Below are positions 1 through 64,000 of a stretch of 64,000 bases of DNA, one piece after another (the stretch's first letter is position 1; every line of letters begins with the position of its first letter). Position numbers and translations under genes: made by a program. The DNA lies in contig JBFOMH010000005.1 of assembly GCA_040830765.1 (NCBI GenBank), positions 96,001 through 160,000 on the forward strand, read 5' to 3'. The DNA is from Puniceicoccaceae bacterium (GTDB lineage: Bacteria; Verrucomicrobiota; Verrucomicrobiia; Opitutales; Oceanipulchritudinaceae). The notes below the pieces were generated by a model. The model ran no database searches. It was not told where the DNA came from and saw nothing but the letters and a program-made list of their open reading frames with translations.

Positions 1-342
1 GCCGGTCTGGCCCGGGCCATCGCCCTCGATCCGGACATCCTCTTTTTCGACGAGCCATCGGCCGGACTGGATCCCGTCTCCTCGAGAAACCTCGATGAGC
101 TCATCCTGGAGACCCGCAAGAGCCTTGGCGCGACCATTGTCCTCGTATCGCATGAACTATCGAGTATCTTCACGGTGGCTGACCGGGCGGTCTACCTCGA
201 TGCCACGGAACGGCGCATGGGAGGCATCGGCTCACCCGAGGAGCTCCTCCGCAATCCCCCCAGCCCGGCCGTTCATGCCTTTCTCACCCGCAACCATTCG
301 GAACGGACGGATCAACACCAGGACTCCGTCGATCCGTCCTGA
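1..342 (+). CDS. mlaF: ABC transporter ATP-binding protein, MlaF-like (5' truncated by window edge)
   Basis: Not in the ORF track. Frame 1 reads AGLARAIALDPDILFFDEPSAGLDP...LVSHEL...DPS* (Walker B, D-loop, H-loop), stop TGA at 340-342. Lies directly upstream of an MCE gene. Confidence 0.85.
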   Translation, partial: AGLARAIALDPDILFFDEPSAGLDPVSSRNLDELILETRKSLGATIVLVSHELSSIFTVADRAVYLDATERRMGGIGSPEELLRNPPSPAVHAFLTRNHSERTDQHQDSVDPS

Positions 343-402
343 TCCAAAGCCACTTTTTCTTTGCCCGTGTCCTTTAATTCCTGAAACATCAAGTTAACGA
401 CC

Positions 403-1413
403 ATGAAGCGCCTTTCCAATGCAACCCTTGTCGGAATTTTCGTCCTTGTAGCCGCCTTCCTTGGTATCGCCACCATTATCTACGTCGGCTCCAGTCGCCT
501 TTTCAAGGCTGAGGAGGATTTCATTGTCTACTTTGGGGAATCGGTCAACGGCTTGACCGTTGGAGCCCCGGTCAAGTTCAAGGGAGTTCCCATCGGCCAG
601 GTTCGCGACATTCGCATCACCTACAAACAGCGACTGACCCGCGGCGATTCCTATATACCGGTTTTCTTCTCCATCGACCTGAAGAAGGTTGGTCGCAAGC
701 TGGACCAGAACCTCGCCATCGACCTTATCGATCCATTAAAATTCGAGGAGGAAATCCGTAACGGCCTACGGGCCAAACTGCAGTTGGAAAGCTTCCTCAC
801 CGGGCTTCTCTACATCGAGTTGGATTACTACGAGAATCCGGGAATTCCCTCCCGGTGGCTGCAGATGGACGAGGACCTGAAGGAGATTCCCTCCCTGCCT
901 TCCGACATGGCGGAGTTCGGGGCCAAGACAACAGACATTCTCGGTCACCTCGCTTCCCTGGATGTTGAGGGTATCAGCAACCGTCTGGTGCGAATCCTGG
1001 AGCGACTGGATACGGTCATGCATGAGATCGATTTCAAGGGAATGAATAGTTCGGTTGTCGACACCACGGCCACCCTCCGTGATGCACTCGAGGAACTGCA
1101 GCTGGACCAGACGGTTCCCGCCCTTAGGGAGACGCTGCTTTCGCTGAAGTCGGTTGCGGACAAACTGGAAGGAGCCATCGATCCAGCCGTTGCCGATTAC
1201 CAGGCGGTGATGAAGGATGTCTCCGGTACCCTCCAGCGAAGCAACGAGGTCCTCAACAATCTGGAGGAATTGACCTCGGTTGACAGCAGGACCCGGCGCG
1301 AGCTGGTCAAGACCCTTGAAGCCCTTCAGCGGGCCTCGCAAAGTGCGGAGGAATTGCTGGCCTACCTTGAACGAAATCCGCGGGCCCTAATCAGCGGGCG
1401 TGCCCAACCTTGA
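403..1413 (+). CDS. MlaD/MCE family protein (PqiB-like single MCE domain plus helical region)
   Basis: N-terminal TM helix; MCE motif SVNGLTVGAPVKFKGVPIGQV; GLRAKLQLESFLTGLLYIEL; C-terminal YLERNPRALISG. Confidence 0.9.
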   Translation: MKRLSNATLVGIFVLVAAFLGIATIIYVGSSRLFKAEEDFIVYFGESVNGLTVGAPVKFKGVPIGQVRDIRITYKQRLTRGDSYIPVFFSIDLKKVGRKLDQNLAIDLIDPLKFEEEIRNGLRAKLQLESFLTGLLYIELDYYENPGIPSRWLQMDEDLKEIPSLPSDMAEFGAKTTDILGHLASLDVEGISNRLVRILERLDTVMHEIDFKGMNSSVVDTTATLRDALEELQLDQTVPALRETLLSLKSVADKLEGAIDPAVADYQAVMKDVSGTLQRSNEVLNNLEELTSVDSRTRRELVKTLEALQRASQSAEELLAYLERNPRALISGRAQP

Positions 1414-1424
1414 TTTTGCCGACC

Positions 1425-2015
1425 ATGAATACTTCAACTATCACCAAGCGTTTCCGGTTGCTGGCTTCCCTCATCCTCATGGCCAGCCTGACAGGCTGTA
1501 TCAACCTGGATCCGGTCCAGGAATCAACGACCTTCCATGTCCTCGGACAGGCATCGAGAGGCTCCGTTGATCCCATTGAGGTGCGGGTGGCCATCCGTGA
1601 CACCCACTTGATAGACTTTCTCAACAATTCCCAGGTGGTTGAGTTGTCCGGGACCAGTGAGGTCCGCTACCTCTCCGAGCATCGATGGGCCGGTGCTCTC
1701 GACTCGATGCTATCCCAGGTCGTCGCCTCCGAACTGGAAGCCTCGGTCAAGGGTCTTTATGCTACCGCCGGGGATTCGGCCGAGGCCGACCTCAATATCG
1801 ACATTACGATCCTGCAATTTTGCCTCACCGACCGGGGCGGCGTCTCCGTATCCATGGAATACCGCATTGTCGATGCCGCAACACGTGAAGCAGTCGCTGA
1901 GGGGCGCGTTTCCCGTTCCATTGAAGATGCCGGAAACTCAATCGGCCGCCGCATCAGCCGACTCGAATCCGCCCTGCGGGAGGCCGTCAGGGAAATGGCG
2001 GACAGGTCCCTCTGA
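1425..2015 (+). CDS. PqiC-like ABC transport auxiliary lipoprotein
   Basis: Lipobox SLTGC; HRWAGALDSML motif; follows the MCE gene. ATG at 1425 preferred over TTG at 1410. Confidence 0.8.
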   Translation: MNTSTITKRFRLLASLILMASLTGCINLDPVQESTTFHVLGQASRGSVDPIEVRVAIRDTHLIDFLNNSQVVELSGTSEVRYLSEHRWAGALDSMLSQVVASELEASVKGLYATAGDSAEADLNIDITILQFCLTDRGGVSVSMEYRIVDAATREAVAEGRVSRSIEDAGNSIGRRISRLESALREAVREMADRSL

Positions 2016-2018
2016 GAC

Positions 2019-2294
2019 TTATCGCCGGGTTGCCGGCATGGGACGCGGTGTAGCCGGGCGTGCCGGCAAGTTTACCGGACGGTCCGGCCGTGGACGCGAG
2101 GGAGGATTGACGTAGATCGGCCGACCATAATAACCATGGCGGTACCACGGATCGTAGTACCCCATACCATAGGAATAGCCGACGTACCCGGATGTACTCG
2201 AGGGGGCATAATTGGAAGAGCCGCACCCGCCCATTCCCAGGACAATGCTGACCAGGAGGCCCAAAAGAAGTGTCTTGCGATTAATTTTGTTCAT
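2019..2294 (-). CDS. Small lipoprotein, Gly/Tyr-rich then Pro/Arg-rich
   Basis: Signal peptide ending MGGC; 4-nt overlap with the upstream VOC gene. Confidence 0.7.
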   Translation of the reverse strand: MNKINRKTLLLGLLVSIVLGMGGCGSSNYAPSSTSGYVGYSYGMGYYDPWYRHGYYGRPIYVNPPSRPRPDRPVNLPARPATPRPMPATRR

Positions 2295-3190
2295 TGTCCA
2301 GCCTCCTCAGTTGAGGGATTGGGTGCCGCCTGCATGATGCCGACCAGCGCACCGGACGGATCGGTGAGAATTGCCAACCGGCCCTCGAGGATATCCTCAT
2401 CCGGAGGCAGCAAAACCTTCGCTCCACCACTGGAGAGATTAGCCAGGGTTTCCTCGATGGACTCGACGCGGATGAAGTGAATCCAGTCAGCCTTATCAAC
2501 CGGCGCATTGTCAGCCAATGGGGACAGACCAGCCCGGGCAAATCCTCCCGAACTGAGGAGGAAAAGCTGTGGTCCCTGGAACCGCTTGTCCTTGACGACT
2601 TTGTAATTGCCAACCGTCTCGTAGAAGTTGGCCGCGACCTGGGCATCCCCTGAGAGGTGTTGGGCCCAGAAGAAGTCCCCAATGTTGGGCATGTATTCAC
2701 CCGGATCCCCGCTAGCCGACTTCAGGACCCCAAAGATAGCTCCCTGATCATCCTGGAGAATAGCGTGCTCGCCACGTCCCGGGAATTGACCTTTCTGGAC
2801 CAGGATCCGACCGCCAGCAGCAATGACCGCTGAGGAAACGGAATCGACGGAATTGACCGAAGCATAGGCAATCCAGATGCCCCCCTCCTGGTCCCCGTCG
2901 ACCTTTGCCCGTTCGACAATTGCGGCCACCGGGTAACCCCCTGACCACATTAAATAGACTTTTCGTCCATTCAGCTCATGGGCTTCAGACTCCCAACCGA
3001 ACATGGTCTCATAGAAGGCTGCCATTTCACCCGGGACAGAGGTAAAGAGATCATGCCAGATTATCTTGCCGGGGTACCGCTGGTACGGATTCCCCTCGCC
3101 GAGGGACGGAAACTCCACTTCCCCATAAACCATGCCCATCGGCACAAGGGAAAGCAGCGCCCACAGAAAGAGAGAGATGCGCTTGTTCAT
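2291..3190 (-). CDS. Exported two-domain VOC (glyoxalase/bleomycin-resistance) family protein
   Basis: Signal peptide; PGKIIWHDLFT...AAFYETMFGW; GGRIL...GRGEHAILQDDQGAIFG; second repeat GRLAILTDPSGALVG. Confidence 0.85.
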   Translation of the reverse strand: MNKRISLFLWALLSLVPMGMVYGEVEFPSLGEGNPYQRYPGKIIWHDLFTSVPGEMAAFYETMFGWESEAHELNGRKVYLMWSGGYPVAAIVERAKVDGDQEGGIWIAYASVNSVDSVSSAVIAAGGRILVQKGQFPGRGEHAILQDDQGAIFGVLKSASGDPGEYMPNIGDFFWAQHLSGDAQVAANFYETVGNYKVVKDKRFQGPQLFLLSSGGFARAGLSPLADNAPVDKADWIHFIRVESIEETLANLSSGGAKVLLPPDEDILEGRLAILTDPSGALVGIMQAAPNPSTEEAGQ

Positions 3191-3240
3191 CAGGGCAGAA
3201 ATTTGGCCCTTCTACAGGTGGATGCAACTGAAAAGCGGAA

Positions 3241-6200
3241 TTATTCCCGGTCCAGACTGAACCAGCCGCTGCCATAGTCATAGAACCAGCGGACATCGCC
3301 TGTTCCGGACCCATTAAGGTAATAAAGCCACTGGTTCCGCTCATAGGCATAGAGGTGTGGATAGGTATCCGCTTGCGTCCAGACAAAGCCAATTTCGTCA
3401 TCCCAGAGATAAACGCCGTTCAGCTCAGGATTGGCATCGACAATCGCATACAGTGAGCCGTGTTCGAGATGGTGCAACCAGGCGGGGTCCTTCAGGGAGT
3501 GGGCGTACCAGCCAAACCAGTTCGATTCGCGCCAGAAGTCACCTGCATCGGTAGCATGAGTGTCAATTTCCCGCATCGTGTCTGGATGGAAGAGCCATTG
3601 CAGGCCATAAACGGCCCCTGCCGCGTCCGTTGTGGTTTTGCCCACCAGCTGCCAGGCAGCACTGTCCATTACCTGCCAGTCCCCGGAAGCACTGGTTCCG
3701 GCAGAGAGGTACTGGGCCGCGGCCGGAACGGCCGTTTGGATGGGCATGGTCTCGACCCCGTATATGCCAACCGGAACGTACAATGCGTCCGTCTCCAGCA
3801 CGGCATTATCCAGATTCAAGCTGTAGATATTCGGGAATTCGATTTCCAGCTGCTGGTTTCTCAGGAATGTCCCGTTGGTTGCATCCCCGCGGAAGATGTC
3901 TACCCTTTCCCGGACCGAGAGGAGGAATTCCGGTTCCCGTACTGCCCATGACGCGAACCATTGGTTCTCATAGGTGAAGGAATTCGTGACCTGGAAGCGA
4001 TTCTCTGCAAACTCGTGGTACCAGATTTCAAGGTCGTTGGCATACTCCCCGTCGTTGTACTTGTACTTGCTCCGCAAGTGGAACGGTGCCATCCAGGCCA
4101 GCGAGTAGGCGTAACTGTTTTGGGTATCATCCGGATAAAGCTTCTGCTTGAACAAGCTGAAAGCACTCGCCTGGTCCCATCCCCAGACCTCCACCATATT
4201 CCATTGAGGTTCGAAATAGAGGTAGTGATTCAGGCCATCCTGTACTGGCTCGACTGCTACAATGTGGGAAGGGATCCCCGTCCTCGGATACGAAACCGGC
4301 TTGGAGGCATCGCTGAAGTCGACTGCGATTAAGGTCGTGTAGGCCTTGTAGTCCGGATAGGAATCCGGCCGCTCATGTTCCTCGTAGGTCGTCATGCTGG
4401 CCAACAGCAGGGGTTCTTCCCAGAACCAGCCGGAGGCATAGTTCCAGAAGTCCTGCGTCGGGTAAGAGGCATGGGCTGGAATGGCCACTTCGCCGCTAGC
4501 GCCGACCGTACTAACAAGATAACTCAGGTTGCTCGGGTAATACCAAGGACCAGGCCAGATGTCGATGGCCCAGTAGATATAAGCCTGTTGGACATTGGAA
4601 GCCCAGACGATAGCACCATCCCCCGCCATGTAGGCTTCAAAGGAACCACCGAGATAGGGAATGCCTACAACCGAAGCTTCGTCCAGGAGCACAGGCTCCA
4701 AGGGGTTGCTGATGTCGTAGACCCGAACCGCCAGCGACTGCTTCTCGGGGATCTGCCAATAATCGGGCATAGGTCCTTCGGAAATGTCCTGAAGAAGAAT
4801 CAACCGGTCGCTCCTGTGCGTCACCCCGAGCAGGCGCCCGGCTGCCAGGCTCACCTCAGCCATCGGGACATTGGGCTCATCCTTGGCAGTGACGTAAAGA
4901 ATCGGATCGGGCACGGCGGCAGGATTGTACGGTACCCGCCAGAAGTAATAGCCGCTTTCCTCTGATTCGAGTTGCAGCCAGTAATCCCCATTTGGGATCA
5001 GGTGCTGGACATTCCAGGCAAGCGTGGTTGCCCCACCCTCCACGGGAACATCCGGATCCGTTACATCTGTAGCGACAACTTCACGACCAGAAATGGTGAT
5101 GACCGTGTTGTCTCTCAAGACTCCGCGGCGGGGAACATCGATGTGCTGCACCTGGCCCCTCAGTTGCAGGCCAGTTTCATCCCAGGTTATGAGCTGCATA
5201 GCCTGGACCATCTCGCTGGAAGACCAGGCCCATGTAGTGAAAGGCAGCATTAACATGCCGGCGTCAGGGAAGAAGGAGATCGCCTGATCGTCATATTGCG
5301 CCTCGCTCCATGCCCAGGAATCCTCGCTTAGGAAAACCCGATCCTTGAGGCTCATGTTGGCCGGGTCGGCGACATCGAATATCGATACGGTCAGTTGCCG
5401 GTCCTCGATGCCAACCGCAAAGAGGTAGCCCTCCACCCATTCGATGTAGTTGGACCAACCGGGTACCTCAAGCTCACCGGCAACGACTGGGTGGGATGGG
5501 TTGCTGTTGTCGATCGAAAAGAGTGGATCGACAAACAGGAAGGTCACGATGTAGACCGTGTCGCCATAGAAGCGGGAAGCAAAAAGCGTCTCCCCGGGAG
5601 CCAGATCCAGGGAACCAATCTTGGTGAAGCCAGCATCCCCGAGGGAAAAGTTCTCCAGCTTGGTGGCGCGGCTGAACTGGCCTGTACTCCAGTCGGCCTG
5701 TTGGGAAATAGTCGTCAGGAGGCCATCGCTGAAGTTCATCTTGTACTTGTCCTGGATAACACCCGCCAGCGGTGCGACGCCAACCTGCTTGAGAATACCA
5801 TCCTCACCCGGGACCAGGACATGGACTTCCGAACGCCAGCGAAATCGCCAGTCGGTGGTCCGGTCGTGCCACTTGTTCAAACTGAGCAAAATACCGTCCG
5901 GCTGCGCATTAAGGACGGCATCCAGCCAACCATCTCCCTCAAATGACTGCACATCGACGACCCGTTCCGGTGCCGCATCGGACAGGGCGATTGTATAAAG
6001 CCGAATCAGGGGCGCCCGGCTGAGGTTGCCTTCGGGATTCGTTTCCTCCACCCACTCCCGCGTCATGACATAGAGGAAGTCATTGTAGCGCCGACTGTCC
6101 ATGTATTGACCCGCTTCAAGCTCGACTGTCTCAACACCTGTCAATGCTGTACCGTCAAAGTCGATAAATTGCAGGGCCACCTTGTCTTCGCTCCAGTAAT

Positions 6201-6789
6201 TGCCCGTGCCAACCAAGACAATGCGTCCATTATCAACGGCATAGAGATCCTCCCCTTTTGCCGGGTAGCGATAGTAGTCGAGCCATTCCGGATCCTCCGG
6301 GACGGTCATGTCGATAACCTGAAGGCCTCTGTACTGGTTGTAGAAAAACAAGGTATTGCCTTCCCATGCCCAGATGTCGGCCTCCTCAATCACCGGGTCT
6401 GAATCGCGCTTGCCGCCGGCCGCATCCTCGGTCATGTAGGCCCAGGCATTGGAAGAGGGCGGATACGCAACAAAGACATCGCCGGGGGCGGCCGAATTCT
6501 GGACCTTGCCTGCAAATGGGGACGCTGCGCTGTTGGCAAGAACCCTGAGCTCCGCAGAAGCGTATTCATCCGGAAGGGGAATCTTCAGCCACCCGGTATC
6601 GACTGCATCACGGTAACCGGAGGCAATGGCCAGCCAGCGGCCGGAATCCACGTCCTTGGCCTCGACGCGGACTTGTCGCACATCATCCTCGAGATGGAGC
6701 AGTACGGCTTGGCTGTTGTCCTGTGCGAATAAAGCATTTGCACTGGCGGCAGCGACCGCCAGCAGTGTCGTCGAATAATAGCGTATCAT
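3241..6789 (-). CDS. Secreted beta-propeller domain protein (Beta_propel-like) with aromatic-rich C-terminal domain
   Basis: Signal peptide; IEEADIW; GETLFASRFYGDTVYIVTFLFVDPLFSID...GELEVPGWSNYI; Trp/Tyr-rich last ~100 aa. Confidence 0.85.
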   Translation of the reverse strand: MIRYYSTTLLAVAAASANALFAQDNSQAVLLHLEDDVRQVRVEAKDVDSGRWLAIASGYRDAVDTGWLKIPLPDEYASAELRVLANSAASPFAGKVQNSAAPGDVFVAYPPSSNAWAYMTEDAAGGKRDSDPVIEEADIWAWEGNTLFFYNQYRGLQVIDMTVPEDPEWLDYYRYPAKGEDLYAVDNGRIVLVGTGNYWSEDKVALQFIDFDGTALTGVETVELEAGQYMDSRRYNDFLYVMTREWVEETNPEGNLSRAPLIRLYTIALSDAAPERVVDVQSFEGDGWLDAVLNAQPDGILLSLNKWHDRTTDWRFRWRSEVHVLVPGEDGILKQVGVAPLAGVIQDKYKMNFSDGLLTTISQQADWSTGQFSRATKLENFSLGDAGFTKIGSLDLAPGETLFASRFYGDTVYIVTFLFVDPLFSIDNSNPSHPVVAGELEVPGWSNYIEWVEGYLFAVGIEDRQLTVSIFDVADPANMSLKDRVFLSEDSWAWSEAQYDDQAISFFPDAGMLMLPFTTWAWSSSEMVQAMQLITWDETGLQLRGQVQHIDVPRRGVLRDNTVITISGREVVATDVTDPDVPVEGGATTLAWNVQHLIPNGDYWLQLESEESGYYFWRVPYNPAAVPDPILYVTAKDEPNVPMAEVSLAAGRLLGVTHRSDRLILLQDISEGPMPDYWQIPEKQSLAVRVYDISNPLEPVLLDEASVVGIPYLGGSFEAYMAGDGAIVWASNVQQAYIYWAIDIWPGPWYYPSNLSYLVSTVGASGEVAIPAHASYPTQDFWNYASGWFWEEPLLLASMTTYEEHERPDSYPDYKAYTTLIAVDFSDASKPVSYPRTGIPSHIVAVEPVQDGLNHYLYFEPQWNMVEVWGWDQASAFSLFKQKLYPDDTQNSYAYSLAWMAPFHLRSKYKYNDGEYANDLEIWYHEFAENRFQVTNSFTYENQWFASWAVREPEFLLSVRERVDIFRGDATNGTFLRNQQLEIEFPNIYSLNLDNAVLETDALYVPVGIYGVETMPIQTAVPAAAQYLSAGTSASGDWQVMDSAAWQLVGKTTTDAAGAVYGLQWLFHPDTMREIDTHATDAGDFWRESNWFGWYAHSLKDPAWLHHLEHGSLYAIVDANPELNGVYLWDDEIGFVWTQADTYPHLYAYERNQWLYYLNGSGTGDVRWFYDYGSGWFSLDRE

Positions 6790-6939
6790 ATTTCCCTCCG
6801 AGTAAGTTTAGCACTCCGACCGCTCCGCGGTCAACAGACTTAAACAGGCCCGGGAAGCTTTTGTTCCCTGAATTTCCGGGGAATCTTCCATCACAATCCT
6901 TGCCAAAACAGTTCCAGATTCTACTCTCCTCTCATCGAG

Positions 6940-8406
6940 ATGGATTCCCCCTCCAAGACAATTGCCATTGCCGGAGCCAGCGGCTTTGTCGGAACTTCGC
7001 TGCGAACTGCTCTTGGCCACAAATACAACTGGATTGGCCTGACCCGTTCAGAGACCGTTGTTGAGAAGGCAGGCCCTGAGGAGACAACCTGGCGACGCTG
7101 CGATCTCTTCTCCCTACCACAGGTCCGGACAGCTCTTGAAGGAGCCGATCTGGCCATTTACATGGTCCACTCGATGCTGCCCTCGAGCCGCCTGGTACAG
7201 GGAAATTTCCGGGACATGGACCTCCTTCTGGCGGATAATTTCATCCGGGCAGCCGAGGAAGCCGGGGTCAAGCGGGTGATCTACATCGGCGGACTGATCC
7301 CTACCGAGGAAGACGAATCCCGCCTCTCCCCTCACCTTGCCAGTCGGCTGGAGGTGGAACGAGTCCTGGGCTGCCGGTCGATTCCCGTGACAGTCCTCCG
7401 GGCCGGGCTCATTTTCGGGCCCGGTGGTTCCTCCGCCCGCATGCTGCTCAACCTGACCCGTCGTCTGCCGTTCATGCTGCTGCCCGCCTGGACCCGCAAC
7501 CGGACCCAATCGGTCGATATCCGGGATATCGTGCGGGCGATCGACCTTTGCCTGGAAAGTGATACCTACACAGGGACCTTCGATGTCGCCGGCCACAAGC
7601 CGATGAGCTACGGGGAGATGATCCTGAGGACAAGCGAGCTACTCGGGAGAAAGACGTCCTACCTGAGCATTCCCGTCAATCTGGTCCGCCTCAGCCGGCG
7701 CTGGGTAAGCCTTTTTGGGAGCACCCCCACTTATCTCGTCGGGCCGCTTCTGGAAAGCCTGCGCCACAGCCTCGAGGCAAAAAGCAATCCGCTCCTTGAA
7801 GCGATTATGGCGGATGCCATACCCTTCGATCAGAGTGTCCGGGACTCCATTGATGCCGCGGGGCGACCACTGCCCAATCCCCGGCAGACCATCCTCAAGG
7901 AGGACTCGGAAAAGCTGTTCCGGGCCAAACGGGTGCGGTCGATCCAGCGCATGCCCTTGCCTGATCATTGGTCCGCCCCCAAGCTGTCGGATACCTATGC
8001 CAGCTGGATCAGTCGTTTTACGCTTTCATTTGTCCAGGAGGACAGGAATGGTGACGGTATCCTGCGCTTCCGGCTGTTCGGCAGCAGAGTCGTCCTCCTT
8101 GAGTTCACCCCGACACCCTATTCGGCCAATTGCCGGTATCGGCGGGCCTATTACATCACCGGCGGCGCCCTCTCCAAGACCGTCGACCCCCCGGGTCGTT
8201 TCGAGCTGCGCATTTTCCCTGAACTGGGCTGCCTCGTCACCGCTATCCACGGTTACAACCCGAGAATCCCCTGGTGGCTCTACTCGGTCAGCCAGGCCTA
8301 TGTCCACCTGGCCGTTATGAAGGCCTTTTCACGTTTCCTTCGAAAATTGCGTGACCAAATTGCTAAAGAAGCCTCCGATGGGGGAACATCCGGCAATTGC
8401 GATTGA
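6940..8406 (+). CDS. NAD(P)-binding atypical SDR, YbjT-like, with C-terminal extension
   Basis: IAIAGASGFVG Rossmann motif; YMVHSM; SPHLASRLEVE; LRAGLIFGPGGSS. Confidence 0.85.
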   Translation: MDSPSKTIAIAGASGFVGTSLRTALGHKYNWIGLTRSETVVEKAGPEETTWRRCDLFSLPQVRTALEGADLAIYMVHSMLPSSRLVQGNFRDMDLLLADNFIRAAEEAGVKRVIYIGGLIPTEEDESRLSPHLASRLEVERVLGCRSIPVTVLRAGLIFGPGGSSARMLLNLTRRLPFMLLPAWTRNRTQSVDIRDIVRAIDLCLESDTYTGTFDVAGHKPMSYGEMILRTSELLGRKTSYLSIPVNLVRLSRRWVSLFGSTPTYLVGPLLESLRHSLEAKSNPLLEAIMADAIPFDQSVRDSIDAAGRPLPNPRQTILKEDSEKLFRAKRVRSIQRMPLPDHWSAPKLSDTYASWISRFTLSFVQEDRNGDGILRFRLFGSRVVLLEFTPTPYSANCRYRRAYYITGGALSKTVDPPGRFELRIFPELGCLVTAIHGYNPRIPWWLYSVSQAYVHLAVMKAFSRFLRKLRDQIAKEASDGGTSGNCD

Positions 8407-8473
8407 CGGATAGGCAGCAGGCGGCGACAGTCCGCCTCGGGATATGTTTTGCGGCTCTATTTTCTCAGCCGTC

Positions 8474-9667
8474 ATGCGCTGCTTTCCAACCGGATTGCGG
8501 GCATTGGCGGTGTCACTCATCGGGTTGTCTCCTCTTTTGGGGCAACCGGTGGACTACTATGCCTCGGCAGTGGGACTTACCGGTACACCCCTGAAAACCG
8601 CCTTGGAGGGCATCATCGACGGGCATTCCGTCCTCTCCTACACACCTGGCGTCTGGGAAGCCCATAAGGACCTTTATGAGGATCCGGATAATCCGGCGAA
8701 CCTGATCCTGTTCTATTCCCAGGCCAGCATCTCCAAGGCCCTTCAGGATAGCGGATCGAGTCCGGGCACTTACTTCAACCGGGAGCACCTCTGGCCGAGG
8801 AGCTATGGTGTTGGTTCCTCGGGTGCCGACAACACCGACTTGTTTCACCTCGTACCGGCCTACAAGGGAGTCAACAGCGACCGGGGCAACCAGTATTTCG
8901 ATTACTCCGATCCCAATGCCAGCGGCTACGCCGATCCGGCCAACACCCTGGCTCCCGATTGTACCGAAGACAACAATTCCTGGGAACCGGCTGATGCCCA
9001 AAAGGGCTGGGTCGCCCGGGCCATGCTCTACATGACCACCCGCTACAATTACCTTGATCTGGTGGACACACCTCCCAGCCCCGCTCCCAACACCAGCAGC
9101 TCAAGAATGGCCCAGCTGTCCGTCATGCTGGAATGGAACCGCAAATTCCTTCCCTCCGACAAGGAAACCGACGTTTGCCAGCGCATTTTCGACAACTACC
9201 AAGGCAACCGGAATCCCTACATCGACTTCCCGGAGTTTGCCGACCTGGTCTGGGTGAGCGGACCCTCTTGGGGAGGATGGAGGATGGAGCACTTCTCCCT
9301 CCAGGAATTGACGGATGACCTCGTTTCCGGGGACCTTGCCGATCCCGATGCTGATGGCCTCAACAATCTCATGGAAATGGCCCGCTACTCCGATCCGCGG
9401 ACGCCGGAAACCGATACCGTCATTGATTTTATTGAGGACGGGGGCTCGCTCATCATACGCTTCATACGCGCCAATGACACCAACAACCTCAATCTGGACC
9501 TCATCCTTGAGGAGTCGCAGAACCTGGTCGATTGGGCACCGACCAGCCTTGAGGGTGCCAGTACCACATCACTCGACTCCAACCGGGAAAGAGTTGACGT
9601 ACAAGTGGTTGCCAGCCCTCAGGAGCCCCGCTTCTTCCGGTTGCGGGCTATCCGGCCTGCCCTTTGA
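8474..9667 (+). CDS. Secreted endonuclease I family nuclease (Bsn/YurI-like) with TSP3-like motif and verrucomicrobial C-terminal domain
   Basis: Signal peptide; NREHLWPRS, TDLFHLVPA, NSDRGN, KGWVARAMLYMTTRY, QGNRNPYID; DPDADGLNNLME; ESQNLVDW...RFFRL. ATG 8474 preferred over 8444. Confidence 0.9.
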   Translation: MRCFPTGLRALAVSLIGLSPLLGQPVDYYASAVGLTGTPLKTALEGIIDGHSVLSYTPGVWEAHKDLYEDPDNPANLILFYSQASISKALQDSGSSPGTYFNREHLWPRSYGVGSSGADNTDLFHLVPAYKGVNSDRGNQYFDYSDPNASGYADPANTLAPDCTEDNNSWEPADAQKGWVARAMLYMTTRYNYLDLVDTPPSPAPNTSSSRMAQLSVMLEWNRKFLPSDKETDVCQRIFDNYQGNRNPYIDFPEFADLVWVSGPSWGGWRMEHFSLQELTDDLVSGDLADPDADGLNNLMEMARYSDPRTPETDTVIDFIEDGGSLIIRFIRANDTNNLNLDLILEESQNLVDWAPTSLEGASTTSLDSNRERVDVQVVASPQEPRFFRLRAIRPAL

Positions 9668-9733
9668 GCCTTGCCAGCAGCGGCAACATTCATACCGATA
9701 GTTATCTGTCCCTAACTTGATCGAACTTTTCTT

Positions 9734-10309
9734 GTGCCCACATTCAAGCAGCAGCCATTCCTGATGCTCACCGCATTGGTCTCTTCCGCTATGGTGACCC
9801 CCGCCATGGGCAACTTCATCGATGGCGGACTCGAATGGCTCATGGTAACGGATTCCATCAACTTGGGATTCGAGGAAATGCAAGTGCAGCTGCAATCGGG
9901 AGGAACCTTCGAAGGCTACCGGCATGCCACCCTCGATGAGACGTGGACCCTGGCCAGTAACTTTGGGTATAATCCGGACTTGACTGCACTGGAGAATGCG
10001 GTGGCCGTCGAGAATCTGCACGAGGCCCTGGGAACGACCTTTGCCAGTAGTGCCGGTACGTTGCAGTTTTCCACCTTGGGATACATTGATGACGGTACCC
10101 GCTTCGACATTGTCCTGCAGCTCCCCATCCCGGACGATTCATCCACCTACCTCGGTGAAGCCTACCAGACCGATCTCGGCTTTCTTCCGCCACCGAGCAA
10201 CCTTATTGGCCATTACCTCGTCCGGCCGATACCGGAACCAGCCCATCTGGCTGCCATCTTGGGGCTGCTTGCTCTCTCGTTTCTGATTCGAAGGCATAGG
10301 ATCCGGTAA
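9734..10309 (+). CDS. PEP-CTERM sorting-domain protein
   Basis: Signal peptide; GLEWL...GYRHAT core; C-terminal IPEPAHLAAILGLLALSFLIRRHRIR. Confidence 0.85.
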   Translation: MPTFKQQPFLMLTALVSSAMVTPAMGNFIDGGLEWLMVTDSINLGFEEMQVQLQSGGTFEGYRHATLDETWTLASNFGYNPDLTALENAVAVENLHEALGTTFASSAGTLQFSTLGYIDDGTRFDIVLQLPIPDDSSTYLGEAYQTDLGFLPPPSNLIGHYLVRPIPEPAHLAAILGLLALSFLIRRHRIR

Positions 10310-10311
10310 AC

Positions 10312-10342
10312 AAAAAAGCCCCGTCGCATGGACGGGGCCTTG
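10312..10342 (-). terminator. Intrinsic terminator between convergent PEP-CTERM genes (possibly bidirectional)
   Basis: Stem GCCCCGTC (10318-10325) / GACGGGGC (10331-10338), 5-nt loop; A6 at 10312-10317 gives a U-tract on the minus strand. Confidence 0.8.
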
Positions 10343-10364
10343 AAAAGTAATTGATTGCCAATTC

Positions 10365-11087
10365 TTACTTGCGGCGCCGGTAGGCGACGTAAGCCAGACC
10401 AATCAGGCCAAGGATGGCCGCATAGGTGGACGGCTCAGGGACAATCGGATTAACCGAACCAAAGGTACTGGGAGTTACGGTCGGATCGATGTCAAATACG
10501 CTCCCGGCAATTGGAGTTGCATCCAAAGCGAAAACATCTGTTCCAGCCGGATCATTTACCGCATACCATGCGTTAGTGACACCATCACGAAACACACTTT
10601 GCGGCTCGTCTCCAGTGTAACTGAAATCACTTCCACCCATGGCTACTCCATAAATGGTTGCTTCGTCCCCAACGTTATCTGGAACACCAAGGGCATCATA
10701 AATTGTCCCAAAAAAGGACAGATCGGGTGCTCCCCCAGTTTCTATAGTAGTAACACCGACTGTTCCTGTGAAAGTTTCGGTGATGGCAACTGTAAAGGAG
10801 GGATTCTCCAAGTCAGGCATTGAGAGCACTAGCAAACCGTTACCATCGAAGACAGTAGCGTTACTTGTGAAATCTGCTGCACGATCAACTGTGCCAAACG
10901 GGGATGTTGCATCCGATTCGATCGAAATGACCCAGCCCTGAAACAAAGCGCCAGGAGTTCCTTTAAGCTCGATATCAACATTAGCAGGATCGGTTCCAGT
11001 CGGATTTGGCTGGAATTCGTTAATTAAAATTTGCCCGTGTCCAATACTTGCGCCGAATAGGGCTAATAGTAGAAGTGCTTTTTTCAT
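10365..11087 (-). CDS. PEP-CTERM protein with lamin-tail-like (LTD) domain
   Basis: Signal peptide; ILINEFQPNPTGTD...IELKGTPG; C-terminal VPEPSTYAAILGLIGLAYVAYRRRK. Confidence 0.9.
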   Translation of the reverse strand: MKKALLLLALFGASIGHGQILINEFQPNPTGTDPANVDIELKGTPGALFQGWVISIESDATSPFGTVDRAADFTSNATVFDGNGLLVLSMPDLENPSFTVAITETFTGTVGVTTIETGGAPDLSFFGTIYDALGVPDNVGDEATIYGVAMGGSDFSYTGDEPQSVFRDGVTNAWYAVNDPAGTDVFALDATPIAGSVFDIDPTVTPSTFGSVNPIVPEPSTYAAILGLIGLAYVAYRRRK

Positions 11088-11170
11088 AGTAGATAGGTTC
11101 TAATTAGGAGTTTACCCTTAGTTGACACTTCGGATAATCTTCAACACTCCTTCCGAAAGCAACCCAATAA

Positions 11171-11198
11171 TGTCACAATTCAGTTAAATGGAGTTAGA
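11171..11198 (-). promoter_or_regulatory. Candidate Pho-box-like direct repeat upstream of the LTD PEP-CTERM gene
   Basis: Minus strand TCTAAC-N4-TTTAAC-N5-TGTGAC (10-11 bp period), just upstream of a TTGCTT candidate -35. Confidence 0.3.
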
Positions 11199-11202
11199 AA
11201 TC

Positions 11203-14200
11203 CTAAAACGAATACCGCATCCCGACCTGGATAGCCCAGCGGGAGGCCAAACCAGTGGGTAATTGGTAAAAAAGCGCCTCACTGGCCTGGACGGATTCCT
11301 GGTAGCGGTATTCATAGAAACCAAACTCGTTCCCCTTGTCGCCTCGTGGGATTGGCTTGTAGGAAGGGGCGACGATATTGACCGCCCGTCCGAAACTGCC
11401 CTTGGGCCGTTTCACGAGTCCCCACTCATCATTGATGAGGTTACCGACATTCTGGATATTGAGGATCAGTTCCACTTTATGCCCGCGCCAGATGGGAATT
11501 TCCTGGGTGATATTGATATCGAATTGGTGGATAAAGGGGGCGCGACCGGTATTCCGGGGAAGAATCTGGCCCTTGTACTCCCTGAGACCCGGGGTGGAGT
11601 CGACAAACTCCATGAACGCCACTCCTTCGGTATCGCGAACGCTGTCATTACGACCCCAGGCGACAAGCGGATCATCGAGTCCGGTCGGAATGTAGATAAG
11701 GTCGTTGCCAGTATTGCCGTCCTTGTTGATATCCACATTGAGGCCACCATAAAGGTAGGAAAAGGGCCGGCCGCTGCGGCCGTCATAGATCACGCTCATG
11801 CGGGTCTTCCACTTATTCCACCAGGGAATCTCAACCGTTACCGAACCGATGATGCGATGCCGGGTCTCAAATGAACTGGTACCCAGGATGGCATCATTGG
11901 GATTCGGGGCGACATTGGCGATCCAGTTGGTGTAGGCGGATGGGCTGGAAGCATCATTGACGGTCTTGTTGATAGTGTAGGTGTACCCGAGGCGGTAACC
12001 CCACCAGTCCTTGACCGGCCGTTGAAGTTCAATCGTATACTGGCTGCCGTGGCCCTTGGAAGTGTTCTTCAATTCAAGGACATCGCGGTATCCCGACTCG
12101 CGCCACCGGTCATCGCTGAGACCCGTGTTCGTGTAGACCTCACGCCCGTCCGGCAAATATCCCTTGAAGAAACCGCTTTCATTCAGCTGCAAGTTGTTAT
12201 TCACGTAATGAATATCCTGCTGGGTCTTGGACCACTGCAGTTCCAGCGTAAGGATGGAATCAAAGAGAAAGTCGAGCCGCTGGTCGACAGCGAGGTTGGC
12301 TTTCCAGTCGGTCGGCATCTTGAATCCATCCGTCAGGTAATTGACAACAACGGAACTGGCCTCGCTGCGGCCGTAGGCATCATCAATCCAGGCCACGGCC
12401 TCCATCGGATCAAGAGTGAACGGGGGGCTGACCTGGTTGGTATTGGAGGCGACAAAAACCTTGCTGACCCCGTTGTTGACATAGGCATTGGAAAGCCAGA
12501 CATGCGGTGCCGTACCAAAGAAGAGTCCGATCCCACCACGCAGCTGGGTATCACGGTCTTCGAACGGTTTGTAGTTAAACCCAATGCGCGGCTGGATGAC
12601 ATAATTCCCGTCGATTGTATTGGTGTTGGTCTGGCCGAACACTTCCTCGAAGCTACGCGGCGGATCGTCCGTGGAGGGACGTGCCTCCGACGGCTCGTCA
12701 TCCACCAACGGGTAATCAATCCGCAGGCCGGCGGTAATGTTCAGCCGGTCTGTGACAAACCAGTTGTCCTGGACGTAAGCGGCAGCGATGGCCATCGACC
12801 AGTCGGCGATACCGGTTTCCCCATCGCCAGGTATTTCAACGGAAAAGTTACTGGCCCGGCCCGGCGAGGTATTTCCCTGCTCGTCTGTTTCCAATGCCCC
12901 GACGTAACCGTCATTGTTCTCGGCCGAGCCGACGCCACGGAAGAACCAGCTGCCGATGGGATTGGAAAAGAACGACTGGGTATTGTCGTAATTTTCATAC
13001 TGCAGCCCAAAGGCCAGTTGGTGGTCGCCCAGCAACCAGGTTCCCTTGAATTGGGCAATCAGCGTGTTGACCTGCAGATCATTAAGGGTACCCCGTCCAA
13101 AGGTGACGGTCCGGGAACCACCAACCTCATCATCCGTGTCCTTGATTCCCTGGATACTGACCTCCGTCAGGTCCTCATCGTATTGCAGGTTTCTTGTCTG
13201 TTCCTTGTAGGAGACCCGCAATGAGGTTGTGAATTCCGGAGTCCAGTTGCTGAACAGTTCCACAACGTAGTCATCCAGTCCATACGCGGTCCGGTACCAG
13301 GCTGTATTGAAACTGGTGCCACGGGACCCGGGAAATTGGGGATCGCTGCCAGGGGTCGTGTTGTAGCGGAAAGTTGCCCGGTGCCGGTCGGTAATGTTCC
13401 AGTCCAGCTTGATGAGCAACTTCTCATCCTCGAGTGTGTAGGAATCCGGATCATCGAGGATTCCCGGATCAAATGGGGTGACGAAATTCTGGGAGGCGTT
13501 GACGATATCAGCAATCTGATTCGGATCGGCGAGGAATTCCGACTCCTCCCGCACCCGTGTCTCCTCGACCATCTCGTAAAGAATGAAAAAGAAGAGTTTG
13601 TCCTTGATGATGGGACCGCGCAGGGAAATCCCAATGGTGTACTCCTCAAAGTCATCAAAGGGAATCAAGTCCCCGGAACCAATTTCATACAAGTCACCCA
13701 CCATGCTGGCGTCCCGATAGTAGCCGAAGACGGAGCCGTGGAACTCATTGGAACCGCTCTTGGTGACAGCCGTGATGGCTGCGCCGGTAAAACCGGCATT
13801 CTCAACCGAATACGGGGAAAACTGGACGCTCACTTCGGCAATTGCCTCAAGGGAAAATGGCTGCTTGAGCGCTGGCAGGCCACTTTCACTCAGACCGAAG
13901 GAGTCATTGGTCGGAACACCATCAATCAGGAGTGAGTTGTAACGCGTATTTTTGCCGCCGGCCGACAACTGGCCCGAATCCCGGTCAAATACCGCAATCC
14001 GCGAGTCCAGCTTGGCGATATCACTCAAGGAGCGTGTCACTGAGGGAATATTGCGGATTTCCTCCTCGCTGACCCGGGAACCCGAACCTTGGTTGGAGCT
14101 GATGAAAATGAGGCTCTGGTCCTCGGCCATGACCTCAAACGCTTCCAGTTCAAACACTTCCTCACCCTCTGCCCGCAGGCGCATGTTGACATCCGTGGTC

Positions 14201-14508
14201 TGCTGCAAGCCGAGGGAAATACCGTCCCTTACTCCTGGATCAAATCCAATCGCCTCTACCTCTACCCGGTAGGGTCCCCCTACCCGCATCCCGCCCATGC
14301 GGAAGTGTCCTTTGTCGCTGGTACGGGCGCTGTAACTCGTCCCCGTTGGGACGTGAGTTGCCCGGACCTGTGCGTTGCTGACCGGAGCTCCTGTGGAGTC
14401 CATGATGGTGCCAGCCATGTTGGAGGTCGTGACATCCTGTCCTAAGGAAAGGACGGGAAAAAAGGCAAGGGAGAGAAGACAAGACAGGAAGAAGCGCACG
14501 GTCTTCAT
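11203..14508 (-). CDS. TonB-dependent receptor, Oar-like, with N-terminal carboxypeptidase-regulatory-like domain
   Basis: ATHVPTGTSY...GMRVGGPY; RYNSLLIDGVPTNDSFGL; GFTGAAITAVTKSGSNEFHGS; QPRIGFNY; C-terminal IQVGMRYSF. Confidence 0.93.
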   Translation of the reverse strand: MKTVRFFLSCLLSLAFFPVLSLGQDVTTSNMAGTIMDSTGAPVSNAQVRATHVPTGTSYSARTSDKGHFRMGGMRVGGPYRVEVEAIGFDPGVRDGISLGLQQTTDVNMRLRAEGEEVFELEAFEVMAEDQSLIFISSNQGSGSRVSEEEIRNIPSVTRSLSDIAKLDSRIAVFDRDSGQLSAGGKNTRYNSLLIDGVPTNDSFGLSESGLPALKQPFSLEAIAEVSVQFSPYSVENAGFTGAAITAVTKSGSNEFHGSVFGYYRDASMVGDLYEIGSGDLIPFDDFEEYTIGISLRGPIIKDKLFFFILYEMVEETRVREESEFLADPNQIADIVNASQNFVTPFDPGILDDPDSYTLEDEKLLIKLDWNITDRHRATFRYNTTPGSDPQFPGSRGTSFNTAWYRTAYGLDDYVVELFSNWTPEFTTSLRVSYKEQTRNLQYDEDLTEVSIQGIKDTDDEVGGSRTVTFGRGTLNDLQVNTLIAQFKGTWLLGDHQLAFGLQYENYDNTQSFFSNPIGSWFFRGVGSAENNDGYVGALETDEQGNTSPGRASNFSVEIPGDGETGIADWSMAIAAAYVQDNWFVTDRLNITAGLRIDYPLVDDEPSEARPSTDDPPRSFEEVFGQTNTNTIDGNYVIQPRIGFNYKPFEDRDTQLRGGIGLFFGTAPHVWLSNAYVNNGVSKVFVASNTNQVSPPFTLDPMEAVAWIDDAYGRSEASSVVVNYLTDGFKMPTDWKANLAVDQRLDFLFDSILTLELQWSKTQQDIHYVNNNLQLNESGFFKGYLPDGREVYTNTGLSDDRWRESGYRDVLELKNTSKGHGSQYTIELQRPVKDWWGYRLGYTYTINKTVNDASSPSAYTNWIANVAPNPNDAILGTSSFETRHRIIGSVTVEIPWWNKWKTRMSVIYDGRSGRPFSYLYGGLNVDINKDGNTGNDLIYIPTGLDDPLVAWGRNDSVRDTEGVAFMEFVDSTPGLREYKGQILPRNTGRAPFIHQFDINITQEIPIWRGHKVELILNIQNVGNLINDEWGLVKRPKGSFGRAVNIVAPSYKPIPRGDKGNEFGFYEYRYQESVQASEALFYQLPTGLASRWAIQVGMRYSF

Positions 14509-14557
14509 ATCGGTAGTTTGGACTGGGTTTGCTGGATTTGGTTAGGAAAAGGCAAGA

Positions 14558-14583
14558 ACGGCCCCGCAGTTACGCGGGGCCGT
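14558..14583 (-). terminator. Intra-operon GC-rich hairpin (weak terminator or mRNA stabiliser)
   Basis: Perfect 10-bp stem ACGGCCCCGC/GCGGGGCCGT, 6-nt loop; followed on the minus strand by the imperfect tract TCTTGCCTTTT. Confidence 0.65.
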
Positions 14584-14607
14584 CCAGCCTCAAAGAAGGA
14601 TCCGCTA

Positions 14608-17403
14608 TCAGGGTTGCGGATCGAGGAAGTTGTTAAAGGTCCCGTCGAAATAAATGAAGAAACCTCCATTCGACTCGACGAGCCAGGCCCACTTGCCGGC
14701 GCTGTAGTGGTAAATCCACGAACCGGCCCGGATATCATCTCCACTGAAGTAGAAATACCCGAAATTTGGACTGTAGATGTACGGATAGCCGGCAGTGTAG
14801 ACAAAGCCCATCGTGATGCTGTAGGACCAGCCCGGTGTGTACCGGTAGAGGAAGCTCAGGTTGACGTTGTCGACCCATCCGGAATCGAATTCCGAGATCA
14901 GCACCTCGTGAACCTGGTAAACAGCACCATCGCCGCCACCCGTTCCGGTGGAGACATAGTGGAAGGCAAGGTTGATCGTCTGGTCGACATAGGCCGAGAG
15001 ATCAATTTCACCGGAGTCCACCAGTTCGTAGTCGCCCTGCGACAGGGCTCCACCAACAGCATTCCATGTAGCTGTAGCCGGATTAAGGCCATCATAGTTC
15101 GTTGAAACAAGAACCTCCAGCGGAGGACCACCGAAGTTCCGCGCCGTCTGGTAGGTGAGTTCCGGGTTGGCGGTACCTGACAGGTCAATGTCCGGGGAAA
15201 TCAACCAGTCGTCACTGGCAGTGTCACCACCGAATCCATTGGCCGCGGCGTAGCCGTTGCCACTGAATTCGCCCCATGTCCAATCGCGGTTGCTGGCCAG
15301 GCTGACAGCGGAGAAATCACCAAGGTCTACCTCGAAGTCCTCAAAGAAGATGACGTCATCATAGATGGAAACTTCGTGTACCTGGTAAACGGCACCATCG
15401 CCCCCACCCGTCCCGGTGGAGATGTAGTGGAAGGCCACGTAGACAGCCTCTCCAATGTAAGCCGAGAGGTCGATGATACCGGAATCCACCAGTTCATAGT
15501 CGCCTTGTGACAAGGCCCCACCGAGGGCGGTCCATGTTGCCGTCGCCGGATTGAGCCCATCATAGTCCGTCGAAATCAGGACCTCCAGTTCCGGACCACC
15601 AAAGTTGCGGGCCGTCTGGTAAACCATTTTCGGATCAATCGCAGTGGCGAGACTGACCTGCGGGGAAATCAACCAGTCATCGCTGGCAGTGTCGCCACCG
15701 AAGCCATTGGCCGCAGCATAGCCGTTGCCACTGAATTCACCCCATTCCCAGTCACGGTTGCTGGCCAGGCTGACGGCAGTGAAGTCACCAAGGTCGACCT
15801 CGAAGTCTTCGAACAAGAAGACGCCGGTGGCCGGGGGTACATCGTAGACGAGGAAGTCATGGACTTGCCAGACGGGTGCTTCGCCAGGACCGGTACCTGC
15901 GGAAAGATAACGGAAGGCTACATGAACGGTCTGCCCAATGTAAGTGGACAAATCGATCATGCCCGACGGGATAATGTCGTAGTCGTCTGCCGAAAGCGTC
16001 GCCGCTAATGGAGTCCATTCAGCCAAGGCCGGATTGACCCCATCAAAGTTGGTGGAAATCCAGACATCAATGTCCGGGCCATCGAAGTTCTTGGCCGTAT
16101 TGAAGAGCAGTGTTGGCTCAGTTGTTCCGGCAAGGTCAATCGCCGGGGAAATCAGGTAGTCATCACTGGCCACGTCTGCACTGAAGCCGTTGATATCGGC
16201 AAAACCATTTCCACCAAAGGTATTGTGGTTCCAATCCCGATCACTGGCCAGGCTGACGGTTGTAAAGTCACCCAAGTCGACTTCAAAGTCTTCATAGTAG
16301 ACAGTTGCGAGATTCGGCGTAACGACGAACAGCGAGGAGACGGAGACGTCATTGCCGGACCCGGCTGATCCGATGTCAATGACCCCGTTGGAAGTCGTGG
16401 CATCGACGGTGAATGTAATGGAACTTGCGCTGACAATCGTGAAGTCAACATTCACGCCACCGACTTGTACGGAAGTGACGACGTCCAGGTCAGCACCGGA
16501 AATTCTTACAGTGTCACCGGGATAAGCAATGGTCGGACCGAAGCTGAAGAGGTCAACCGCAGCAGCGGGGCTGGCGGGATTGGCTGAGCCTGGTGTGTCA
16601 AGGGCCGGGCCATTGAAGTCATCCCCCATGAAGAGGCCTGTTCCCTCGTCGTTGAGAAGGTTGAATTCGCCAATGTTCCATTCATTGTCGTCACTACCCC
16701 GATAGATCATACCGGGAGTAAAGCTGCCATCCGGGCCGACATCCTCGAATCCGAGGGCAGCTCCATATACGAACTCCTCCGGATTGGAGTCATTCGGCAC
16801 CTCAACCAGACCAACGGCGTCAACTACCAATGTCCATGGCAGGGGCCGGGGTGTAACCGCCACCATGTTAATGTCATCAAAATCATCAACATGGTTCAGA
16901 ATGCCGTCGTTGTCGTCATCGATATCAACGGCGAGGTCATCATACTGGGAAGCAAGGTCCAGAACCTCGATCCCCGTGTAGCCAGTACAGAGGATGTGGG
17001 TGACATTGTCCGAATTCTCGAAATTGATATCAACTGTATCATCAATATCGAGTGCCGTAATACCCAGGGCTTCAAACTGGATATCAACGGTCGAAATCAG
17101 GAGATGGCCGTCATCGGGAATAACGTAACCAGTCAGGTCGAGAGCGAACTCAACCGTAGCCGCTCCCTTGTCGGGGACGTTGTCCCCGTTGGGATTCTGG
17201 AAGGAACTGTGGTCACCGATGACAAGGTACCAGTGGTTGTCGAGTGATTCACCGGGTGTACCCTTGATCTCAAAAAATTCATTACTGTCCGTTCCACCCG
17301 GCTCATCCTGCCGGATTTCATTGATCTGCAGACCGAAAACGGTCGAGGATGCCAGTGCGGTGAGGCAACCGATAAACGATAGGTATCGTGGGTTTATCTT
17401 CAT
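14608..17403 (-). CDS. Secreted surface protein: LTD + IPT/TIG-like + 3x choice-of-anchor J (cleaved-adhesin-like) + aromatic C-terminal domain
   Basis: Signal peptide; LQINEIRQDEPGGTDSNEFFEIKG; PGDTVRISGADL; 3x [FY]EDFEVDLGDF..VSLAS.RDW...DD[WY]LISP...DLS.Y.G..V..AF.Y. Confidence 0.85.
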   Translation of the reverse strand: MKINPRYLSFIGCLTALASSTVFGLQINEIRQDEPGGTDSNEFFEIKGTPGESLDNHWYLVIGDHSSFQNPNGDNVPDKGAATVEFALDLTGYVIPDDGHLLISTVDIQFEALGITALDIDDTVDINFENSDNVTHILCTGYTGIEVLDLASQYDDLAVDIDDDNDGILNHVDDFDDINMVAVTPRPLPWTLVVDAVGLVEVPNDSNPEEFVYGAALGFEDVGPDGSFTPGMIYRGSDDNEWNIGEFNLLNDEGTGLFMGDDFNGPALDTPGSANPASPAAAVDLFSFGPTIAYPGDTVRISGADLDVVTSVQVGGVNVDFTIVSASSITFTVDATTSNGVIDIGSAGSGNDVSVSSLFVVTPNLATVYYEDFEVDLGDFTTVSLASDRDWNHNTFGGNGFADINGFSADVASDDYLISPAIDLAGTTEPTLLFNTAKNFDGPDIDVWISTNFDGVNPALAEWTPLAATLSADDYDIIPSGMIDLSTYIGQTVHVAFRYLSAGTGPGEAPVWQVHDFLVYDVPPATGVFLFEDFEVDLGDFTAVSLASNRDWEWGEFSGNGYAAANGFGGDTASDDWLISPQVSLATAIDPKMVYQTARNFGGPELEVLISTDYDGLNPATATWTALGGALSQGDYELVDSGIIDLSAYIGEAVYVAFHYISTGTGGGDGAVYQVHEVSIYDDVIFFEDFEVDLGDFSAVSLASNRDWTWGEFSGNGYAAANGFGGDTASDDWLISPDIDLSGTANPELTYQTARNFGGPPLEVLVSTNYDGLNPATATWNAVGGALSQGDYELVDSGEIDLSAYVDQTINLAFHYVSTGTGGGDGAVYQVHEVLISEFDSGWVDNVNLSFLYRYTPGWSYSITMGFVYTAGYPYIYSPNFGYFYFSGDDIRAGSWIYHYSAGKWAWLVESNGGFFIYFDGTFNNFLDPQP
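14895..16300 (-). repeat. Three tandem ~156-161 aa coding repeats
   Basis: Anchor CTGGCCAGGCTGAC at 15293, 15761 and 16244 (periods 468 and 483 bp). Confidence 0.9.
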
Positions 17404-17426
17404 TTGTGCTTATTGTGTTATGGTTA

Positions 17427-19025
17427 CTAGATTAGGTTGGGCTCGAGAATATACTGCCCGGATGAGGGCGAATAAAACCATCTCTGGGGGCTTTGGCTAT
17501 CTTTAATGTAGTAAAGCCATCCATTTGTGCTGCTGAAGAGGTAGGGATAATAGGTAATTCCTGTAAAAAGCCAACCCAGGGAGGAATCGTAAAACCAGAA
17601 AGCCGCCTCCGAGAGGCTGTCGGCGTAAATCCATTTATGTTCAAGGTGGTAAAACCAAGGGGCATCGGCCGGCTTGAGAAAGCCAAACCAATCGGATAGG
17701 TGCCAGCCCTCGGGATATCCCTCAGAGTAGGTAAAGAGATGCAAACCTCCGGCATCATGAACAGCCGGATCAAACACAACCTCGACTGGTTCTGTTCCGG
17801 GGGCATCGCGGCTGACAACAATCCGGTAGTAGGCCGGACGGGATGTGTCGGCGGGAGCATGTTGGAGCCCGGCATAGTAGTAGACTCCCCGGTCTGCGAG
17901 CAGCAGGTCCCGCTCCGTATATGGAATCTCTGTCCAAGCATCCTCTGAGAGAGGATTGGTGGCGTATTCGACGCTGTAGCTCAGATGAGAGGCCTCCGGC
18001 TCCTTAATAAAGCTGAACTCGAGAAAATTGACGTCTCCGTTTCTATCAACCTTGGGCAGGTCCTCTGTCGTCACAACTTCCGGATCTGTTTGCAGGGCAA
18101 ATTCCATCAAGTTCAAAATCCGATCGAGGTCCGGGTCCACAAGCGGATCGACAATCGCCGGATCCTCAAGTTGGGCCAGGGAAAATTCCCGAACCCGCCA
18201 AGCGCCCCAAGTCAGGTAATCAGTTCCCGTGTAGACAGCATCAGCAAGGTCGGGGTAATCGACAAACGGATTCCGGTTAAGCTGGAAGATGACTGAATTC
18301 TCTACCCGGATCCCGGAATAAATGAGATGATTTTTCCTGCGCTCCCTCTCATCCGGCGGAAATTGGCGGTTCCATTCCAAAAGAGTCGTCAACTTCCCCA
18401 TCCGGTTGTCCCAACTGGCCGGGTCGTCGGAGAGCTTGAAGTCACCCGTGATGTTGGAGGCATCATAGCGGGTGTCCATATACAGAAGCGCCCGTGCGAT
18501 GCGTCCCTTGTCGGCGTCCCGTGGCTCGACCAGGCGGAGCCCGCTACTGCGAATGGAATCCGGGGCATTGCGTAGGGGTGTCCCGCTGGCCAGCTCATCG
18601 TAGGCGAAATTGGAGCGGTCCTCATTGGTCAGCGGATCGGCTGGAAAGAGGTGGTGGGCATCACTGTAGGCGGGTCCCGCATCAGCGCCATACGATTGTG
18701 GCCAGGTGTGCTCACGATTCCAGAAAGTGAATAATCCGTCGTTGGGGACCGAAGTACCCGAATAGAGCAGCAGGATATTATTCTCGTTCTCCGGGTCCTT
18801 GTCATATTCCTGGAAAGCGAGGGCGATGTTGTTGTAGCTCTGGACGATGTGCCCGTCGATGATCTCATGCAGGGCCGACTTCAGGGAGTCGCCAAGAAGG
18901 CCCTCGGCGGACGAATAATAATCCTCCGGCGGCCCATAATCCTGCCCGGACAGGCTGGAAACAAGGGCCAGAGCGGCCAGGGAAGAGAGACAAACTGTTG
19001 ATTGGAGCCGATGAGAAACTGGCAT
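17427..19025 (-). CDS. Second secreted endonuclease I family nuclease, with TSP3-like motif, FYR-type domain and aromatic C-terminal domain
   Basis: NREHTWPQS, SDAHHLFPA, NEDRSN, KGRIARALLYMDTRY, NRNPFVDYP; DPDLDRILNLMEF; SDWFG...WFYHLEHKW. ATG 19025 preferred over TTG 19049. Confidence 0.9.
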   Translation of the reverse strand: MPVSHRLQSTVCLSSLAALALVSSLSGQDYGPPEDYYSSAEGLLGDSLKSALHEIIDGHIVQSYNNIALAFQEYDKDPENENNILLLYSGTSVPNDGLFTFWNREHTWPQSYGADAGPAYSDAHHLFPADPLTNEDRSNFAYDELASGTPLRNAPDSIRSSGLRLVEPRDADKGRIARALLYMDTRYDASNITGDFKLSDDPASWDNRMGKLTTLLEWNRQFPPDERERRKNHLIYSGIRVENSVIFQLNRNPFVDYPDLADAVYTGTDYLTWGAWRVREFSLAQLEDPAIVDPLVDPDLDRILNLMEFALQTDPEVVTTEDLPKVDRNGDVNFLEFSFIKEPEASHLSYSVEYATNPLSEDAWTEIPYTERDLLLADRGVYYYAGLQHAPADTSRPAYYRIVVSRDAPGTEPVEVVFDPAVHDAGGLHLFTYSEGYPEGWHLSDWFGFLKPADAPWFYHLEHKWIYADSLSEAAFWFYDSSLGWLFTGITYYPYLFSSTNGWLYYIKDSQSPQRWFYSPSSGQYILEPNLI

Positions 19026-19066
19026 AAGGTATCCTGACAAGAAGGGCAAATAAGATGCAACCGGAG

Positions 19067-19081
19067 AGCTTTGTCAAAGCT
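19067..19081. promoter_or_regulatory. Palindromic operator candidate overlapping a minus-strand TTGACA
   Basis: AGCTTTG-T-CAAAGCT (7-1-7 perfect); TTGACA on the minus strand at 19077-19072; divergent intergenic region. Confidence 0.45.
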
Positions 19082-19199
19082 AGCTGATGATTGTTCGGTA
19101 AATTCTCAAGAAAATCCTACCAAAACGGAGCACTTATCCTCCGGACACAGGGGATCATTTTAATTATACTGAAAGCGACACGCAAACGGGGGATGTGAT

Positions 19200-20567
19200 A
19201 TGGCAAATGGTATGGGTATGCAATTGGACGATGGATCACGGGTGGCGATTGTCGGCGGCGGACCGGCGGGATCCATGTTTTGTTATTTTCTCCTCCAGAT
19301 GTCGCGTCGGATGGGCTTTGAGCTGGTAGTCGATGTCTATGAGCCGCGCGAGTTCAGCCGCCCGGGACCGGCCGGTTGCAACAACTGCGGGGGCATCATC
19401 TCGGAATGGCTCGTCCAGGCACTGGCCATGGAAGGTATCAATCTGCCGGACAAGGTGGTCCAGCGCGGGCTGGAGTCCTATTCCATGCATCTCGATGCCG
19501 GTTCGGTGAATATCGAGACGCCCCACCACGAGAAACGGATTGCCACGGTCCACCGGGGTGGCGGGCCGCGGGACGTCAAGGAGAGCACATGGGGCAGCTT
19601 TGATGCCCATGTCTTTGCGATGGCCCAGGAAGCCGGAGGCAACTGGGTCCGCAACAAGGTTGTGGAGCTGCAGTACGCGGAGGACTCCATCCAGGTAACC
19701 CCGAACAACGAGGATCCAGTTGACTACGATCTCGTCGTCATGGCCACCGGGAAACGGACCCAGGCGCTAAAGATGCTGCAAAAGCTGGATATTGGGTTTG
19801 CCCCACCGGTCATGGCCAAGGCCTACATCAGCGAAATTCACATGGGCAACGCCGAAATTACCAAGGAACTGGGCAATTCCATGCACCTTTTCCTGCCGGA
19901 CATTCCCAATGTGAAGTTCGGGGCCCTCATTCCGAAGGGGGATTATGTCACTTTCTGCATGCTGGGGAACAAAATTACCAATGATGCCGTTTCCGCTTTC
20001 ATCAACTTGCCGGAAGTCCGGGGGTGCATGCCGGCCGGTTGGGTGGTTCCGGAAAAGATGTGCCATTGTTCTCCCGGACTGGCTATCAAGGGTGCCACCA
20101 AGCCCTATGCGGATCGAATTCTGTGCGTCGGCGACTGTGGCGTCAGCCGGCTCTACAAGGATGGGATTGGGGCTGCCTACCGGGCGGCCAAGGCGGCCGC
20201 GGTGGCGGTTGTCCATGAAGGCGTCTCAGAGGCGGCCCTGGAGAAACACTACTGGCCCACCCTGCGCAACATTGCCAACGACAATAACTATGGTAAAGTG
20301 ATCTTTGAAGTGACGAAACTGGTCCAGAAGGTGCCCATGATCCGCCGCGGTGTATTGCGGATGGTCCGGCGGGAACAGGCCCATCCGGAGCGACCCCAGC
20401 GGATGAGTGAGGTCCTGTGGGACACCTTTACCGGTAGCGCTCCCTACAAGGATGTTTTCCTGCGCACCCTGAATCCCCTTTTCTTCCTGCAGTTCGGCTG
20501 GGATATCGTAGCCGGCCTGTTCAGTTTCAAAACCGAAAAAAGGAGTCTGGCCCATGAAGGAGGGTGA
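19200..20567 (+). CDS. FAD-dependent oxidoreductase, geranylgeranyl-reductase-like
   Basis: VAIVGGGPAG; GCNNCGGIIS; VGDCG...KDGIGAA second FAD motif; TATACT -10 candidate at 19165-19170. Confidence 0.8.
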   Translation: MANGMGMQLDDGSRVAIVGGGPAGSMFCYFLLQMSRRMGFELVVDVYEPREFSRPGPAGCNNCGGIISEWLVQALAMEGINLPDKVVQRGLESYSMHLDAGSVNIETPHHEKRIATVHRGGGPRDVKESTWGSFDAHVFAMAQEAGGNWVRNKVVELQYAEDSIQVTPNNEDPVDYDLVVMATGKRTQALKMLQKLDIGFAPPVMAKAYISEIHMGNAEITKELGNSMHLFLPDIPNVKFGALIPKGDYVTFCMLGNKITNDAVSAFINLPEVRGCMPAGWVVPEKMCHCSPGLAIKGATKPYADRILCVGDCGVSRLYKDGIGAAYRAAKAAAVAVVHEGVSEAALEKHYWPTLRNIANDNNYGKVIFEVTKLVQKVPMIRRGVLRMVRREQAHPERPQRMSEVLWDTFTGSAPYKDVFLRTLNPLFFLQFGWDIVAGLFSFKTEKRSLAHEGG

Positions 20568-20928
20568 ACTGGGAAAAGTGTATCAGGATGGCGAGCTGGT
20601 CGTCCGCCAAGGAGAAGTCGGTAATTGCATGTACGTCATCCAGGCCGGCGAGGTGGAAATTTTCCGCGAGGAAGATGGACGCGATATCCGACTCCGGGTC
20701 GCCGGGCCAAATGAGTTTTTTGGGGAGATGGCCCTGGTGGAGAATGATGTCCGCTCGGCCAGCGTCCGCTCGCTCGGGGAATCCCGCATCCTCCATGTAG
20801 ACAAGCGGACCTTTATGCGCCGAGTCCACGAGGATCCCTCCCTGGCCTACCGGATCATGGAGTCGCTCTCCCACGAAATCCGCCGGTTGGCTGCTGAACT
20901 GGGAGAACTGAAGGCAGAGTCCAGTTAA
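20554..20928 (+). CDS. Stand-alone cyclic nucleotide-binding domain protein
   Basis: QGEVGNCMYVIQAGEVEI; phosphate-binding cassette FGEMALVENDVRSASV; no HTH; 14-nt overlap with the upstream gene. Confidence 0.9.
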   Translation: MKEGELGKVYQDGELVVRQGEVGNCMYVIQAGEVEIFREEDGRDIRLRVAGPNEFFGEMALVENDVRSASVRSLGESRILHVDKRTFMRRVHEDPSLAYRIMESLSHEIRRLAAELGELKAESS

Positions 20929-20938
20929 GCTTTGCCAC

Positions 20939-23053
20939 TCAATAGGTATAGGCGAGCCTTACGGAGACGGCCCGCCCCGGCAATGGGATGCGCTCCCCCG
21001 CCGTGAGTGTCCCTCCCGAAGGCTGGATGGGGCCGGTCGCCACAGGTGGTTGCAGATAGGCATAGGCCAGGCGATCCAAAGCATTATGGACTGTGATGCC
21101 AATGTCCCACCCCCTGATCCTCAGGCCAAGGCCAAGGTCGAGCAGAAACCAGGCTTTGGTATCGGCATAGAGGGGATTGAGCGCGGGCTGGGGATTGATT
21201 CCTTCCCCGACGTAGCGTCCGGATATGGATAGGTCAACTGTGCCGGAATTACCCCTCCGCGTCCACAACAGTGAAAAGGCCCCCTCCCAGGGCGGAATCT
21301 CGGCCAAGCCACCGCCTCCTTCGCGTACCTTGCCAACGGTCCGGCTGTAACTGAACTCGGTCACCAGGCCACGCAAGCAACCCTCCTCGAACGGGGTCAA
21401 CTGGACTGTCGTCTCGAATCCCTTCAGCTCCGCATCTTGGTTTCGGAAGCTGTAGATCAGTGGTGTTGCCTGGATAACTTCACGGACGACAAAGTCGTCG
21501 ATACTAGCAAGCCAGGATTCCAGGTTCAGGCGAAGGCGGTTACCGTCATAACGCAGGGCAATGGAAGCGGACTGCTTGTCTTCAGGATTAAGGGCGGGAT
21601 TGCCGAGTTCCACGCCGCCGCCAAGGGCATTCAGGAATGCCCGGTAGCGTTCTCCCGGTCCCGGGGCGGCGGTCGAGAGCCCGGTACCGGCAACGAGAGT
21701 CCAGTCCGGTGCCAGGACCCATTCCCCCACGAACTGAATGGCACCGGTCCAGTCAGAAATGCGGGCCCGATCCGCCTCGGGTCCGTTAAAGGAGACAAAA
21801 TTCTCCCGCAGGGTACTGCCTTGTGCACCCGGAATCCCAACAACCGGAGCATCCATCCGACCCGCCGTCATCCGGGACCTTTCCGCCCTCGCCCCTACCC
21901 TCCAGCGAAATCCTTCGACCTCCAACTGACTCAGCTCAACAAAGGCCCCGGGGTGACGGGTTTCCACATCCGGCCAGATGGCATCCTCCAGTTCGAGCCC
22001 GGACTTGAGGGATCGTGTCCGGGTGGCATCACGATTTTGCCAGCTGTAATCCAATCCGCTCTCCAGGAGCAGCTTCTTGCCAAGGCGGATCTTGTGAACC
22101 GCAGCCGCCGAGGTACTGCGGGCCCGCGAGACCGCGTTCACCGCCTCCAGCGGGGCGGCCGGACTGATGGTGCGGTACTTGCTGGTCAGGACAGGATCGA
22201 CTTGTGCATAGCCCAAGCGGAATTCAAGCATGCCCTCCCCAAGGGCGCGTGAATAGGCCGATGTCAGAAACAGCGAATCCGTATCCACGGTATCCAGCGG
22301 CAATGACGGATTGTTGACCTTCACTTGCCGCATAAAATTGACCGCCAGATCCAGTTTTCCCTCGTTCTGCTGTTTCCAGGAAAACGCACCCATGGCCCCC
22401 CACGCCTGGTAATCCTCGTCAACAACATGTCCCGGCCCACCCGATTCGACCTTGCCGAACCGAGCGGCATGGAGGTTGGCCAGCAGACTGACAGAGTCCT
22501 TCTCGATTAAACGCGAGGAAACACTCCCGCTGGCACCGCCCGGATTGTCCATGGCCCCGGCTTCCAGACGGTCCACTCCGCCCATGGACGCATCCAACGA
22601 CAATGAAATGCGGCCACCGGTTGGTACTGGGCCTTGTGTAATCGAAGGAAAGGCACTTGTCACCTGAACCGTCCCCGGAAAAGCGTTCCCAAAGAAATTG
22701 ACTGGGGAAGCTGTCCGGGTCGGTGAGGCCAGAGGAAGATACACATGGTTGAAGGTTGTAACGACCCGATCCAGGTTCAGGCCGCGGAGATTTGGCTCCA
22801 GTGCTCCCATCCCCCGGCGTTGCATCGTCAATCCGGGAATGGATTCCAGTTCATGCCCAAGTGAAGCCGGGATTGTGGGTTGCTGAATCTCTCCCAGCAC
22901 ACGGTCACCCGGACCGAAGGCCAGTTGGCCACTTTCATGGAAATCCACGAGGAACGGAGGTAGCTGAAATACCGGTCCAGCGACCGCTTCACCAGCAAGG
23001 GTAAGTGGCAGGACGGTTAACATTCCTGAAATGGCAACAATAACCCGCTTCAC
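20939..23053 (-). CDS. TonB-dependent receptor, OprC/NosA-like
   Basis: GTG start at 23053 (GTGA overlap with the EamA stop) gives signal peptide MKRVIVAISGMLTVLPLTLAG; plug LESIPGL...EPNLRGL; GNPALNPE; HNALDRLAY; PGRAVSVRLAYTY. Confidence 0.85.
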   Translation of the reverse strand: MKRVIVAISGMLTVLPLTLAGEAVAGPVFQLPPFLVDFHESGQLAFGPGDRVLGEIQQPTIPASLGHELESIPGLTMQRRGMGALEPNLRGLNLDRVVTTFNHVYLPLASPTRTASPVNFFGNAFPGTVQVTSAFPSITQGPVPTGGRISLSLDASMGGVDRLEAGAMDNPGGASGSVSSRLIEKDSVSLLANLHAARFGKVESGGPGHVVDEDYQAWGAMGAFSWKQQNEGKLDLAVNFMRQVKVNNPSLPLDTVDTDSLFLTSAYSRALGEGMLEFRLGYAQVDPVLTSKYRTISPAAPLEAVNAVSRARSTSAAAVHKIRLGKKLLLESGLDYSWQNRDATRTRSLKSGLELEDAIWPDVETRHPGAFVELSQLEVEGFRWRVGARAERSRMTAGRMDAPVVGIPGAQGSTLRENFVSFNGPEADRARISDWTGAIQFVGEWVLAPDWTLVAGTGLSTAAPGPGERYRAFLNALGGGVELGNPALNPEDKQSASIALRYDGNRLRLNLESWLASIDDFVVREVIQATPLIYSFRNQDAELKGFETTVQLTPFEEGCLRGLVTEFSYSRTVGKVREGGGGLAEIPPWEGAFSLLWTRRGNSGTVDLSISGRYVGEGINPQPALNPLYADTKAWFLLDLGLGLRIRGWDIGITVHNALDRLAYAYLQPPVATGPIQPSGGTLTAGERIPLPGRAVSVRLAYTY

Positions 23054-23973
23054 ATCTGTACCTGTAGAACAAGGCCGGCAACACCCGCAAGGGATGCTGT
23101 CGCGCCGATAAAGTAATGTGGACGAAATATCCGCCGTTCCATGCGCTTGGCCAATGGTACTGTAAACAACGTGGCCGTTGCCACGACTGCCTGGACCAAC
23201 CCGGGATTGTTGACCTCGCGAATCGCCCACAGCATGCAACTGACCCCAAGGACGGGCCCCGCAAGGGCATTGGCAATAACCCAAATAAATGGCGGGATAC
23301 GCGGAAACGGAAGATAAGCGGAAGAAACAGCACCCATATCCGAGGTCTTGCCGGAGGAGACCCGATGCAGGAGATAAACCAATACCCCGAGACAGGCACC
23401 CCCGATCAGGCGCTGGTAAGCCGCACTGAGGGGATCGATCCCCGTCCCGGCCAGCTCAAGCCGTATGAAGGCCAGCTTGGTCAGTATCCAGCTGACCGAC
23501 TGTCCACAGGCAGCAAGGGCGGCAAAGGCCATTCCGGAGAGTAGTGTATTCTTCGATACAACGGGAAGGCGGAATGGCGCAAGTGCCACCAGCAATCCAC
23601 CAATGACTAAAACAACCAACAAGAACTGTTGAAAGCTAATCCGCTCCCCTAACAGGACCCAGGCCAGGAGCACTGTCAGGACAGCCGCGGAACATTCCAC
23701 AACCAGGAGGCTTAGAGTGGAACCGATACGGGGAAAGGCCTGGAACATGCACCAGCCACCTGCCCCGAACCCCACGATTCCGGCAAGAAAGAAGGTCAGG
23801 AATTGTCCACCTCCAAGTCCGTGTCCAAGGCCATGAGCATACATGGCGAGGAGACCCACCGCAACCAGAAGTCGCCACATGTTGGCCCGGACCGGACCGA
23901 GCGCCATTGCCGCGCGCGTGGCAAAGACCGCGGTCATGGAAAACAACAGCGTGGTTAAAATGGCGGGGGCCAA
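23050..23973 (-). CDS. DMT/EamA family transporter
   Basis: About 10 hydrophobic segments; AWVLLGERISFQQFL; two EamA-like halves. Confidence 0.85.
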   Translation of the reverse strand: MAPAILTTLLFSMTAVFATRAAMALGPVRANMWRLLVAVGLLAMYAHGLGHGLGGGQFLTFFLAGIVGFGAGGWCMFQAFPRIGSTLSLLVVECSAAVLTVLLAWVLLGERISFQQFLLVVLVIGGLLVALAPFRLPVVSKNTLLSGMAFAALAACGQSVSWILTKLAFIRLELAGTGIDPLSAAYQRLIGGACLGVLVYLLHRVSSGKTSDMGAVSSAYLPFPRIPPFIWVIANALAGPVLGVSCMLWAIREVNNPGLVQAVVATATLFTVPLAKRMERRIFRPHYFIGATASLAGVAGLVLQVQM

Positions 23974-23979
23974 TGTGCT

Positions 23980-25743
23980 TTACCTCTGGTAGACTTTTCT
24001 CTCCTTGTACTTGGTGTGCAGCAGCTTTTCAGAAAGCTCGCCCAGCGGTTCTCCAAGGAACTCCTTGTAGACCCGCTTGATCTCCGGGTTCTCGTGGGAA
24101 AAGCGGACCTCAAGGTCGTGGTCCTCATTGTAGAGGCCCTCCATGCGCTGGGAGCGTATCTTGTCATTAACCCCATAGGGCTGACCACCCCCACCGATGC
24201 ATCCACCCCGGCAGGCCATGACCTCGATGAAGTGGTACGGCGTTTCCTCGCCATTTTCGCGGGCTTCGCGAACCTTGTCCATCACCTTGTCAACATTGGC
24301 CATTCCGTGGGCAACGGCCACCCGGATGGTGGTTCCCTTGATGTCCACTGTCGCTTCCTTGACCCCTTCCAGTCCGCGTACCGGTTGAATGTCGATGGCA
24401 TCCTGAGGCAGGTTTTCGCCCGTGACGAAGTAATAGCCCGTCCGCAAGGCGGCCTCCATGACACCACCGGTCGTGCCAAAGATTGTCCCCGCTCCGGTAT
24501 ATTCCCCAAGGATGGAGTCGGCATCCTCGTCCGGCAACTCGTCAAAGGCCAGGCCGGTCTGCTTGATTAACCGGGCCAGCTCACGGGTGGTCAGGGTCAC
24601 GTCGACGTCCTGGTGGCCGGAAGCAAACATCTCATCGGTACGTTCCAGCTCATACTTCTTGGCCGTACAGGGCATGATGGAGACCTGGAAGTGCTTTGCC
24701 GGATCAATGCCCATTTTTTCGGAGTAATAGGTTTTGGCCATCACCCCGAGCATCTGCTGCGGACTCTTGGCCGTGGAGAAGTTGGCGACAAAGTCATGAT
24801 GGAATTTTTCCATGTAATCCGTCCACGCCGGGCAGCAGGAGGTTATCAAGGGCAGCGGTCCCTTGTTGTGGGCAAAACGCTGCACAAACTCCGTGGCCTC
24901 CTCCATAATCGTCAAGTCGGCCGAGAAGTTGGTATCAAAGACCGCCTTGAAGCCCATCCGCCTCAGCACCGCATAGATGCGCCGGTTGAGGTTGGTTCCC
25001 GGCGGATAGCCGAATTCCTCGCCCAGGGCCACACGGACACTCGGGGCGATCTGGACTGTGCAGTACTTTTCCTCGTCGCGAAGCGCCCGCCAGACTGTTG
25101 CTGTCTCATCGTTCTCGACAATGGCACCCGTCGGGCAATGGGCGGCGCACTGGCCACACTTGATACAGGGGGATTCAGCAAGGGAAATATCACCCGCCGG
25201 AGCCATCCGGGTCTTGATGCCGCGTTCAAGGAACGACAGCGCCCAGACGTTCTGCATCTCCTGGCATACCTGGATGCACCGTCCACACTTGATGCACTTC
25301 GTGAAGTCGATGGAGATGGAACCGTTGGACTTGTCCGGCTCGATCTCTGGAACATAGCGCTTGAACCGGTCATCCCGGATGCAGAATTCACCGGCGAGGG
25401 TCTGCAGCTCGCAATTGCCGTTCCTGCCGCAAGTGAGGCAGGAGTTGGGATGATTGGAGATGATTAACTCAAGGACGGTCCGGCGGATGGAGGTGAGCTC
25501 GCCATCATTGGTGGTGATCTCCATTCCTTCCTCCAGTGGCGTGGCACAGGCCCGTTGCATCTTTGCCCGTCCGGAGATCTTGACGATGCAGAGACCACAC
25601 GCGGCCGTTGGCAACAAGTCGGGATGCTTGCAGAGGGAGGGGATCTTAATCCCGATCATCCGGGCGGCATCAAGGATACTGGTACCGTAGGGCACTTCGA
25701 CGGCAACATTGTTTATTTTGGCCTTAACTATTTCTTGAATCAT
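23980..25743 (-). CDS. hydA: [FeFe]-hydrogenase group A catalytic subunit (HydA/HndD-like)
   Basis: H-cluster motifs TSCCPAW, MPCTAKKYE, EVMACRGGCIGGGGQP; N-terminal 2Fe-2S, His-ligated HPNSCLTCGRNGNC and two CxxCxxCxxxC; small-subunit RFSHENP...LLHTKY. Confidence 0.96.
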   Translation of the reverse strand: MIQEIVKAKINNVAVEVPYGTSILDAARMIGIKIPSLCKHPDLLPTAACGLCIVKISGRAKMQRACATPLEEGMEITTNDGELTSIRRTVLELIISNHPNSCLTCGRNGNCELQTLAGEFCIRDDRFKRYVPEIEPDKSNGSISIDFTKCIKCGRCIQVCQEMQNVWALSFLERGIKTRMAPAGDISLAESPCIKCGQCAAHCPTGAIVENDETATVWRALRDEEKYCTVQIAPSVRVALGEEFGYPPGTNLNRRIYAVLRRMGFKAVFDTNFSADLTIMEEATEFVQRFAHNKGPLPLITSCCPAWTDYMEKFHHDFVANFSTAKSPQQMLGVMAKTYYSEKMGIDPAKHFQVSIMPCTAKKYELERTDEMFASGHQDVDVTLTTRELARLIKQTGLAFDELPDEDADSILGEYTGAGTIFGTTGGVMEAALRTGYYFVTGENLPQDAIDIQPVRGLEGVKEATVDIKGTTIRVAVAHGMANVDKVMDKVREARENGEETPYHFIEVMACRGGCIGGGGQPYGVNDKIRSQRMEGLYNEDHDLEVRFSHENPEIKRVYKEFLGEPLGELSEKLLHTKYKERKVYQR

Positions 25744-25761
25744 TTTCGAAATCTCCGGTGA

Positions 25762-27720
25762 TCAGTTAGAAGCCATGGCGGCCTCAGCTTGCTGCTTCTT
25801 CATTTTGCGGGCATAGGCGGCCCCGCCCTCGATGTAAGCCATGTATTCGTCCTCGAAGTAGCGCAGGGTCGAGAGGACAGGATTGGGAGCCGTCTGTCCC
25901 AATCCGCAGAGCGAGGCGTTCTGCATGCAGTGGCAAATCCGGCGCAAGTCGTCGATGTTGCCGGCTACTCCACGGCCGCGATAAATCTGGTCGAGCAACT
26001 TCAGCATCTGGTATCCCCCAATGCGGCAGGGAGCACACTTCCCGCAGGATTCATCGACGCAGAACTCGAGATAAAACTTCGCCACATCAACCATGGAGTC
26101 GCGCTCGTCCATAACCAGCATCCCTCCGGAGCCCATGATCGAACCGAGTACCTGGAGGTCTTCATAACTGACCCCGGTATCCAGATGCTTCTGGGGAATG
26201 ACACCTCCAGACGGCCCACCGGTCTGGACCCCCTTGATATCGACATCATTCAATGCCCCACCGCAAATGTCCTCGATGATCGTCCGGATGGGTGTTCCCA
26301 TGGGTACTTCAACCAATTGGGAGTTCTTCACCTTCCCGGTCACCGCAAAAACTTTTGTCCCCTTGGACTTTTCCGTCCCACGGGAAGCAAACCACTCCGC
26401 ACCATTCTCGTAGATGGCGGCAACCGCGGCCAGGGTCTCGACGTTGTTGATCGAGGTTGGCTTTCCCCACAAGCCTTTCACCGAGGGGTATGGTGGACGT
26501 GGTTCCGGACTGCCCCGGCGTCCTTCAATGGAGGCAATCAAGGCCGTCTCCTCACCACAGACAAAAGCCCCGGCACCAAGCCGGACCTCGGCATCAAAGC
26601 AAAAGTCCGTCCCGAGGATGTTCTCCCCAATGAGGCCCTTTTCACGGGCCTGATCGATGGCCTGCTGAATGCGTTCCACGGCCAGCGGGTATTCTGCCCG
26701 GATGTAGAAAAATCCTTTACTGGCACCGATGCAGTAGGCCGCGATCATCAGGCCCTCGAGTACGGAATGGGGATCGCTCTCGAGCACGCTCCGGTCCATG
26801 AATGCGCCCGGATCCCCTTCGTCGGCGTTGCAGATGACATACTTCTGGTCGGCCGCGGGCTCCCGGGTCAGGTTCCATTTGAGCCAGGTCGGGAAGCCCG
26901 CCCCACCCCGGCCGCGGAGTCCACTCTGTTTCATTTCCTCAATGGCTTCTTCAGGACTCAATCCGGACAAGACGCGCTTCAAGCCGGTGTAGCCTTTGGC
27001 AAAGAGATAGGACTCGATGTTGTCCGGATCAATGTGTCCGCAATTCCGAAGAACCACCCGGTCCTGTGGATCCAGCACATCAACCAGCAGGTCCTCGACG
27101 ATTTTTTTCTCAACGAGACTGGTCTTGATGATCCGTCGCAGGTCCGGGGAAACCAAATCGGCATACGTCACCCCTGAGGGCAGCAGCTGCACGCACAGTC
27201 CCCGGTTGTACATTCGCATGTCGAGGGCCCGGTGCACGTGCACCTTGTCCGCCAGTCCGTGAACCGCCAGCTCCTCCTGGAGGGTCTGTTGATAGAAAGC
27301 GGTCCTGTCTTCTCCCTCCGTCGAGGTGTCCTTGACCAGGATGACAACCTGATCCTCCCCTTTCAGGTCCAGGCTGCGCTTGCGCATGGCCATTACCCGG
27401 TCGTCCAGCATCGAGTTCTCATGTCCCAGTTTCTCAATAAGATTTTCCGCATCTTCCGGGGTCATGGCGCCGTAGACAATCCGGGGGCAAATGTCGCTGC
27501 CGACAATCAACACCGGATCGGCATAGGCATATCCCAATGAACCCGTCCGCTGGATGTCCACATCCAGTCCCGACTTGTCACGGGCCTGGCAAAGGGCGTC
27601 ATAGACGTCCTGGGCTCCGGCGGCAAGACCTCCAGTATCCATGCCAACACGGATCCACTTGTGGGCCTGTTGGCGCGGCTGGGCGTAGGTTTCAAATGAT
27701 TCAAACGTCATGGTGCTCAT
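25762..27720 (-). CDS. hydB: NuoF-like diaphorase subunit of the hydrogenase (HydB/HndC-like), atypical architecture
   Basis: SGLRGRGGAGFPT; CNADEGDPGAFMDR; GAGAFVCGEETAL; GGPSGG; ESCGKCAPCR...SLCGLG. Confidence 0.93.
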   Translation of the reverse strand: MSTMTFESFETYAQPRQQAHKWIRVGMDTGGLAAGAQDVYDALCQARDKSGLDVDIQRTGSLGYAYADPVLIVGSDICPRIVYGAMTPEDAENLIEKLGHENSMLDDRVMAMRKRSLDLKGEDQVVILVKDTSTEGEDRTAFYQQTLQEELAVHGLADKVHVHRALDMRMYNRGLCVQLLPSGVTYADLVSPDLRRIIKTSLVEKKIVEDLLVDVLDPQDRVVLRNCGHIDPDNIESYLFAKGYTGLKRVLSGLSPEEAIEEMKQSGLRGRGGAGFPTWLKWNLTREPAADQKYVICNADEGDPGAFMDRSVLESDPHSVLEGLMIAAYCIGASKGFFYIRAEYPLAVERIQQAIDQAREKGLIGENILGTDFCFDAEVRLGAGAFVCGEETALIASIEGRRGSPEPRPPYPSVKGLWGKPTSINNVETLAAVAAIYENGAEWFASRGTEKSKGTKVFAVTGKVKNSQLVEVPMGTPIRTIIEDICGGALNDVDIKGVQTGGPSGGVIPQKHLDTGVSYEDLQVLGSIMGSGGMLVMDERDSMVDVAKFYLEFCVDESCGKCAPCRIGGYQMLKLLDQIYRGRGVAGNIDDLRRICHCMQNASLCGLGQTAPNPVLSTLRYFEDEYMAYIEGGAAYARKMKKQQAEAAMASN

Positions 27721-28223
27721 TTCGCTTTCTCCTTAACCTGCAAAGCTTCCTCAATATCGTTGGTCCGCAGTCTCCCGAAGGTCTTGCCATCGACTACCAT
27801 TGCCGGCGACATGCCGCAGCAACCGATGCAGCGGACGGTCTCAAGGTGATACTTGCGGTCCTCCGTGGTCAGTCCGGCCTTTACCTCCAACCGGGTCTCC
27901 ACCTCCTTGAGAATATTGGCCCCACCCTTCAGATAACAGGCCGTTCCCGTGCAAACCATTACGTCATGCTCACCCGGGGGAACAAGGCGGAAGTAATTGT
28001 AGAAAGTAATGACTTCATAGATACGGGCCAGACTGATCTCGAGGATCCGGGCCAACTCCATGGCCATGTCCCGAGGAACATACCCTTCCGCGTTCTGGAT
28101 CGAGTGCAGGATCATGATCAGGTTGCCCTCCCGATCCTTCCATTTGTCCGAATGCTCACGCACCTTCCGACGCAATGCCTCAAGACCCTCAATCGGGTAA
28201 TCCAATTCAGCTGACATACTCAT
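27717..28223 (-). CDS. hydC: NuoE-like [2Fe-2S] subunit (HydC/HndA-like)
   Basis: VCTGTACYLKG and RCIGCCGMSP; ATG 28223 preceded by AAGGGA; 4-nt overlap with hydB. Confidence 0.92.
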   Translation of the reverse strand: MSMSAELDYPIEGLEALRRKVREHSDKWKDREGNLIMILHSIQNAEGYVPRDMAMELARILEISLARIYEVITFYNYFRLVPPGEHDVMVCTGTACYLKGGANILKEVETRLEVKAGLTTEDRKYHLETVRCIGCCGMSPAMVVDGKTFGRLRTNDIEEALQVKEKAK

Positions 28224-28361
28224 TTGGTAATCCCTTTCATGCCGCGGTTTTATCAAACCGTTGCCAAACTGAAAGGAATTTCCAATCAGCAATGCTTATT
28301 AAGCGACCTGCTTAAAGTAAGAATAACTTATCCTAATTCAGCTGCCAGGTATCCGCCCCAC

Positions 28362-30074
28362 CTACTTGATATAACCCATATTCTCAAGCTTCACCAGTAT
28401 CCGCTGGGCGGCCAGCTCCGGGGACAGCTTCTGGGTATCAATGACCAAATCGGCTGTTTCCGGCTCCTCGTAGGGATCATCAATCCCGGTGAACTCCTTG
28501 ATCAACCCGGCCCGAGCCTTGGCATAAAGCCCCTTGCGGTCACGCTTTTCACAGACTTCAAGCGGTGTGGAGACGTAAATCAGGACAAATCCGCCCACAG
28601 CCTCCACCATCTGACGGACCTTGCGCCGGGTCACCCGGTAGGGGGCGATTGGTGCGCACACCGCAATGCCGCCATTCTTGGTGATCTCGGAGGCCACATA
28701 GCCAATCCTCTCGATATTTAAATTGCGGTGTTCCTTGGAGAAGCCCAGCTCGCTGGAGAGGTGCTTGCGGACAAGGTCCCCGTCGAGCAGGGTCACCCGG
28801 CGCCCCCCGATTTCCAGCAGCTTGACCAGGAGGGCATTGGCAATGGTTGACTTCCCGGAACCGGAGAGCCCGGTAAAGAAAATCGTCAGCCCCTGCTTGT
28901 GCCGGGGTGGATACATCTTGCGCAGTTCCTCGATGATCTCCGGATAGGAGAACCAATCCGGGATTTCCAGGCCCTCGGCCAACCTCCGGCGGAATTCCGA
29001 ACCGGTAATGGTCTTGATTTTCATGTCCGGGGTTGTCTTGTCGACGGGGATATACTGTGCCTTGTCCTCGGCGTAGACCATCTGCTGGAACGGCACCAGT
29101 GAGATGTCCATCTCCTTCTCGTGCTTGGTAAAGAGTTCCTGGGCCTCATAAGGGCCATAGTAGGGGGTACCGTCCGGAGCCTTGCCCGGTCCAGCGTGGT
29201 CTCGCCCGACGATGAAGTGGGTACAGCCGAAATTCTTGCGGATCAGCCCGTGCCAGACTGCCTCGCGCGGGCCAGCCATGCGCATGGCAAGGTTGAGCAG
29301 ACTGAGGGTGGTCGTCTGTTCCGGATAATGCTCGAGGATTTTCTCGTAGCAGCGCACCCGCGTGTAATGATCCACATCACCCTTGCGGGTCATGCCGACA
29401 ACCGGATGGATCAGCAGGTTGGCCTCGTTTTCATGCGCGGCCCGGAAACTCAACTCCTGATGCGCCCGGTGCATCGGGTTGCGAGTCTGGAAAGCGACCA
29501 CCTTGCGCCAGCCCAGCTTGCGAAAGCGACCCCGTAATTCCGAGGGGCTGTCCCGTAACAACTTGAAGTCGTAGTGCGTCGGCGGCTCAAGTCCGCGCAA
29601 TGTTCCCCCGACATAAACGTCATGGGAATGATGCATCAGGTAGTCGACCCCCGGATGCTCGTCGATTTCTGTCCCGAAGACCGCATTGGCCTCGGCCAGC
29701 TTGTCCACTTTCCAGATGTCTGAGACCGAAAGGATGGCAATGGCGACACCTTCACTGTCCCGGAGAACAACTTCTTCGCCCGAGGACAGGGAGTCGGCGA
29801 ATTCCTCCGTTACATCCAGATTGATGGGAATCGGCCACAGCAGGCCCGACTGCAGCCGCATGTCGGCGAGCACGCCCTTGTAGTCCGCCTCACTTAAAAA
29901 CCCCTCCAGCGGGGAGAAGGCTCCATTGAGGATCATCTCCGCGTCACACAGTTGGCGGGCCGTCAGGTCCCACGATTTGAGTTCTCTGACTTTTTCCTTT
30001 TCCGCCTCAGCGGCAGACTCACCCAGATACAATTCCCTGAGGACGCCTCCATGTGGTTCCTTGAATGCTCCCAT
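28362..30074 (-). CDS. sat: Bifunctional sulfate adenylyltransferase / adenylylsulfate kinase (Sat-CysC)
   Basis: FQTRNPMHRAH, VGRDHAG; kinase P-loop FTGLSGSGKST, LLDGDLVR, RDRKGLYAKARAG..FTGIDDPYE. Confidence 0.95.
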   Translation of the reverse strand: MGAFKEPHGGVLRELYLGESAAEAEKEKVRELKSWDLTARQLCDAEMILNGAFSPLEGFLSEADYKGVLADMRLQSGLLWPIPINLDVTEEFADSLSSGEEVVLRDSEGVAIAILSVSDIWKVDKLAEANAVFGTEIDEHPGVDYLMHHSHDVYVGGTLRGLEPPTHYDFKLLRDSPSELRGRFRKLGWRKVVAFQTRNPMHRAHQELSFRAAHENEANLLIHPVVGMTRKGDVDHYTRVRCYEKILEHYPEQTTTLSLLNLAMRMAGPREAVWHGLIRKNFGCTHFIVGRDHAGPGKAPDGTPYYGPYEAQELFTKHEKEMDISLVPFQQMVYAEDKAQYIPVDKTTPDMKIKTITGSEFRRRLAEGLEIPDWFSYPEIIEELRKMYPPRHKQGLTIFFTGLSGSGKSTIANALLVKLLEIGGRRVTLLDGDLVRKHLSSELGFSKEHRNLNIERIGYVASEITKNGGIAVCAPIAPYRVTRRKVRQMVEAVGGFVLIYVSTPLEVCEKRDRKGLYAKARAGLIKEFTGIDDPYEEPETADLVIDTQKLSPELAAQRILVKLENMGYIK

Positions 30075-30191
30075 ATCTAATTTCCTTTCCAGCTCACTCC
30101 GGTAACGGGGTTTCGCTACAAGGTTTCATAGGGATTGCCGGGAAAATGACAAGCCTGCACCTTCCCGGGGCCCGTTGGCCCGGACGGATAC

Positions 30192-31802
30192 TCAGCGGAC
30201 GGAGCGCTTGGACCGGTTGTAGGATCCCTTACCGGGTTGGCTGAGAATGGATGGTGCCGGCGCTGGAGGCGGATCCGCCGGTGAAGCAATCTGGTAGAAG
30301 ACCGGAGAACCTCCGGAGGTATCCAGATCAAACTCTAGGTATCCATCCGCACGCGGACGGACCGTGCCATCTACCGACCATCCGGAGAGGGTTGAAGAGG
30401 ATTGCAACCCATAGTCCACCGGAGGAACCAGCCCCACCGAAGTAAAACGGATGGTGCCGCCACCGATGTTTTGCCCAATGAACGCCATGGTATCGATGGC
30501 TGTGTCCGGACTCGGATCCATGAGAACAGAGCGCAAATACCGGTTCATCTCGTTCAAGACCGAATGAACCAGGGGCATGCGGTGAGCCAAGGGCTCTTCA
30601 GTGTCCTCAAAAAACAAATACTCAGCCCCGAAGCCATCCAGTCTGGTCTTCAGGACATCCATCTGGTGGTGTGCATGCTTGTCATCATTATTGATCGTCA
30701 GGAAAAGCGGATAGCCCGGGTCCGCCGTCAGAAAGTCGATTGCCCCGTGATATTCCCAGCGGTCGTAATTGCTCTCTATCGAGCCCCAGGCATCCGTGTA
30801 GGTGCCAAGATTGGGATCATCTTCCAGGAGATCAATGTAGGTAAAGCGACCGGACATGATAACCGCTCCCTGCACGGAAGCTGACTCACTCGGATAGGTA
30901 CCCTTGTTCACTGATGCCTCGGCAATGGGGATAACCGTTGTCGGTGACAGGTAAAGATACCATTCATCCACCAACTCCGTGGTCACCGCCATCAGGGCGA
31001 CCCCGCTGCCACGGGAAAAGCCCATTGTCGCAACCCGGCCATTGAGACCGAGGGAAGCCGATTGACCACGCATCGCCCGAACCGCCGCACGGACAATCCA
31101 TGCGCTTTGGGGAACAGGATCGATGCCACTGTAACCTCCCTGGACCGGATGGTCCGCCATCGCCACGGCAAATCCCTCGCTGGCCTGCCCCGAAAGAATC
31201 GAGTCATGGGTGAAGGCCATCGAGAAATTCCCCATGCGGTTTACGTTGTCGGCCGAGAACTGGACCAGCGACCCAACCGGAATGACCGGATTTGACGGGT
31301 AGATGACATCCATCCCATAAAGGGTCCCGCTGTTATCGTAGTAAATCAAGTCCCGCAGCAGCCGGCACCCGCCCGGCACGATGAAGATGTGCGCCGCATC
31401 CATTTCATAACCAACCGGAAACCGGGTGGCCACGCCATCGGTCTGATCGTTGAGAATCTGGTCTCGGATGTTGAACAAATCCCGGTTCAGGAATGGTACC
31501 CGGGCCTGCGCATGCTCACCATAGTCCATCGTGATAACCAGCATGCCGTCTGCCAGAAAACTGTTGATGATGTCCACATCAGGCTCCGTCCCAACACGTG
31601 GGGAAGAAAGGTTTTGCAGGTAAATGACTGTCTCCTGCACCGCTCCCGCATCAGCACCCTCCGGAAGGATCGCCGTCCGCTCAATCAGCGTGCCCGTCGC
31701 CTCGCTGCTCCAGCTGCCCAATACCGTCTCCGTCGGTTGCGACAGGATGGAATTGGTCACAATGGTCAAAACTCCGGCCAGGAAGAGGCATTTTCGTCCC
31801 AT
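30192..31802 (-). CDS. Secreted alpha/beta-hydrolase-fold protein with verrucomicrobial C-terminal domain
   Basis: Signal peptide; nucleophile elbow GFSRG; candidate Asp (NNDD) and His (AHRMP); QSSSTLSGW...VFYQI; Pro-rich/basic tail. Confidence 0.7.
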   Translation of the reverse strand: MGRKCLFLAGVLTIVTNSILSQPTETVLGSWSSEATGTLIERTAILPEGADAGAVQETVIYLQNLSSPRVGTEPDVDIINSFLADGMLVITMDYGEHAQARVPFLNRDLFNIRDQILNDQTDGVATRFPVGYEMDAAHIFIVPGGCRLLRDLIYYDNSGTLYGMDVIYPSNPVIPVGSLVQFSADNVNRMGNFSMAFTHDSILSGQASEGFAVAMADHPVQGGYSGIDPVPQSAWIVRAAVRAMRGQSASLGLNGRVATMGFSRGSGVALMAVTTELVDEWYLYLSPTTVIPIAEASVNKGTYPSESASVQGAVIMSGRFTYIDLLEDDPNLGTYTDAWGSIESNYDRWEYHGAIDFLTADPGYPLFLTINNDDKHAHHQMDVLKTRLDGFGAEYLFFEDTEEPLAHRMPLVHSVLNEMNRYLRSVLMDPSPDTAIDTMAFIGQNIGGGTIRFTSVGLVPPVDYGLQSSSTLSGWSVDGTVRPRADGYLEFDLDTSGGSPVFYQIASPADPPPAPAPSILSQPGKGSYNRSKRSVR

Positions 31803-31844
31803 TCACTCAGCCAAATGATGATACCCATTAAATCAATTCTCAAA

Positions 31845-31865
31845 TTCATGATATTTCATGAAATA
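31845..31865. promoter_or_regulatory. Operator candidate upstream of the hydrolase gene
   Basis: Perfect palindrome TATTTCATGAAATA (31852-31865) plus TTCATGA direct repeat at 10-bp spacing. Confidence 0.45.
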
Positions 31866-31905
31866 AGAACCGGGACGCGTTTGATTCCCTCTAGCTTAAC
31901 CCATT

Positions 31906-33417
31906 TCAGGAAGCGTACTTGGCATAGAATGCCTTCATGTCCTCACAGAGCTGCTTGCGGCTTTCGGCCCACGTATAGAACATGTGTCCACCTGGATAGT
32001 GCTTCAGGGTGAGGTTCTCCTGCTGTTCCTGGGTCAGGTTCATGAGGGCGGCCAACCGGTCCGAGGAGGAGAAGGCGGTCACTAGGTCGTAATAGCCGTG
32101 GGTGATGTAGACGCCCATGTGCTCATTGAGGGACATGCCGAAGCGCAAATCGTCGACGGCCCCGAACTGGCTCTGCAGGGCGTGCTGCTGCTCGTCATTT
32201 TTCCAGGCCGTATTGACCTGCATGCTGAGAAGCTCGTAATCGCGCTCCGTCTCCAGTCCGACATTGCGTCGCAACTGGGTGTTGATGGCGGAGGCGAAGA
32301 CCCGTTCAAGAATGTGCAGCGTCGGGTCCGGGGCATCCAGCTCGTCCTTCTCGGTAAAGGGATCCGTGACGGCGATCGAGGCGTCATAGAGGCCAAGGAA
32401 CTTGCCCTGTTCGCGAAGCAGGTTCTTCACGAAATAAACAATATCGATGCGCCCGCCCTTCTGTTGCACGGTCGACCTTGGCAGACCGATGTAATCCGCC
32501 AATGTATTGAAAATCTGACGACGTTTCTGTTCACCCACCATTCCGCCGACTGCCAATACCGGCATCAGTTGGTTGTAGGCAAAATCGCGTGCGCGGTGGG
32601 CATACTCAAGATGGTCTTCCCCATCTTTCGCCTTCCGCGCCACTCCATGACTCAAGGCCGCGGCCGCCATGGTCGGGATGATGTCGACCCAGGGAAGCAC
32701 ATTGTAGTTGCTGCCGTCGAGGAGACTGAAATCGAGTGCCGGGGAAATGATGATAGCACCGGCCAGACCGACCCCGAAGTCCTTCTGCAGGAGCTTGGTC
32801 AGCTTGCCAACCCGGTAACCCCCGTAGCTCTCCCCGGCAATAAAGACCGGGCTTTCCCATCGGTGATGGGTCGAGAGCCAGGTACGGGCAAATTCACCTA
32901 TGGACTCCAGGTCCCGCTTGATGCGCCAATACTCGGAAGGTTGTTTCTTCTCCTCCCCTGCCCCTTTGGCCGCCTTGTCATCCTTGGGCTTGTCCTCCTC
33001 AATCATCCGGCTCAATCCAGTCCCTATGGGATCAACAAATACCAGGTCCGTGAAGGCCAGCCAGGTCTCGTGATTGTCCGCCACCTTATGGGGGGGCGGC
33101 AAGGGCATCCCCTTGTCATCCAGGTCGACCCGCTTGGGCCCCATCGCTCCCATGTGGAGGTAGACCGAGGATGCACCGGGCCCACCATTAAAGACAAAGG
33201 TCACCGGCCTATGGCCCTCCCCCGGAACGGTGTAGGCGGTGGAAAACATCTCCGCCTTCGGCTTGTCGTCCTTGCGCAGGACAATCCACTGCGTCTCCGC
33301 CTGGTAGTTCAGCCCCTGCCCATCCAGCTCAATCGTAAAATCGGCCTTGCTGCCCTCCGGGGCCTTGTATTTCGGTGCTTTATCAGCGCTTTTTCCCTCA
33401 TCCTTTTGTTCACTCAT
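31906..33417 (-). CDS. Serine carboxypeptidase, family S10
   Basis: FNGGPGASS, DLVFVDPIGTGLS, GESYGG, GYYDL, GGHMFY. ATG 33417 preferred; no signal peptide. Confidence 0.92.
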   Translation of the reverse strand: MSEQKDEGKSADKAPKYKAPEGSKADFTIELDGQGLNYQAETQWIVLRKDDKPKAEMFSTAYTVPGEGHRPVTFVFNGGPGASSVYLHMGAMGPKRVDLDDKGMPLPPPHKVADNHETWLAFTDLVFVDPIGTGLSRMIEEDKPKDDKAAKGAGEEKKQPSEYWRIKRDLESIGEFARTWLSTHHRWESPVFIAGESYGGYRVGKLTKLLQKDFGVGLAGAIIISPALDFSLLDGSNYNVLPWVDIIPTMAAAALSHGVARKAKDGEDHLEYAHRARDFAYNQLMPVLAVGGMVGEQKRRQIFNTLADYIGLPRSTVQQKGGRIDIVYFVKNLLREQGKFLGLYDASIAVTDPFTEKDELDAPDPTLHILERVFASAINTQLRRNVGLETERDYELLSMQVNTAWKNDEQQHALQSQFGAVDDLRFGMSLNEHMGVYITHGYYDLVTAFSSSDRLAALMNLTQEQQENLTLKHYPGGHMFYTWAESRKQLCEDMKAFYAKYAS

Positions 33418-33472
33418 ACCCGTCTTATGTATCGATCCGGGAGAAAGTCGCAAGCCACCTCGGTTCTTTGTT

Positions 33473-33502
33473 TGTTAAGTAAGAAAGTTTCCTTGCTTAA
33501 CA
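33473..33502. promoter_or_regulatory. Inverted repeat in the divergent S10/tonB promoter region
   Basis: TGTTAAGTAAG-N8-CTTGCTTAACA (10 of 11 positions pair). Confidence 0.45.
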
Positions 33503-33545
33503 TTTTAATATCGACTTTTAAGTAAAATTCCTGCAGACTGCCTCT

Positions 33546-34181
33546 ATGAAGGCACATACCCCACCCACATTACGGTCCCGGCTGGCAACTCCATTCCTGA
33601 CCGGACTCAGCGTTGTGGCCCTGCTCCTGGTGGCCATTCCCATTACCCAGTACCTGACGGCGGACAAGGAACCCCCGAAGCCGCCCCAGGACCCGGATGT
33701 TATCCACCCGCCTGACATCGTCGAGCAACCCCCGGACCCGCCGGATCCCGAGCCGGACCCGATCGATGACCTCGAGGAGGAACGCCTCCGACCGGACATC
33801 ACCATGATGGAAAGCATGCTCGGGGATATTGATCCCTCGAGTCTGGTCAATTACGGTCCCGTCACCCTGCCGGGCGGTGAATGGGAAAACCCCTTCGTGG
33901 ACATCGAGGACCTGACGGTCCCGCCAAAGCCCATCCGGCAACAGGCGCCCAATTATCCACCCGATGCGAAGCGGATGAACATCAATGGTGAGGTCTGGAT
34001 CCAGTTCCTGGTAACACCGGAGGGACGAACCAAGTCGATCCAGATTCTTCAGTCCAGCAATCCGCTCTTCAACGAGTACACCATTTCGGCCGTCCGCAAG
34101 TGGCTCTTCACACCGGGTGAAAAGGACGGGCGTGTGGTGACGACCCGTGTGCGGATCAATATCCCATTCAAGGTGCGCTAG
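33546..34181 (+). CDS. tonB: Energy transducer TonB
   Basis: N-terminal TM; Pro-rich linker; PNYPPDAKRMNINGEV...AVRKWLFTPG...RINIPF. Confidence 0.9.
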   Translation: MKAHTPPTLRSRLATPFLTGLSVVALLLVAIPITQYLTADKEPPKPPQDPDVIHPPDIVEQPPDPPDPEPDPIDDLEEERLRPDITMMESMLGDIDPSSLVNYGPVTLPGGEWENPFVDIEDLTVPPKPIRQQAPNYPPDAKRMNINGEVWIQFLVTPEGRTKSIQILQSSNPLFNEYTISAVRKWLFTPGEKDGRVVTTRVRINIPFKVR

Positions 34182-37100
34182 AGTCAGGGAAAGGATCCGT
34201 GTCCCAATGATGGGAAGTCAACCGGGTTCCGGCCTCAAGGGACTCACTCATGAAGGCGTGATCCGGATCATCGTGGCCCAAACCCAGGATATGTCCCAAT
34301 TCATGGGTAATGACCGTGTAGAGATCCATTAATCCGGAGGCCTCACTGGAGCTGTCAGCTATCCATACATCGGGGTCTGAGGACTGGATAAATTCACTGT
34401 TATCGTCTGGCGTTGAATCCAGAAACCAGCCCCACCCGGCAGCATCGGAATCAATGGTAACCGTTTGCCCACTGGTTACGCCGAGCATTCTCCCGTCCAA
34501 GTCGGCAACCTGGAACCTGACGGATCCGATGAGGATCTCTTGATACGCGCTAAGCTTTCCGGATTCCATCCAAGAAGCAACAACCGCATCCACAAAGCGG
34601 TCCAAATCCTCTTGCTCCAATGGATTAGAAGCATGGTCAGCCGGAGCGGTTGAAGCAGCAAGCATGGCCGCGCTTTCTTCAATTACCATTGACCAGTCAT
34701 CAAGGGTACCGGAATTTCGCCGTTTGTCATCGGACACCTCAAGGGTCCATGTGCCGGTAACAACTTTTCCTTCAAAGGCTGACAAATCGCCCTCGGGGCG
34801 GAAGGATCCAGTAAAGGGTGCCGAACCATCAACAATCGATACGCCAGCCTCATCATCCAACTCGGTATTGGTGAAGTTGTCGTTATTGCCCCCTACATCG
34901 GTGAACAACTCCACCCGGGTCCCGTCAGGGGCAATGAGGAAGACATCCAGGTCCTGGGCAGCAGCATGGGAAATATTGAGGATTACATTGAGATCATGAA
35001 TGCTGTAGGTGTCGGATATCTCAATGGTCGAGGTGACCGTCTTCATGTCGCGGATATTCGTTCCCGGACTTGCCGAGTACGTGTGGCTTGGATTGGGTTG
35101 TTGGACACTGATAGCTGACGCAGCGGTGGAATACTCACCATTTCCATCACTGACCGTGTAGGTAAATCCATCCACACCGGTAAAGCCAAGAACAGGAGTG
35201 TAGGTAAGCGTCCCGTCGCCATTATTGACCAAGGTTCCAGCGGACGGCTGGGAGAAGCTGGCTAGGTAGAGGGTGTCGCCGTCTACATCCGAGTCGTTCG
35301 CCAAAAGGTCAGCAATCGGGATTATTAATTGCTGGTCCTTGAGTGCCTGCAGCATATCATCGGTGGCCACCGGGGCATCATTGACGCCTGCGACACTGAT
35401 TCCGACCACCGCCGAACCGGTTCCACCATTTCCATCAGAAACGGTATAATTGAAACTATCCAGGCCGGCGAAGTCAGCATCCGGGATATACGTCCAAGTG
35501 CCATCACCATTATCGACCAATGTGCCGTTTTGAGGCTGTGAAAGCCCGGTAATGACCAAGGTGTCACCATCATTGTCGGTATCATTGGCCAGCAAGTCGG
35601 CCTCGGAAATGACGATGCTCTGATCCTCAATCGCAGCATAGGCATCCCCGTTTGGTGAGGGATCGGTATTGGTGTTGTCTCCCTCATAGGCAGGATCGTT
35701 CGTCATCACGGTGAGGTCATCAAATGTGGCGAAAGTCGATCCGGTCAGGAGTCCAATGTCACCATCCATCAAGGGGGCATTGAAGGCGAAACCAAGGACC
35801 GTCTGTCCGTCCACGACAACACTGACGCCAAGACCATCCATTGTTACTTCAAGTTGATAGGATTGACCGGCATTTAACTCGAACGGTGTCGATGCATCGA
35901 TGACCCAGCCACTCCGTTTCGTGTAGTGACCGATGAGCACCTCATCCGTTTCCACTGATAGGGCAGCAAACTTGAAGTCGTTATCATCATAGCGGTCAAA
36001 GACTAGACCGGCCATGGAGTCGGTACTGACAAGGAATCTTGTCCGGGCGAGGTAGGCCAGGTCCACATCGAGATCAATCTGCTGGAACGCCCTGTCGGCA
36101 CCGGCTTCAGGAGAGCCGGACAGGGTACCGCCGGAAATGAGCCAGTCACCCACAGACTCACCGGTAAGTCTTGGTGCCAATCCATCGTCGAAGAATTCCG
36201 TCTCCTCAAGAGTCAGTTCCGGCGGCAGGATCTGGACCGCGACATTATCGATCCGGGCGATGGAATTGTCCGCCCCGATGCCGACGAGGCCTTCATTGAG
36301 TCCGTGGCTGAATCCATATTCATCAATCCGTGGTGCAAAAGCGTGCGTAAAGACTTCGGTGTTGTTGACCACCAGTGTGGCGACAGTTCCATTGATAGCC
36401 AGGAGCAGGCGGTAGTCCTTGTTCGGCCTCAACTGGGCATTGTCCTGCTCGACTACATGCCAGCCCGTCTCGTCGCGATAACCCATCTGGAGCTTGTCGA
36501 TGGAGATATTGACACCGGCAAACTTGAAGTCGGTCGGGCTCTGGTAATCAAAGATGAGGAAAGCGTTCGAATCCAGACCAGCTGTCGGCTTACCGGCATT
36601 GATAGTGGCCTTCATCTCGAAGTAGGTGGGTAACCACTCATCGACATAGAAGACGCTGGCGGCATCGCCACCGAGAACATTCGGTGCCACTTCCATGCGT
36701 CCGCTGTCGACGTTCCAGATACCGCTATCGATGAAGAAGCCCTGTGCCTGACCACCATTGAAGTCAGCCGTGCGAAGAACATCCCGTGCGCCTCCAGGAA
36801 TGTTGCCCGGTTGAGGATCGGTGGGCCCACCCGTCTGGTCCTGCCATAGACCGTGATCGCGCTGGATGATGAGGCCCAACTCACCGTCAGGTTCCCCATT
36901 GCGCTCGGCGGCGTTACCGGTATCGGTATCACGGGTCGGGTCTGCACCCTGGCTGGCGGAGAGGGCATAGAGGAAATCAAAGAGCTGTGGCGGTACCTGT
37001 CGGCTGACCGTGGCAATCCCGAAGGGCGAGAAGGGAACAATATAGCTGTTGAATTCACCGACCCAGTCGATAAGGCGGTCGCCACCGGTGTTGCCGATCA

Positions 37101-40100
37101 GGATATCCAATCCGGCGCCGCCATAGACGCGGTCTTCATAGACCGGATGGGAATCAGTGGTGTCATTGAGCCCGCCGTTTGTGGTCAGGACATCATCTGC
37201 ATTGGAGAGGTCGTTGCCCCAACCACCGTAAATAGTGTCACGGCCGGTGCCCCCAACCTGCCAGTCATTGCCGAGGTCACCAAACATGACGTCATTACCG
37301 TCATTGTTACGATTAGCAAAGTCAATCGGGGTCCCATTGGGCTCGAAGGCGATTGCGCCATATTCCAACGGGCCCTCATTATCGACCAGGTTGAGGAAGT
37401 ACTGGTACGGGAACAGGGCAGCGCTGAGGTCCTTCCAGACATCGCCGTCAACATTGAACTGGATAATCCGGCGCGGATCATATTCATCGTAGAGGAAGAA
37501 CTCACCGAGACGGCTTTGGATTGGTTTCGGTGCATTCCATGGATCAGTGTCGTCACCAAACTTGAGGATATCGCCCGGATTCCATGGGCGCGTGAAGTCG
37601 GTCCGGACCAGCCCGTCAACTACACCGAGTTCATTGAAGCGCTGAGTGTAGGATTCCGGCAAGGCCTCACCACCGGCAATGGCATCATCCCCGGACGCAC
37701 CGTGCAGGAAGTCATCACCAAGGCCGCCAAAGATGATGTCATCGGCAACATTGGCGTCAAAGAGCGGATCATCGGCCCCTTGATCATTCGGGCGCAAGTT
37801 GAATGGAGTGATATCGACCGCCTTGTTGAGAGCACCACTCGGGTTCAAGGTGGCTGTCTGAACCTGACCCGGCGTGTAGACGTACTCGTCAATCACGTTG
37901 CCATGGATAACCTGCGGACGCCGCGGTTCTGGATCTTCAGCCAGGAGGAAGAAGATACCGAAGAGCGGTTCACTGAAGAAGTCGATGTCCCCGGCAGTGT
38001 TGCGGCTGGTGAAGATGCGGCCGTCGTCACCAATGACGCCGTCCTGGCCGGTGCCGCCGGAAATCCAATCATTACCCCAGCCGCCGACGATGTCGTCGTC
38101 ATCGGCATCGCCAAAGACGCGATCATGTCCACCAGCAACATAAATTGTATCATCGCCCGGACCACCGTGGACCTCGTCGTGGCCACCTATGTCAACGCGT
38201 GTCCAGAGGTCAAATTCCTGACGGAAGCCGGAAGCCTGACCCAGGTTCTCGAGGCTGAAGTTGTCGGGCCGGAAGTCGGGTCCACCGGCCGTGTAGTCGA
38301 TCAAGTGAACGCCACGGACAACAATCTTAAGTTGGTCAGCGAGGTCGAGGTTGTCCGTGTATTGGTCGTAGTTGAAGGACAACCACAGCGGGTTCGCCAA
38401 GTCGACGGCTGGATTGATATCCGTGCTGTCGGTACCAACGACACGATGGATATTGCCGTTATCACCGAGAATCGTATCAGCGTCACGGGCATGGCGTTGT
38501 TCTTCCAACGTACCATCAGTTGGCAGGTCTTCGTCATTCCGGTCAACCTGTGTGCCGGCACCACCGAAGAGGTAATCATCGCCATCCGGCCGCATGTCGC
38601 GATCGGTAAGGCTGAAGAAGTTGGAACTGCCACCAACGATGTCATCCTGGCCAAGGTTTCCGAAGATGATGTCGTTGCCACCGCCGCCTTCGATGTAGTC
38701 ATCGCCATCCGAGGCAGCTTCGAATGAGGCAACCACACTCAGCGGGCCGATTGGATCGTCCACCACACCTGGATCCGTTGATGGAACCGGCGTACGGGAA
38801 GCACCGACATGGGACTGAGCGGCAAAGGCCAGTTCAATGCCGCCGTCACCCTGGATGATATCGTCACCAAGCTGACCGAATATCTGGTCATGGTCCGCAC
38901 CACCGGCAATGTAGTCGTTGCCGAAGCTGCCGACGCCAACCAACGTTTCAAAGTCTTCATCCGTACTCGGATCAATGGCGAAAGTGTGCAGGGTACTGTA
39001 GTCGATCAGGTATTCGGCCCACCAGGCGATACCATCCGGATCCCTGTAGTTGCGCCAGATGCCATCAATAAGCAATTCGCCGCTGTCGTCGGCGGATGGC
39101 GGACTGCCGGCATCGGGATGACCCGCTGGCAGATCGAAGTCCGAGCGGCTGTAGAGGAGCTGGCCGAGGAGCGTCTGGAAGCGCGGATTGGTGACATCGT
39201 CGTAAATGTTGCCATCGGCCGGGTTAAGCCCACCGAGGTCGCGCCGTGCCATGAAGACATTGTCACCGAAGATGATGTCACCCTGCTCATCACCATCGAG
39301 CATGTCATTGCCGGTACCACCAATGATCACATCACGGCCAGGACCGCCGAAGACAACATCGTCATCGCCGTTCTGCAATTCAGCGGAGTTAATAAAGAGG
39401 ACCGAATCGAGTTCAGTGGTCTGAATCTTCTGCAGCAGGGCATCCGGCAGGTTCGGATCGGTGACGTACTGGACGATCTCGCCGTGGTCGGCAAAGATGA
39501 TGTCCGTGAAGTCACTCGAGGGGCCTTCGCTGGAACCGGGACCATCCCCATAGATGATGTCACGTCCTGCCAACAGGTCATCTCGTACCGGCGACGGTAC
39601 CGGAGCGAGGGTTGTTCCGTTTGTGAATAGGGCCGGATCAATCGTCGGACGCGGACTGTTGTCGACCGTCGGAATCGTCAGGCCGCGGGTGAGGATGTTC
39701 ACGTTCACACCGGAGTCGCCATAGATGTGGTCGGTGCCGCGCTGACCCAGAATCGTGTCGTTGCCTGAACCACCGGCGAGGTGGTCACCGGACTGGCTAC
39801 CAATGATGAGGTCATCGCCAACACCACCATAGGCAGTGAATCCAACTGACGGCAGGTCACCACCAGAGAGCCCACTGAAGAGATTGGATGCATCAATGAT
39901 GTCATTGCCTGCATACTTATACGGATTAGCCAGCGGGAAGACCCATTCGTCGTCCTCGTTTTCTCCATCCGGCAATTCCGGGAATGGATCAAACGGCTTT
40001 TCACCAAATTCGTAGCCCAGCACATCGTACGGATGTCCGCTGTACCAGACGCCATCCTGGGATGTGTCACCATAGACTACCAATGGGGAATCGGGCCCAG

Positions 40101-43100
40101 CACCGCCGTTGATGATAATGTGGTCACCACCGATGCGAACGCCGCCATCATAGTCCGGATCGAATCCGAAGACGGTCAGCTCAACACCGGCGACTGGAGT
40201 CAAGGCAACGCCCAGCAGTTCCATCACCTCGCCGGAATCACCAGAGAATGCGCTAATGGTGTACGGACCGGCCATGCCGGATATCCAGACCTGCTGCCCA
40301 ATGGCGAATCCGTCGCTGGTCCATGGGTCTCCGTCGGTCCGCGTGAGGCTTGTGGTCGCGATGTCGACCTGTCCGATAAAGGATTCCCGCAATTCCTCGG
40401 CAACATGGATCACGAGATCAATCGTTCCTGCTGGAATTGCATCACCATCCAGAATGAGGACACTGCCCTCGCCCCAGGTGCCAAAGGCATCCGCTGGGAT
40501 GGCACTACCGTCGGCATTGGCATAACCCAGGATCTCACGCGTGGTCAATTCCGGCAGGCCGTCGACTGACAGCTGGACCTGCTGGCCAGGTTCAAATCCG
40601 TCACTAGCCCAGTCCAGACCATCCAACCGCAGCAGATGGACTTCGCCTTGTTCACCGGATACATCCACTTCGCCATTGAGATCGAGCAGTGCGTTACCAC
40701 CGCCATGGACCACCGTCAGGCCGCCGTGGGGACCGGCAACGGACAAGGTCAGTTCCTCGCCCGTCAAGGTCTGTATGGCCGGGCCTTCCAATACTAGAGT
40801 CAGCCCGCCGTTGGTAATATCAAGGAGGCGCCACTCGCCGTTTATCAAAGTGCTCTCGATCTTGACCAGATGGCCGACGAGGAATCCGTCATCTTCCCAG
40901 TTGCCAGTTCCCCGGGTCACCATTCCACCAGTGGCGGTAAAGTTCGTATCAACTTCCAGCGTTACAAGAACCAGGGGATCTTCACCAATGACCGTAATCA
41001 GCTCGCCGTTAAGAACAGGCAAGACGTCACCGCTGAGGTTCTCGAGGACAAGGACGCTGTTGTCATTCGGATCGAGCCCGGCATCGTCGATGGCCACGAT
41101 GGTCCATTCACCGGTGTAGCCGGGGATGGTAACAACCTGACCAATCAGGAAGCCGTTGGCCTTCCAGTCAAATCCGTCGCGGGTAATGGTTCCACCGTCA
41201 AGGCCAGCATTCGGGGAACTGTCGAACGTATTGGTAGCAGAGACTGGCGGTGCCGGATCGAGGGTTCCCTCAATAACGAGGGACTCATTGCCTTCACCGA
41301 GCATCAGGTTAACAACCTCGATGGTGCTTTGGTCCGTATCTGTGGAATAATCGCTACCGTCAAAATTGACACGACCGAAGCTGATACCTCCGGGAACAAC
41401 GGGTGCCTCGCCGAAGACGCCTTCACCAAAGGCAGAGAAGTCGATTTCATCAGCCATCCCAAATCCGGTCAGGGAAGTCTGCGTCATGACACCGGAACGG
41501 TCCATCTGGCTGGAGTCGTTAAAAATGTTCAGCACATCGATCTGCTGTGATTCCGGCGGCTGTTCAGCGACCACTGGCAGGAAGTCATCCGCTTCACCGG
41601 GCAGCTTGAGCCCGTTGCGTACCGTCCGGTCAGCACCGGTTGGCCCACCCTCGACGGCCAACGGACCACGCAGCTTGGAGAGGAGATGCGTCGATACCGG
41701 GAAGACCTTCACGCCTTCGCGCGTGACCGGGACATCATAGAATGGATCCGGCTGCAAGGTGACGGTTTGCTGGGTGTACCAATCGGACGGGGTAAAGGTG
41801 GCTGTCGCCGCAATGCGGTTCACCTCGAGCTGCAACGTTCCAGTCAACCATGCCGGCAGGGCGGTTTCAGCAGTCAGCTCAATCTTTTCATCCTTGGTCG
41901 CGTTATCTCCACGAATGATGGCAATCTTGAAGTCAACATACTCGGACGTATTAGCCGGATTGGTCACCCGGATACGCTGGCCTTCAAGGAAACCGTCGGC
42001 GAGCCAGCTGGAGCCGTCTGTCCGGACCAGGCGTCGGTTCAGGGCGTCTACCTGGATTTCGCCACTATAGAAGCCTTCACGGACAAGTTTGCTGAGCGAG
42101 ACTGTGTCGGGAATCTCAATATCGCTTGCCGGATTGGCTGGAGTGAACCCGGTTGACAGTGTGATCACCTGGTCCGTTACCGTCTCAATGATGTAATCCC
42201 CATCGACGCCAGCGGCTCCCGATCCGGCGACTCGCAGCATCATGCCGGCAGTGAAACCTTCGTTGATGAAGCTGCCGAAGTCCTCGCCGGTTCCACGTGT
42301 CAGGATTCCCTTGCCGCCCGATTGGCCAAATTTGATTGTGCCGAGGAAGAGCTGCGTGGCGCGGATTCCGCCGATAGTATTATAAACGACCGGAGCGCCA
42401 TCGATGGAAATGACATCTGCTAAACCATCGGTCAGGATGGCCACCTGCACGTCAGCGGTCGGCCGCAAAGTGAGGCGGATGAGATAGTCATCAGACGTTG
42501 TTTCATCAAAGAGCGTATCGGGGTCGTCCTTGATCATCAAGGTATTGCCCGCGCTTTCGAGGGAAACCATGCCCGGTGTCTCATTGTCGATGACCTCGAT
42601 GTCGAGGATGACAACCCCGGAACGGAGGTTCGGGAACTGATAACTGCCATCCGGATCAATGGTGGAGGCATCCAGAGCAAATCCGATGGAAGCAATTCCC
42701 GGATCCTCGTTGCGGAAGTCGTCGCGCGCTTTGATGGCAATGCGGACCGGATCATCCCAGTTGTCACTGGTAAAGGTGACGGTCTTGGCAATCGGGTCAA
42801 AGCGTGGATCGCTCTCGAGGTTGAGGAGGCGAATCTGGGCATCGCTGTCATCATCGAGGACCAGCTTGACGACGATGGTTTCACCGATTTCTGGAGCCAT
42901 GGCCAACTGCAGCAATACTTCATCGAGCAGTTGCGTGATGGAGTCGCCTTCAATAACCAGCGACCGGCCATCCTCAATGAATGTTCCCGGCTCGACCTCG
43001 CGGACGAATACACCCGGCGTGTCGTTGTCGCGAACCAGTACCTCGACGTTGCGGACGCGGACGGCATCGAATGCGACATCGTCGGAAATGACACTGTGCT

Positions 43101-46100
43101 GGGTGACCACGATGCGGTCGCCTTCTGCCCTGGTGTCATCCGGGGCAAAGACAAAGACTTCCTGATCGGCATCCCAGTTGGTGGAGTCAAAGACCAGGAC
43201 CACCGCCCGGTTGTCGATTTGCGTCGGCACTCCATTGATGACCACCGTCCGCTGGAATTCGGCATCCAATGGATTGTCGAGGTCGGCCGGGGCCACCGTA
43301 CTGAGCCAGATGGAGTCCCCTTCCCCATTGGTCAATGGTAACGGATTGCTGAAGCTGTCGGCGGCTTCCTGCTCGGAATTCCGGGCAGCGGATACGGTGA
43401 CATAGACAAATGTCCCCGGCGCGGGTGCGGTGGCCAGGCGGACGGAATAACTGTCGACCGGCACCGGCCCGCCTTCCTTGACGGCGGTGAATCCGTTGCT
43501 CTCGGTAATGACGACGGCACCCTGTTCGCCGGTGGCCACGTTGTAGTCAAAGCCATCGGTAATGAGGCCGTCGTAATTGGGATCATCGGAACTGACCAGA
43601 TGGTCAACCGCCCCACTCAGGCCTTCCAGTTCAAGGGCGACAATGTCCTCGGTGACATCACCGGTCACGTTGATGGTGTCACTGCCGAGGCCACCAATGA
43701 CCCGGTAGGCCACACCAAAGGCGGTCGACTGGACGAAGAATTCGTCGTCGCCCTCAAGGCCATCGATTTCCACCACCTCGACCGTGCGGTAACGGACATG
43801 GAGACCACTGCCGAAGATACCCTTGTCCGTGATGACAAAGTCGTCAGCGAACTCGGTGCCAAGGATGACCAGCTTGTCGAAGCCGGTCCCGCCTTCGACT
43901 GAGACGGGAGCATTGATGTTGTAGCGGACCTCGTCCTCGCCACCACCGGCACGGATGTCCGGTTCGCGGGCCACGGAGAAGCCCAGTCCGATGATCGGGA
44001 CGGCGACGCCGTCCTCGTCGACCGGCAAGACATCGTCGCGCCAATCGTCGGTCATGTTGGCATCCGCGGCGTTGGCCACGCCATCGCCATTATTGTCCAT
44101 GGTCGGATTGAGGATGTCATTGATATCCTTGACCCCATCGCCATTGGCATCGGTATCGACCACCGCCGCGATGGCGAATGCCCGGACGACAAACTGGTCA
44201 TTGCCGTCATCTCCCTCGAGACGGAGCTCTGCCTGGTTGGAATAGACCGTAAATTCGTCATTACCGGTACCACCGTGGACAACCATCGGGGCATGCGTAC
44301 CCGGGCTGAGCCAGCCACGGGTGGTCGGGACAAGGTCGGGGAAGATGTCCTGCTCGAGCAGGAGGCCTTCAGCTGAGTCCCGCTTGAGTCCGAAGACCTG
44401 TCCGATCTGGAAGGTGTCATCACCGGAGCCACCATCCAGTTCGACGATGGCCGTGGTGTCATCGGAATAGAAGACATCATTCCCGCCGAAGCTGTGGACG
44501 CGGACCCGTCCGTTGAGCGCAGTGTCGTAGTTGATGCGCTGGACTTCATTGGAGGCCTCATTGCCGGTAATAGTGTCGAGATACTGTTCAACCGCTCCAT
44601 GCAGCATAGCCACGTAAGCCGGGCGGTCTGCCACTTCATTGGGCAGATAGTCGGCGGCCCGGAGGAGGAAAATGTCGTCGTTCGGGAACGGCTCGCCGGT
44701 GGAAGGATCGATCCCCTCATCTGCCGTATCAAGGCCGAGGATGAGGAGCTCGTCCACACCGTCGTCTTCAGCACCGGTATCGAGGACATTGATGACGTAG
44801 TTACGCTCATCTGCCCCGTTGCTTCCGAGGGTATGGACCTCGTAGTAATCAGTATCCGCCTGGCCATCTAGAGTAAGGGTGTGCTCCGCAGTGGAGATGT
44901 TGGCCGGGCTAGTGGTTACGGAAGCATCCTGCAGATAGAATACGCGGAAACGGTCCTCACCATCATCGCCACCGGAATCGGCATCCTGACTGCCATGGAC
45001 CCGGGTCTTCGAGCCGATGAAGATATAGCCCGGACTGCCCTGAGTTGTTGTTCCGCCAGCACCACTTGCATCCCCAAAGTCAATATGGTCAACATCGGTA
45101 TGGCCCCAGATTTCCGTAAGGTAGACCGGTGCAGTAAAGGTCGGGATGGCTGAGCCAACCGGGCTGCCGGCCGTAACGTCAGCACCGGCAATGATACGAC
45201 CACGGAGGATGGTTTCTGTTCCAAAGCCAGAATCGAGATTCACGTGGTCGACGAACATCGTGATGTCTTCGGCCGCTAGGATTTCACTGTTCGGCTCGGT
45301 GCGGATGTCGTCGCCAACCTGGAGCAGGACCCAGCCCATCTCGGCGAAAATCTGGCCATTCGGAATTTCACGCAGAGCATCCGGATGATTGTCCGGAATC
45401 GTGGTATTGGTCTCGGCGAATCGTGCCGTACCGAGACGAATCAGCTCAAGGTCTTCATCAAGATCGGAGGACTCACGGACGGTAATCCGGATGTCACCCA
45501 TATACGCATGTGCAAGCAGGAGTCGGAGGGTTCCGTCTGTTTCGGTGACAAATATACTATCGGTTGCCTCCATGGCGACATCGTCACCGGCCTCGTCAAG
45601 GGCCACTGCCGGGGAACCGCGTGAGGAGTCGATTTCCAGGTCGTTGGCCGACGCTCCAATACTGGAACCGGACCCATTAGCATCCAAGTCAATCGCCTGT
45701 CCAAGGATGTTGACTGCCTCATCCCCTGCCCCGTCGTTGCGGGAATCAAGAATGGAACCACCAACGGTCCGCAGGGAAATGTCATTAATACTCTCGACAG
45801 TATGGACATGCAGGTCGCCATCCACCTCATCAATATAGATGCCCTGCGTGGTATTGGCCGTGTAGTCGAATGCCCTGAGGGTTCCCAGTTCACCACCGGT
45901 AGCGCCGTCGATATCGACATCAATCTCAAGGAAATTATCCGGCAGACCGATACCGCCGACCGGTAGATCCGCATCCAGTGGCATCGGATCATCATAGGTC
46001 CCCGGCGGATTCACCAGACCTGTGCCACTGACGAGCGTGATATTGACACCGGATACGTCCGCTTCGGAGCTTAAGGCGGTGTCATTCCGGGCATCCAGAA

Positions 46101-49100
46101 TGGTCGCCGGAGCATACAGGAGGACATCATTTCCGGTCGACTTGATCCGCTCGACCCGCATGTCGCCGGTCTTTTCGGTCAGGGTGATGTCACCATTTGT
46201 GAGAATGTCGATGTCGCCCGTAGTCAGGATTTCCGAGATACCGAGCACATTGACCAGAGTCGCGCCCGGATCCAGCTCGGAGGACAGGAGGATGATATTT
46301 CCACCGGCAACCAATCCCGGCAGCGTCGGTTCGCCTTCGGTATCGATCTGGCGATAATCGTAGGTGCTGTCGACTTCATCGGGTGCGGTTGCATAGGCGC
46401 CGAAGTTGAGGGCCTCCGGCGGGAGGATGTCCGGTACGTAGAAATTGAAATAAGCCAAACCACCCGGTTGACCCGGATGCTTGATGAGCACGCCACCCTT
46501 TTCACCCACATCCAGTTCCTGGACAGTCGGGCGCATGAGGATGTCGATGTCATTACCGGCAGTAACCGCGTCCACCTCGACAAAGAAGGTGTCCAGGATG
46601 CCCCGCTGCCTGCCGAGGAGATCGAGATAAATATCCGTTGCCGCATTGACGGTGAAGCGGGTCACCGGAGTGAGGCTGTGTTCATTGAAGTCGCCACCGG
46701 CCTGGGCAATATTGATCGGCAAGCCGCCTTGCGTCTCGGCCAGTTGGATAGTCAACCGGTCCTCGGAAACAATGGCGTAGTAATGGCCACCATTGGTCAG
46801 ACCGCTGATCGGCGTTGCGCTGGTATCATACCTGACCAGCTGGCCGGTGAAGAACTGATGGTCAAAGCCAAGGAAAATGGTATTCGTCTCATCAATGACC
46901 CGGCGGGTCTGGAAGTAGACTTCTCCCGGTACGCCCGGACTGTCGATGATGTCAACATTGAGGCGCATATCATCTTCGCCGACCTGACCAGTTGGGGAAT
47001 CGAGACGGAGAATATTTGTCCGGATGAGGGAAGTCGGTGAACCAGTCCTCGCGGCTGTGCCGACAATATCACTCTGCGGACTGACGATGGAAGTGGTACC
47101 AATGGGATTCTCAATGACACCATTCACATGAACGCTACCTGTACCAGTGTTGGTGATATCCACCAGGCTCGGCGTGACATCCTGCTCAAGGGCAAAAGTA
47201 ATGGTTCGCGACGTACTCGGATCAATCCATGACAATGGCTGGCGGGTACCAATGACATTGATGCCGTTAACCTGGAGGTCCTTATTCGAATGATTCGTGA
47301 TGACTACCTTCGGCAGGGAGTCCCTGAATTCCCAAGTGCCACCAGATCCAGCAATACTGGTTGTGGCCCGGAAGACAACGTCCCCGGCGCCAGGATTGAC
47401 GATATCGTTGACACGGATGATGTTGTCCAGGATCGGACCGGAAGTCTTGGCTGAGTCATCCAGGTCGTTCACACTGGTTTCGATTGCGGTGACGATATTC
47501 CCGGCCTCATCGATCGTCAGTTCAATTTCAAGAATCGGAATGCGTCCGGAGAGGATGAGGATATTCGAACTGAAATCGATTTCCTCGTCCCGGCTCTTGC
47601 TACCGCCCTGGCTGCTGCCACCACCGGCAAGCGAGCGCTTCTTGGCCCGTGCGCTTTCATTGGCGAGAATCGCTCCGGCAAGATTGGCTGCATTCAGGTA
47701 AAGGGCAAGATGATCGGATTCCGAGGGGTGTTCGAGGTTGGCATCCAGGTCGGCTCGAGGACCTGTTGTGATAAGGGCTTCTGTCGCTCCGTAAATCTGG
47801 TTGACCAGATTGGTGTTATTGGTGGCCCTTGCTCCAACCCAGCCAAATAGACCGGAAGACTTGACGAAGGACTTGGCGAAGGTGCGGATGTCGGGATCAT
47901 TTGCATCATCCAGATCGCCATAGCGGGAAATGATGTCGACTCCCTCGAGTGCGGTCAGGCGAACCTGGGTCCCCATTTCAACGCGGTTACCGGCAGCAAC
48001 ATTGATGCGCGTCGAATCACTGGCAGCCGCATAGACCCCACGGCCCACGGCATCACCCTGTGCCCGGACATTCATCTTCGGGGTATGGGCTTTCAGGACA
48101 ACCGTATTGGCTGAGAGAATAGCTCCATCCTCAAGCACGACCTTGTTGGTGCCGTTGTCATCACTGTCCAAACCGTCGATAGTGATGCGGTTCTGGGAAC
48201 GGGCATTGCCACCGGCTCCACTGCCACGGGACTTGGCCTTGCTGAAGGCATTGACTTCAGACTCGGCAATCACCGAGGCATGGTCATTAACAAGGATATC
48301 GGCATTCTGGCCAATGCGGGCAATCGTGCTGAATGCGATATCCGTATCGCTGTCCGCATTGGATATTGCCACAAATCCACCCGTACGGGCCTTGGAGGAG
48401 ACATTGGAATTGAGCTCTGCCTGGGCATGGACCGAGAAGTCGTCCCCAACAAGGATACGGGTCCCGGTGCCAATCCCGGCTTCGGTAATGACTACTTGGT
48501 CACTGTCAACTTTGGCCGTTCCAAGGGCGGCCGCTCCGCCAGTGTCGTTCTGGCTGTGTGCGGTGGCACGGGTACGGGTGAAGCTGCTGACATCAATATC
48601 ATTTCCGGCACTGACAAAGGATCCGCCGAGGGTAGCAATGACAGTTGCGTCGAAGCGGATGGAGGCATCGTTGACATTTAATCCAATAAAGCCACCGCCG
48701 GAGCCTTCGGCCCGGGCTGCGGAGGTGCCGTCACCGGAAAGCGGGGCAATCGACTGCAGGGGAACCTGATCCGGTCCAAGGAGGACCTGGTCGCCCGGAA
48801 CCGGAGTCACCAGATCCAGCCGCAGGGTGTGCTCGCCGGAGGAGGAGCCAAGGTCGACAACCGGGGCAAAGGAGTGTTCAATGCCACTGCCAAGGCCGGT
48901 CGTTTCAAGAACGATTGCCGGACCACCCGGTGTCAGGGAGATGGAGAAATTATCGGCATCAGTTACCGTCACATAGTAGGTCCGTCCGTCCTGGAGGCGT
49001 CCACCACCGTCGATGCCAAGCGGCGCTTCACTGAGGCGGATGAGGCTGTGAACATCGGCACCGCTGTTGTGGTTACCCTGCGGGAGGGATTCGGTAATGG

Positions 49101-52100
49101 TCCGTCGTCCGGACTCAGCTACCAAGGTATTTCCCACTGTCAGTGTGATGACACTACCAGTAATGTCGGCTATTTCGTAAATGGAGAGGTTGTCATCACT
49201 GCCGCCGATGTGGATTCCGGAGCCGACGGTAAAGACACTATTGGACCAGTCGCCGTCGTTGCGGGTGATGGTGTCGCCGGCTGCATCCAGGGCAATTGTC
49301 ACGTCTCCGGTAATCGAGGTCTTGACCGGTGCCAGCGGGATGATCGGTTCATCGAAGGTCTTCTGGACCGGATTGGAGACGGTGATGATCTCGGAAGCGC
49401 TTGCTACTGCCTCAACCGAAGTCAGGACAATGGTGTCACCGGCAACGGACGTTGTTGCGATACTGTCAATAGTGTAGGTTCCATTGTTGGCACCTGATCC
49501 AGTGACGACAATGGTCTGACCCGTGACAAGGTTGGAATTCCCCCAGTTGCCTCCATCGGTCCTGACGATCCGATCCAGAACATCCGGCATTCCCGTGGCC
49601 CCGCGGACCCAATTAACTGGAGCAGTAATCCGGGTCGCTGTAACGGTATCCGCAACAGTAAGCGTCAAGGTGTCGCCGCTGACGCCAAGAATTGTGTACT
49701 CACCACTGTTGATGCCCGCGCCGCTAATAAGCAAAGTATGGCCGGCATCAAAGCCGTTATCGAGCCAGCTCTCTCCGCTGGTGCGGATAATCTGGTCACC
49801 GGTGGCGCTGCGGACAAAATTGACCTCTTCATTGAGGAGCAGATCATTGTACTTCAGTTGGATGGTGTAGGTATTTACGACGACAGCCCGGACAACCAGT
49901 CCGTCCTCGAGGCCACCAATGGGGATGGCCGCCGTGTCTTCCAAGGTACTGACGCCATAGAGCAACTTGTCGCCATCGCTGTAGCCATGGGAGACAGGCG
50001 TTACATCCTCGGGATCATAGAAGACGACATTGTCGCCATCGACAAAGTCGGTGATGTTGACTGCCCCACCGGAAAGGGTTCCGCCGACGACGTCGGCTTG
50101 TCCAACATTGAACTGCAAGGCATCCGGCGAATCATAGGTCACTGCCTGGCCGTTTGTGAAACCGTGTCCCGGGAGATTGACATTACTCCCGGAAACACCT
50201 GCCGGGGTAAAGACCTTGGTGAAGGCTGTTGGATCATCCGCCTGGGCCTGCGTGGAGACCAGCCGGATGCGGAATTCGTCCACTGTAATGACGTAATAGG
50301 AATCAGTGGGATTTAAACCACCAACGTTTGGCGCACCATCCAGTGCTTCATACTTCAGGCGGTCACCGTCCTGGAAGTTGTGCGCGATGCCAAAGAGGAT
50401 TGTATCGAAGGTGGCATTGACGCCGCTGCCGGATCCCGGTGCCACCGGATCGCCAAGGAAGCCTGTCCCAAGGGCCAGGTTATCCTGATCAATCACGAGC
50501 ACGTTATAGCGTCGGACGAATTCATCATCGTCAATGACTTCAGTTGCCTCCAGGTCGCCGCCATCCTTGGAAACCTCAACGGTATCCCCGGTTTCCAGGT
50601 TGTGGTTATTAACGAGGAGGCTGTCCTCCGCGAGGTCGGCGGAGATGATGACGTAGTCCGGAATGTTGTCTGCGACGATGGGGTCCTCAATCGCGGCCAT
50701 GTTGATGCTGCCACCGACAATGATCGTCGATCCGGCACCGACATTGGCCGTTACCTGGGCATTGACATTCGCGGCGGAATCCGATCCGCCGACTCCAGCG
50801 ATCAGGCCGAAAGTCACTCCACGGGTAACGGCATCCGCCTCTGGGGAAGCAAAGGCAAGGATATTGAGATCGCCGCTGCTGTTGACAATGGCATTCGTCC
50901 CGACGCCGGCCTCAACAATGGTCAGGACATTGGCATCGGATTCGTTGAATGTACCGGAGCCCAGCCCACCCGAAACTGCCCGGGCCCGCGCGCCAACACG
51001 GTCAACCCCATTGGCCTCGATAACAACGGAACCAACCCCAGGAATCGCCTCGGAACCAGCAAGACCGGAGAAGGTTGCCGTAGTAGTAGATTCGACATCC
51101 GCAAAAGCCACACTGGCGCCAAAGGCGACTATGCCACCGGAAGCGGCTTTGGCATCGGCAATGGCGTCGGTCACAGAGTTGGCAAGAATACTCAGGTTGC
51201 CGGATGCGGAGACATTCGTACCGGAGCCGATGTCCGCGAGGACGGAGGAAACCGTCAGGGCACGTGCGGTTCCACCGGCGGCACCGACAATCAAGCCACC
51301 ACTGGCCAAGCGCGCGTCGGCCCGATTCACCCCGACAAGGGAGGCATCGATAAGGATATTATTTGCGGACAGGCTGCTGTCATCCCCGACAAAGGCTTCG
51401 ACATTGACGTTGAGCTGGGATTGCGCGATGGCACCGGCAAAGCCACCAAAGAGTGCGAAATTGGAACCCGTGCCAAATGCCCGTACCGACGCCGTTGCCG
51501 TTGCGGTTACCGCAAGGTCGCCGGAGGTGACGACGACATCGGTGGCCTCCCCGATATAGGACCGGACGCTCATCGATGAATCGGCCCGGGTATCGGTGAA
51601 GGATCCGGATCCGCCTAGGGCGAGACCAAACATTTCACCGGTTACAAGGACATTGCTGTTTCCTGTAGCGGAAATATTTATACTTGAAGTGGCAACCAGG
51701 CCTGTGTTCCCACCCGGGATGCCAATGGCACTTTCCGGACCACCGGCGGCTTCGACCAAGTGGGCGTCGCTTGCCTCGACGATAGCACCGCTGGCTTCGG
51801 CCAACGCGAGACTCAGGCCTTCCGTGGTAGCCTCTACTGTGTTGCTGGCATTTGCCAGGATTTGGATTTCGGAGGCGTTCAACTGGGCGGCTTCACCAAC
51901 CAGTGCCCGGGTCACACCCGTCAAGTCAGCATCGACAATCATGCCACTGAAACCAACCGCGGCAACATTGTCCTTGGTGCTGGAGGCCTTGACCTTATTG
52001 ATGCTGTTCGCATCAACAATGATGGAGCCGGCAGTGGTTACGGTGGCCCCGGATCCGATGGAGGCGATCACCTTTGAGTCCTGCTCTGCCAGTGCCCCCG

Positions 52101-55100
52101 TCAGGCTGCCGCTGAAGAGTGCCCCACTCTCTGCTTCCACGGATGAGTCGGTTCCGACTCCAAGGACACCTTGACCAAGGTCAGCCTCGACAAGCAGGGA
52201 TCCAGCATCGACCGATGCACCATTCCCGAGGAAGGCCGAAACCGTCGGCCGCAAGCGGGCGAATGAGGAGGACCCACCGCCAGAGCCAACGGCAATGGAT
52301 ATCGTCTCGGTGGAGGTAACGGCATCTCCGATGAATGCGGAAGAAACGGTCACTGCTCCAGTGGTATAAATTTCAGAATTGGCCCCAACGAGTCCTTGGA
52401 CGAAGGAACGGACATCGGTTTCCGCCTTGTTCAGGCTGCCTTCGAACAAGCCACCGGCGGCTGCCTTGACAACGGCCTGGGCTGCTTCGGAGCTGTAGGC
52501 ATCAACAGTCACGGCCCCGTTCGATGGACTGCCGGGAGCCCCGATAGAGCCGTCAAATACTGCCCGTGTCGTGGCATTGAGCTCACCCTTGGCGTAACTG
52601 CCACCAAAGGCCGCCAGGCCAAGGCGGTCACCGCGGGCATCGGCAAAGACCCGGTTTTCGGAAAGCGCGAGAACATCGACATCACCCGTTGTTTCAACCG
52701 TGGAACCATCACCAACCTCGGCGCGGACACTGGCATCGGTCAGGGCAATGGCCTCGCCACCATTGATGGCAGCGAGAAGAGCTAGCCCGCCCAACTCTAC
52801 AAAGGCGTTGTTTATGGAACCAAAGTCAGCCGTGACGGTTATGTTGGATCCGACAAGGAGTGCGCCGGCTCCGGTGAAGGCACTGACCTCTGTGCTCAGC
52901 GTCGAGCTGACCTGGGCTGTTCCTACCGCAACCCCAATGGATACATTGGTACCGGTTCCATTGGCATCAATCTCAACATAGCCGGTGGCATCAACCATCA
53001 CCGAACCGCCATTCAAAGCCTTGGCATCGACCGCTTCGCCCAGGTAGGCCCGGACACGGGCGGTTGAGAGCGCTTCCGTATCACTGAAGGACCCGCTGCC
53101 CCCCAGTCCGATACCGAGCATCTCGCCGGTGGAGCTGATGGTCCCGGTCAGGGTTGCCGAAACAATTATTCCATCGATACCGGTCGACTTGAGGAAAGTT
53201 GTTGAGCCACCCGCTCCGGTTCCCTCTTCCGGACCGGCATAGGCCTCGACGATCTGGTTGTCGATCGCCTGGACGCGTGCCCCGGCCCCTTCAATCAGTC
53301 CGAGACTGACGCTGCCGATTAGTGCGGTAACGGTGTTGGTGACTAAGGAATCAACCAGAATATGCGAACCGAGGAGGTTAGCCCCGTTGCCGACAATAGC
53401 CCGGGTGCTGCCAGTCAATTCAGCAACCACAAGGAAAGCGCTGAGCTCAAGGGCCGCAGCTGAGGCACTTTCGCTGAGGGCCAGGGCGCTGTTTTCACCG
53501 CTTGCCACAACCTGAACGAGGCCATCAGCGAATACCCGGGCGTTATCGCCAATCCGGGCAGTGACATTGGAGGCATGAATGGCATTGGCTTCGGCCTTGC
53601 TGAGATCAAAGAAGGCAGAACCGCCCTCGGCCTCGACAACCGCACTGCTGCCCAGGCTGGCCGGATCAATCAACTCAAGGGCTGCGCTGACGGATACGGA
53701 AGCCGCATCAATCTGGACATTGTCCCCGACAAAAGCACTTGCTGTCGGTTCCAAGCGCGACAGGGCTTTCGATCCACCAACAGAACCAGCACTCAAGGTC
53801 TGTTCCTCAGTACTGGCTGTAGACTCGCCACGTGACGTGCTCTTGATTGTCACCGATCCGGTTGTATCGACCGAGTACCCATTGCCGATGCTGGCAAACG
53901 ACTTTGAGCGCACCAGCGCTTCGGCCTTGTTGATACCGAATTCCGCCAGTCCTCCGGAGGTTGCCTGAATTGACGCCGTGGCGACATCCCGGCTTGCGGC
54001 ATCAATCAGCAGGTTGGCTGTGGAACCGACCAGCTCGCTGTTCAGGAGAGCCTGGGTGGTGACGTTGAGATCGCTCTTTGCCAGACTGAGGCCCACGGCT
54101 ACGATGCCGCCCACTGTATCCCCGCGGGTATCGGCATTGGCAGTGTTGTTGGACGTTGCGAAAATGGTAACGCCCGACCCGGCAATGACGGAAGCACTGT
54201 TGCCAATTTCCGCCCGGACGTTTGCGTTCGAGGAAGCCAGGGCATCACTGAATGTACCGCTGCCAAGCAGGGCCATGCTGCCGACCTTGAGCAAGGTATC
54301 ATTATTGGATGTCAACCGGGCTAAGACCTGCACCTCATTGGCCGTGGTCTGGCCACCGCCACCCAGGATTTCGGCGCTGACATCAGTATCAAGCACGCCG
54401 CGAATCCGTGTGCCGAGGAAAGAGGCTCCACCGGATGCGCCGACGCCACGACCTATTGCATCGACATCCACATCGGCATCTGCTTCCACCCGGATGGTTC
54501 CGCCAACATCGGCCACGACCTTGTCACCAAGGAAGGCGTAGACTTGTGAGGTACTGGTGGCAGTCGCATCAGTGTAGCCACCAGAAACGAGGAAACTGAG
54601 GGAATCCATGTTCCCTGCGGCAATAACCGTGCTGTCGAGTTGGGCCCAGACTTCGACACTGCCAGTCACAATCAGATTGGTAACATCACCCGTTCCCAAG
54701 CCTGAGGCCGGTCCGACTGAGGCTTGCGACAAGTGGTTGTCGGTTGCGGACACAGAGGCTCCTGCTCCTGTACCAAGACCAAGGCTGACGCTGTCAAGAA
54801 TAGCAGACACATTGTTAATGGCATCCGTGATGAGGGAGATAAATCCTGCCCGGATGAAGGCACCCTCATCGATCGTTGCCGTGGTGCTGCCATTCAGCTC
54901 AGCCTTGACTTCGAATGCACCAAATGCAGCTGCGGAGATACTGGCCGTGTCACTCTTGGCGTGCGCGTTATTGCTGCTTATGGCCTGGAGGCTGACCGTA
55001 CCAAGCGTATTGATAATTACCCCTTCGCCAATGCTGGCGTTGACCGACACATTGTGAATGGCATGCGCTTCGGCCTTGCTGGCATCAAAAACGAGAGCTC

Positions 55101-58100
55101 CGCCTTCGGCCTCAACAACGGCAATGCTGCCCAGGCTAGCTGGGTCGATCAAGTCAAGGATGGCCTTCAAGGTAATCGAGGAAGCATAGACTTCCACCCC
55201 ATCCCCGATGAAGGCATTAACCGTGTGCTCCAGTCGTGACAGGGCGGTCGATCCACCGACTGAACCTCCGGAAATTGTATTTTCCTCGGTATTGGCGGTC
55301 GTCTCGCCGATGGCCCGTGCCTTGATGTCGACGGTCCCGGTCGTATCGACCGAGAATCCGGATTGAATACCGGCAATTGACTTGGAGCGAGCCAGGGCTT
55401 CGGCGATGTTAATGCCAAATTCGATCAGTCCACCTGCAGTAGCCTGGACCGTGGCCGTGGCAACGTCCGTGCTCAAGGAGCTGATAAAGAGATCCGCATC
55501 CGAGGCGGTGATTCTGCTGTTCAGGAGGGCCTGCGTAGTCGCGTTGAGATCGCTCTTGGCCATACTCAAGCCAATGGCTGCGGTGCCTGTCGTGTCACCG
55601 CGGGAATCGGCGTTGGCGGTGTTGTTTGAAGTGGCGTCGATCAGGATGACTGCGTCGGCAACGACGTCACGTTCACCGCTGATCTCGGCAAGCACGGTTG
55701 CATTAGTCGAGGCCAGTGCGTCACTAAAGGTTCCACTGAAGAGCAGCCCCATGCTGCCCACCTTGAGCAGGGCGTCATTTGTGGAGTTGAGATTGGCGAT
55801 AGCCTGGATCTCTGTGGCGATAAATTTGCCAAACCCAAGGCTCTGGGCCTTCACATCGGTGTCGAGGACACTACGGATGCGGGTACCTTGGAAGGTGATA
55901 CCTCCGGATTCACCGACACCACGCCCACTGGCATCCACATCGACATCGGCATCGGCCTCGATGACAAGATTTCCTCCGGCGGTGGCAAAGACTCCGTCAC
56001 CGAGGAAGGCATGCACCTGCGAGGTGCTCTTGGCTGTGGCATCAGTATAGCCACCCGAGCCAACAAAACTCAGTTGGTTCATGTTGCCGATTGCCAGCAC
56101 AGTGCTGGTCAATCCGGCGAACAACTCGATGCCTCCGGCAGTCGTCAGGTTGGTATATTCAACTGCCCCGGCAACCGGTCCAACGGAGGCCTGGACAAGG
56201 TGATTATCCCTGGCTGAGACTTCGGCCCCTGACCCAGTGGCTAGTCCAAGGCTGACGCTATCAAGGAAGGCGGAGACATCGTTAGTGGCATTGGCATTGA
56301 TGGAGAGGATGTCAGCATTAAGGGTTACGCCCTCCCCGATGGTGGCCATCGTGCTGCCCTCGAGGTCGGCTTTTACGGTGAAGGACCCAAAGGCAGTTGC
56401 TGAGGTGCTGGAGGTATTGCTCAGGGCATGTGCATCGATGGTGCTGGTCGCATTGACGGAGACCGTTCCGGCACTGTTTATCACTACACCATCCCCAATG
56501 TTGGCAGAGACGGTCGAGGCGTTGAGGGCACGGGCTTTTGCTTCGCTTAAGTCGAAGAAGACCGAGCCTCCCTCTGCCTCGACAACTGCGCTGCTGCCAA
56601 GGCTACCGGGATCGATTAAGTCTTGAACGGCAGTAACTGAGACGGAAGCCGCAAGGACTTCCACACCTTCACCGATGAAGGCATTCACGGTCTGCTCCAG
56701 TCGTGACAGGGCTGTTGAGCCGCCGACCGAACCACCGGAAATGGTCTCCTCCTCGGTATTGGCAGTCGTCTCACCAAATCCACTCGCCTTGATAAATAGG
56801 GAGCCTGTCGTATAGACCGCGAAACCGGGTTGGATGCCAGCGATTGACTTGGAGCGTGCGAGGGCTTCGGCCGTATTGATTCCAAATTCGACCAATCCAC
56901 CTGCCGTCGCCCGGACTGTGGCTGTAGCTACGTCGGTGCTTTCAGAGACGATAAAGATATCCGCCGTGGTGGCGGTCACGCGACTGTTCAAGAGGGCCTG
57001 CGTGGTCGCATTGAGGTCGCTCTTGGCCATACTTAAGCCAACGGCTACTGTACCGGTCGTATCCCCACGGGCATCGGCATGGGCAGTATTGTTCGATCTG
57101 GCATCGATTGCGAGGAGCGCATCGGCCTTGATGTCCCGTTCCCCACTGATTTCGGCGAGGACCGTTGCATTGGTCGAGGCGATGGCCTCACTGAAGGTTC
57201 CGCTGCCAAGCAATCCCATGCTGCCGACCTTGAGCAAGGCATCGTTGCTGGAATCGAGATCGGCGATGACCTGCACTTCCGTGGCCAGGAATTCGCCATA
57301 CCCGAGGCCCTGGGCTTTCACATCTGTATCAAGGACGCCAAGGATACGGGCACCCTGGAAGCTAATGGCACCGGCCTCAGCAACACCCCGGCCACTGGCG
57401 TCTACATCGACATCGGCATCTGCCTCAATCCGGATATTGCCGCCGGCATTGGCAAAAACACCGTCGCCGAGGAAGGCATGTACTTGCGAGGTGCTGGTAG
57501 CGGTGGCATCGGTGTACCCACCGGAACCGACAAAACTCAATTGGTTCATGTTGCCGATTGCCAGTACAGTGCTGGTCATTCCGGCGAACAACTCGATGCC
57601 ACCTGCAGTTGTCAGGTTGGTATATACAACCGCCCCGGAAGCCGGTGCAACGGACGCCTGGACAAGATGATTGTCCCTGGCCGCGACTTCGGCTCCCGAC
57701 CCTGTTGCCAGACCGAGGCTGACACTGTCAAGGAAGGCGGAGACGTCGTTGGTGGCATTGGCATTGATGGACAGGATGTCAGCATCAATGGCCGCACCTT
57801 CCCCGATAGTTGCCGTGGTACTGCCGTCGAGTTCGGCTTTCACGATAAAGGATCCAAAGGCAGTGGCCGAGGTACTGGAATTATTACTCAGGGCATGCGC
57901 ATCGTTGGCACTGGTGGCGTTGATGGAAACCGTTCCGGTACTGTCAACTATCGCACCTTCACCGATGCTGGCGGAAACGGTAGCGGCATGGAGTGCACGG
58001 GCCTTCGCTTCACTCAGGTCGAAGAAGACAGCACCACCCTCAGCTTCAACAACGGCACTGCTACCCAGACTGGTCGGATCGACAAGCTCGAGGGCAGCAT

Positions 58101-61100
58101 TAATGGAAACGGAGCCGGCAACGACCTGAGTGTTATTGCCGATAAAGGCATTGACCGTCGGTTCCATCTTGGCCGTCGCTGTGGAACCACCGACGGAGCC
58201 ACCGGAAATCGTCTCCTCTTCGGTATTTGCCGTGGCCTCGCCACGTGTGTCGGCATCGATGGTCACATCACCGGTAGTGTCGATGGAGTATCCGTCCCCG
58301 ATACCGGCAAAGGACTTTGAGCGCACGAGGGACTCCGCCGTGTTGGTACCAAACTCAGCCAGCCCGCCTGCAGTAGCGCGAACCGTCGAGGTAGCGATAT
58401 TTGTACTACCGGACTCAATAAGGAGATTTGCGGTAGAATTGACCAGCTCACTATTAAACAGGGCCTGGGTGACAACGTTGAGGTCCGATTTGGCCACGCT
58501 CAATCCAATGGCGGCTATGCCCGTTGTGTCCCCGCGGGCATCTGAATTTGCGGTATTGCCCGATGACGCAAAGAGCGTGACACCAGAGAACGCAATGACC
58601 GAGGCACCGTCACCGACCTCGGCAAAGACCGTGGCATTGGAAGATGCCAGGGCGTCGCTGAAGGTACCACTGCCGAGCAGACCCATGCTGCCAACCTTGA
58701 GGAGGGCATCATTTTCGGAGAACATCCGGGCGAAAACCCGAAGCTCATTGGCAACAACCTGGCCGCCGCCTCCATATATCCGCGCCTGAACATCCGTGTC
58801 GAGGTTGCCCCGGATCCGCGTCCCGAGGAAGCTGATTGCGCCAGCCTCACTGACACCGCGGCCATCGGCATCCACATCGACATCAGCAAAGGCGTCCACC
58901 TGCACAGTTGAACCAGCTTCGGCGATGACCTTTTCCCCGATGAAAGCGTAGACCTGGGATGTACTAGTCGCAACTGAATCCGTGTAGCCGCCCGAGACCA
59001 GGAAGCTCAAGGATTCCATGTTCCCGGTTGAGTGGACAGTGCTATCCAGTTCGGCCACTAATTCGATGTTTCCGTCAAGGATTAGGTTAGTAAAGTCGAG
59101 TGCGCCGGAAACCGGGCCCGCAGACGCCTGCACTAGATGGTTGTCCGTCGCGGTGACAAATACTCCTGCGCCATTGACAAGTCCGATACTGACGCTGTCC
59201 AGCAGGGCGATAACGGTGTTGGTGGCATCTGCCCGCATGGAAAGAATGTCGCCAGTTACGGATACCCCTTCGCCGATGGTTGCGGTTGTACTGCCCTGCA
59301 TGTCGGCCTCAACCACCAACCCGCTGAACCCGGCCGCTGCGGTGGTTGCGCTGGTGCTGGAAGCGGTGGCGATGTTTGTACTGGTGGCATCGATAGTGAC
59401 CAGACCGCTTGTTTTCACATTGGAACCATCCTCGAGGCGAGCGCTGACCTGCGGGGTCTGGATGGCCCGGGCAAGGGCAATACTAAAGTCAAAGAGAGCC
59501 CCGCTCTCCACCTCCAAGGTGGCACTGCTGCCAACTGTCTTGGAATTACCGGTGGCAGAGATATCAGCTGAACCGGAGAAGACGATGGCATCCCGTGAGA
59601 CGACTGCATTGACTGACGGCCGGAGATGGGAAATGGCCGACGAACCACCACCGGAGCCAATGGCAATGGATTCCTTTTCAGTGGCGGTTATCGCGTCACC
59701 GGTGAAAAAGGCATTGAGCCTTACCTGGTCGGTAACATGAACCTGGGAACCTTCGCCAATCCGGGCATCCACGGAGGAGGTAACATCGGCCTCGGCAAGG
59801 TTGAATGTTCCGGATACGAGCCCGCTGGCAGCTGCCTTGATAGTGGAACTGGCTTCTTCAACACTGGTTGCCTCAATTATCAGGTTCAAGGCAGCCGGTG
59901 ACAGGTTGTCGCCAAGGTCACTGTCGAAAAGTGCTTCTGTTGTCGTCTGGATATCTGCCCTGGCAAATGTAGCGCCAACGGCGAGAGCACCGAGAGCATC
60001 CCCACGGGCATCGGCATCGGCACTGTTCACCGAAGGGGACCGGATAAAGACGGATCCGCTGGATGTGACGGTTGTTCCGTTGTCGATGGCGGCGTAAATG
60101 ATAGCATCCGTTGTAGCCCGCGCTTCCCCGCCATTAATCCCGGCAAACAAGGCAATGCTCCCCAGCTCAACATGGGCCATATTACTGGAGACGAGACTCG
60201 CCGTGATCTCGATATTACTTCCACTGAGCGAGCTTCCACCATTCGTATATGCACGAACAATTGTGCTGAGGGTCGAAGTGACCCGGGCGGCATTGGCCGC
60301 GAATCCAATCGATACGCCGGAGCCCGTTCCATCAGCGACGACATCCACCACGGCATCGGCAAGGATGCGCAGATCGCCACCGGTTGCCTGGGCATCCACT
60401 TGATCGCCAAGATAGGCCAGGACATTGGAATTGGACTCAGCCTCCGTATCGCTGTAGGAAGCAGCACCGCCAAGGGCAATGCCCTCGAGTTCGCCGGTTG
60501 CGGTGACCGAACTGTCCAGCTGGGCAATGACAAAGATTCCGTCGGAAGCATTGGTGGAAAGAATTGTTGCGCTGGCGGCCGGGCCGCTTCCCTCCTCCGG
60601 ACCGGCATAGCCGGCGACGAGGTGGTTGTCCGCCGCACGAACCAAGGCACCCGCTCCAGTGGCCAAGCCGAGACTGGCACTCTCCACCGTGGCAGTTGAG
60701 GTATTGTCGGCACTGCCAACAATCCGGATGCTACCAGAATCGACCTGGGAACCTTCCCCGATGCTGGCCACGGAACGGCCAAAGATATTCGACTCGACCC
60801 ACATGCCACTGAAGGTGGCAGCCGCTGCCACCGCACTGGTGTTGGAAGCTGTCGCGATGTTGGTGCTGTTGGATGAAACCCAGACTCTGCCGGTTGTCAG
60901 AATGTCCGACCCGGCTCCAATGGAAGCGGTGACAATGGGTGTCTGGTCGGCCAAGGCAACGAGCAGGCTCAGGTCGAACAAGGCCCCCGCTTCCCCTTCC
61001 ACACTGGCATCGGCACCAAGCGAAACAACTCCCTGCGAAGCGAGCAGGACAATCGAGCCGGCCTGGATTGTTGACGATTCACCAAGGGCGGCTGTAACAA

Positions 61101-63999
61101 CCGGCCGGACATCGGCATCAGCGAGGGAACCGCCACCCGAGCCAATGGCAATGGTCTGCTTCTCGGTCGAGGCAATGGCATCGCTAAGGGAGATTGCCTT
61201 GAGGTCAATTTCCCCGGTGGCGTGCATGAAGCGGCCATTGGCGACAAGGGCCTCGATGGTTGAGGTCACGTCGGCCTCCGCCTTGTTCAAAGTCCCGGCA
61301 ATCAGGCCACCGGCAACGGCTTGGACAGTAGCGGAGGCAACATCCTGTCCGGTTGCATGGATATTGACATCGGTGGCTCCCGGCGAGATGCCCGTACCGA
61401 GGTTGCTGTCGAAAAGGGATTGGGTGGTTGTCTGCAGGTCCGCCCGGGCGAAGGTTCCACCAAAAGCAGCGGCCCCCAAGGCACTGCCCCGGGCATCGGC
61501 GATGGCACTGTTGGAGGAACTGGAAAGAACATCGACCCTTCCCGTAGCGGAAACAGCACTACCATTGCCAATAGTTGACAACACCTGCGCATCGCTGAGG
61601 GCCAGCGCTTCCCCACCATTGCCACTGAGGCCGATGGAAACGCTACCCAATTCAACGTTTGCGGTATTTGAGGATATGAGGCTGGAACCGACGAGAATGT
61701 TATTACCGGCAAGGTCGCTGCCACCAAGAGTGAAGGCCTTGACAATGGAGCTGACGGTGGAATTCACCAGGGCAACCGTTACCGAGGCCCCAATGGAGAC
61801 ATTGGTTCCAGTACCGGTGGCGAAGGAATCGACAATCGCGTTCGACTCGATGTTGATATCGCCGCCAGTAGCCACCGCGGAGGTGTTTTCACCAAGGTAG
61901 GCCAGTATCTGCGAGGTTGAGGTGGCGTTGGTCAAATTAAAGGAACCGGCACCGCCGATGCCGACACCGATCATTTCACCGGTGGCGCTCAACGTACCGG
62001 TCAAGTCTGCGAGGATTTCAATATCCCCGCCTGAGCTGGTCAAAGTGGTTGGAATTCCGGAAGGAACGACGCCCTCGGCTGGACCGGCATAGGATTCCAC
62101 AATATGGGCATCGGTCACGTCGACCAGGGCACCCTTTCCGGAGAGCAGACCAATGCTGAGGCTGGAAACGTCACCGGTGGCGCTATTGATAGCGGCGGAC
62201 CGGATGGCGATGCCACTCGCCTCGACCGAACTGCCTTCACCGACATAGGCGGACGTGCTTCCAGTGACTTCGGCCTCAACCGTGAGGGCACCAAAATCGA
62301 GGACTCCCCCGCTTCCACCGCCACTGGATGCTTCAACGGTATTGGTACTGGTGGCGGTAAGTTCAAATGCATTACCGGAGGAAATCGTTGAGCCGGATCC
62401 GATGGTTGCCGTGGTGACCGGCCGGTTGATGGCCTTGGAGAGAATGAGGCTGCCACTGACAATGCCGCCGCCAACTGCCTCCGCATTCGCCGTGCTGCCA
62501 TAGCCCGGTCGGGAATCGTTGTGGGAGGCCTTGATGGAAATGAATCCGGCATCAGCGAGGAGGGATGTATTCGGACCGGCTGAAGCTGTGACTACCGGTT
62601 GCAGGCGACTTTCGGCGAAAGAGCCACCTCCGGAGAAGCCGCCGCTGATGGTCAGGGCATCGGTCAGGGCATCCGCATCACCAGCAAAATAGGTTGCGAC
62701 GAAGATATCTCCCGTCACATGGACAACCTGGTCGCCGGCCAGGGTGGCTTCCGCTACTGAGTAGACCTTCGCACTGGCGTCCACTGAGTTGATACCGCCA
62801 AGCAGGCCACCGGTGGCCGCATCCGCCTTGGCGAGGGCCAATCCCTGGGCAGTGGTTTCAATCGTCAGGTTACTGGCGCCAGCGGAAACATCCGTCCCGA
62901 TTTCACCATCCATGTAGGAACGGGTGATTCCGGAGCCCTCGGCATCTGCATCAGTTCCACCGATTCCGCCCAATCCGGTCGCGGTGATTCCCCGGCTGAG
63001 GGCCTTGGCGGAATTGACGGATTGCGATTGGATGGAAATTGATCCATCGGCCAGCAAGAAGGAGTCCTTCGCCACTCCTGCCTCAACAAGAGCGTTGGCG
63101 GTGGCTTCCGTCTTGGTGAACTTCAGGGAAGCCAATCCAGCTCCGGGGGCAAGTGACCGTGCCAGCGCACCCTGGACATCCTCGACCCCGGTGGATTCGG
63201 TATCGATTCCCAGGCCAATCTTTTCTCCGGAGGCATTCGTGTTGTGGCGAGCCAGCAGGGAGACATTGCCAGTCGTTTCCAAGGCCACCTTGGTTCCGAT
63301 GGTCGCCTGGACAACGGGTTCGAGAGTCGCCAAGGCGAGCCCGGTTCCCAGTTCAATGGCCCCGCCGGTTGTGCCGCGGGCATCCGCCCGGACGTTGCCC
63401 TGGGAGATGGCACTGATGGAGACATCTCCGGTCAGGCCGAGGACAAGGGAATTGTCAGCGATACCGGAAGTAACGATTGAAGTCAGGCTGGCATCTGAAA
63501 GGGAAGCCGCACCGGCTCCGTAAAAACTTCCACTGGTAACTTGTGAGCGCAGGTTGACATTTTCAACAGCCAGCGACTCGATGACCAGTCCGCCGCCGGA
63601 GTCAATGTCACCATTGGCATTTGCCAACACACGCGAATCGACAACACCTGTCGTAACCATGATCCCGATGGCAACTGCGCCGGTTGTATCGGATTCACCT
63701 CTCATATAGACGACATTAGAGGCAATGGACCGGACGGAGATGACTCCACCAGCTGAAATCGTGGTTTCCGTGCCGGTCATGGTCTGGATATCGGCACTGG
63801 CTTCACCATCAACCAGCGTCCCCGTACCGGCAACGACACCAAAGGCCGGGGCATCAGCGAGCGCAGTGGCGGAAGCAGGCGCGGCGAGGGCGTCCCCATA
63901 AAATTCGTTGTGGAGGGATTCCACAGTAACAGCACCACCGGCATCAACATTCGTCGTTCCATCGATGTACGTATCGATCTCGGGCTTAACGTAGGAGTT
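34168..63999 (-). CDS. Giant (>9,900 aa, 5' end outside window) repetitive RTX/adhesin-like surface protein
   Basis: Frame stays open from 63924 to the edge (NSYVKPEIDTYIDG...). Order N to C: Ala/Ser/Gly/Thr/Val beta-repeats; small beta-barrel-like modules; GGxGxD RTX repeats; lectin-like domains; two cadherin-like repeats (LLAND.D.DGD); P-proprotein domain; HELGHILGLGH. Confidence 0.92.
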   Translation of the reverse strand, partial: NSYVKPEIDTYIDGTTNVDAGGAVTVESLHNEFYGDALAAPASATALADAPAFGVVAGTGTLVDGEASADIQTMTGTETTISAGGVISVRSIASNVVYMRGESDTTGAVAIGIMVTTGVVDSRVLANANGDIDSGGGLVIESLAVENVNLRSQVTSGSFYGAGAASLSDASLTSIVTSGIADNSLVLGLTGDVSISAISQGNVRADARGTTGGAIELGTGLALATLEPVVQATIGTKVALETTGNVSLLARHNTNASGEKIGLGIDTESTGVEDVQGALARSLAPGAGLASLKFTKTEATANALVEAGVAKDSFLLADGSISIQSQSVNSAKALSRGITATGLGGIGGTDADAEGSGITRSYMDGEIGTDVSAGASNLTIETTAQGLALAKADAATGGLLGGINSVDASAKVYSVAEATLAGDQVVHVTGDIFVATYFAGDADALTDALTISGGFSGGGSFAESRLQPVVTASAGPNTSLLADAGFISIKASHNDSRPGYGSTANAEAVGGGIVSGSLILSKAINRPVTTATIGSGSTISSGNAFELTATSTNTVEASSGGGSGGVLDFGALTVEAEVTGSTSAYVGEGSSVEASGIAIRSAAINSATGDVSSLSIGLLSGKGALVDVTDAHIVESYAGPAEGVVPSGIPTTLTSSGGDIEILADLTGTLSATGEMIGVGIGGAGSFNLTNATSTSQILAYLGENTSAVATGGDINIESNAIVDSFATGTGTNVSIGASVTVALVNSTVSSIVKAFTLGGSDLAGNNILVGSSLISSNTANVELGSVSIGLSGNGGEALALSDAQVLSTIGNGSAVSATGRVDVLSSSSNSAIADARGSALGAAAFGGTFARADLQTTTQSLFDSNLGTGISPGATDVNIHATGQDVASATVQAVAGGLIAGTLNKAEADVTSTIEALVANGRFMHATGEIDLKAISLSDAIASTEKQTIAIGSGGGSLADADVRPVVTAALGESSTIQAGSIVLLASQGVVSLGADASVEGEAGALFDLSLLVALADQTPIVTASIGAGSDILTTGRVWVSSNSTNIATASNTSAVAAAATFSGMWVESNIFGRSVASIGEGSQVDSGSIRIVGSADNTSTATVESASLGLATGAGALVRAADNHLVAGYAGPEEGSGPAASATILSTNASDGIFVIAQLDSSVTATGELEGIALGGAASYSDTEAESNSNVLAYLGDQVDAQATGGDLRILADAVVDVVADGTGSGVSIGFAANAARVTSTLSTIVRAYTNGGSSLSGSNIEITASLVSSNMAHVELGSIALFAGINGGEARATTDAIIYAAIDNGTTVTSSGSVFIRSPSVNSADADARGDALGALAVGATFARADIQTTTEALFDSDLGDNLSPAALNLIIEATSVEEASSTIKAAASGLVSGTFNLAEADVTSSVDARIGEGSQVHVTDQVRLNAFFTGDAITATEKESIAIGSGGGSSAISHLRPSVNAVVSRDAIVFSGSADISATGNSKTVGSSATLEVESGALFDFSIALARAIQTPQVSARLEDGSNVKTSGLVTIDATSTNIATASSTSATTAAAGFSGLVVEADMQGSTTATIGEGVSVTGDILSMRADATNTVIALLDSVSIGLVNGAGVFVTATDNHLVQASAGPVSGALDFTNLILDGNIELVAELDSTVHSTGNMESLSFLVSGGYTDSVATSTSQVYAFIGEKVIAEAGSTVQVDAFADVDVDADGRGVSEAGAISFLGTRIRGNLDTDVQARIYGGGGQVVANELRVFARMFSENDALLKVGSMGLLGSGTFSDALASSNATVFAEVGDGASVIAFSGVTLFASSGNTANSDARGDTTGIAAIGLSVAKSDLNVVTQALFNSELVNSTANLLIESGSTNIATSTVRATAGGLAEFGTNTAESLVRSKSFAGIGDGYSIDTTGDVTIDADTRGEATANTEEETISGGSVGGSTATAKMEPTVNAFIGNNTQVVAGSVSINAALELVDPTSLGSSAVVEAEGGAVFFDLSEAKARALHAATVSASIGEGAIVDSTGTVSINATSANDAHALSNNSSTSATAFGSFIVKAELDGSTTATIGEGAAIDADILSINANATNDVSAFLDSVSLGLATGSGAEVAARDNHLVQASVAPASGAVVYTNLTTAGGIELFAGMTSTVLAIGNMNQLSFVGSGGYTDATATSTSQVHAFLGDGVFANAGGNIRIEADADVDVDASGRGVAEAGAISFQGARILGVLDTDVKAQGLGYGEFLATEVQVIADLDSSNDALLKVGSMGLLGSGTFSEAIASTNATVLAEISGERDIKADALLAIDARSNNTAHADARGDTTGTVAVGLSMAKSDLNATTQALLNSRVTATTADIFIVSESTDVATATVRATAGGLVEFGINTAEALARSKSIAGIQPGFAVYTTGSLFIKASGFGETTANTEEETISGGSVGGSTALSRLEQTVNAFIGEGVEVLAASVSVTAVQDLIDPGSLGSSAVVEAEGGSVFFDLSEAKARALNASTVSANIGDGVVINSAGTVSVNATSTIDAHALSNTSSTSATAFGSFTVKADLEGSTMATIGEGVTLNADILSINANATNDVSAFLDSVSLGLATGSGAEVSARDNHLVQASVGPVAGAVEYTNLTTAGGIELFAGLTSTVLAIGNMNQLSFVGSGGYTDATAKSTSQVHAFLGDGVFATAGGNLVIEADADVDVDASGRGVGESGGITFQGTRIRSVLDTDVKAQSLGFGKFIATEIQAIANLNSTNDALLKVGSMGLLFSGTFSDALASTNATVLAEISGERDVVADAVILIDATSNNTANADSRGDTTGTAAIGLSMAKSDLNATTQALLNSRITASDADLFISSLSTDVATATVQATAGGLIEFGINIAEALARSKSIAGIQSGFSVDTTGTVDIKARAIGETTANTEENTISGGSVGGSTALSRLEHTVNAFIGDGVEVYASSITLKAILDLIDPASLGSIAVVEAEGGALVFDASKAEAHAIHNVSVNASIGEGVIINTLGTVSLQAISSNNAHAKSDTASISAAAFGAFEVKAELNGSTTATIDEGAFIRAGFISLITDAINNVSAILDSVSLGLGTGAGASVSATDNHLSQASVGPASGLGTGDVTNLIVTGSVEVWAQLDSTVIAAGNMDSLSFLVSGGYTDATATSTSQVYAFLGDKVVADVGGTIRVEADADVDVDAIGRGVGASGGASFLGTRIRGVLDTDVSAEILGGGGQTTANEVQVLARLTSNNDTLLKVGSMALLGSGTFSDALASSNANVRAEIGNSASVIAGSGVTIFATSNNTANADTRGDTVGGIVAVGLSLAKSDLNVTTQALLNSELVGSTANLLIDAASRDVATASIQATSGGLAEFGINKAEALVRSKSFASIGNGYSVDTTGSVTIKSTSRGESTASTEEQTLSAGSVGGSKALSRLEPTASAFVGDNVQIDAASVSVSAALELIDPASLGSSAVVEAEGGSAFFDLSKAEANAIHASNVTARIGDNARVFADGLVQVVASGENSALALSESASAAALELSAFLVVAELTGSTRAIVGNGANLLGSHILVDSLVTNTVTALIGSVSLGLIEGAGARVQAIDNQIVEAYAGPEEGTGAGGSTTFLKSTGIDGIIVSATLTGTISSTGEMLGIGLGGSGSFSDTEALSTARVRAYLGEAVDAKALNGGSVMVDATGYVEIDANGTGTNVSIGVAVGTAQVSSTLSTEVSAFTGAGALLVGSNITVTADFGSINNAFVELGGLALLAAINGGEAIALTDASVRAEVGDGSTVETTGDVDVLALSENRVFADARGDRLGLAAFGGSYAKGELNATTRAVFDGSIGAPGSPSNGAVTVDAYSSEAAQAVVKAAAGGLFEGSLNKAETDVRSFVQGLVGANSEIYTTGAVTVSSAFIGDAVTSTETISIAVGSGGGSSSFARLRPTVSAFLGNGASVDAGSLLVEADLGQGVLGVGTDSSVEAESGALFSGSLTGALAEQDSKVIASIGSGATVTTAGSIIVDANSINKVKASSTKDNVAAVGFSGMIVDADLTGVTRALVGEAAQLNASEIQILANASNTVEATTEGLSLALAEASGAIVEASDAHLVEAAGGPESAIGIPGGNTGLVATSSINISATGNSNVLVTGEMFGLALGGSGSFTDTRADSSMSVRSYIGEATDVVVTSGDLAVTATATASVRAFGTGSNFALFGGFAGAIAQSQLNVNVEAFVGDDSSLSANNILIDASLVGVNRADARLASGGLIVGAAGGTARALTVSSVLADIGSGTNVSASGNLSILANSVTDAIADAKAASGGIVAFGASVAFADVESTTTATFSGLAGSEAIPGVGSVVIEANGVDRVGARARAVSGGLGSGTFNESDANVLTIVEAGVGTNAIVNSSGDLNILAFASPEADAVTRGVTFGLIAGVGGSDSAANVNAQVTANVGAGSTIIVGGSINMAAIEDPIVADNIPDYVIISADLAEDSLLVNNHNLETGDTVEVSKDGGDLEATEVIDDDEFVRRYNVLVIDQDNLALGTGFLGDPVAPGSGSGVNATFDTILFGIAHNFQDGDRLKYEALDGAPNVGGLNPTDSYYVITVDEFRIRLVSTQAQADDPTAFTKVFTPAGVSGSNVNLPGHGFTNGQAVTYDSPDALQFNVGQADVVGGTLSGGAVNITDFVDGDNVVFYDPEDVTPVSHGYSDGDKLLYGVSTLEDTAAIPIGGLEDGLVVRAVVVNTYTIQLKYNDLLLNEEVNFVRSATGDQIIRTSGESWLDNGFDAGHTLLISGAGINSGEYTILGVSGDTLTLTVADTVTATRITAPVNWVRGATGMPDVLDRIVRTDGGNWGNSNLVTGQTIVVTGSGANNGTYTIDSIATTSVAGDTIVLTSVEAVASASEIITVSNPVQKTFDEPIIPLAPVKTSITGDVTIALDAAGDTITRNDGDWSNSVFTVGSGIHIGGSDDNLSIYEIADITGSVITLTVGNTLVAESGRRTITESLPQGNHNSGADVHSLIRLSEAPLGIDGGGRLQDGRTYYVTVTDADNFSISLTPGGPAIVLETTGLGSGIEHSFAPVVDLGSSSGEHTLRLDLVTPVPGDQVLLGPDQVPLQSIAPLSGDGTSAARAEGSGGGFIGLNVNDASIRFDATVIATLGGSFVSAGNDIDVSSFTRTRATAHSQNDTGGAAALGTAKVDSDQVVITEAGIGTGTRILVGDDFSVHAQAELNSNVSSKARTGGFVAISNADSDTDIAFSTIARIGQNADILVNDHASVIAESEVNAFSKAKSRGSGAGGNARSQNRITIDGLDSDDNGTNKVVLEDGAILSANTVVLKAHTPKMNVRAQGDAVGRGVYAAASDSTRINVAAGNRVEMGTQVRLTALEGVDIISRYGDLDDANDPDIRTFAKSFVKSSGLFGWVGARATNNTNLVNQIYGATEALITTGPRADLDANLEHPSESDHLALYLNAANLAGAILANESARAKKRSLAGGGSSQGGSKSRDEEIDFSSNILILSGRIPILEIELTIDEAGNIVTAIETSVNDLDDSAKTSGPILDNIIRVNDIVNPGAGDVVFRATTSIAGSGGTWEFRDSLPKVVITNHSNKDLQVNGINVIGTRQPLSWIDPSTSRTITFALEQDVTPSLVDITNTGTGSVHVNGVIENPIGTTSIVSPQSDIVGTAARTGSPTSLIRTNILRLDSPTGQVGEDDMRLNVDIIDSPGVPGEVYFQTRRVIDETNTIFLGFDHQFFTGQLVRYDTSATPISGLTNGGHYYAIVSEDRLTIQLAETQGGLPINIAQAGGDFNEHSLTPVTRFTVNAATDIYLDLLGRQRGILDTFFVEVDAVTAGNDIDILMRPTVQELDVGEKGGVLIKHPGQPGGLAYFNFYVPDILPPEALNFGAYATAPDEVDSTYDYRQIDTEGEPTLPGLVAGGNIILLSSELDPGATLVNVLGISEILTTGDIDILTNGDITLTEKTGDMRVERIKSTGNDVLLYAPATILDARNDTALSSEADVSGVNITLVSGTGLVNPPGTYDDPMPLDADLPVGGIGLPDNFLEIDVDIDGATGGELGTLRAFDYTANTTQGIYIDEVDGDLHVHTVESINDISLRTVGGSILDSRNDGAGDEAVNILGQAIDLDANGSGSSIGASANDLEIDSSRGSPAVALDEAGDDVAMEATDSIFVTETDGTLRLLLAHAYMGDIRITVRESSDLDEDLELIRLGTARFAETNTTIPDNHPDALREIPNGQIFAEMGWVLLQVGDDIRTEPNSEILAAEDITMFVDHVNLDSGFGTETILRGRIIAGADVTAGSPVGSAIPTFTAPVYLTEIWGHTDVDHIDFGDASGAGGTTTQGSPGYIFIGSKTRVHGSQDADSGGDDGEDRFRVFYLQDASVTTSPANISTAEHTLTLDGQADTDYYEVHTLGSNGADERNYVINVLDTGAEDDGVDELLILGLDTADEGIDPSTGEPFPNDDIFLLRAADYLPNEVADRPAYVAMLHGAVEQYLDTITGNEASNEVQRINYDTALNGRVRVHSFGGNDVFYSDDTTAIVELDGGSGDDTFQIGQVFGLKRDSAEGLLLEQDIFPDLVPTTRGWLSPGTHAPMVVHGGTGNDEFTVYSNQAELRLEGDDGNDQFVVRAFAIAAVVDTDANGDGVKDINDILNPTMDNNGDGVANAADANMTDDWRDDVLPVDEDGVAVPIIGLGFSVAREPDIRAGGGEDEVRYNINAPVSVEGGTGFDKLVILGTEFADDFVITDKGIFGSGLHVRYRTVEVVEIDGLEGDDEFFVQSTAFGVAYRVIGGLGSDTINVTGDVTEDIVALELEGLSGAVDHLVSSDDPNYDGLITDGFDYNVATGEQGAVVITESNGFTAVKEGGPVPVDSYSVRLATAPAPGTFVYVTVSAARNSEQEAADSFSNPLPLTNGEGDSIWLSTVAPADLDNPLDAEFQRTVVINGVPTQIDNRAVVLVFDSTNWDADQEVFVFAPDDTRAEGDRIVVTQHSVISDDVAFDAVRVRNVEVLVRDNDTPGVFVREVEPGTFIEDGRSLVIEGDSITQLLDEVLLQLAMAPEIGETIVVKLVLDDDSDAQIRLLNLESDPRFDPIAKTVTFTSDNWDDPVRIAIKARDDFRNEDPGIASIGFALDASTIDPDGSYQFPNLRSGVVILDIEVIDNETPGMVSLESAGNTLMIKDDPDTLFDETTSDDYLIRLTLRPTADVQVAILTDGLADVISIDGAPVVYNTIGGIRATQLFLGTIKFGQSGGKGILTRGTGEDFGSFINEGFTAGMMLRVAGSGAAGVDGDYIIETVTDQVITLSTGFTPANPASDIEIPDTVSLSKLVREGFYSGEIQVDALNRRLVRTDGSSWLADGFLEGQRIRVTNPANTSEYVDFKIAIIRGDNATKDEKIELTAETALPAWLTGTLQLEVNRIAATATFTPSDWYTQQTVTLQPDPFYDVPVTREGVKVFPVSTHLLSKLRGPLAVEGGPTGADRTVRNGLKLPGEADDFLPVVAEQPPESQQIDVLNIFNDSSQMDRSGVMTQTSLTGFGMADEIDFSAFGEGVFGEAPVVPGGISFGRVNFDGSDYSTDTDQSTIEVVNLMLGEGNESLVIEGTLDPAPPVSATNTFDSSPNAGLDGGTITRDGFDWKANGFLIGQVVTIPGYTGEWTIVAIDDAGLDPNDNSVLVLENLSGDVLPVLNGELITVIGEDPLVLVTLEVDTNFTATGGMVTRGTGNWEDDGFLVGHLVKIESTLINGEWRLLDITNGGLTLVLEGPAIQTLTGEELTLSVAGPHGGLTVVHGGGNALLDLNGEVDVSGEQGEVHLLRLDGLDWASDGFEPGQQVQLSVDGLPELTTREILGYANADGSAIPADAFGTWGEGSVLILDGDAIPAGTIDLVIHVAEELRESFIGQVDIATTSLTRTDGDPWTSDGFAIGQQVWISGMAGPYTISAFSGDSGEVMELLGVALTPVAGVELTVFGFDPDYDGGVRIGGDHIIINGGAGPDSPLVVYGDTSQDGVWYSGHPYDVLGYEFGEKPFDPFPELPDGENEDDEWVFPLANPYKYAGNDIIDASNLFSGLSGGDLPSVGFTAYGGVGDDLIIGSQSGDHLAGGSGNDTILGQRGTDHIYGDSGVNVNILTRGLTIPTVDNSPRPTIDPALFTNGTTLAPVPSPVRDDLLAGRDIIYGDGPGSSEGPSSDFTDIIFADHGEIVQYVTDPNLPDALLQKIQTTELDSVLFINSAELQNGDDDVVFGGPGRDVIIGGTGNDMLDGDEQGDIIFGDNVFMARRDLGGLNPADGNIYDDVTNPRFQTLLGQLLYSRSDFDLPAGHPDAGSPPSADDSGELLIDGIWRNYRDPDGIAWWAEYLIDYSTLHTFAIDPSTDEDFETLVGVGSFGNDYIAGGADHDQIFGQLGDDIIQGDGGIELAFAAQSHVGASRTPVPSTDPGVVDDPIGPLSVVASFEAASDGDDYIEGGGGNDIIFGNLGQDDIVGGSSNFFSLTDRDMRPDGDDYLFGGAGTQVDRNDEDLPTDGTLEEQRHARDADTILGDNGNIHRVVGTDSTDINPAVDLANPLWLSFNYDQYTDNLDLADQLKIVVRGVHLIDYTAGGPDFRPDNFSLENLGQASGFRQEFDLWTRVDIGGHDEVHGGPGDDTIYVAGGHDRVFGDADDDDIVGGWGNDWISGGTGQDGVIGDDGRIFTSRNTAGDIDFFSEPLFGIFFLLAEDPEPRRPQVIHGNVIDEYVYTPGQVQTATLNPSGALNKAVDITPFNLRPNDQGADDPLFDANVADDIIFGGLGDDFLHGASGDDAIAGGEALPESYTQRFNELGVVDGLVRTDFTRPWNPGDILKFGDDTDPWNAPKPIQSRLGEFFLYDEYDPRRIIQFNVDGDVWKDLSAALFPYQYFLNLVDNEGPLEYGAIAFEPNGTPIDFANRNNDGNDVMFGDLGNDWQVGGTGRDTIYGGWGNDLSNADDVLTTNGGLNDTTDSHPVYEDRVYGGAGLDILIGNTGGDRLIDWVGEFNSYIVPFSPFGIATVSRQVPPQLFDFLYALSASQGADPTRDTDTGNAAERNGEPDGELGLIIQRDHGLWQDQTGGPTDPQPGNIPGGARDVLRTADFNGGQAQGFFIDSGIWNVDSGRMEVAPNVLGGDAASVFYVDEWLPTYFEMKATINAGKPTAGLDSNAFLIFDYQSPTDFKFAGVNISIDKLQMGYRDETGWHVVEQDNAQLRPNKDYRLLLAINGTVATLVVNNTEVFTHAFAPRIDEYGFSHGLNEGLVGIGADNSIARIDNVAVQILPPELTLEETEFFDDGLAPRLTGESVGDWLISGGTLSGSPEAGADRAFQQIDLDVDLAYLARTRFLVSTDSMAGLVFDRYDDNDFKFAALSVETDEVLIGHYTKRSGWVIDASTPFELNAGQSYQLEVTMDGLGVSVVVDGQTVLGFAFNAPLMDGDIGLLTGSTFATFDDLTVMTNDPAYEGDNTNTDPSPNGDAYAAIEDQSIVISEADLLANDTDNDGDTLVITGLSQPQNGTLVDNGDGTWTYIPDADFAGLDSFNYTVSDGNGGTGSAVVGISVAGVNDAPVATDDMLQALKDQQLIIPIADLLANDSDVDGDTLYLASFSQPSAGTLVNNGDGTLTYTPVLGFTGVDGFTYTVSDGNGEYSTAASAISVQQPNPSHTYSASPGTNIRDMKTVTSTIEISDTYSIHDLNVILNISHAAAQDLDVFLIAPDGTRVELFTDVGGNNDNFTNTELDDEAGVSIVDGSAPFTGSFRPEGDLSAFEGKVVTGTWTLEVSDDKRRNSGTLDDWSMVIEESAAMLAASTAPADHASNPLEQEDLDRFVDAVVASWMESGKLSAYQEILIGSVRFQVADLDGRMLGVTSGQTVTIDSDAAGWGWFLDSTPDDNSEFIQSSDPDVWIADSSSEASGLMDLYTVITHELGHILGLGHDDPDHAFMSESLEAGTRLTSHHWDTDPFPDSSAP
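51000..63900 (-). repeat. About eight diverged ~489-500 aa super-repeats within the giant gene
   Basis: GSSA.(V/L)E(A/V)E.G anchor at 53645, 55124, 56591, 58058 and 59525 (periods 1479, 1467, 1467, 1467 bp); weaker copies near 52150, 61000 and 62490. Confidence 0.88.
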
Positions 64000-64000
64000 G

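Follow-up and report, generated by a model that had tools for sequence, protein, structure and literature searches.

We describe a locus in the 97%-complete, 3.99-Mb genome of a Puniceicoccaceae bacterium whose core consists of three genes in a fixed order: a tailed endonuclease I, a choice-of-anchor-J (CAJ) surface protein, and a TonB-dependent transporter (TBDT). We cautiously favor the reading that the locus is a Puniceicoccaceae-specific counterpart of Ddb-type loci, which would cleave extracellular DNA and/or RNA at the cell surface and then import the fragments in a TonB-driven manner. The triad looks like a marine-type verrucomicrobial family's own version of the DNA-eating loci of gut Bacteroides. 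The features of the locus are given below in coordinates of the window, which is the whole stretch of 64,000 nucleotides analyzed.

8444-9667, plus strand: Nuc1, a 407-aa endonuclease I with no aromatic tail (PF04231, 106.5 bits)
9734-10309, plus strand: 191-aa PEP-CTERM ORF between Nuc1 and the 240-aa gene (TIGR02595, 17.4 bits)
10315-10341, minus strand: terminator-like hairpin 3' of the 240-aa gene (11-bp stem with 7 GC pairs, then a T run)
10365-11087, minus strand: 240-aa acidic PEP-CTERM protein (TIGR02595, 18.7 bits)
11203-14508, minus strand: 1101-aa TBDT of the CarboxypepD_reg/Oar type (PF13620, 71 bits; PF25183, 191 bits)
14556-14585, minus strand: terminator-like GC-rich hairpin between the CAJ and TBDT genes (13-bp stem with 10 GC pairs, then a T run)
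14608-17403, minus strand: 931-aa CAJ surface protein (NF038128, 149.7 bits, in three stretches)
17427-19049, minus strand: Nuc2, a 540-aa endonuclease I with an aromatic C-terminal tail (PF04231, 113.5 bits)

The sequence-only reading of this DNA had described two paralogous endonuclease I genes at the locus ends and a minus-strand run in the order nuclease, 931-aa protein, TBDT, and 240-aa PEP-CTERM protein. The PF04231 matches and the ORF coordinates agree with both statements, and the genes exist and are placed as described, whereas the "LTD" label given to two of the proteins was not matched by the Pfam model. The end coordinates reported at the time, 8474 and 19025, are internal ATGs of the Nuc1 and Nuc2 ORFs. 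The stated lack of a SusD also holds, with no SusD-family match in any ORF scanned in and around the locus. Nuc1 is convergent with the minus-strand run and lies 38 nt from an upstream SDR-like gene. A gap of 99 nt separates the CAJ gene from the TBDT gene, its neighbor on the same strand. A genome search placed the only two PF04231 genes of this organism and its only CAJ matches, three separate ones, inside the locus, and a TonB gene is found within the window. Two items were absent from the earlier description: the strong hairpin between the 931-aa and TBDT genes and the 191-aa PEP-CTERM ORF. The latter scores above the TIGR02595 cut-off of 16 bits, is unrelated to the 240-aa family, has no Pfam match, and is conserved (75% identity) in the nearest relative only; its membership of the system is uncertain.

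The gene order is conserved across a well-delimited clade of transporters. TBDT orthologues occur in 14 of 37 Puniceicoccaceae genomes and, at E<=1e-200, in none of 300 other genomes of the class, and the orthologue clade, at >=41% identity, is set apart from generic Oar-type receptors, for which identity falls sharply to <=36%. In all 11 genomes with upstream DNA, the gene immediately upstream of the TBDT gene, on the same strand, encodes a CAJ protein (contigs of the remaining 3 of the 14 end at or inside the TBDT gene), and a tailed nuclease is found upstream of the CAJ gene in 9/9 loci. The co-location of TBDT and nuclease proposed from this one locus is thus upheld among its orthologues, and the order of the triad is fixed across four genera, with TBDT identities of 48-88%. 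Seven loci with TBDT paralogues of ~35% identity have neither CAJ nor nuclease neighbors. Elsewhere in the class, the genomes sampled did not yield the triad, and the flanks of 15 endonuclease I loci and 11 CAJ loci there likewise held no TBDT homologue (0/15 and 0/11).

Both nucleases score far above the PF04231 cut-off of 25 bits and have signal-like N-termini. They are paralogues, 39% identical over 346 residues (E 6e-57), and Nuc2 is built from an N-terminal signal-like segment, a catalytic domain at ~54-266, a middle domain, and a ~100-aa aromatic C-terminal domain. The NREH...N142...R145...N147 columns are invariant across 11 homologues, and Nuc1 keeps the same columns, which we take to be the catalytic and Mg-binding residues. 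With these motifs intact, Nuc1 and Nuc2 look like active nucleases, a prediction made from their sequences. Direct phmmer searches with Nuc1 and with Nuc2 gave no matches, and the nuclease family profile matched Vvn (1OUO) and EndA (E 2e-11), with the second motif aligned with ...NGDRSN of Vvn. Like Nuc1 and Nuc2, Vvn of Vibrio vulnificus (1OUO) and EndA (2PU3, 2G7E) are PF04231 members that keep the core motifs; however, the alignment of these structures with Nuc1 and Nuc2 is limited to the C-terminal half, and the nucleases of this locus differ from them in being acidic (pI 4.4-4.5) and in having extra C-terminal domains.

The TBDT has the Oar-type architecture previously assigned to it, with a CarboxypepD_reg domain and a PF25183 barrel. 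Oar itself has an N-terminal CarboxypepD_reg domain, as does the TBDT here. The Plug match is weak (17.7 bits against a cut-off of 23.9), and the SusC signature TIGR04056 is not among the profile matches of the TBDT. Beyond its orthologues, the TBDT is closest to generic Oar-type receptors of Opitutales and Lysobacter, with no Bacteroidota protein among the 120 best named homologues.

The 931-aa protein consists, in order, of a signal-like segment, an unnamed LTD-like domain of ~260 aa, a TIG domain (present in 7/7 orthologues), three CAJ repeats, and the aromatic C-terminal domain. The three CAJ stretches recognized earlier are borne out, as the NF038128 score compares with a cut-off of 30 bits. 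Homology links the CAJ repeat with the CAJ/DUF5017 domain at the C-terminus of DUF5689 (DdbD-type) proteins (hhalign 99.9%, E 4.5e-31), and among the matches listed, 85 of 120 shorter CAJ homologues carry PF18942 (DUF5689). PF18942, the proposed DNA-binding domain of DdbD, was not found in this genome at E<=10. DUF5689 was also considered as the identity of the N-terminal domain of the 931-aa protein and rejected, the two profiles being unrelated (hhalign 4.7%). The 931-aa protein has a net charge of -123, with 2-3 basic residues per CAJ repeat, and basic residues number only 3 in the mature 240-aa protein. This extreme acidity argues against simple binding of the DNA backbone and makes the proposed capture of nucleic acids by the accessory proteins doubtful. 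The aromatic C-terminal domain, common to the 931-aa protein and Nuc2, is a lineage-restricted domain of ~100 residues matched in about 32 ORFs of the genome, Nuc2 included, and it has no match among solved folds.

The 240-aa protein and the N-terminus of the 931-aa protein have one unnamed domain of ~200 aa in common (hhalign 97.5%, E 6e-12), and it was to these that the "LTD" label had been given. We could not sustain that label, since the Pfam LTD model PF00932 matched neither of them even at E<=10, nor, at E<=0.01, any of 40 family members or 7 orthologues. A relation drawn through a neighbor with a sub-threshold LTD match reached an hhalign probability of 20%, and Atlas leads to LTD clusters scored 0.90 by features and TM 0.46 by structure. 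The AF2 model of the 240-aa protein (pLDDT 92.7) is a beta-sandwich domain, and it aligns with the lamin B1 Ig domain 7dtg over 88 residues (Z 4.6, rmsd 3.0), as many other sandwiches do equally well. Its top structural match is the DUF4876 lid BT1938 (4q1z; Z 7.3, rmsd 4.1, 164 residues), at a Z that is common for unmatched models according to the tool, and no sequence similarity to BT1938 was detected. BT1938 is described as a predicted TBDT lid (DUF4876; bioRxiv 10.1101/2023.03.17.533168). Like the 240-aa gene, the genes of DUF4876 putative lids (BT1938 with BT1939) encode surface proteins beside a non-SusC TBDT; unlike the 240-aa protein with its PEP-CTERM tail, BT1938 is a lipoprotein.

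Family members of the 240-aa protein are 40-63% identical and comprise PEP-CTERM forms in Verrucomicrobiota and Planctomycetota and T9SS forms in Flavobacteriia. In 5/16 long metagenome loci, EEP, 5'-nucleotidase, or RNase T2 enzymes are fused to the unnamed domain or encoded next to it, and in one short metagenome locus the domain adjoins endonuclease I. The PEP-CTERM tail noted earlier is present by TIGR02595 (cut-off 16 bits), with PF07589 at 18.5 bits falling under its cut-off of 20.7. The 240-aa gene does not hold up as a conserved component of the system, as the nearest relative has a different cargo on the same anchor; the protein is an accessory part that is not conserved.

The hairpin at 10315-10341 marks the end of the minus-strand run. 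An equivalent of the CAJ-TBDT hairpin, of different sequence and in the same position, was found in 9/9 orthologous loci folded, and since this strong hairpin is conserved, the three genes may not form one transcript. Oligo-dT metatranscriptome contigs cover all genes of the locus at >=99% identity, one of them bridging the Nuc2-CAJ junction, and contigs over the 240-aa gene had the highest depth in 4/4 RNA-library runs. The runs holding the locus are labeled as host-associated (mollusc) metagenomes.

The locus had earlier been interpreted as a capture, cleavage, and import system for nucleic acids as a putative P, N, or C source, of which the co-location of the parts and the Bacteroidota parallel stand, while the "LTD" identity, capture by accessory proteins, and a conserved role for the 240-aa protein are not supported as proposed. 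For localization, substrate, partner binding, transport direction, and physiological purpose, we infer the following course. Nuc2 and the CAJ protein would be exported and held at the surface by their common aromatic C-terminal domain, and Nuc2 would cut polymeric nucleic acid near the transporter. The CAJ protein would act as the transporter's extracellular partner, in the manner of DdbD or of a "lid," and the 240-aa protein may do likewise where it is present. Oligonucleotides would then enter the periplasm through the TonB-energized CarboxypepD_reg TBDT, and the anchorless Nuc1, whether periplasmic or released, would complete their cleavage. Use of the products would be completed by PhoD-type enzymes, for which the genome has two genes, and by further transporters; neither 5'-nucleotidase_C nor PhoX turned up in this genome, which is 97% complete.

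A different purpose would be natural transformation as in Riemerella anatipestifer, with the CAJ protein and the TBDT carrying DNA through the outer membrane, the nucleases processing it, and its recombination depending on ComEC and DprA. The adjacency and domain types match those of Riemerella, which needs both its CAJ/DUF5689 protein and its CarboxypepD_reg barrel for transformation (PMC8459023), and the CAJ domains of the two systems are homologous. The genome does encode ComEC and DprA, but this says little because both also register in non-competent controls such as E. coli, and a search for a ComEA-type HHH_3 domain gave no match. A pair of dedicated endonuclease I genes, of which one encodes a probably surface-anchored protein, suits the destruction of DNA better than its preservation, and gut Bacteroidales with ddb loci did not consistently take up DNA (PMC12478041); we consider a role in transformation quite improbable. 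It is similarly a long shot that Verrucomicrobiota, too, have the TonB-powered machine for DNA uptake through the outer membrane that is known only from Bacteroidota, and that it moves DNA itself across this membrane with lineage-specific parts. An acidic lid-like domain would stand in for DUF5689 and endonuclease I for EEP nucleases, and the previously undescribed ~100-residue aromatic C-terminal domain would serve surface sorting. If true, these bacteria would possess pilus-independent competence along with a nucleic-acid food source.

It is conceivable, if rather unlikely, that the nucleases are extracellular and non-nutritional, remodeling DNA-containing biofilm or host mucus or clearing host DNA, and that the TBDT exports or places tailed proteins as in the Oar-PopC case or carries another substrate. 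Protein secretion in Myxococcus xanthus is reported to require the TBDT Oar (PMC6434023), the conserved CAJ-TBDT hairpin suggests separate expression, the mollusc label of the runs points to a host, and the acidity of the accessory proteins speaks against DNA capture. On the other hand, a three-gene order that stays fixed over such a range of TBDT identity argues for a shared task, and deletion of ddb abolished nucleobase production from DNA (PMC12478041). Since the TBDT clade is tied to only two of the ~32 tailed ORFs, a general export role is unlikely. The absence of the linkage elsewhere in the class would fit adjacency through shared ancestry only, with unrelated secreted proteins co-inherited in one family and no functional coupling, and the positive loci are related rather than independent because all come from one family. 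We nonetheless regard this as very improbable: the triad keeps its tight spacing across genera whose flanking genes differ, the CAJ repeat count ranges from 1 to 3 among loci with the arrangement never lost, and parts of the same three kinds come together in independent systems of Bacteroidota (PMC12478041, PMC8459023).

Nucleic-acid cleavage and import thus remains our preferred, if guarded, reading, and it can be set against known systems. The literature search yielded no description of such a system in Verrucomicrobiota, in keeping with the sequence-only reading. SusC/SusD loci follow the same logic of surface binder, surface hydrolase, TonB-dependent import, and periplasmic hydrolysis; unlike them, this locus has no SusD and no lipoproteins, an Oar-type TBDT, and a predicted nucleic-acid substrate. 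Oar is needed for export of the PopC protease and is not known beside nucleases or CAJ proteins.

The closest known systems are ddbABCDEF of Bacteroides thetaiotaomicron (Sharan et al. 2025, PMC12478041) and the Riemerella CarboxypepD_reg-TBDT/CAJ pair (PMC8459023), so that the Bacteroidota parallel drawn in the sequence-only reading exists and is characterized. In Riemerella, a CarboxypepD_reg barrel gene (RA0C_RS04915) lies next to a CAJ gene (RA0C_RS04920), as here, with a nuclease gene beside the pair (PMC12478041). That pair was shown to be necessary for transformation; the Riemerella partner has DUF5689 and DUF5017 with a single CAJ-type domain, and its gene order and anchors differ from those here. 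The locus ddbABCDEF (the BT3560-3563 region of PMC8851478) encodes secreted nucleases, the TBDT DdbC, and the DUF5689 protein DdbD and is needed for DNA depletion, while DNA is poor as a sole C, N, or P source for B. thetaiotaomicron (PMC12478041). The genomics of PMC12478041 concerns Bacteroidota only, with DdbC homologues taken at BLASTp >50% identity and >75% coverage, whereas this locus is from Verrucomicrobiota. The nucleases here are endonuclease I, as opposed to the EEP family drawn for BT3562 and BT3563 (PMC8851478). DUF5689 is replaced here by an unrelated acidic domain and TIG, up to three CAJ repeats are present, unlike in ddb, and the anchors are the aromatic C-terminal domain and PEP-CTERM instead of lipoprotein signals. 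Nevertheless, both loci combine several secreted nucleases, one with an anchoring signal and another without, with a TBDT and an adjacent non-enzymatic surface protein and no SusD, and the CAJ repeats of this locus have a homologue in the CAJ/DUF5017 domain at the C-terminus of DdbD-type proteins.

In marine and host-associated habitats, much phosphorus, nitrogen and carbon is stored in extracellular DNA and RNA, and to our knowledge the outer-membrane import of their breakdown products is poorly known in Gram-negative bacteria outside Bacteroidota. Our ORF listing and family scans largely bear out the inventory of the sequence-only reading, which had described twin endonuclease I genes (PF04231; here Nuc1 and Nuc2), a choice-of-anchor-J (CAJ, NF038128) protein, an Oar-type TonB-dependent transporter (TBDT) and a PEP-CTERM protein. 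Its claim that SusD is lacking also holds, as no ORF scanned in and around the locus matched the SusD family. All six locus products start with a signal-like hydrophobic segment, read by eye in the sequences.

Features of the locus and its surroundings (ORF listing and family scan; beta-propeller protein, family scan)
3241-6789, minus strand: beta-propeller protein, 1182 aa, PF09826, two genes from Nuc1
8444-9667, plus strand: Nuc1, endonuclease I, 407 aa
9734-10309, plus strand: 191-aa PEP-CTERM ORF
10365-11087, minus strand: 240-aa PEP-CTERM protein
11203-14508, minus strand: TBDT, 1101 aa, CarboxypepD_reg and PF25183 barrel
14608-17403, minus strand: 931-aa protein, TIG domain and three CAJ repeats
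17427-19049, minus strand: Nuc2, endonuclease I, 540 aa
17430-17759, 14611-14940 and 3244-3573, minus strand: the three window copies of the aromatic tail

The locus is flanked by unrelated genes, among them those for an SDR-like protein, the beta-propeller protein, an FAD oxidoreductase, a second TBDT and a FeFe-hydrogenase cluster. The second TBDT (781 aa, weakly similar to copper and haem receptors) adjoins a small cNMP-binding protein (20554-23284), NuoF-like and NuoE-like subunits accompany the FeFe-hydrogenase (23980-28292), and 28362-30074 encodes an ATP sulfurylase/APS kinase fusion. Nearly half of the window is a single minus-strand ORF of 9918 codons (34168-63924), which adjoins a TonB gene on the plus strand (33546-34181).

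When we compared the flanks of TBDT orthologues by tblastn and blastp, we found that the transporter travels with the CAJ protein and a nuclease. The orthologue itself (E<=1e-200, 48-88% identity) is present in 14 of 37 genomes of the family (Puniceicoccaceae, Opitutales), belonging to 4 of 15 genera, and at the same threshold in none of 300 other sampled genomes of the class; in a large protein database, its clade stops sharply at 41% identity, with generic Oar-type receptors following at 36% or less. Directly upstream of the TBDT gene, on the same strand, all 11 genomes with upstream DNA possess a gene for an unnamed domain of ~200 aa, a TIG domain and one to three CAJ repeats (in the other 3 of the 14, the contig stops at or inside the TBDT gene). 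Directly upstream of the CAJ gene, and thus two genes from the TBDT, a Nuc2-type nuclease with an aromatic tail follows in 9/9 genomes whose contig is long enough, while none of the triad neighbours accompanies the TBDT paralogues of ~35% identity at seven loci, including one of the same genome. The sequence-only reading would have been refuted by TBDT orthologues lying apart from nucleases elsewhere, and these results do not refute it. In one orthologous locus (L027, genome G015, 11664-13403), the CAJ gene matches in two reading frames, which suggests a frameshift or an assembly error.

The remaining genes are less constant. A Nuc1-type gene is close to the triad, at differing positions, in the nearest relative G010 and in G015 and G019, and was not seen in the fetched flanks of G009, G002 and G004; only G009 and G004 have a full-length neighbour homologue of the 240-aa gene. 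The slot after the TBDT in G010 is taken by an unrelated 222-aa protein (L023, 7498-8166, minus strand), and the last 25 residues of the two proteins, the PEP-CTERM anchor, are 96% identical, as if the anchor had been kept and the cargo exchanged. Across the class, 15 of 301 sampled genomes have endonuclease I, and none of 15 endonuclease I loci (13 genomes) has a TBDT, CAJ or unnamed-domain homologue in its flanks; CAJ is found in 12 of 201, with no TBDT or nuclease homologue in the flanks of 11 CAJ loci (10 genomes; this count omits two contig-edge matches of G207). The class as a whole does not share the nuclease/CAJ/TBDT linkage.

A gap of only 23 nt separates Nuc2 from the CAJ gene, a GC-rich hairpin with a 13-bp stem and a T run after it lies between the CAJ and TBDT genes, and a second hairpin after the 240-aa gene closes the minus-strand run. 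These features suggest that the likely transcription units are Nuc2-CAJ, then the TBDT, by read-through or from its own promoter, and then the 240-aa gene. Since an equivalent hairpin, different in sequence each time, occupies the same position in all nine orthologous loci folded, the TBDT may not simply be co-transcribed with the Nuc2 and CAJ genes. Contigs at >=99% identity cover the locus in four runs: three are oligo-dT metatranscriptomes, and the other, belonging to a second study, is only guessed to be RNA. The sample label of these runs is mollusc metagenome, and the Nuc2-CAJ junction is spanned by one contig (16845-17714). In all four runs, contigs over the 240-aa gene (window 10300-11300) were deepest, 10- to 50-fold above the neighbouring genes, but because contig depth is a poor measure, we take this only as a hint of strong expression of the 240-aa protein; depth was otherwise not used for gene ranking, and uncovered stretches were left uninterpreted.

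Nuc1 and Nuc2 share 39% identity over 346 residues (E 6e-57), and the 3.99-Mb, 97%-complete genome has no other PF04231 match. Neither single sequence matched a solved structure with phmmer; a profile of 11 homologues from related loci matched Vvn (1OUO, 1OUP) and EndA (2PU3, 2G7E, 2VND) at E 2e-11 to 2e-8. In the alignment of these homologues, NREH, N142, R145 and N147 (Nuc2 numbering) are invariant, and we take these columns, following the Vvn literature, to be the general base and the Mg2+ ligands. Both nucleases possess a ~100-residue domain after the catalytic core, whereas only Nuc2 ends in an aromatic tail, ~100 residues long and 27.6% W, Y and F.

The tail, with the consensus GW..S.WfG...PW..H..HGW.Y...YD..LG.W..T...YP..Y....W.YY.....RWFY...G.W, matches no Pfam or NCBIfam model. 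A profile of the three window copies found 32 genome ORFs at E<=1e-3 (these three and 29 others), and in 24 of them the domain stops no more than 15 residues from the C-terminus. An alignment of 29 sequences gave a confident all-beta model (pLDDT 88.8) for which no convincing counterpart was found among solved folds, either by Foldseek (best E 0.56) or by a wide structural search (best Z 3.4). In the class sample, 3/201 genomes had matches: at least 23 in this genome (23 of 130 candidates scored), 6 in one congener and 1 in a genome of another family of the order, such that the tail is nearly confined to this genus among the genomes sampled. Its behaviour is that of a C-terminal domain restricted to one lineage, which would serve in sorting or attachment. 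The 1182-aa beta-propeller protein also has a Nuc2-type tail, and its position is kept in the nearest relative. Tailed proteins could be exported by the TBDT, given the role of the Oar TBDT in PopC export (PMC6434023). However, about 30 proteins have the tail, yet this TBDT clade accompanies only two of them, which makes an export role less likely.

The 240-aa and 931-aa proteins had been described as lamin-tail domain (LTD) surface proteins, a label that we discard at the HMM level. The Pfam LTD model (PF00932) fits neither protein even at E<=10, and at E<=0.01 it matches none of 40 members of the 240-aa family and none of the 7 orthologues examined for the 931-aa protein. Over its first ~280 residues, the latter is homologous to the 240-aa family (hhalign 97.5%, E 6e-12, 202 columns; BLASTP E 2e-4), so both accessory proteins have one and the same unnamed domain. 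Members of the 240-aa family are 40-63% identical and end in PEP-CTERM anchors in Verrucomicrobiota and Planctomycetota, whereas those of Flavobacteriia and other Bacteroidota have a T9SS sorting domain; the acidic ~200-aa domain is a cross-phylum family with swapped anchors. An NCBIfam match to 'M949_1556 family lipoprotein' rests solely on that family's CAJ-like C-terminal part and was set aside as evidence for a Riemerella DdbD homologue.

The AlphaFold2 model of the 240-aa protein is all-beta (pLDDT 92.7), and Foldseek returned nothing below E 1e-3 and only antibody-like rows above it. In a wide structural search, the top match was the DUF4876 protein BT1938 (4q1z; Z 7.3, rmsd 4.1, 164 residues), and the lamin B1 Ig domain reached only Z 4.6. 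BT1938 is proposed to be the extracellular lid of the non-SusC TBDT BT1939 (bioRxiv 10.1101/2023.03.17.533168). Since Z 7.3 is within the range common for unmatched models, we treat this likeness as a lead only. The accessory proteins are extremely acidic, with a net charge of -123 in the 931-aa protein, 5 basic versus 54 acidic residues in the unnamed domain, 2-3 basic residues in each CAJ repeat and 3 in the mature 240-aa protein; only ~9% of genome ORFs of at least 300 aa have a pI below 4.5. This composition makes direct electrostatic DNA binding unlikely, and possible roles are DNA binding bridged by divalent cations or that of a transporter lid.

A search with the 240-aa family returned 46 metagenome loci (L041-L086). 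By tblastn, an endonuclease I homologue was found in one of them, beside the family gene on the short contig L073, and a homologue of the locus TBDT in none. In the 16 long loci, 111 ORFs lie within 5 kb of the match; our scan took in 68 of these, leaving out shorter and more distant ones. The unnamed domain is fused to 5'-nucleotidase and EEP domains in L067 and L075, adjoins 5'-nucleotidase/EEP-type enzymes in L076 and L083, and lies 4 kb from an RNase T2 in L055, while no company of the nucleotidase, EEP or RNase type was seen in the other 11. Taken as raw counts, this genomic company appears to give independent support for a nucleic-acid link. Some metagenome loci encode giant proteins that begin with this domain and also contain 5'-nucleotidase, EEP, choice-of-anchor-I and RTX domains.

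Surface cleavage and TonB-dependent import of nucleic acid would be the best-supported function of the locus. Surface-anchored Nuc2 would cleave extracellular nucleic acid, the fragments would be imported TonB-dependently through the TBDT with the CAJ protein as its partner, and the anchor-less Nuc1 and PhoD-type enzymes, of which the genome encodes two, would process them further. Co-folding of CAJ repeat 1 (residues 372-520) with the TBDT barrel minus its plug (residues 252-1101) gave no prediction (score 0.00) and is neutral on binding. Parts of the cleavage-and-import model are weakened by the acidity of the accessory proteins, by the conserved hairpin, by 5'-nucleotidase_C and PhoX not being found in the genome, and by DNA being a poor sole nutrient in the Bacteroides model (PMC12478041). 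Alternatively, the module could serve natural transformation, since ComEC and DprA are present in the genome. However, both are also present in non-competent control genomes, and a ComEA-type HHH_3 domain was not found in this one. These results neither favour nor disprove a transformation role, which we regard as improbable overall. Capture, cleavage and import, as proposed in the sequence-only reading, remains a plausible interpretation of the locus, strengthened by the conservation of the triad and by a recently characterised analogue, although the extreme acidity leaves the capture step doubtful.

The three genes offer a target for genetics in cultured Puniceicoccaceae, and two unnamed domain families merit biochemistry: the aromatic C-terminal domain and the acidic ~200-aa domain, which in several phyla turns up repeatedly next to nucleases and nucleotidases.

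Among known systems, ddbABCDEF of Bacteroides thetaiotaomicron comes closest; it is the characterised counterpart of the Bacteroidota DNA-degradation loci mentioned in the sequence-only reading. That locus encodes three nucleases of demonstrated activity, the TBDT DdbC, DdbE and the DUF5689 protein DdbD, for which a capping role on DdbC and a resemblance to a DNA-binding HIN domain are predicted; deletion of the locus abolished DNA depletion and nucleobase production (PMC12478041). The same authors relate DdbC and DdbD to RA0C_RS04915 and RA0C_RS04920 of Riemerella (PMC12478041), which are both essential for natural transformation and are described, respectively, as a barrel with a CarboxypepD_reg domain and a choice-of-anchor-J protein that also contains DUF5689 and DUF5017 (PMC8459023). 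The genomics in the Ddb paper concerns Bacteroidota only (PMC12478041), and our literature search, which covered main texts, turned up no account of a locus like this in Verrucomicrobiota, in line with the earlier statement that no characterised example is known in the phylum.

A CAJ-repeat search of shorter proteins found, among the 120 matches listed, at least 85 Bacteroidota proteins of ~405-470 aa with PF18942 (DUF5689), most of them also with PF16409 (DUF5017). A profile of 30 such proteins aligned with a CAJ repeat of the 931-aa protein (99.9% probability, E 4.5e-31, 161 columns) and was unrelated to the unnamed domain (4.7%), and PF18942 was not found in the genome. One Bacteroidota metagenome locus (L061), which combines a TBDT with a 354-aa lipoprotein and with a T9SS protein containing the unnamed domain, was considered as a bridge to Ddb and ruled out, since the lipoprotein is not DUF5689-like and the TBDT is dissimilar to that of the locus. 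Given CAJ homology without a DUF5689 counterpart, the two systems have in common the kinds of parts and one homologous domain, whereas the presumed DNA-binding module, the anchors and the nuclease family (endonuclease I here, EEP for BT3562 and BT3563 in a figure legend, PMC8851478) all differ. Altogether, the Puniceicoccaceae nuclease-CAJ-TBDT module would show that the Ddb-type design, described in 2025, is not limited to one phylum, and that the CAJ domain, rather than DUF5689, is its cross-phylum common part.
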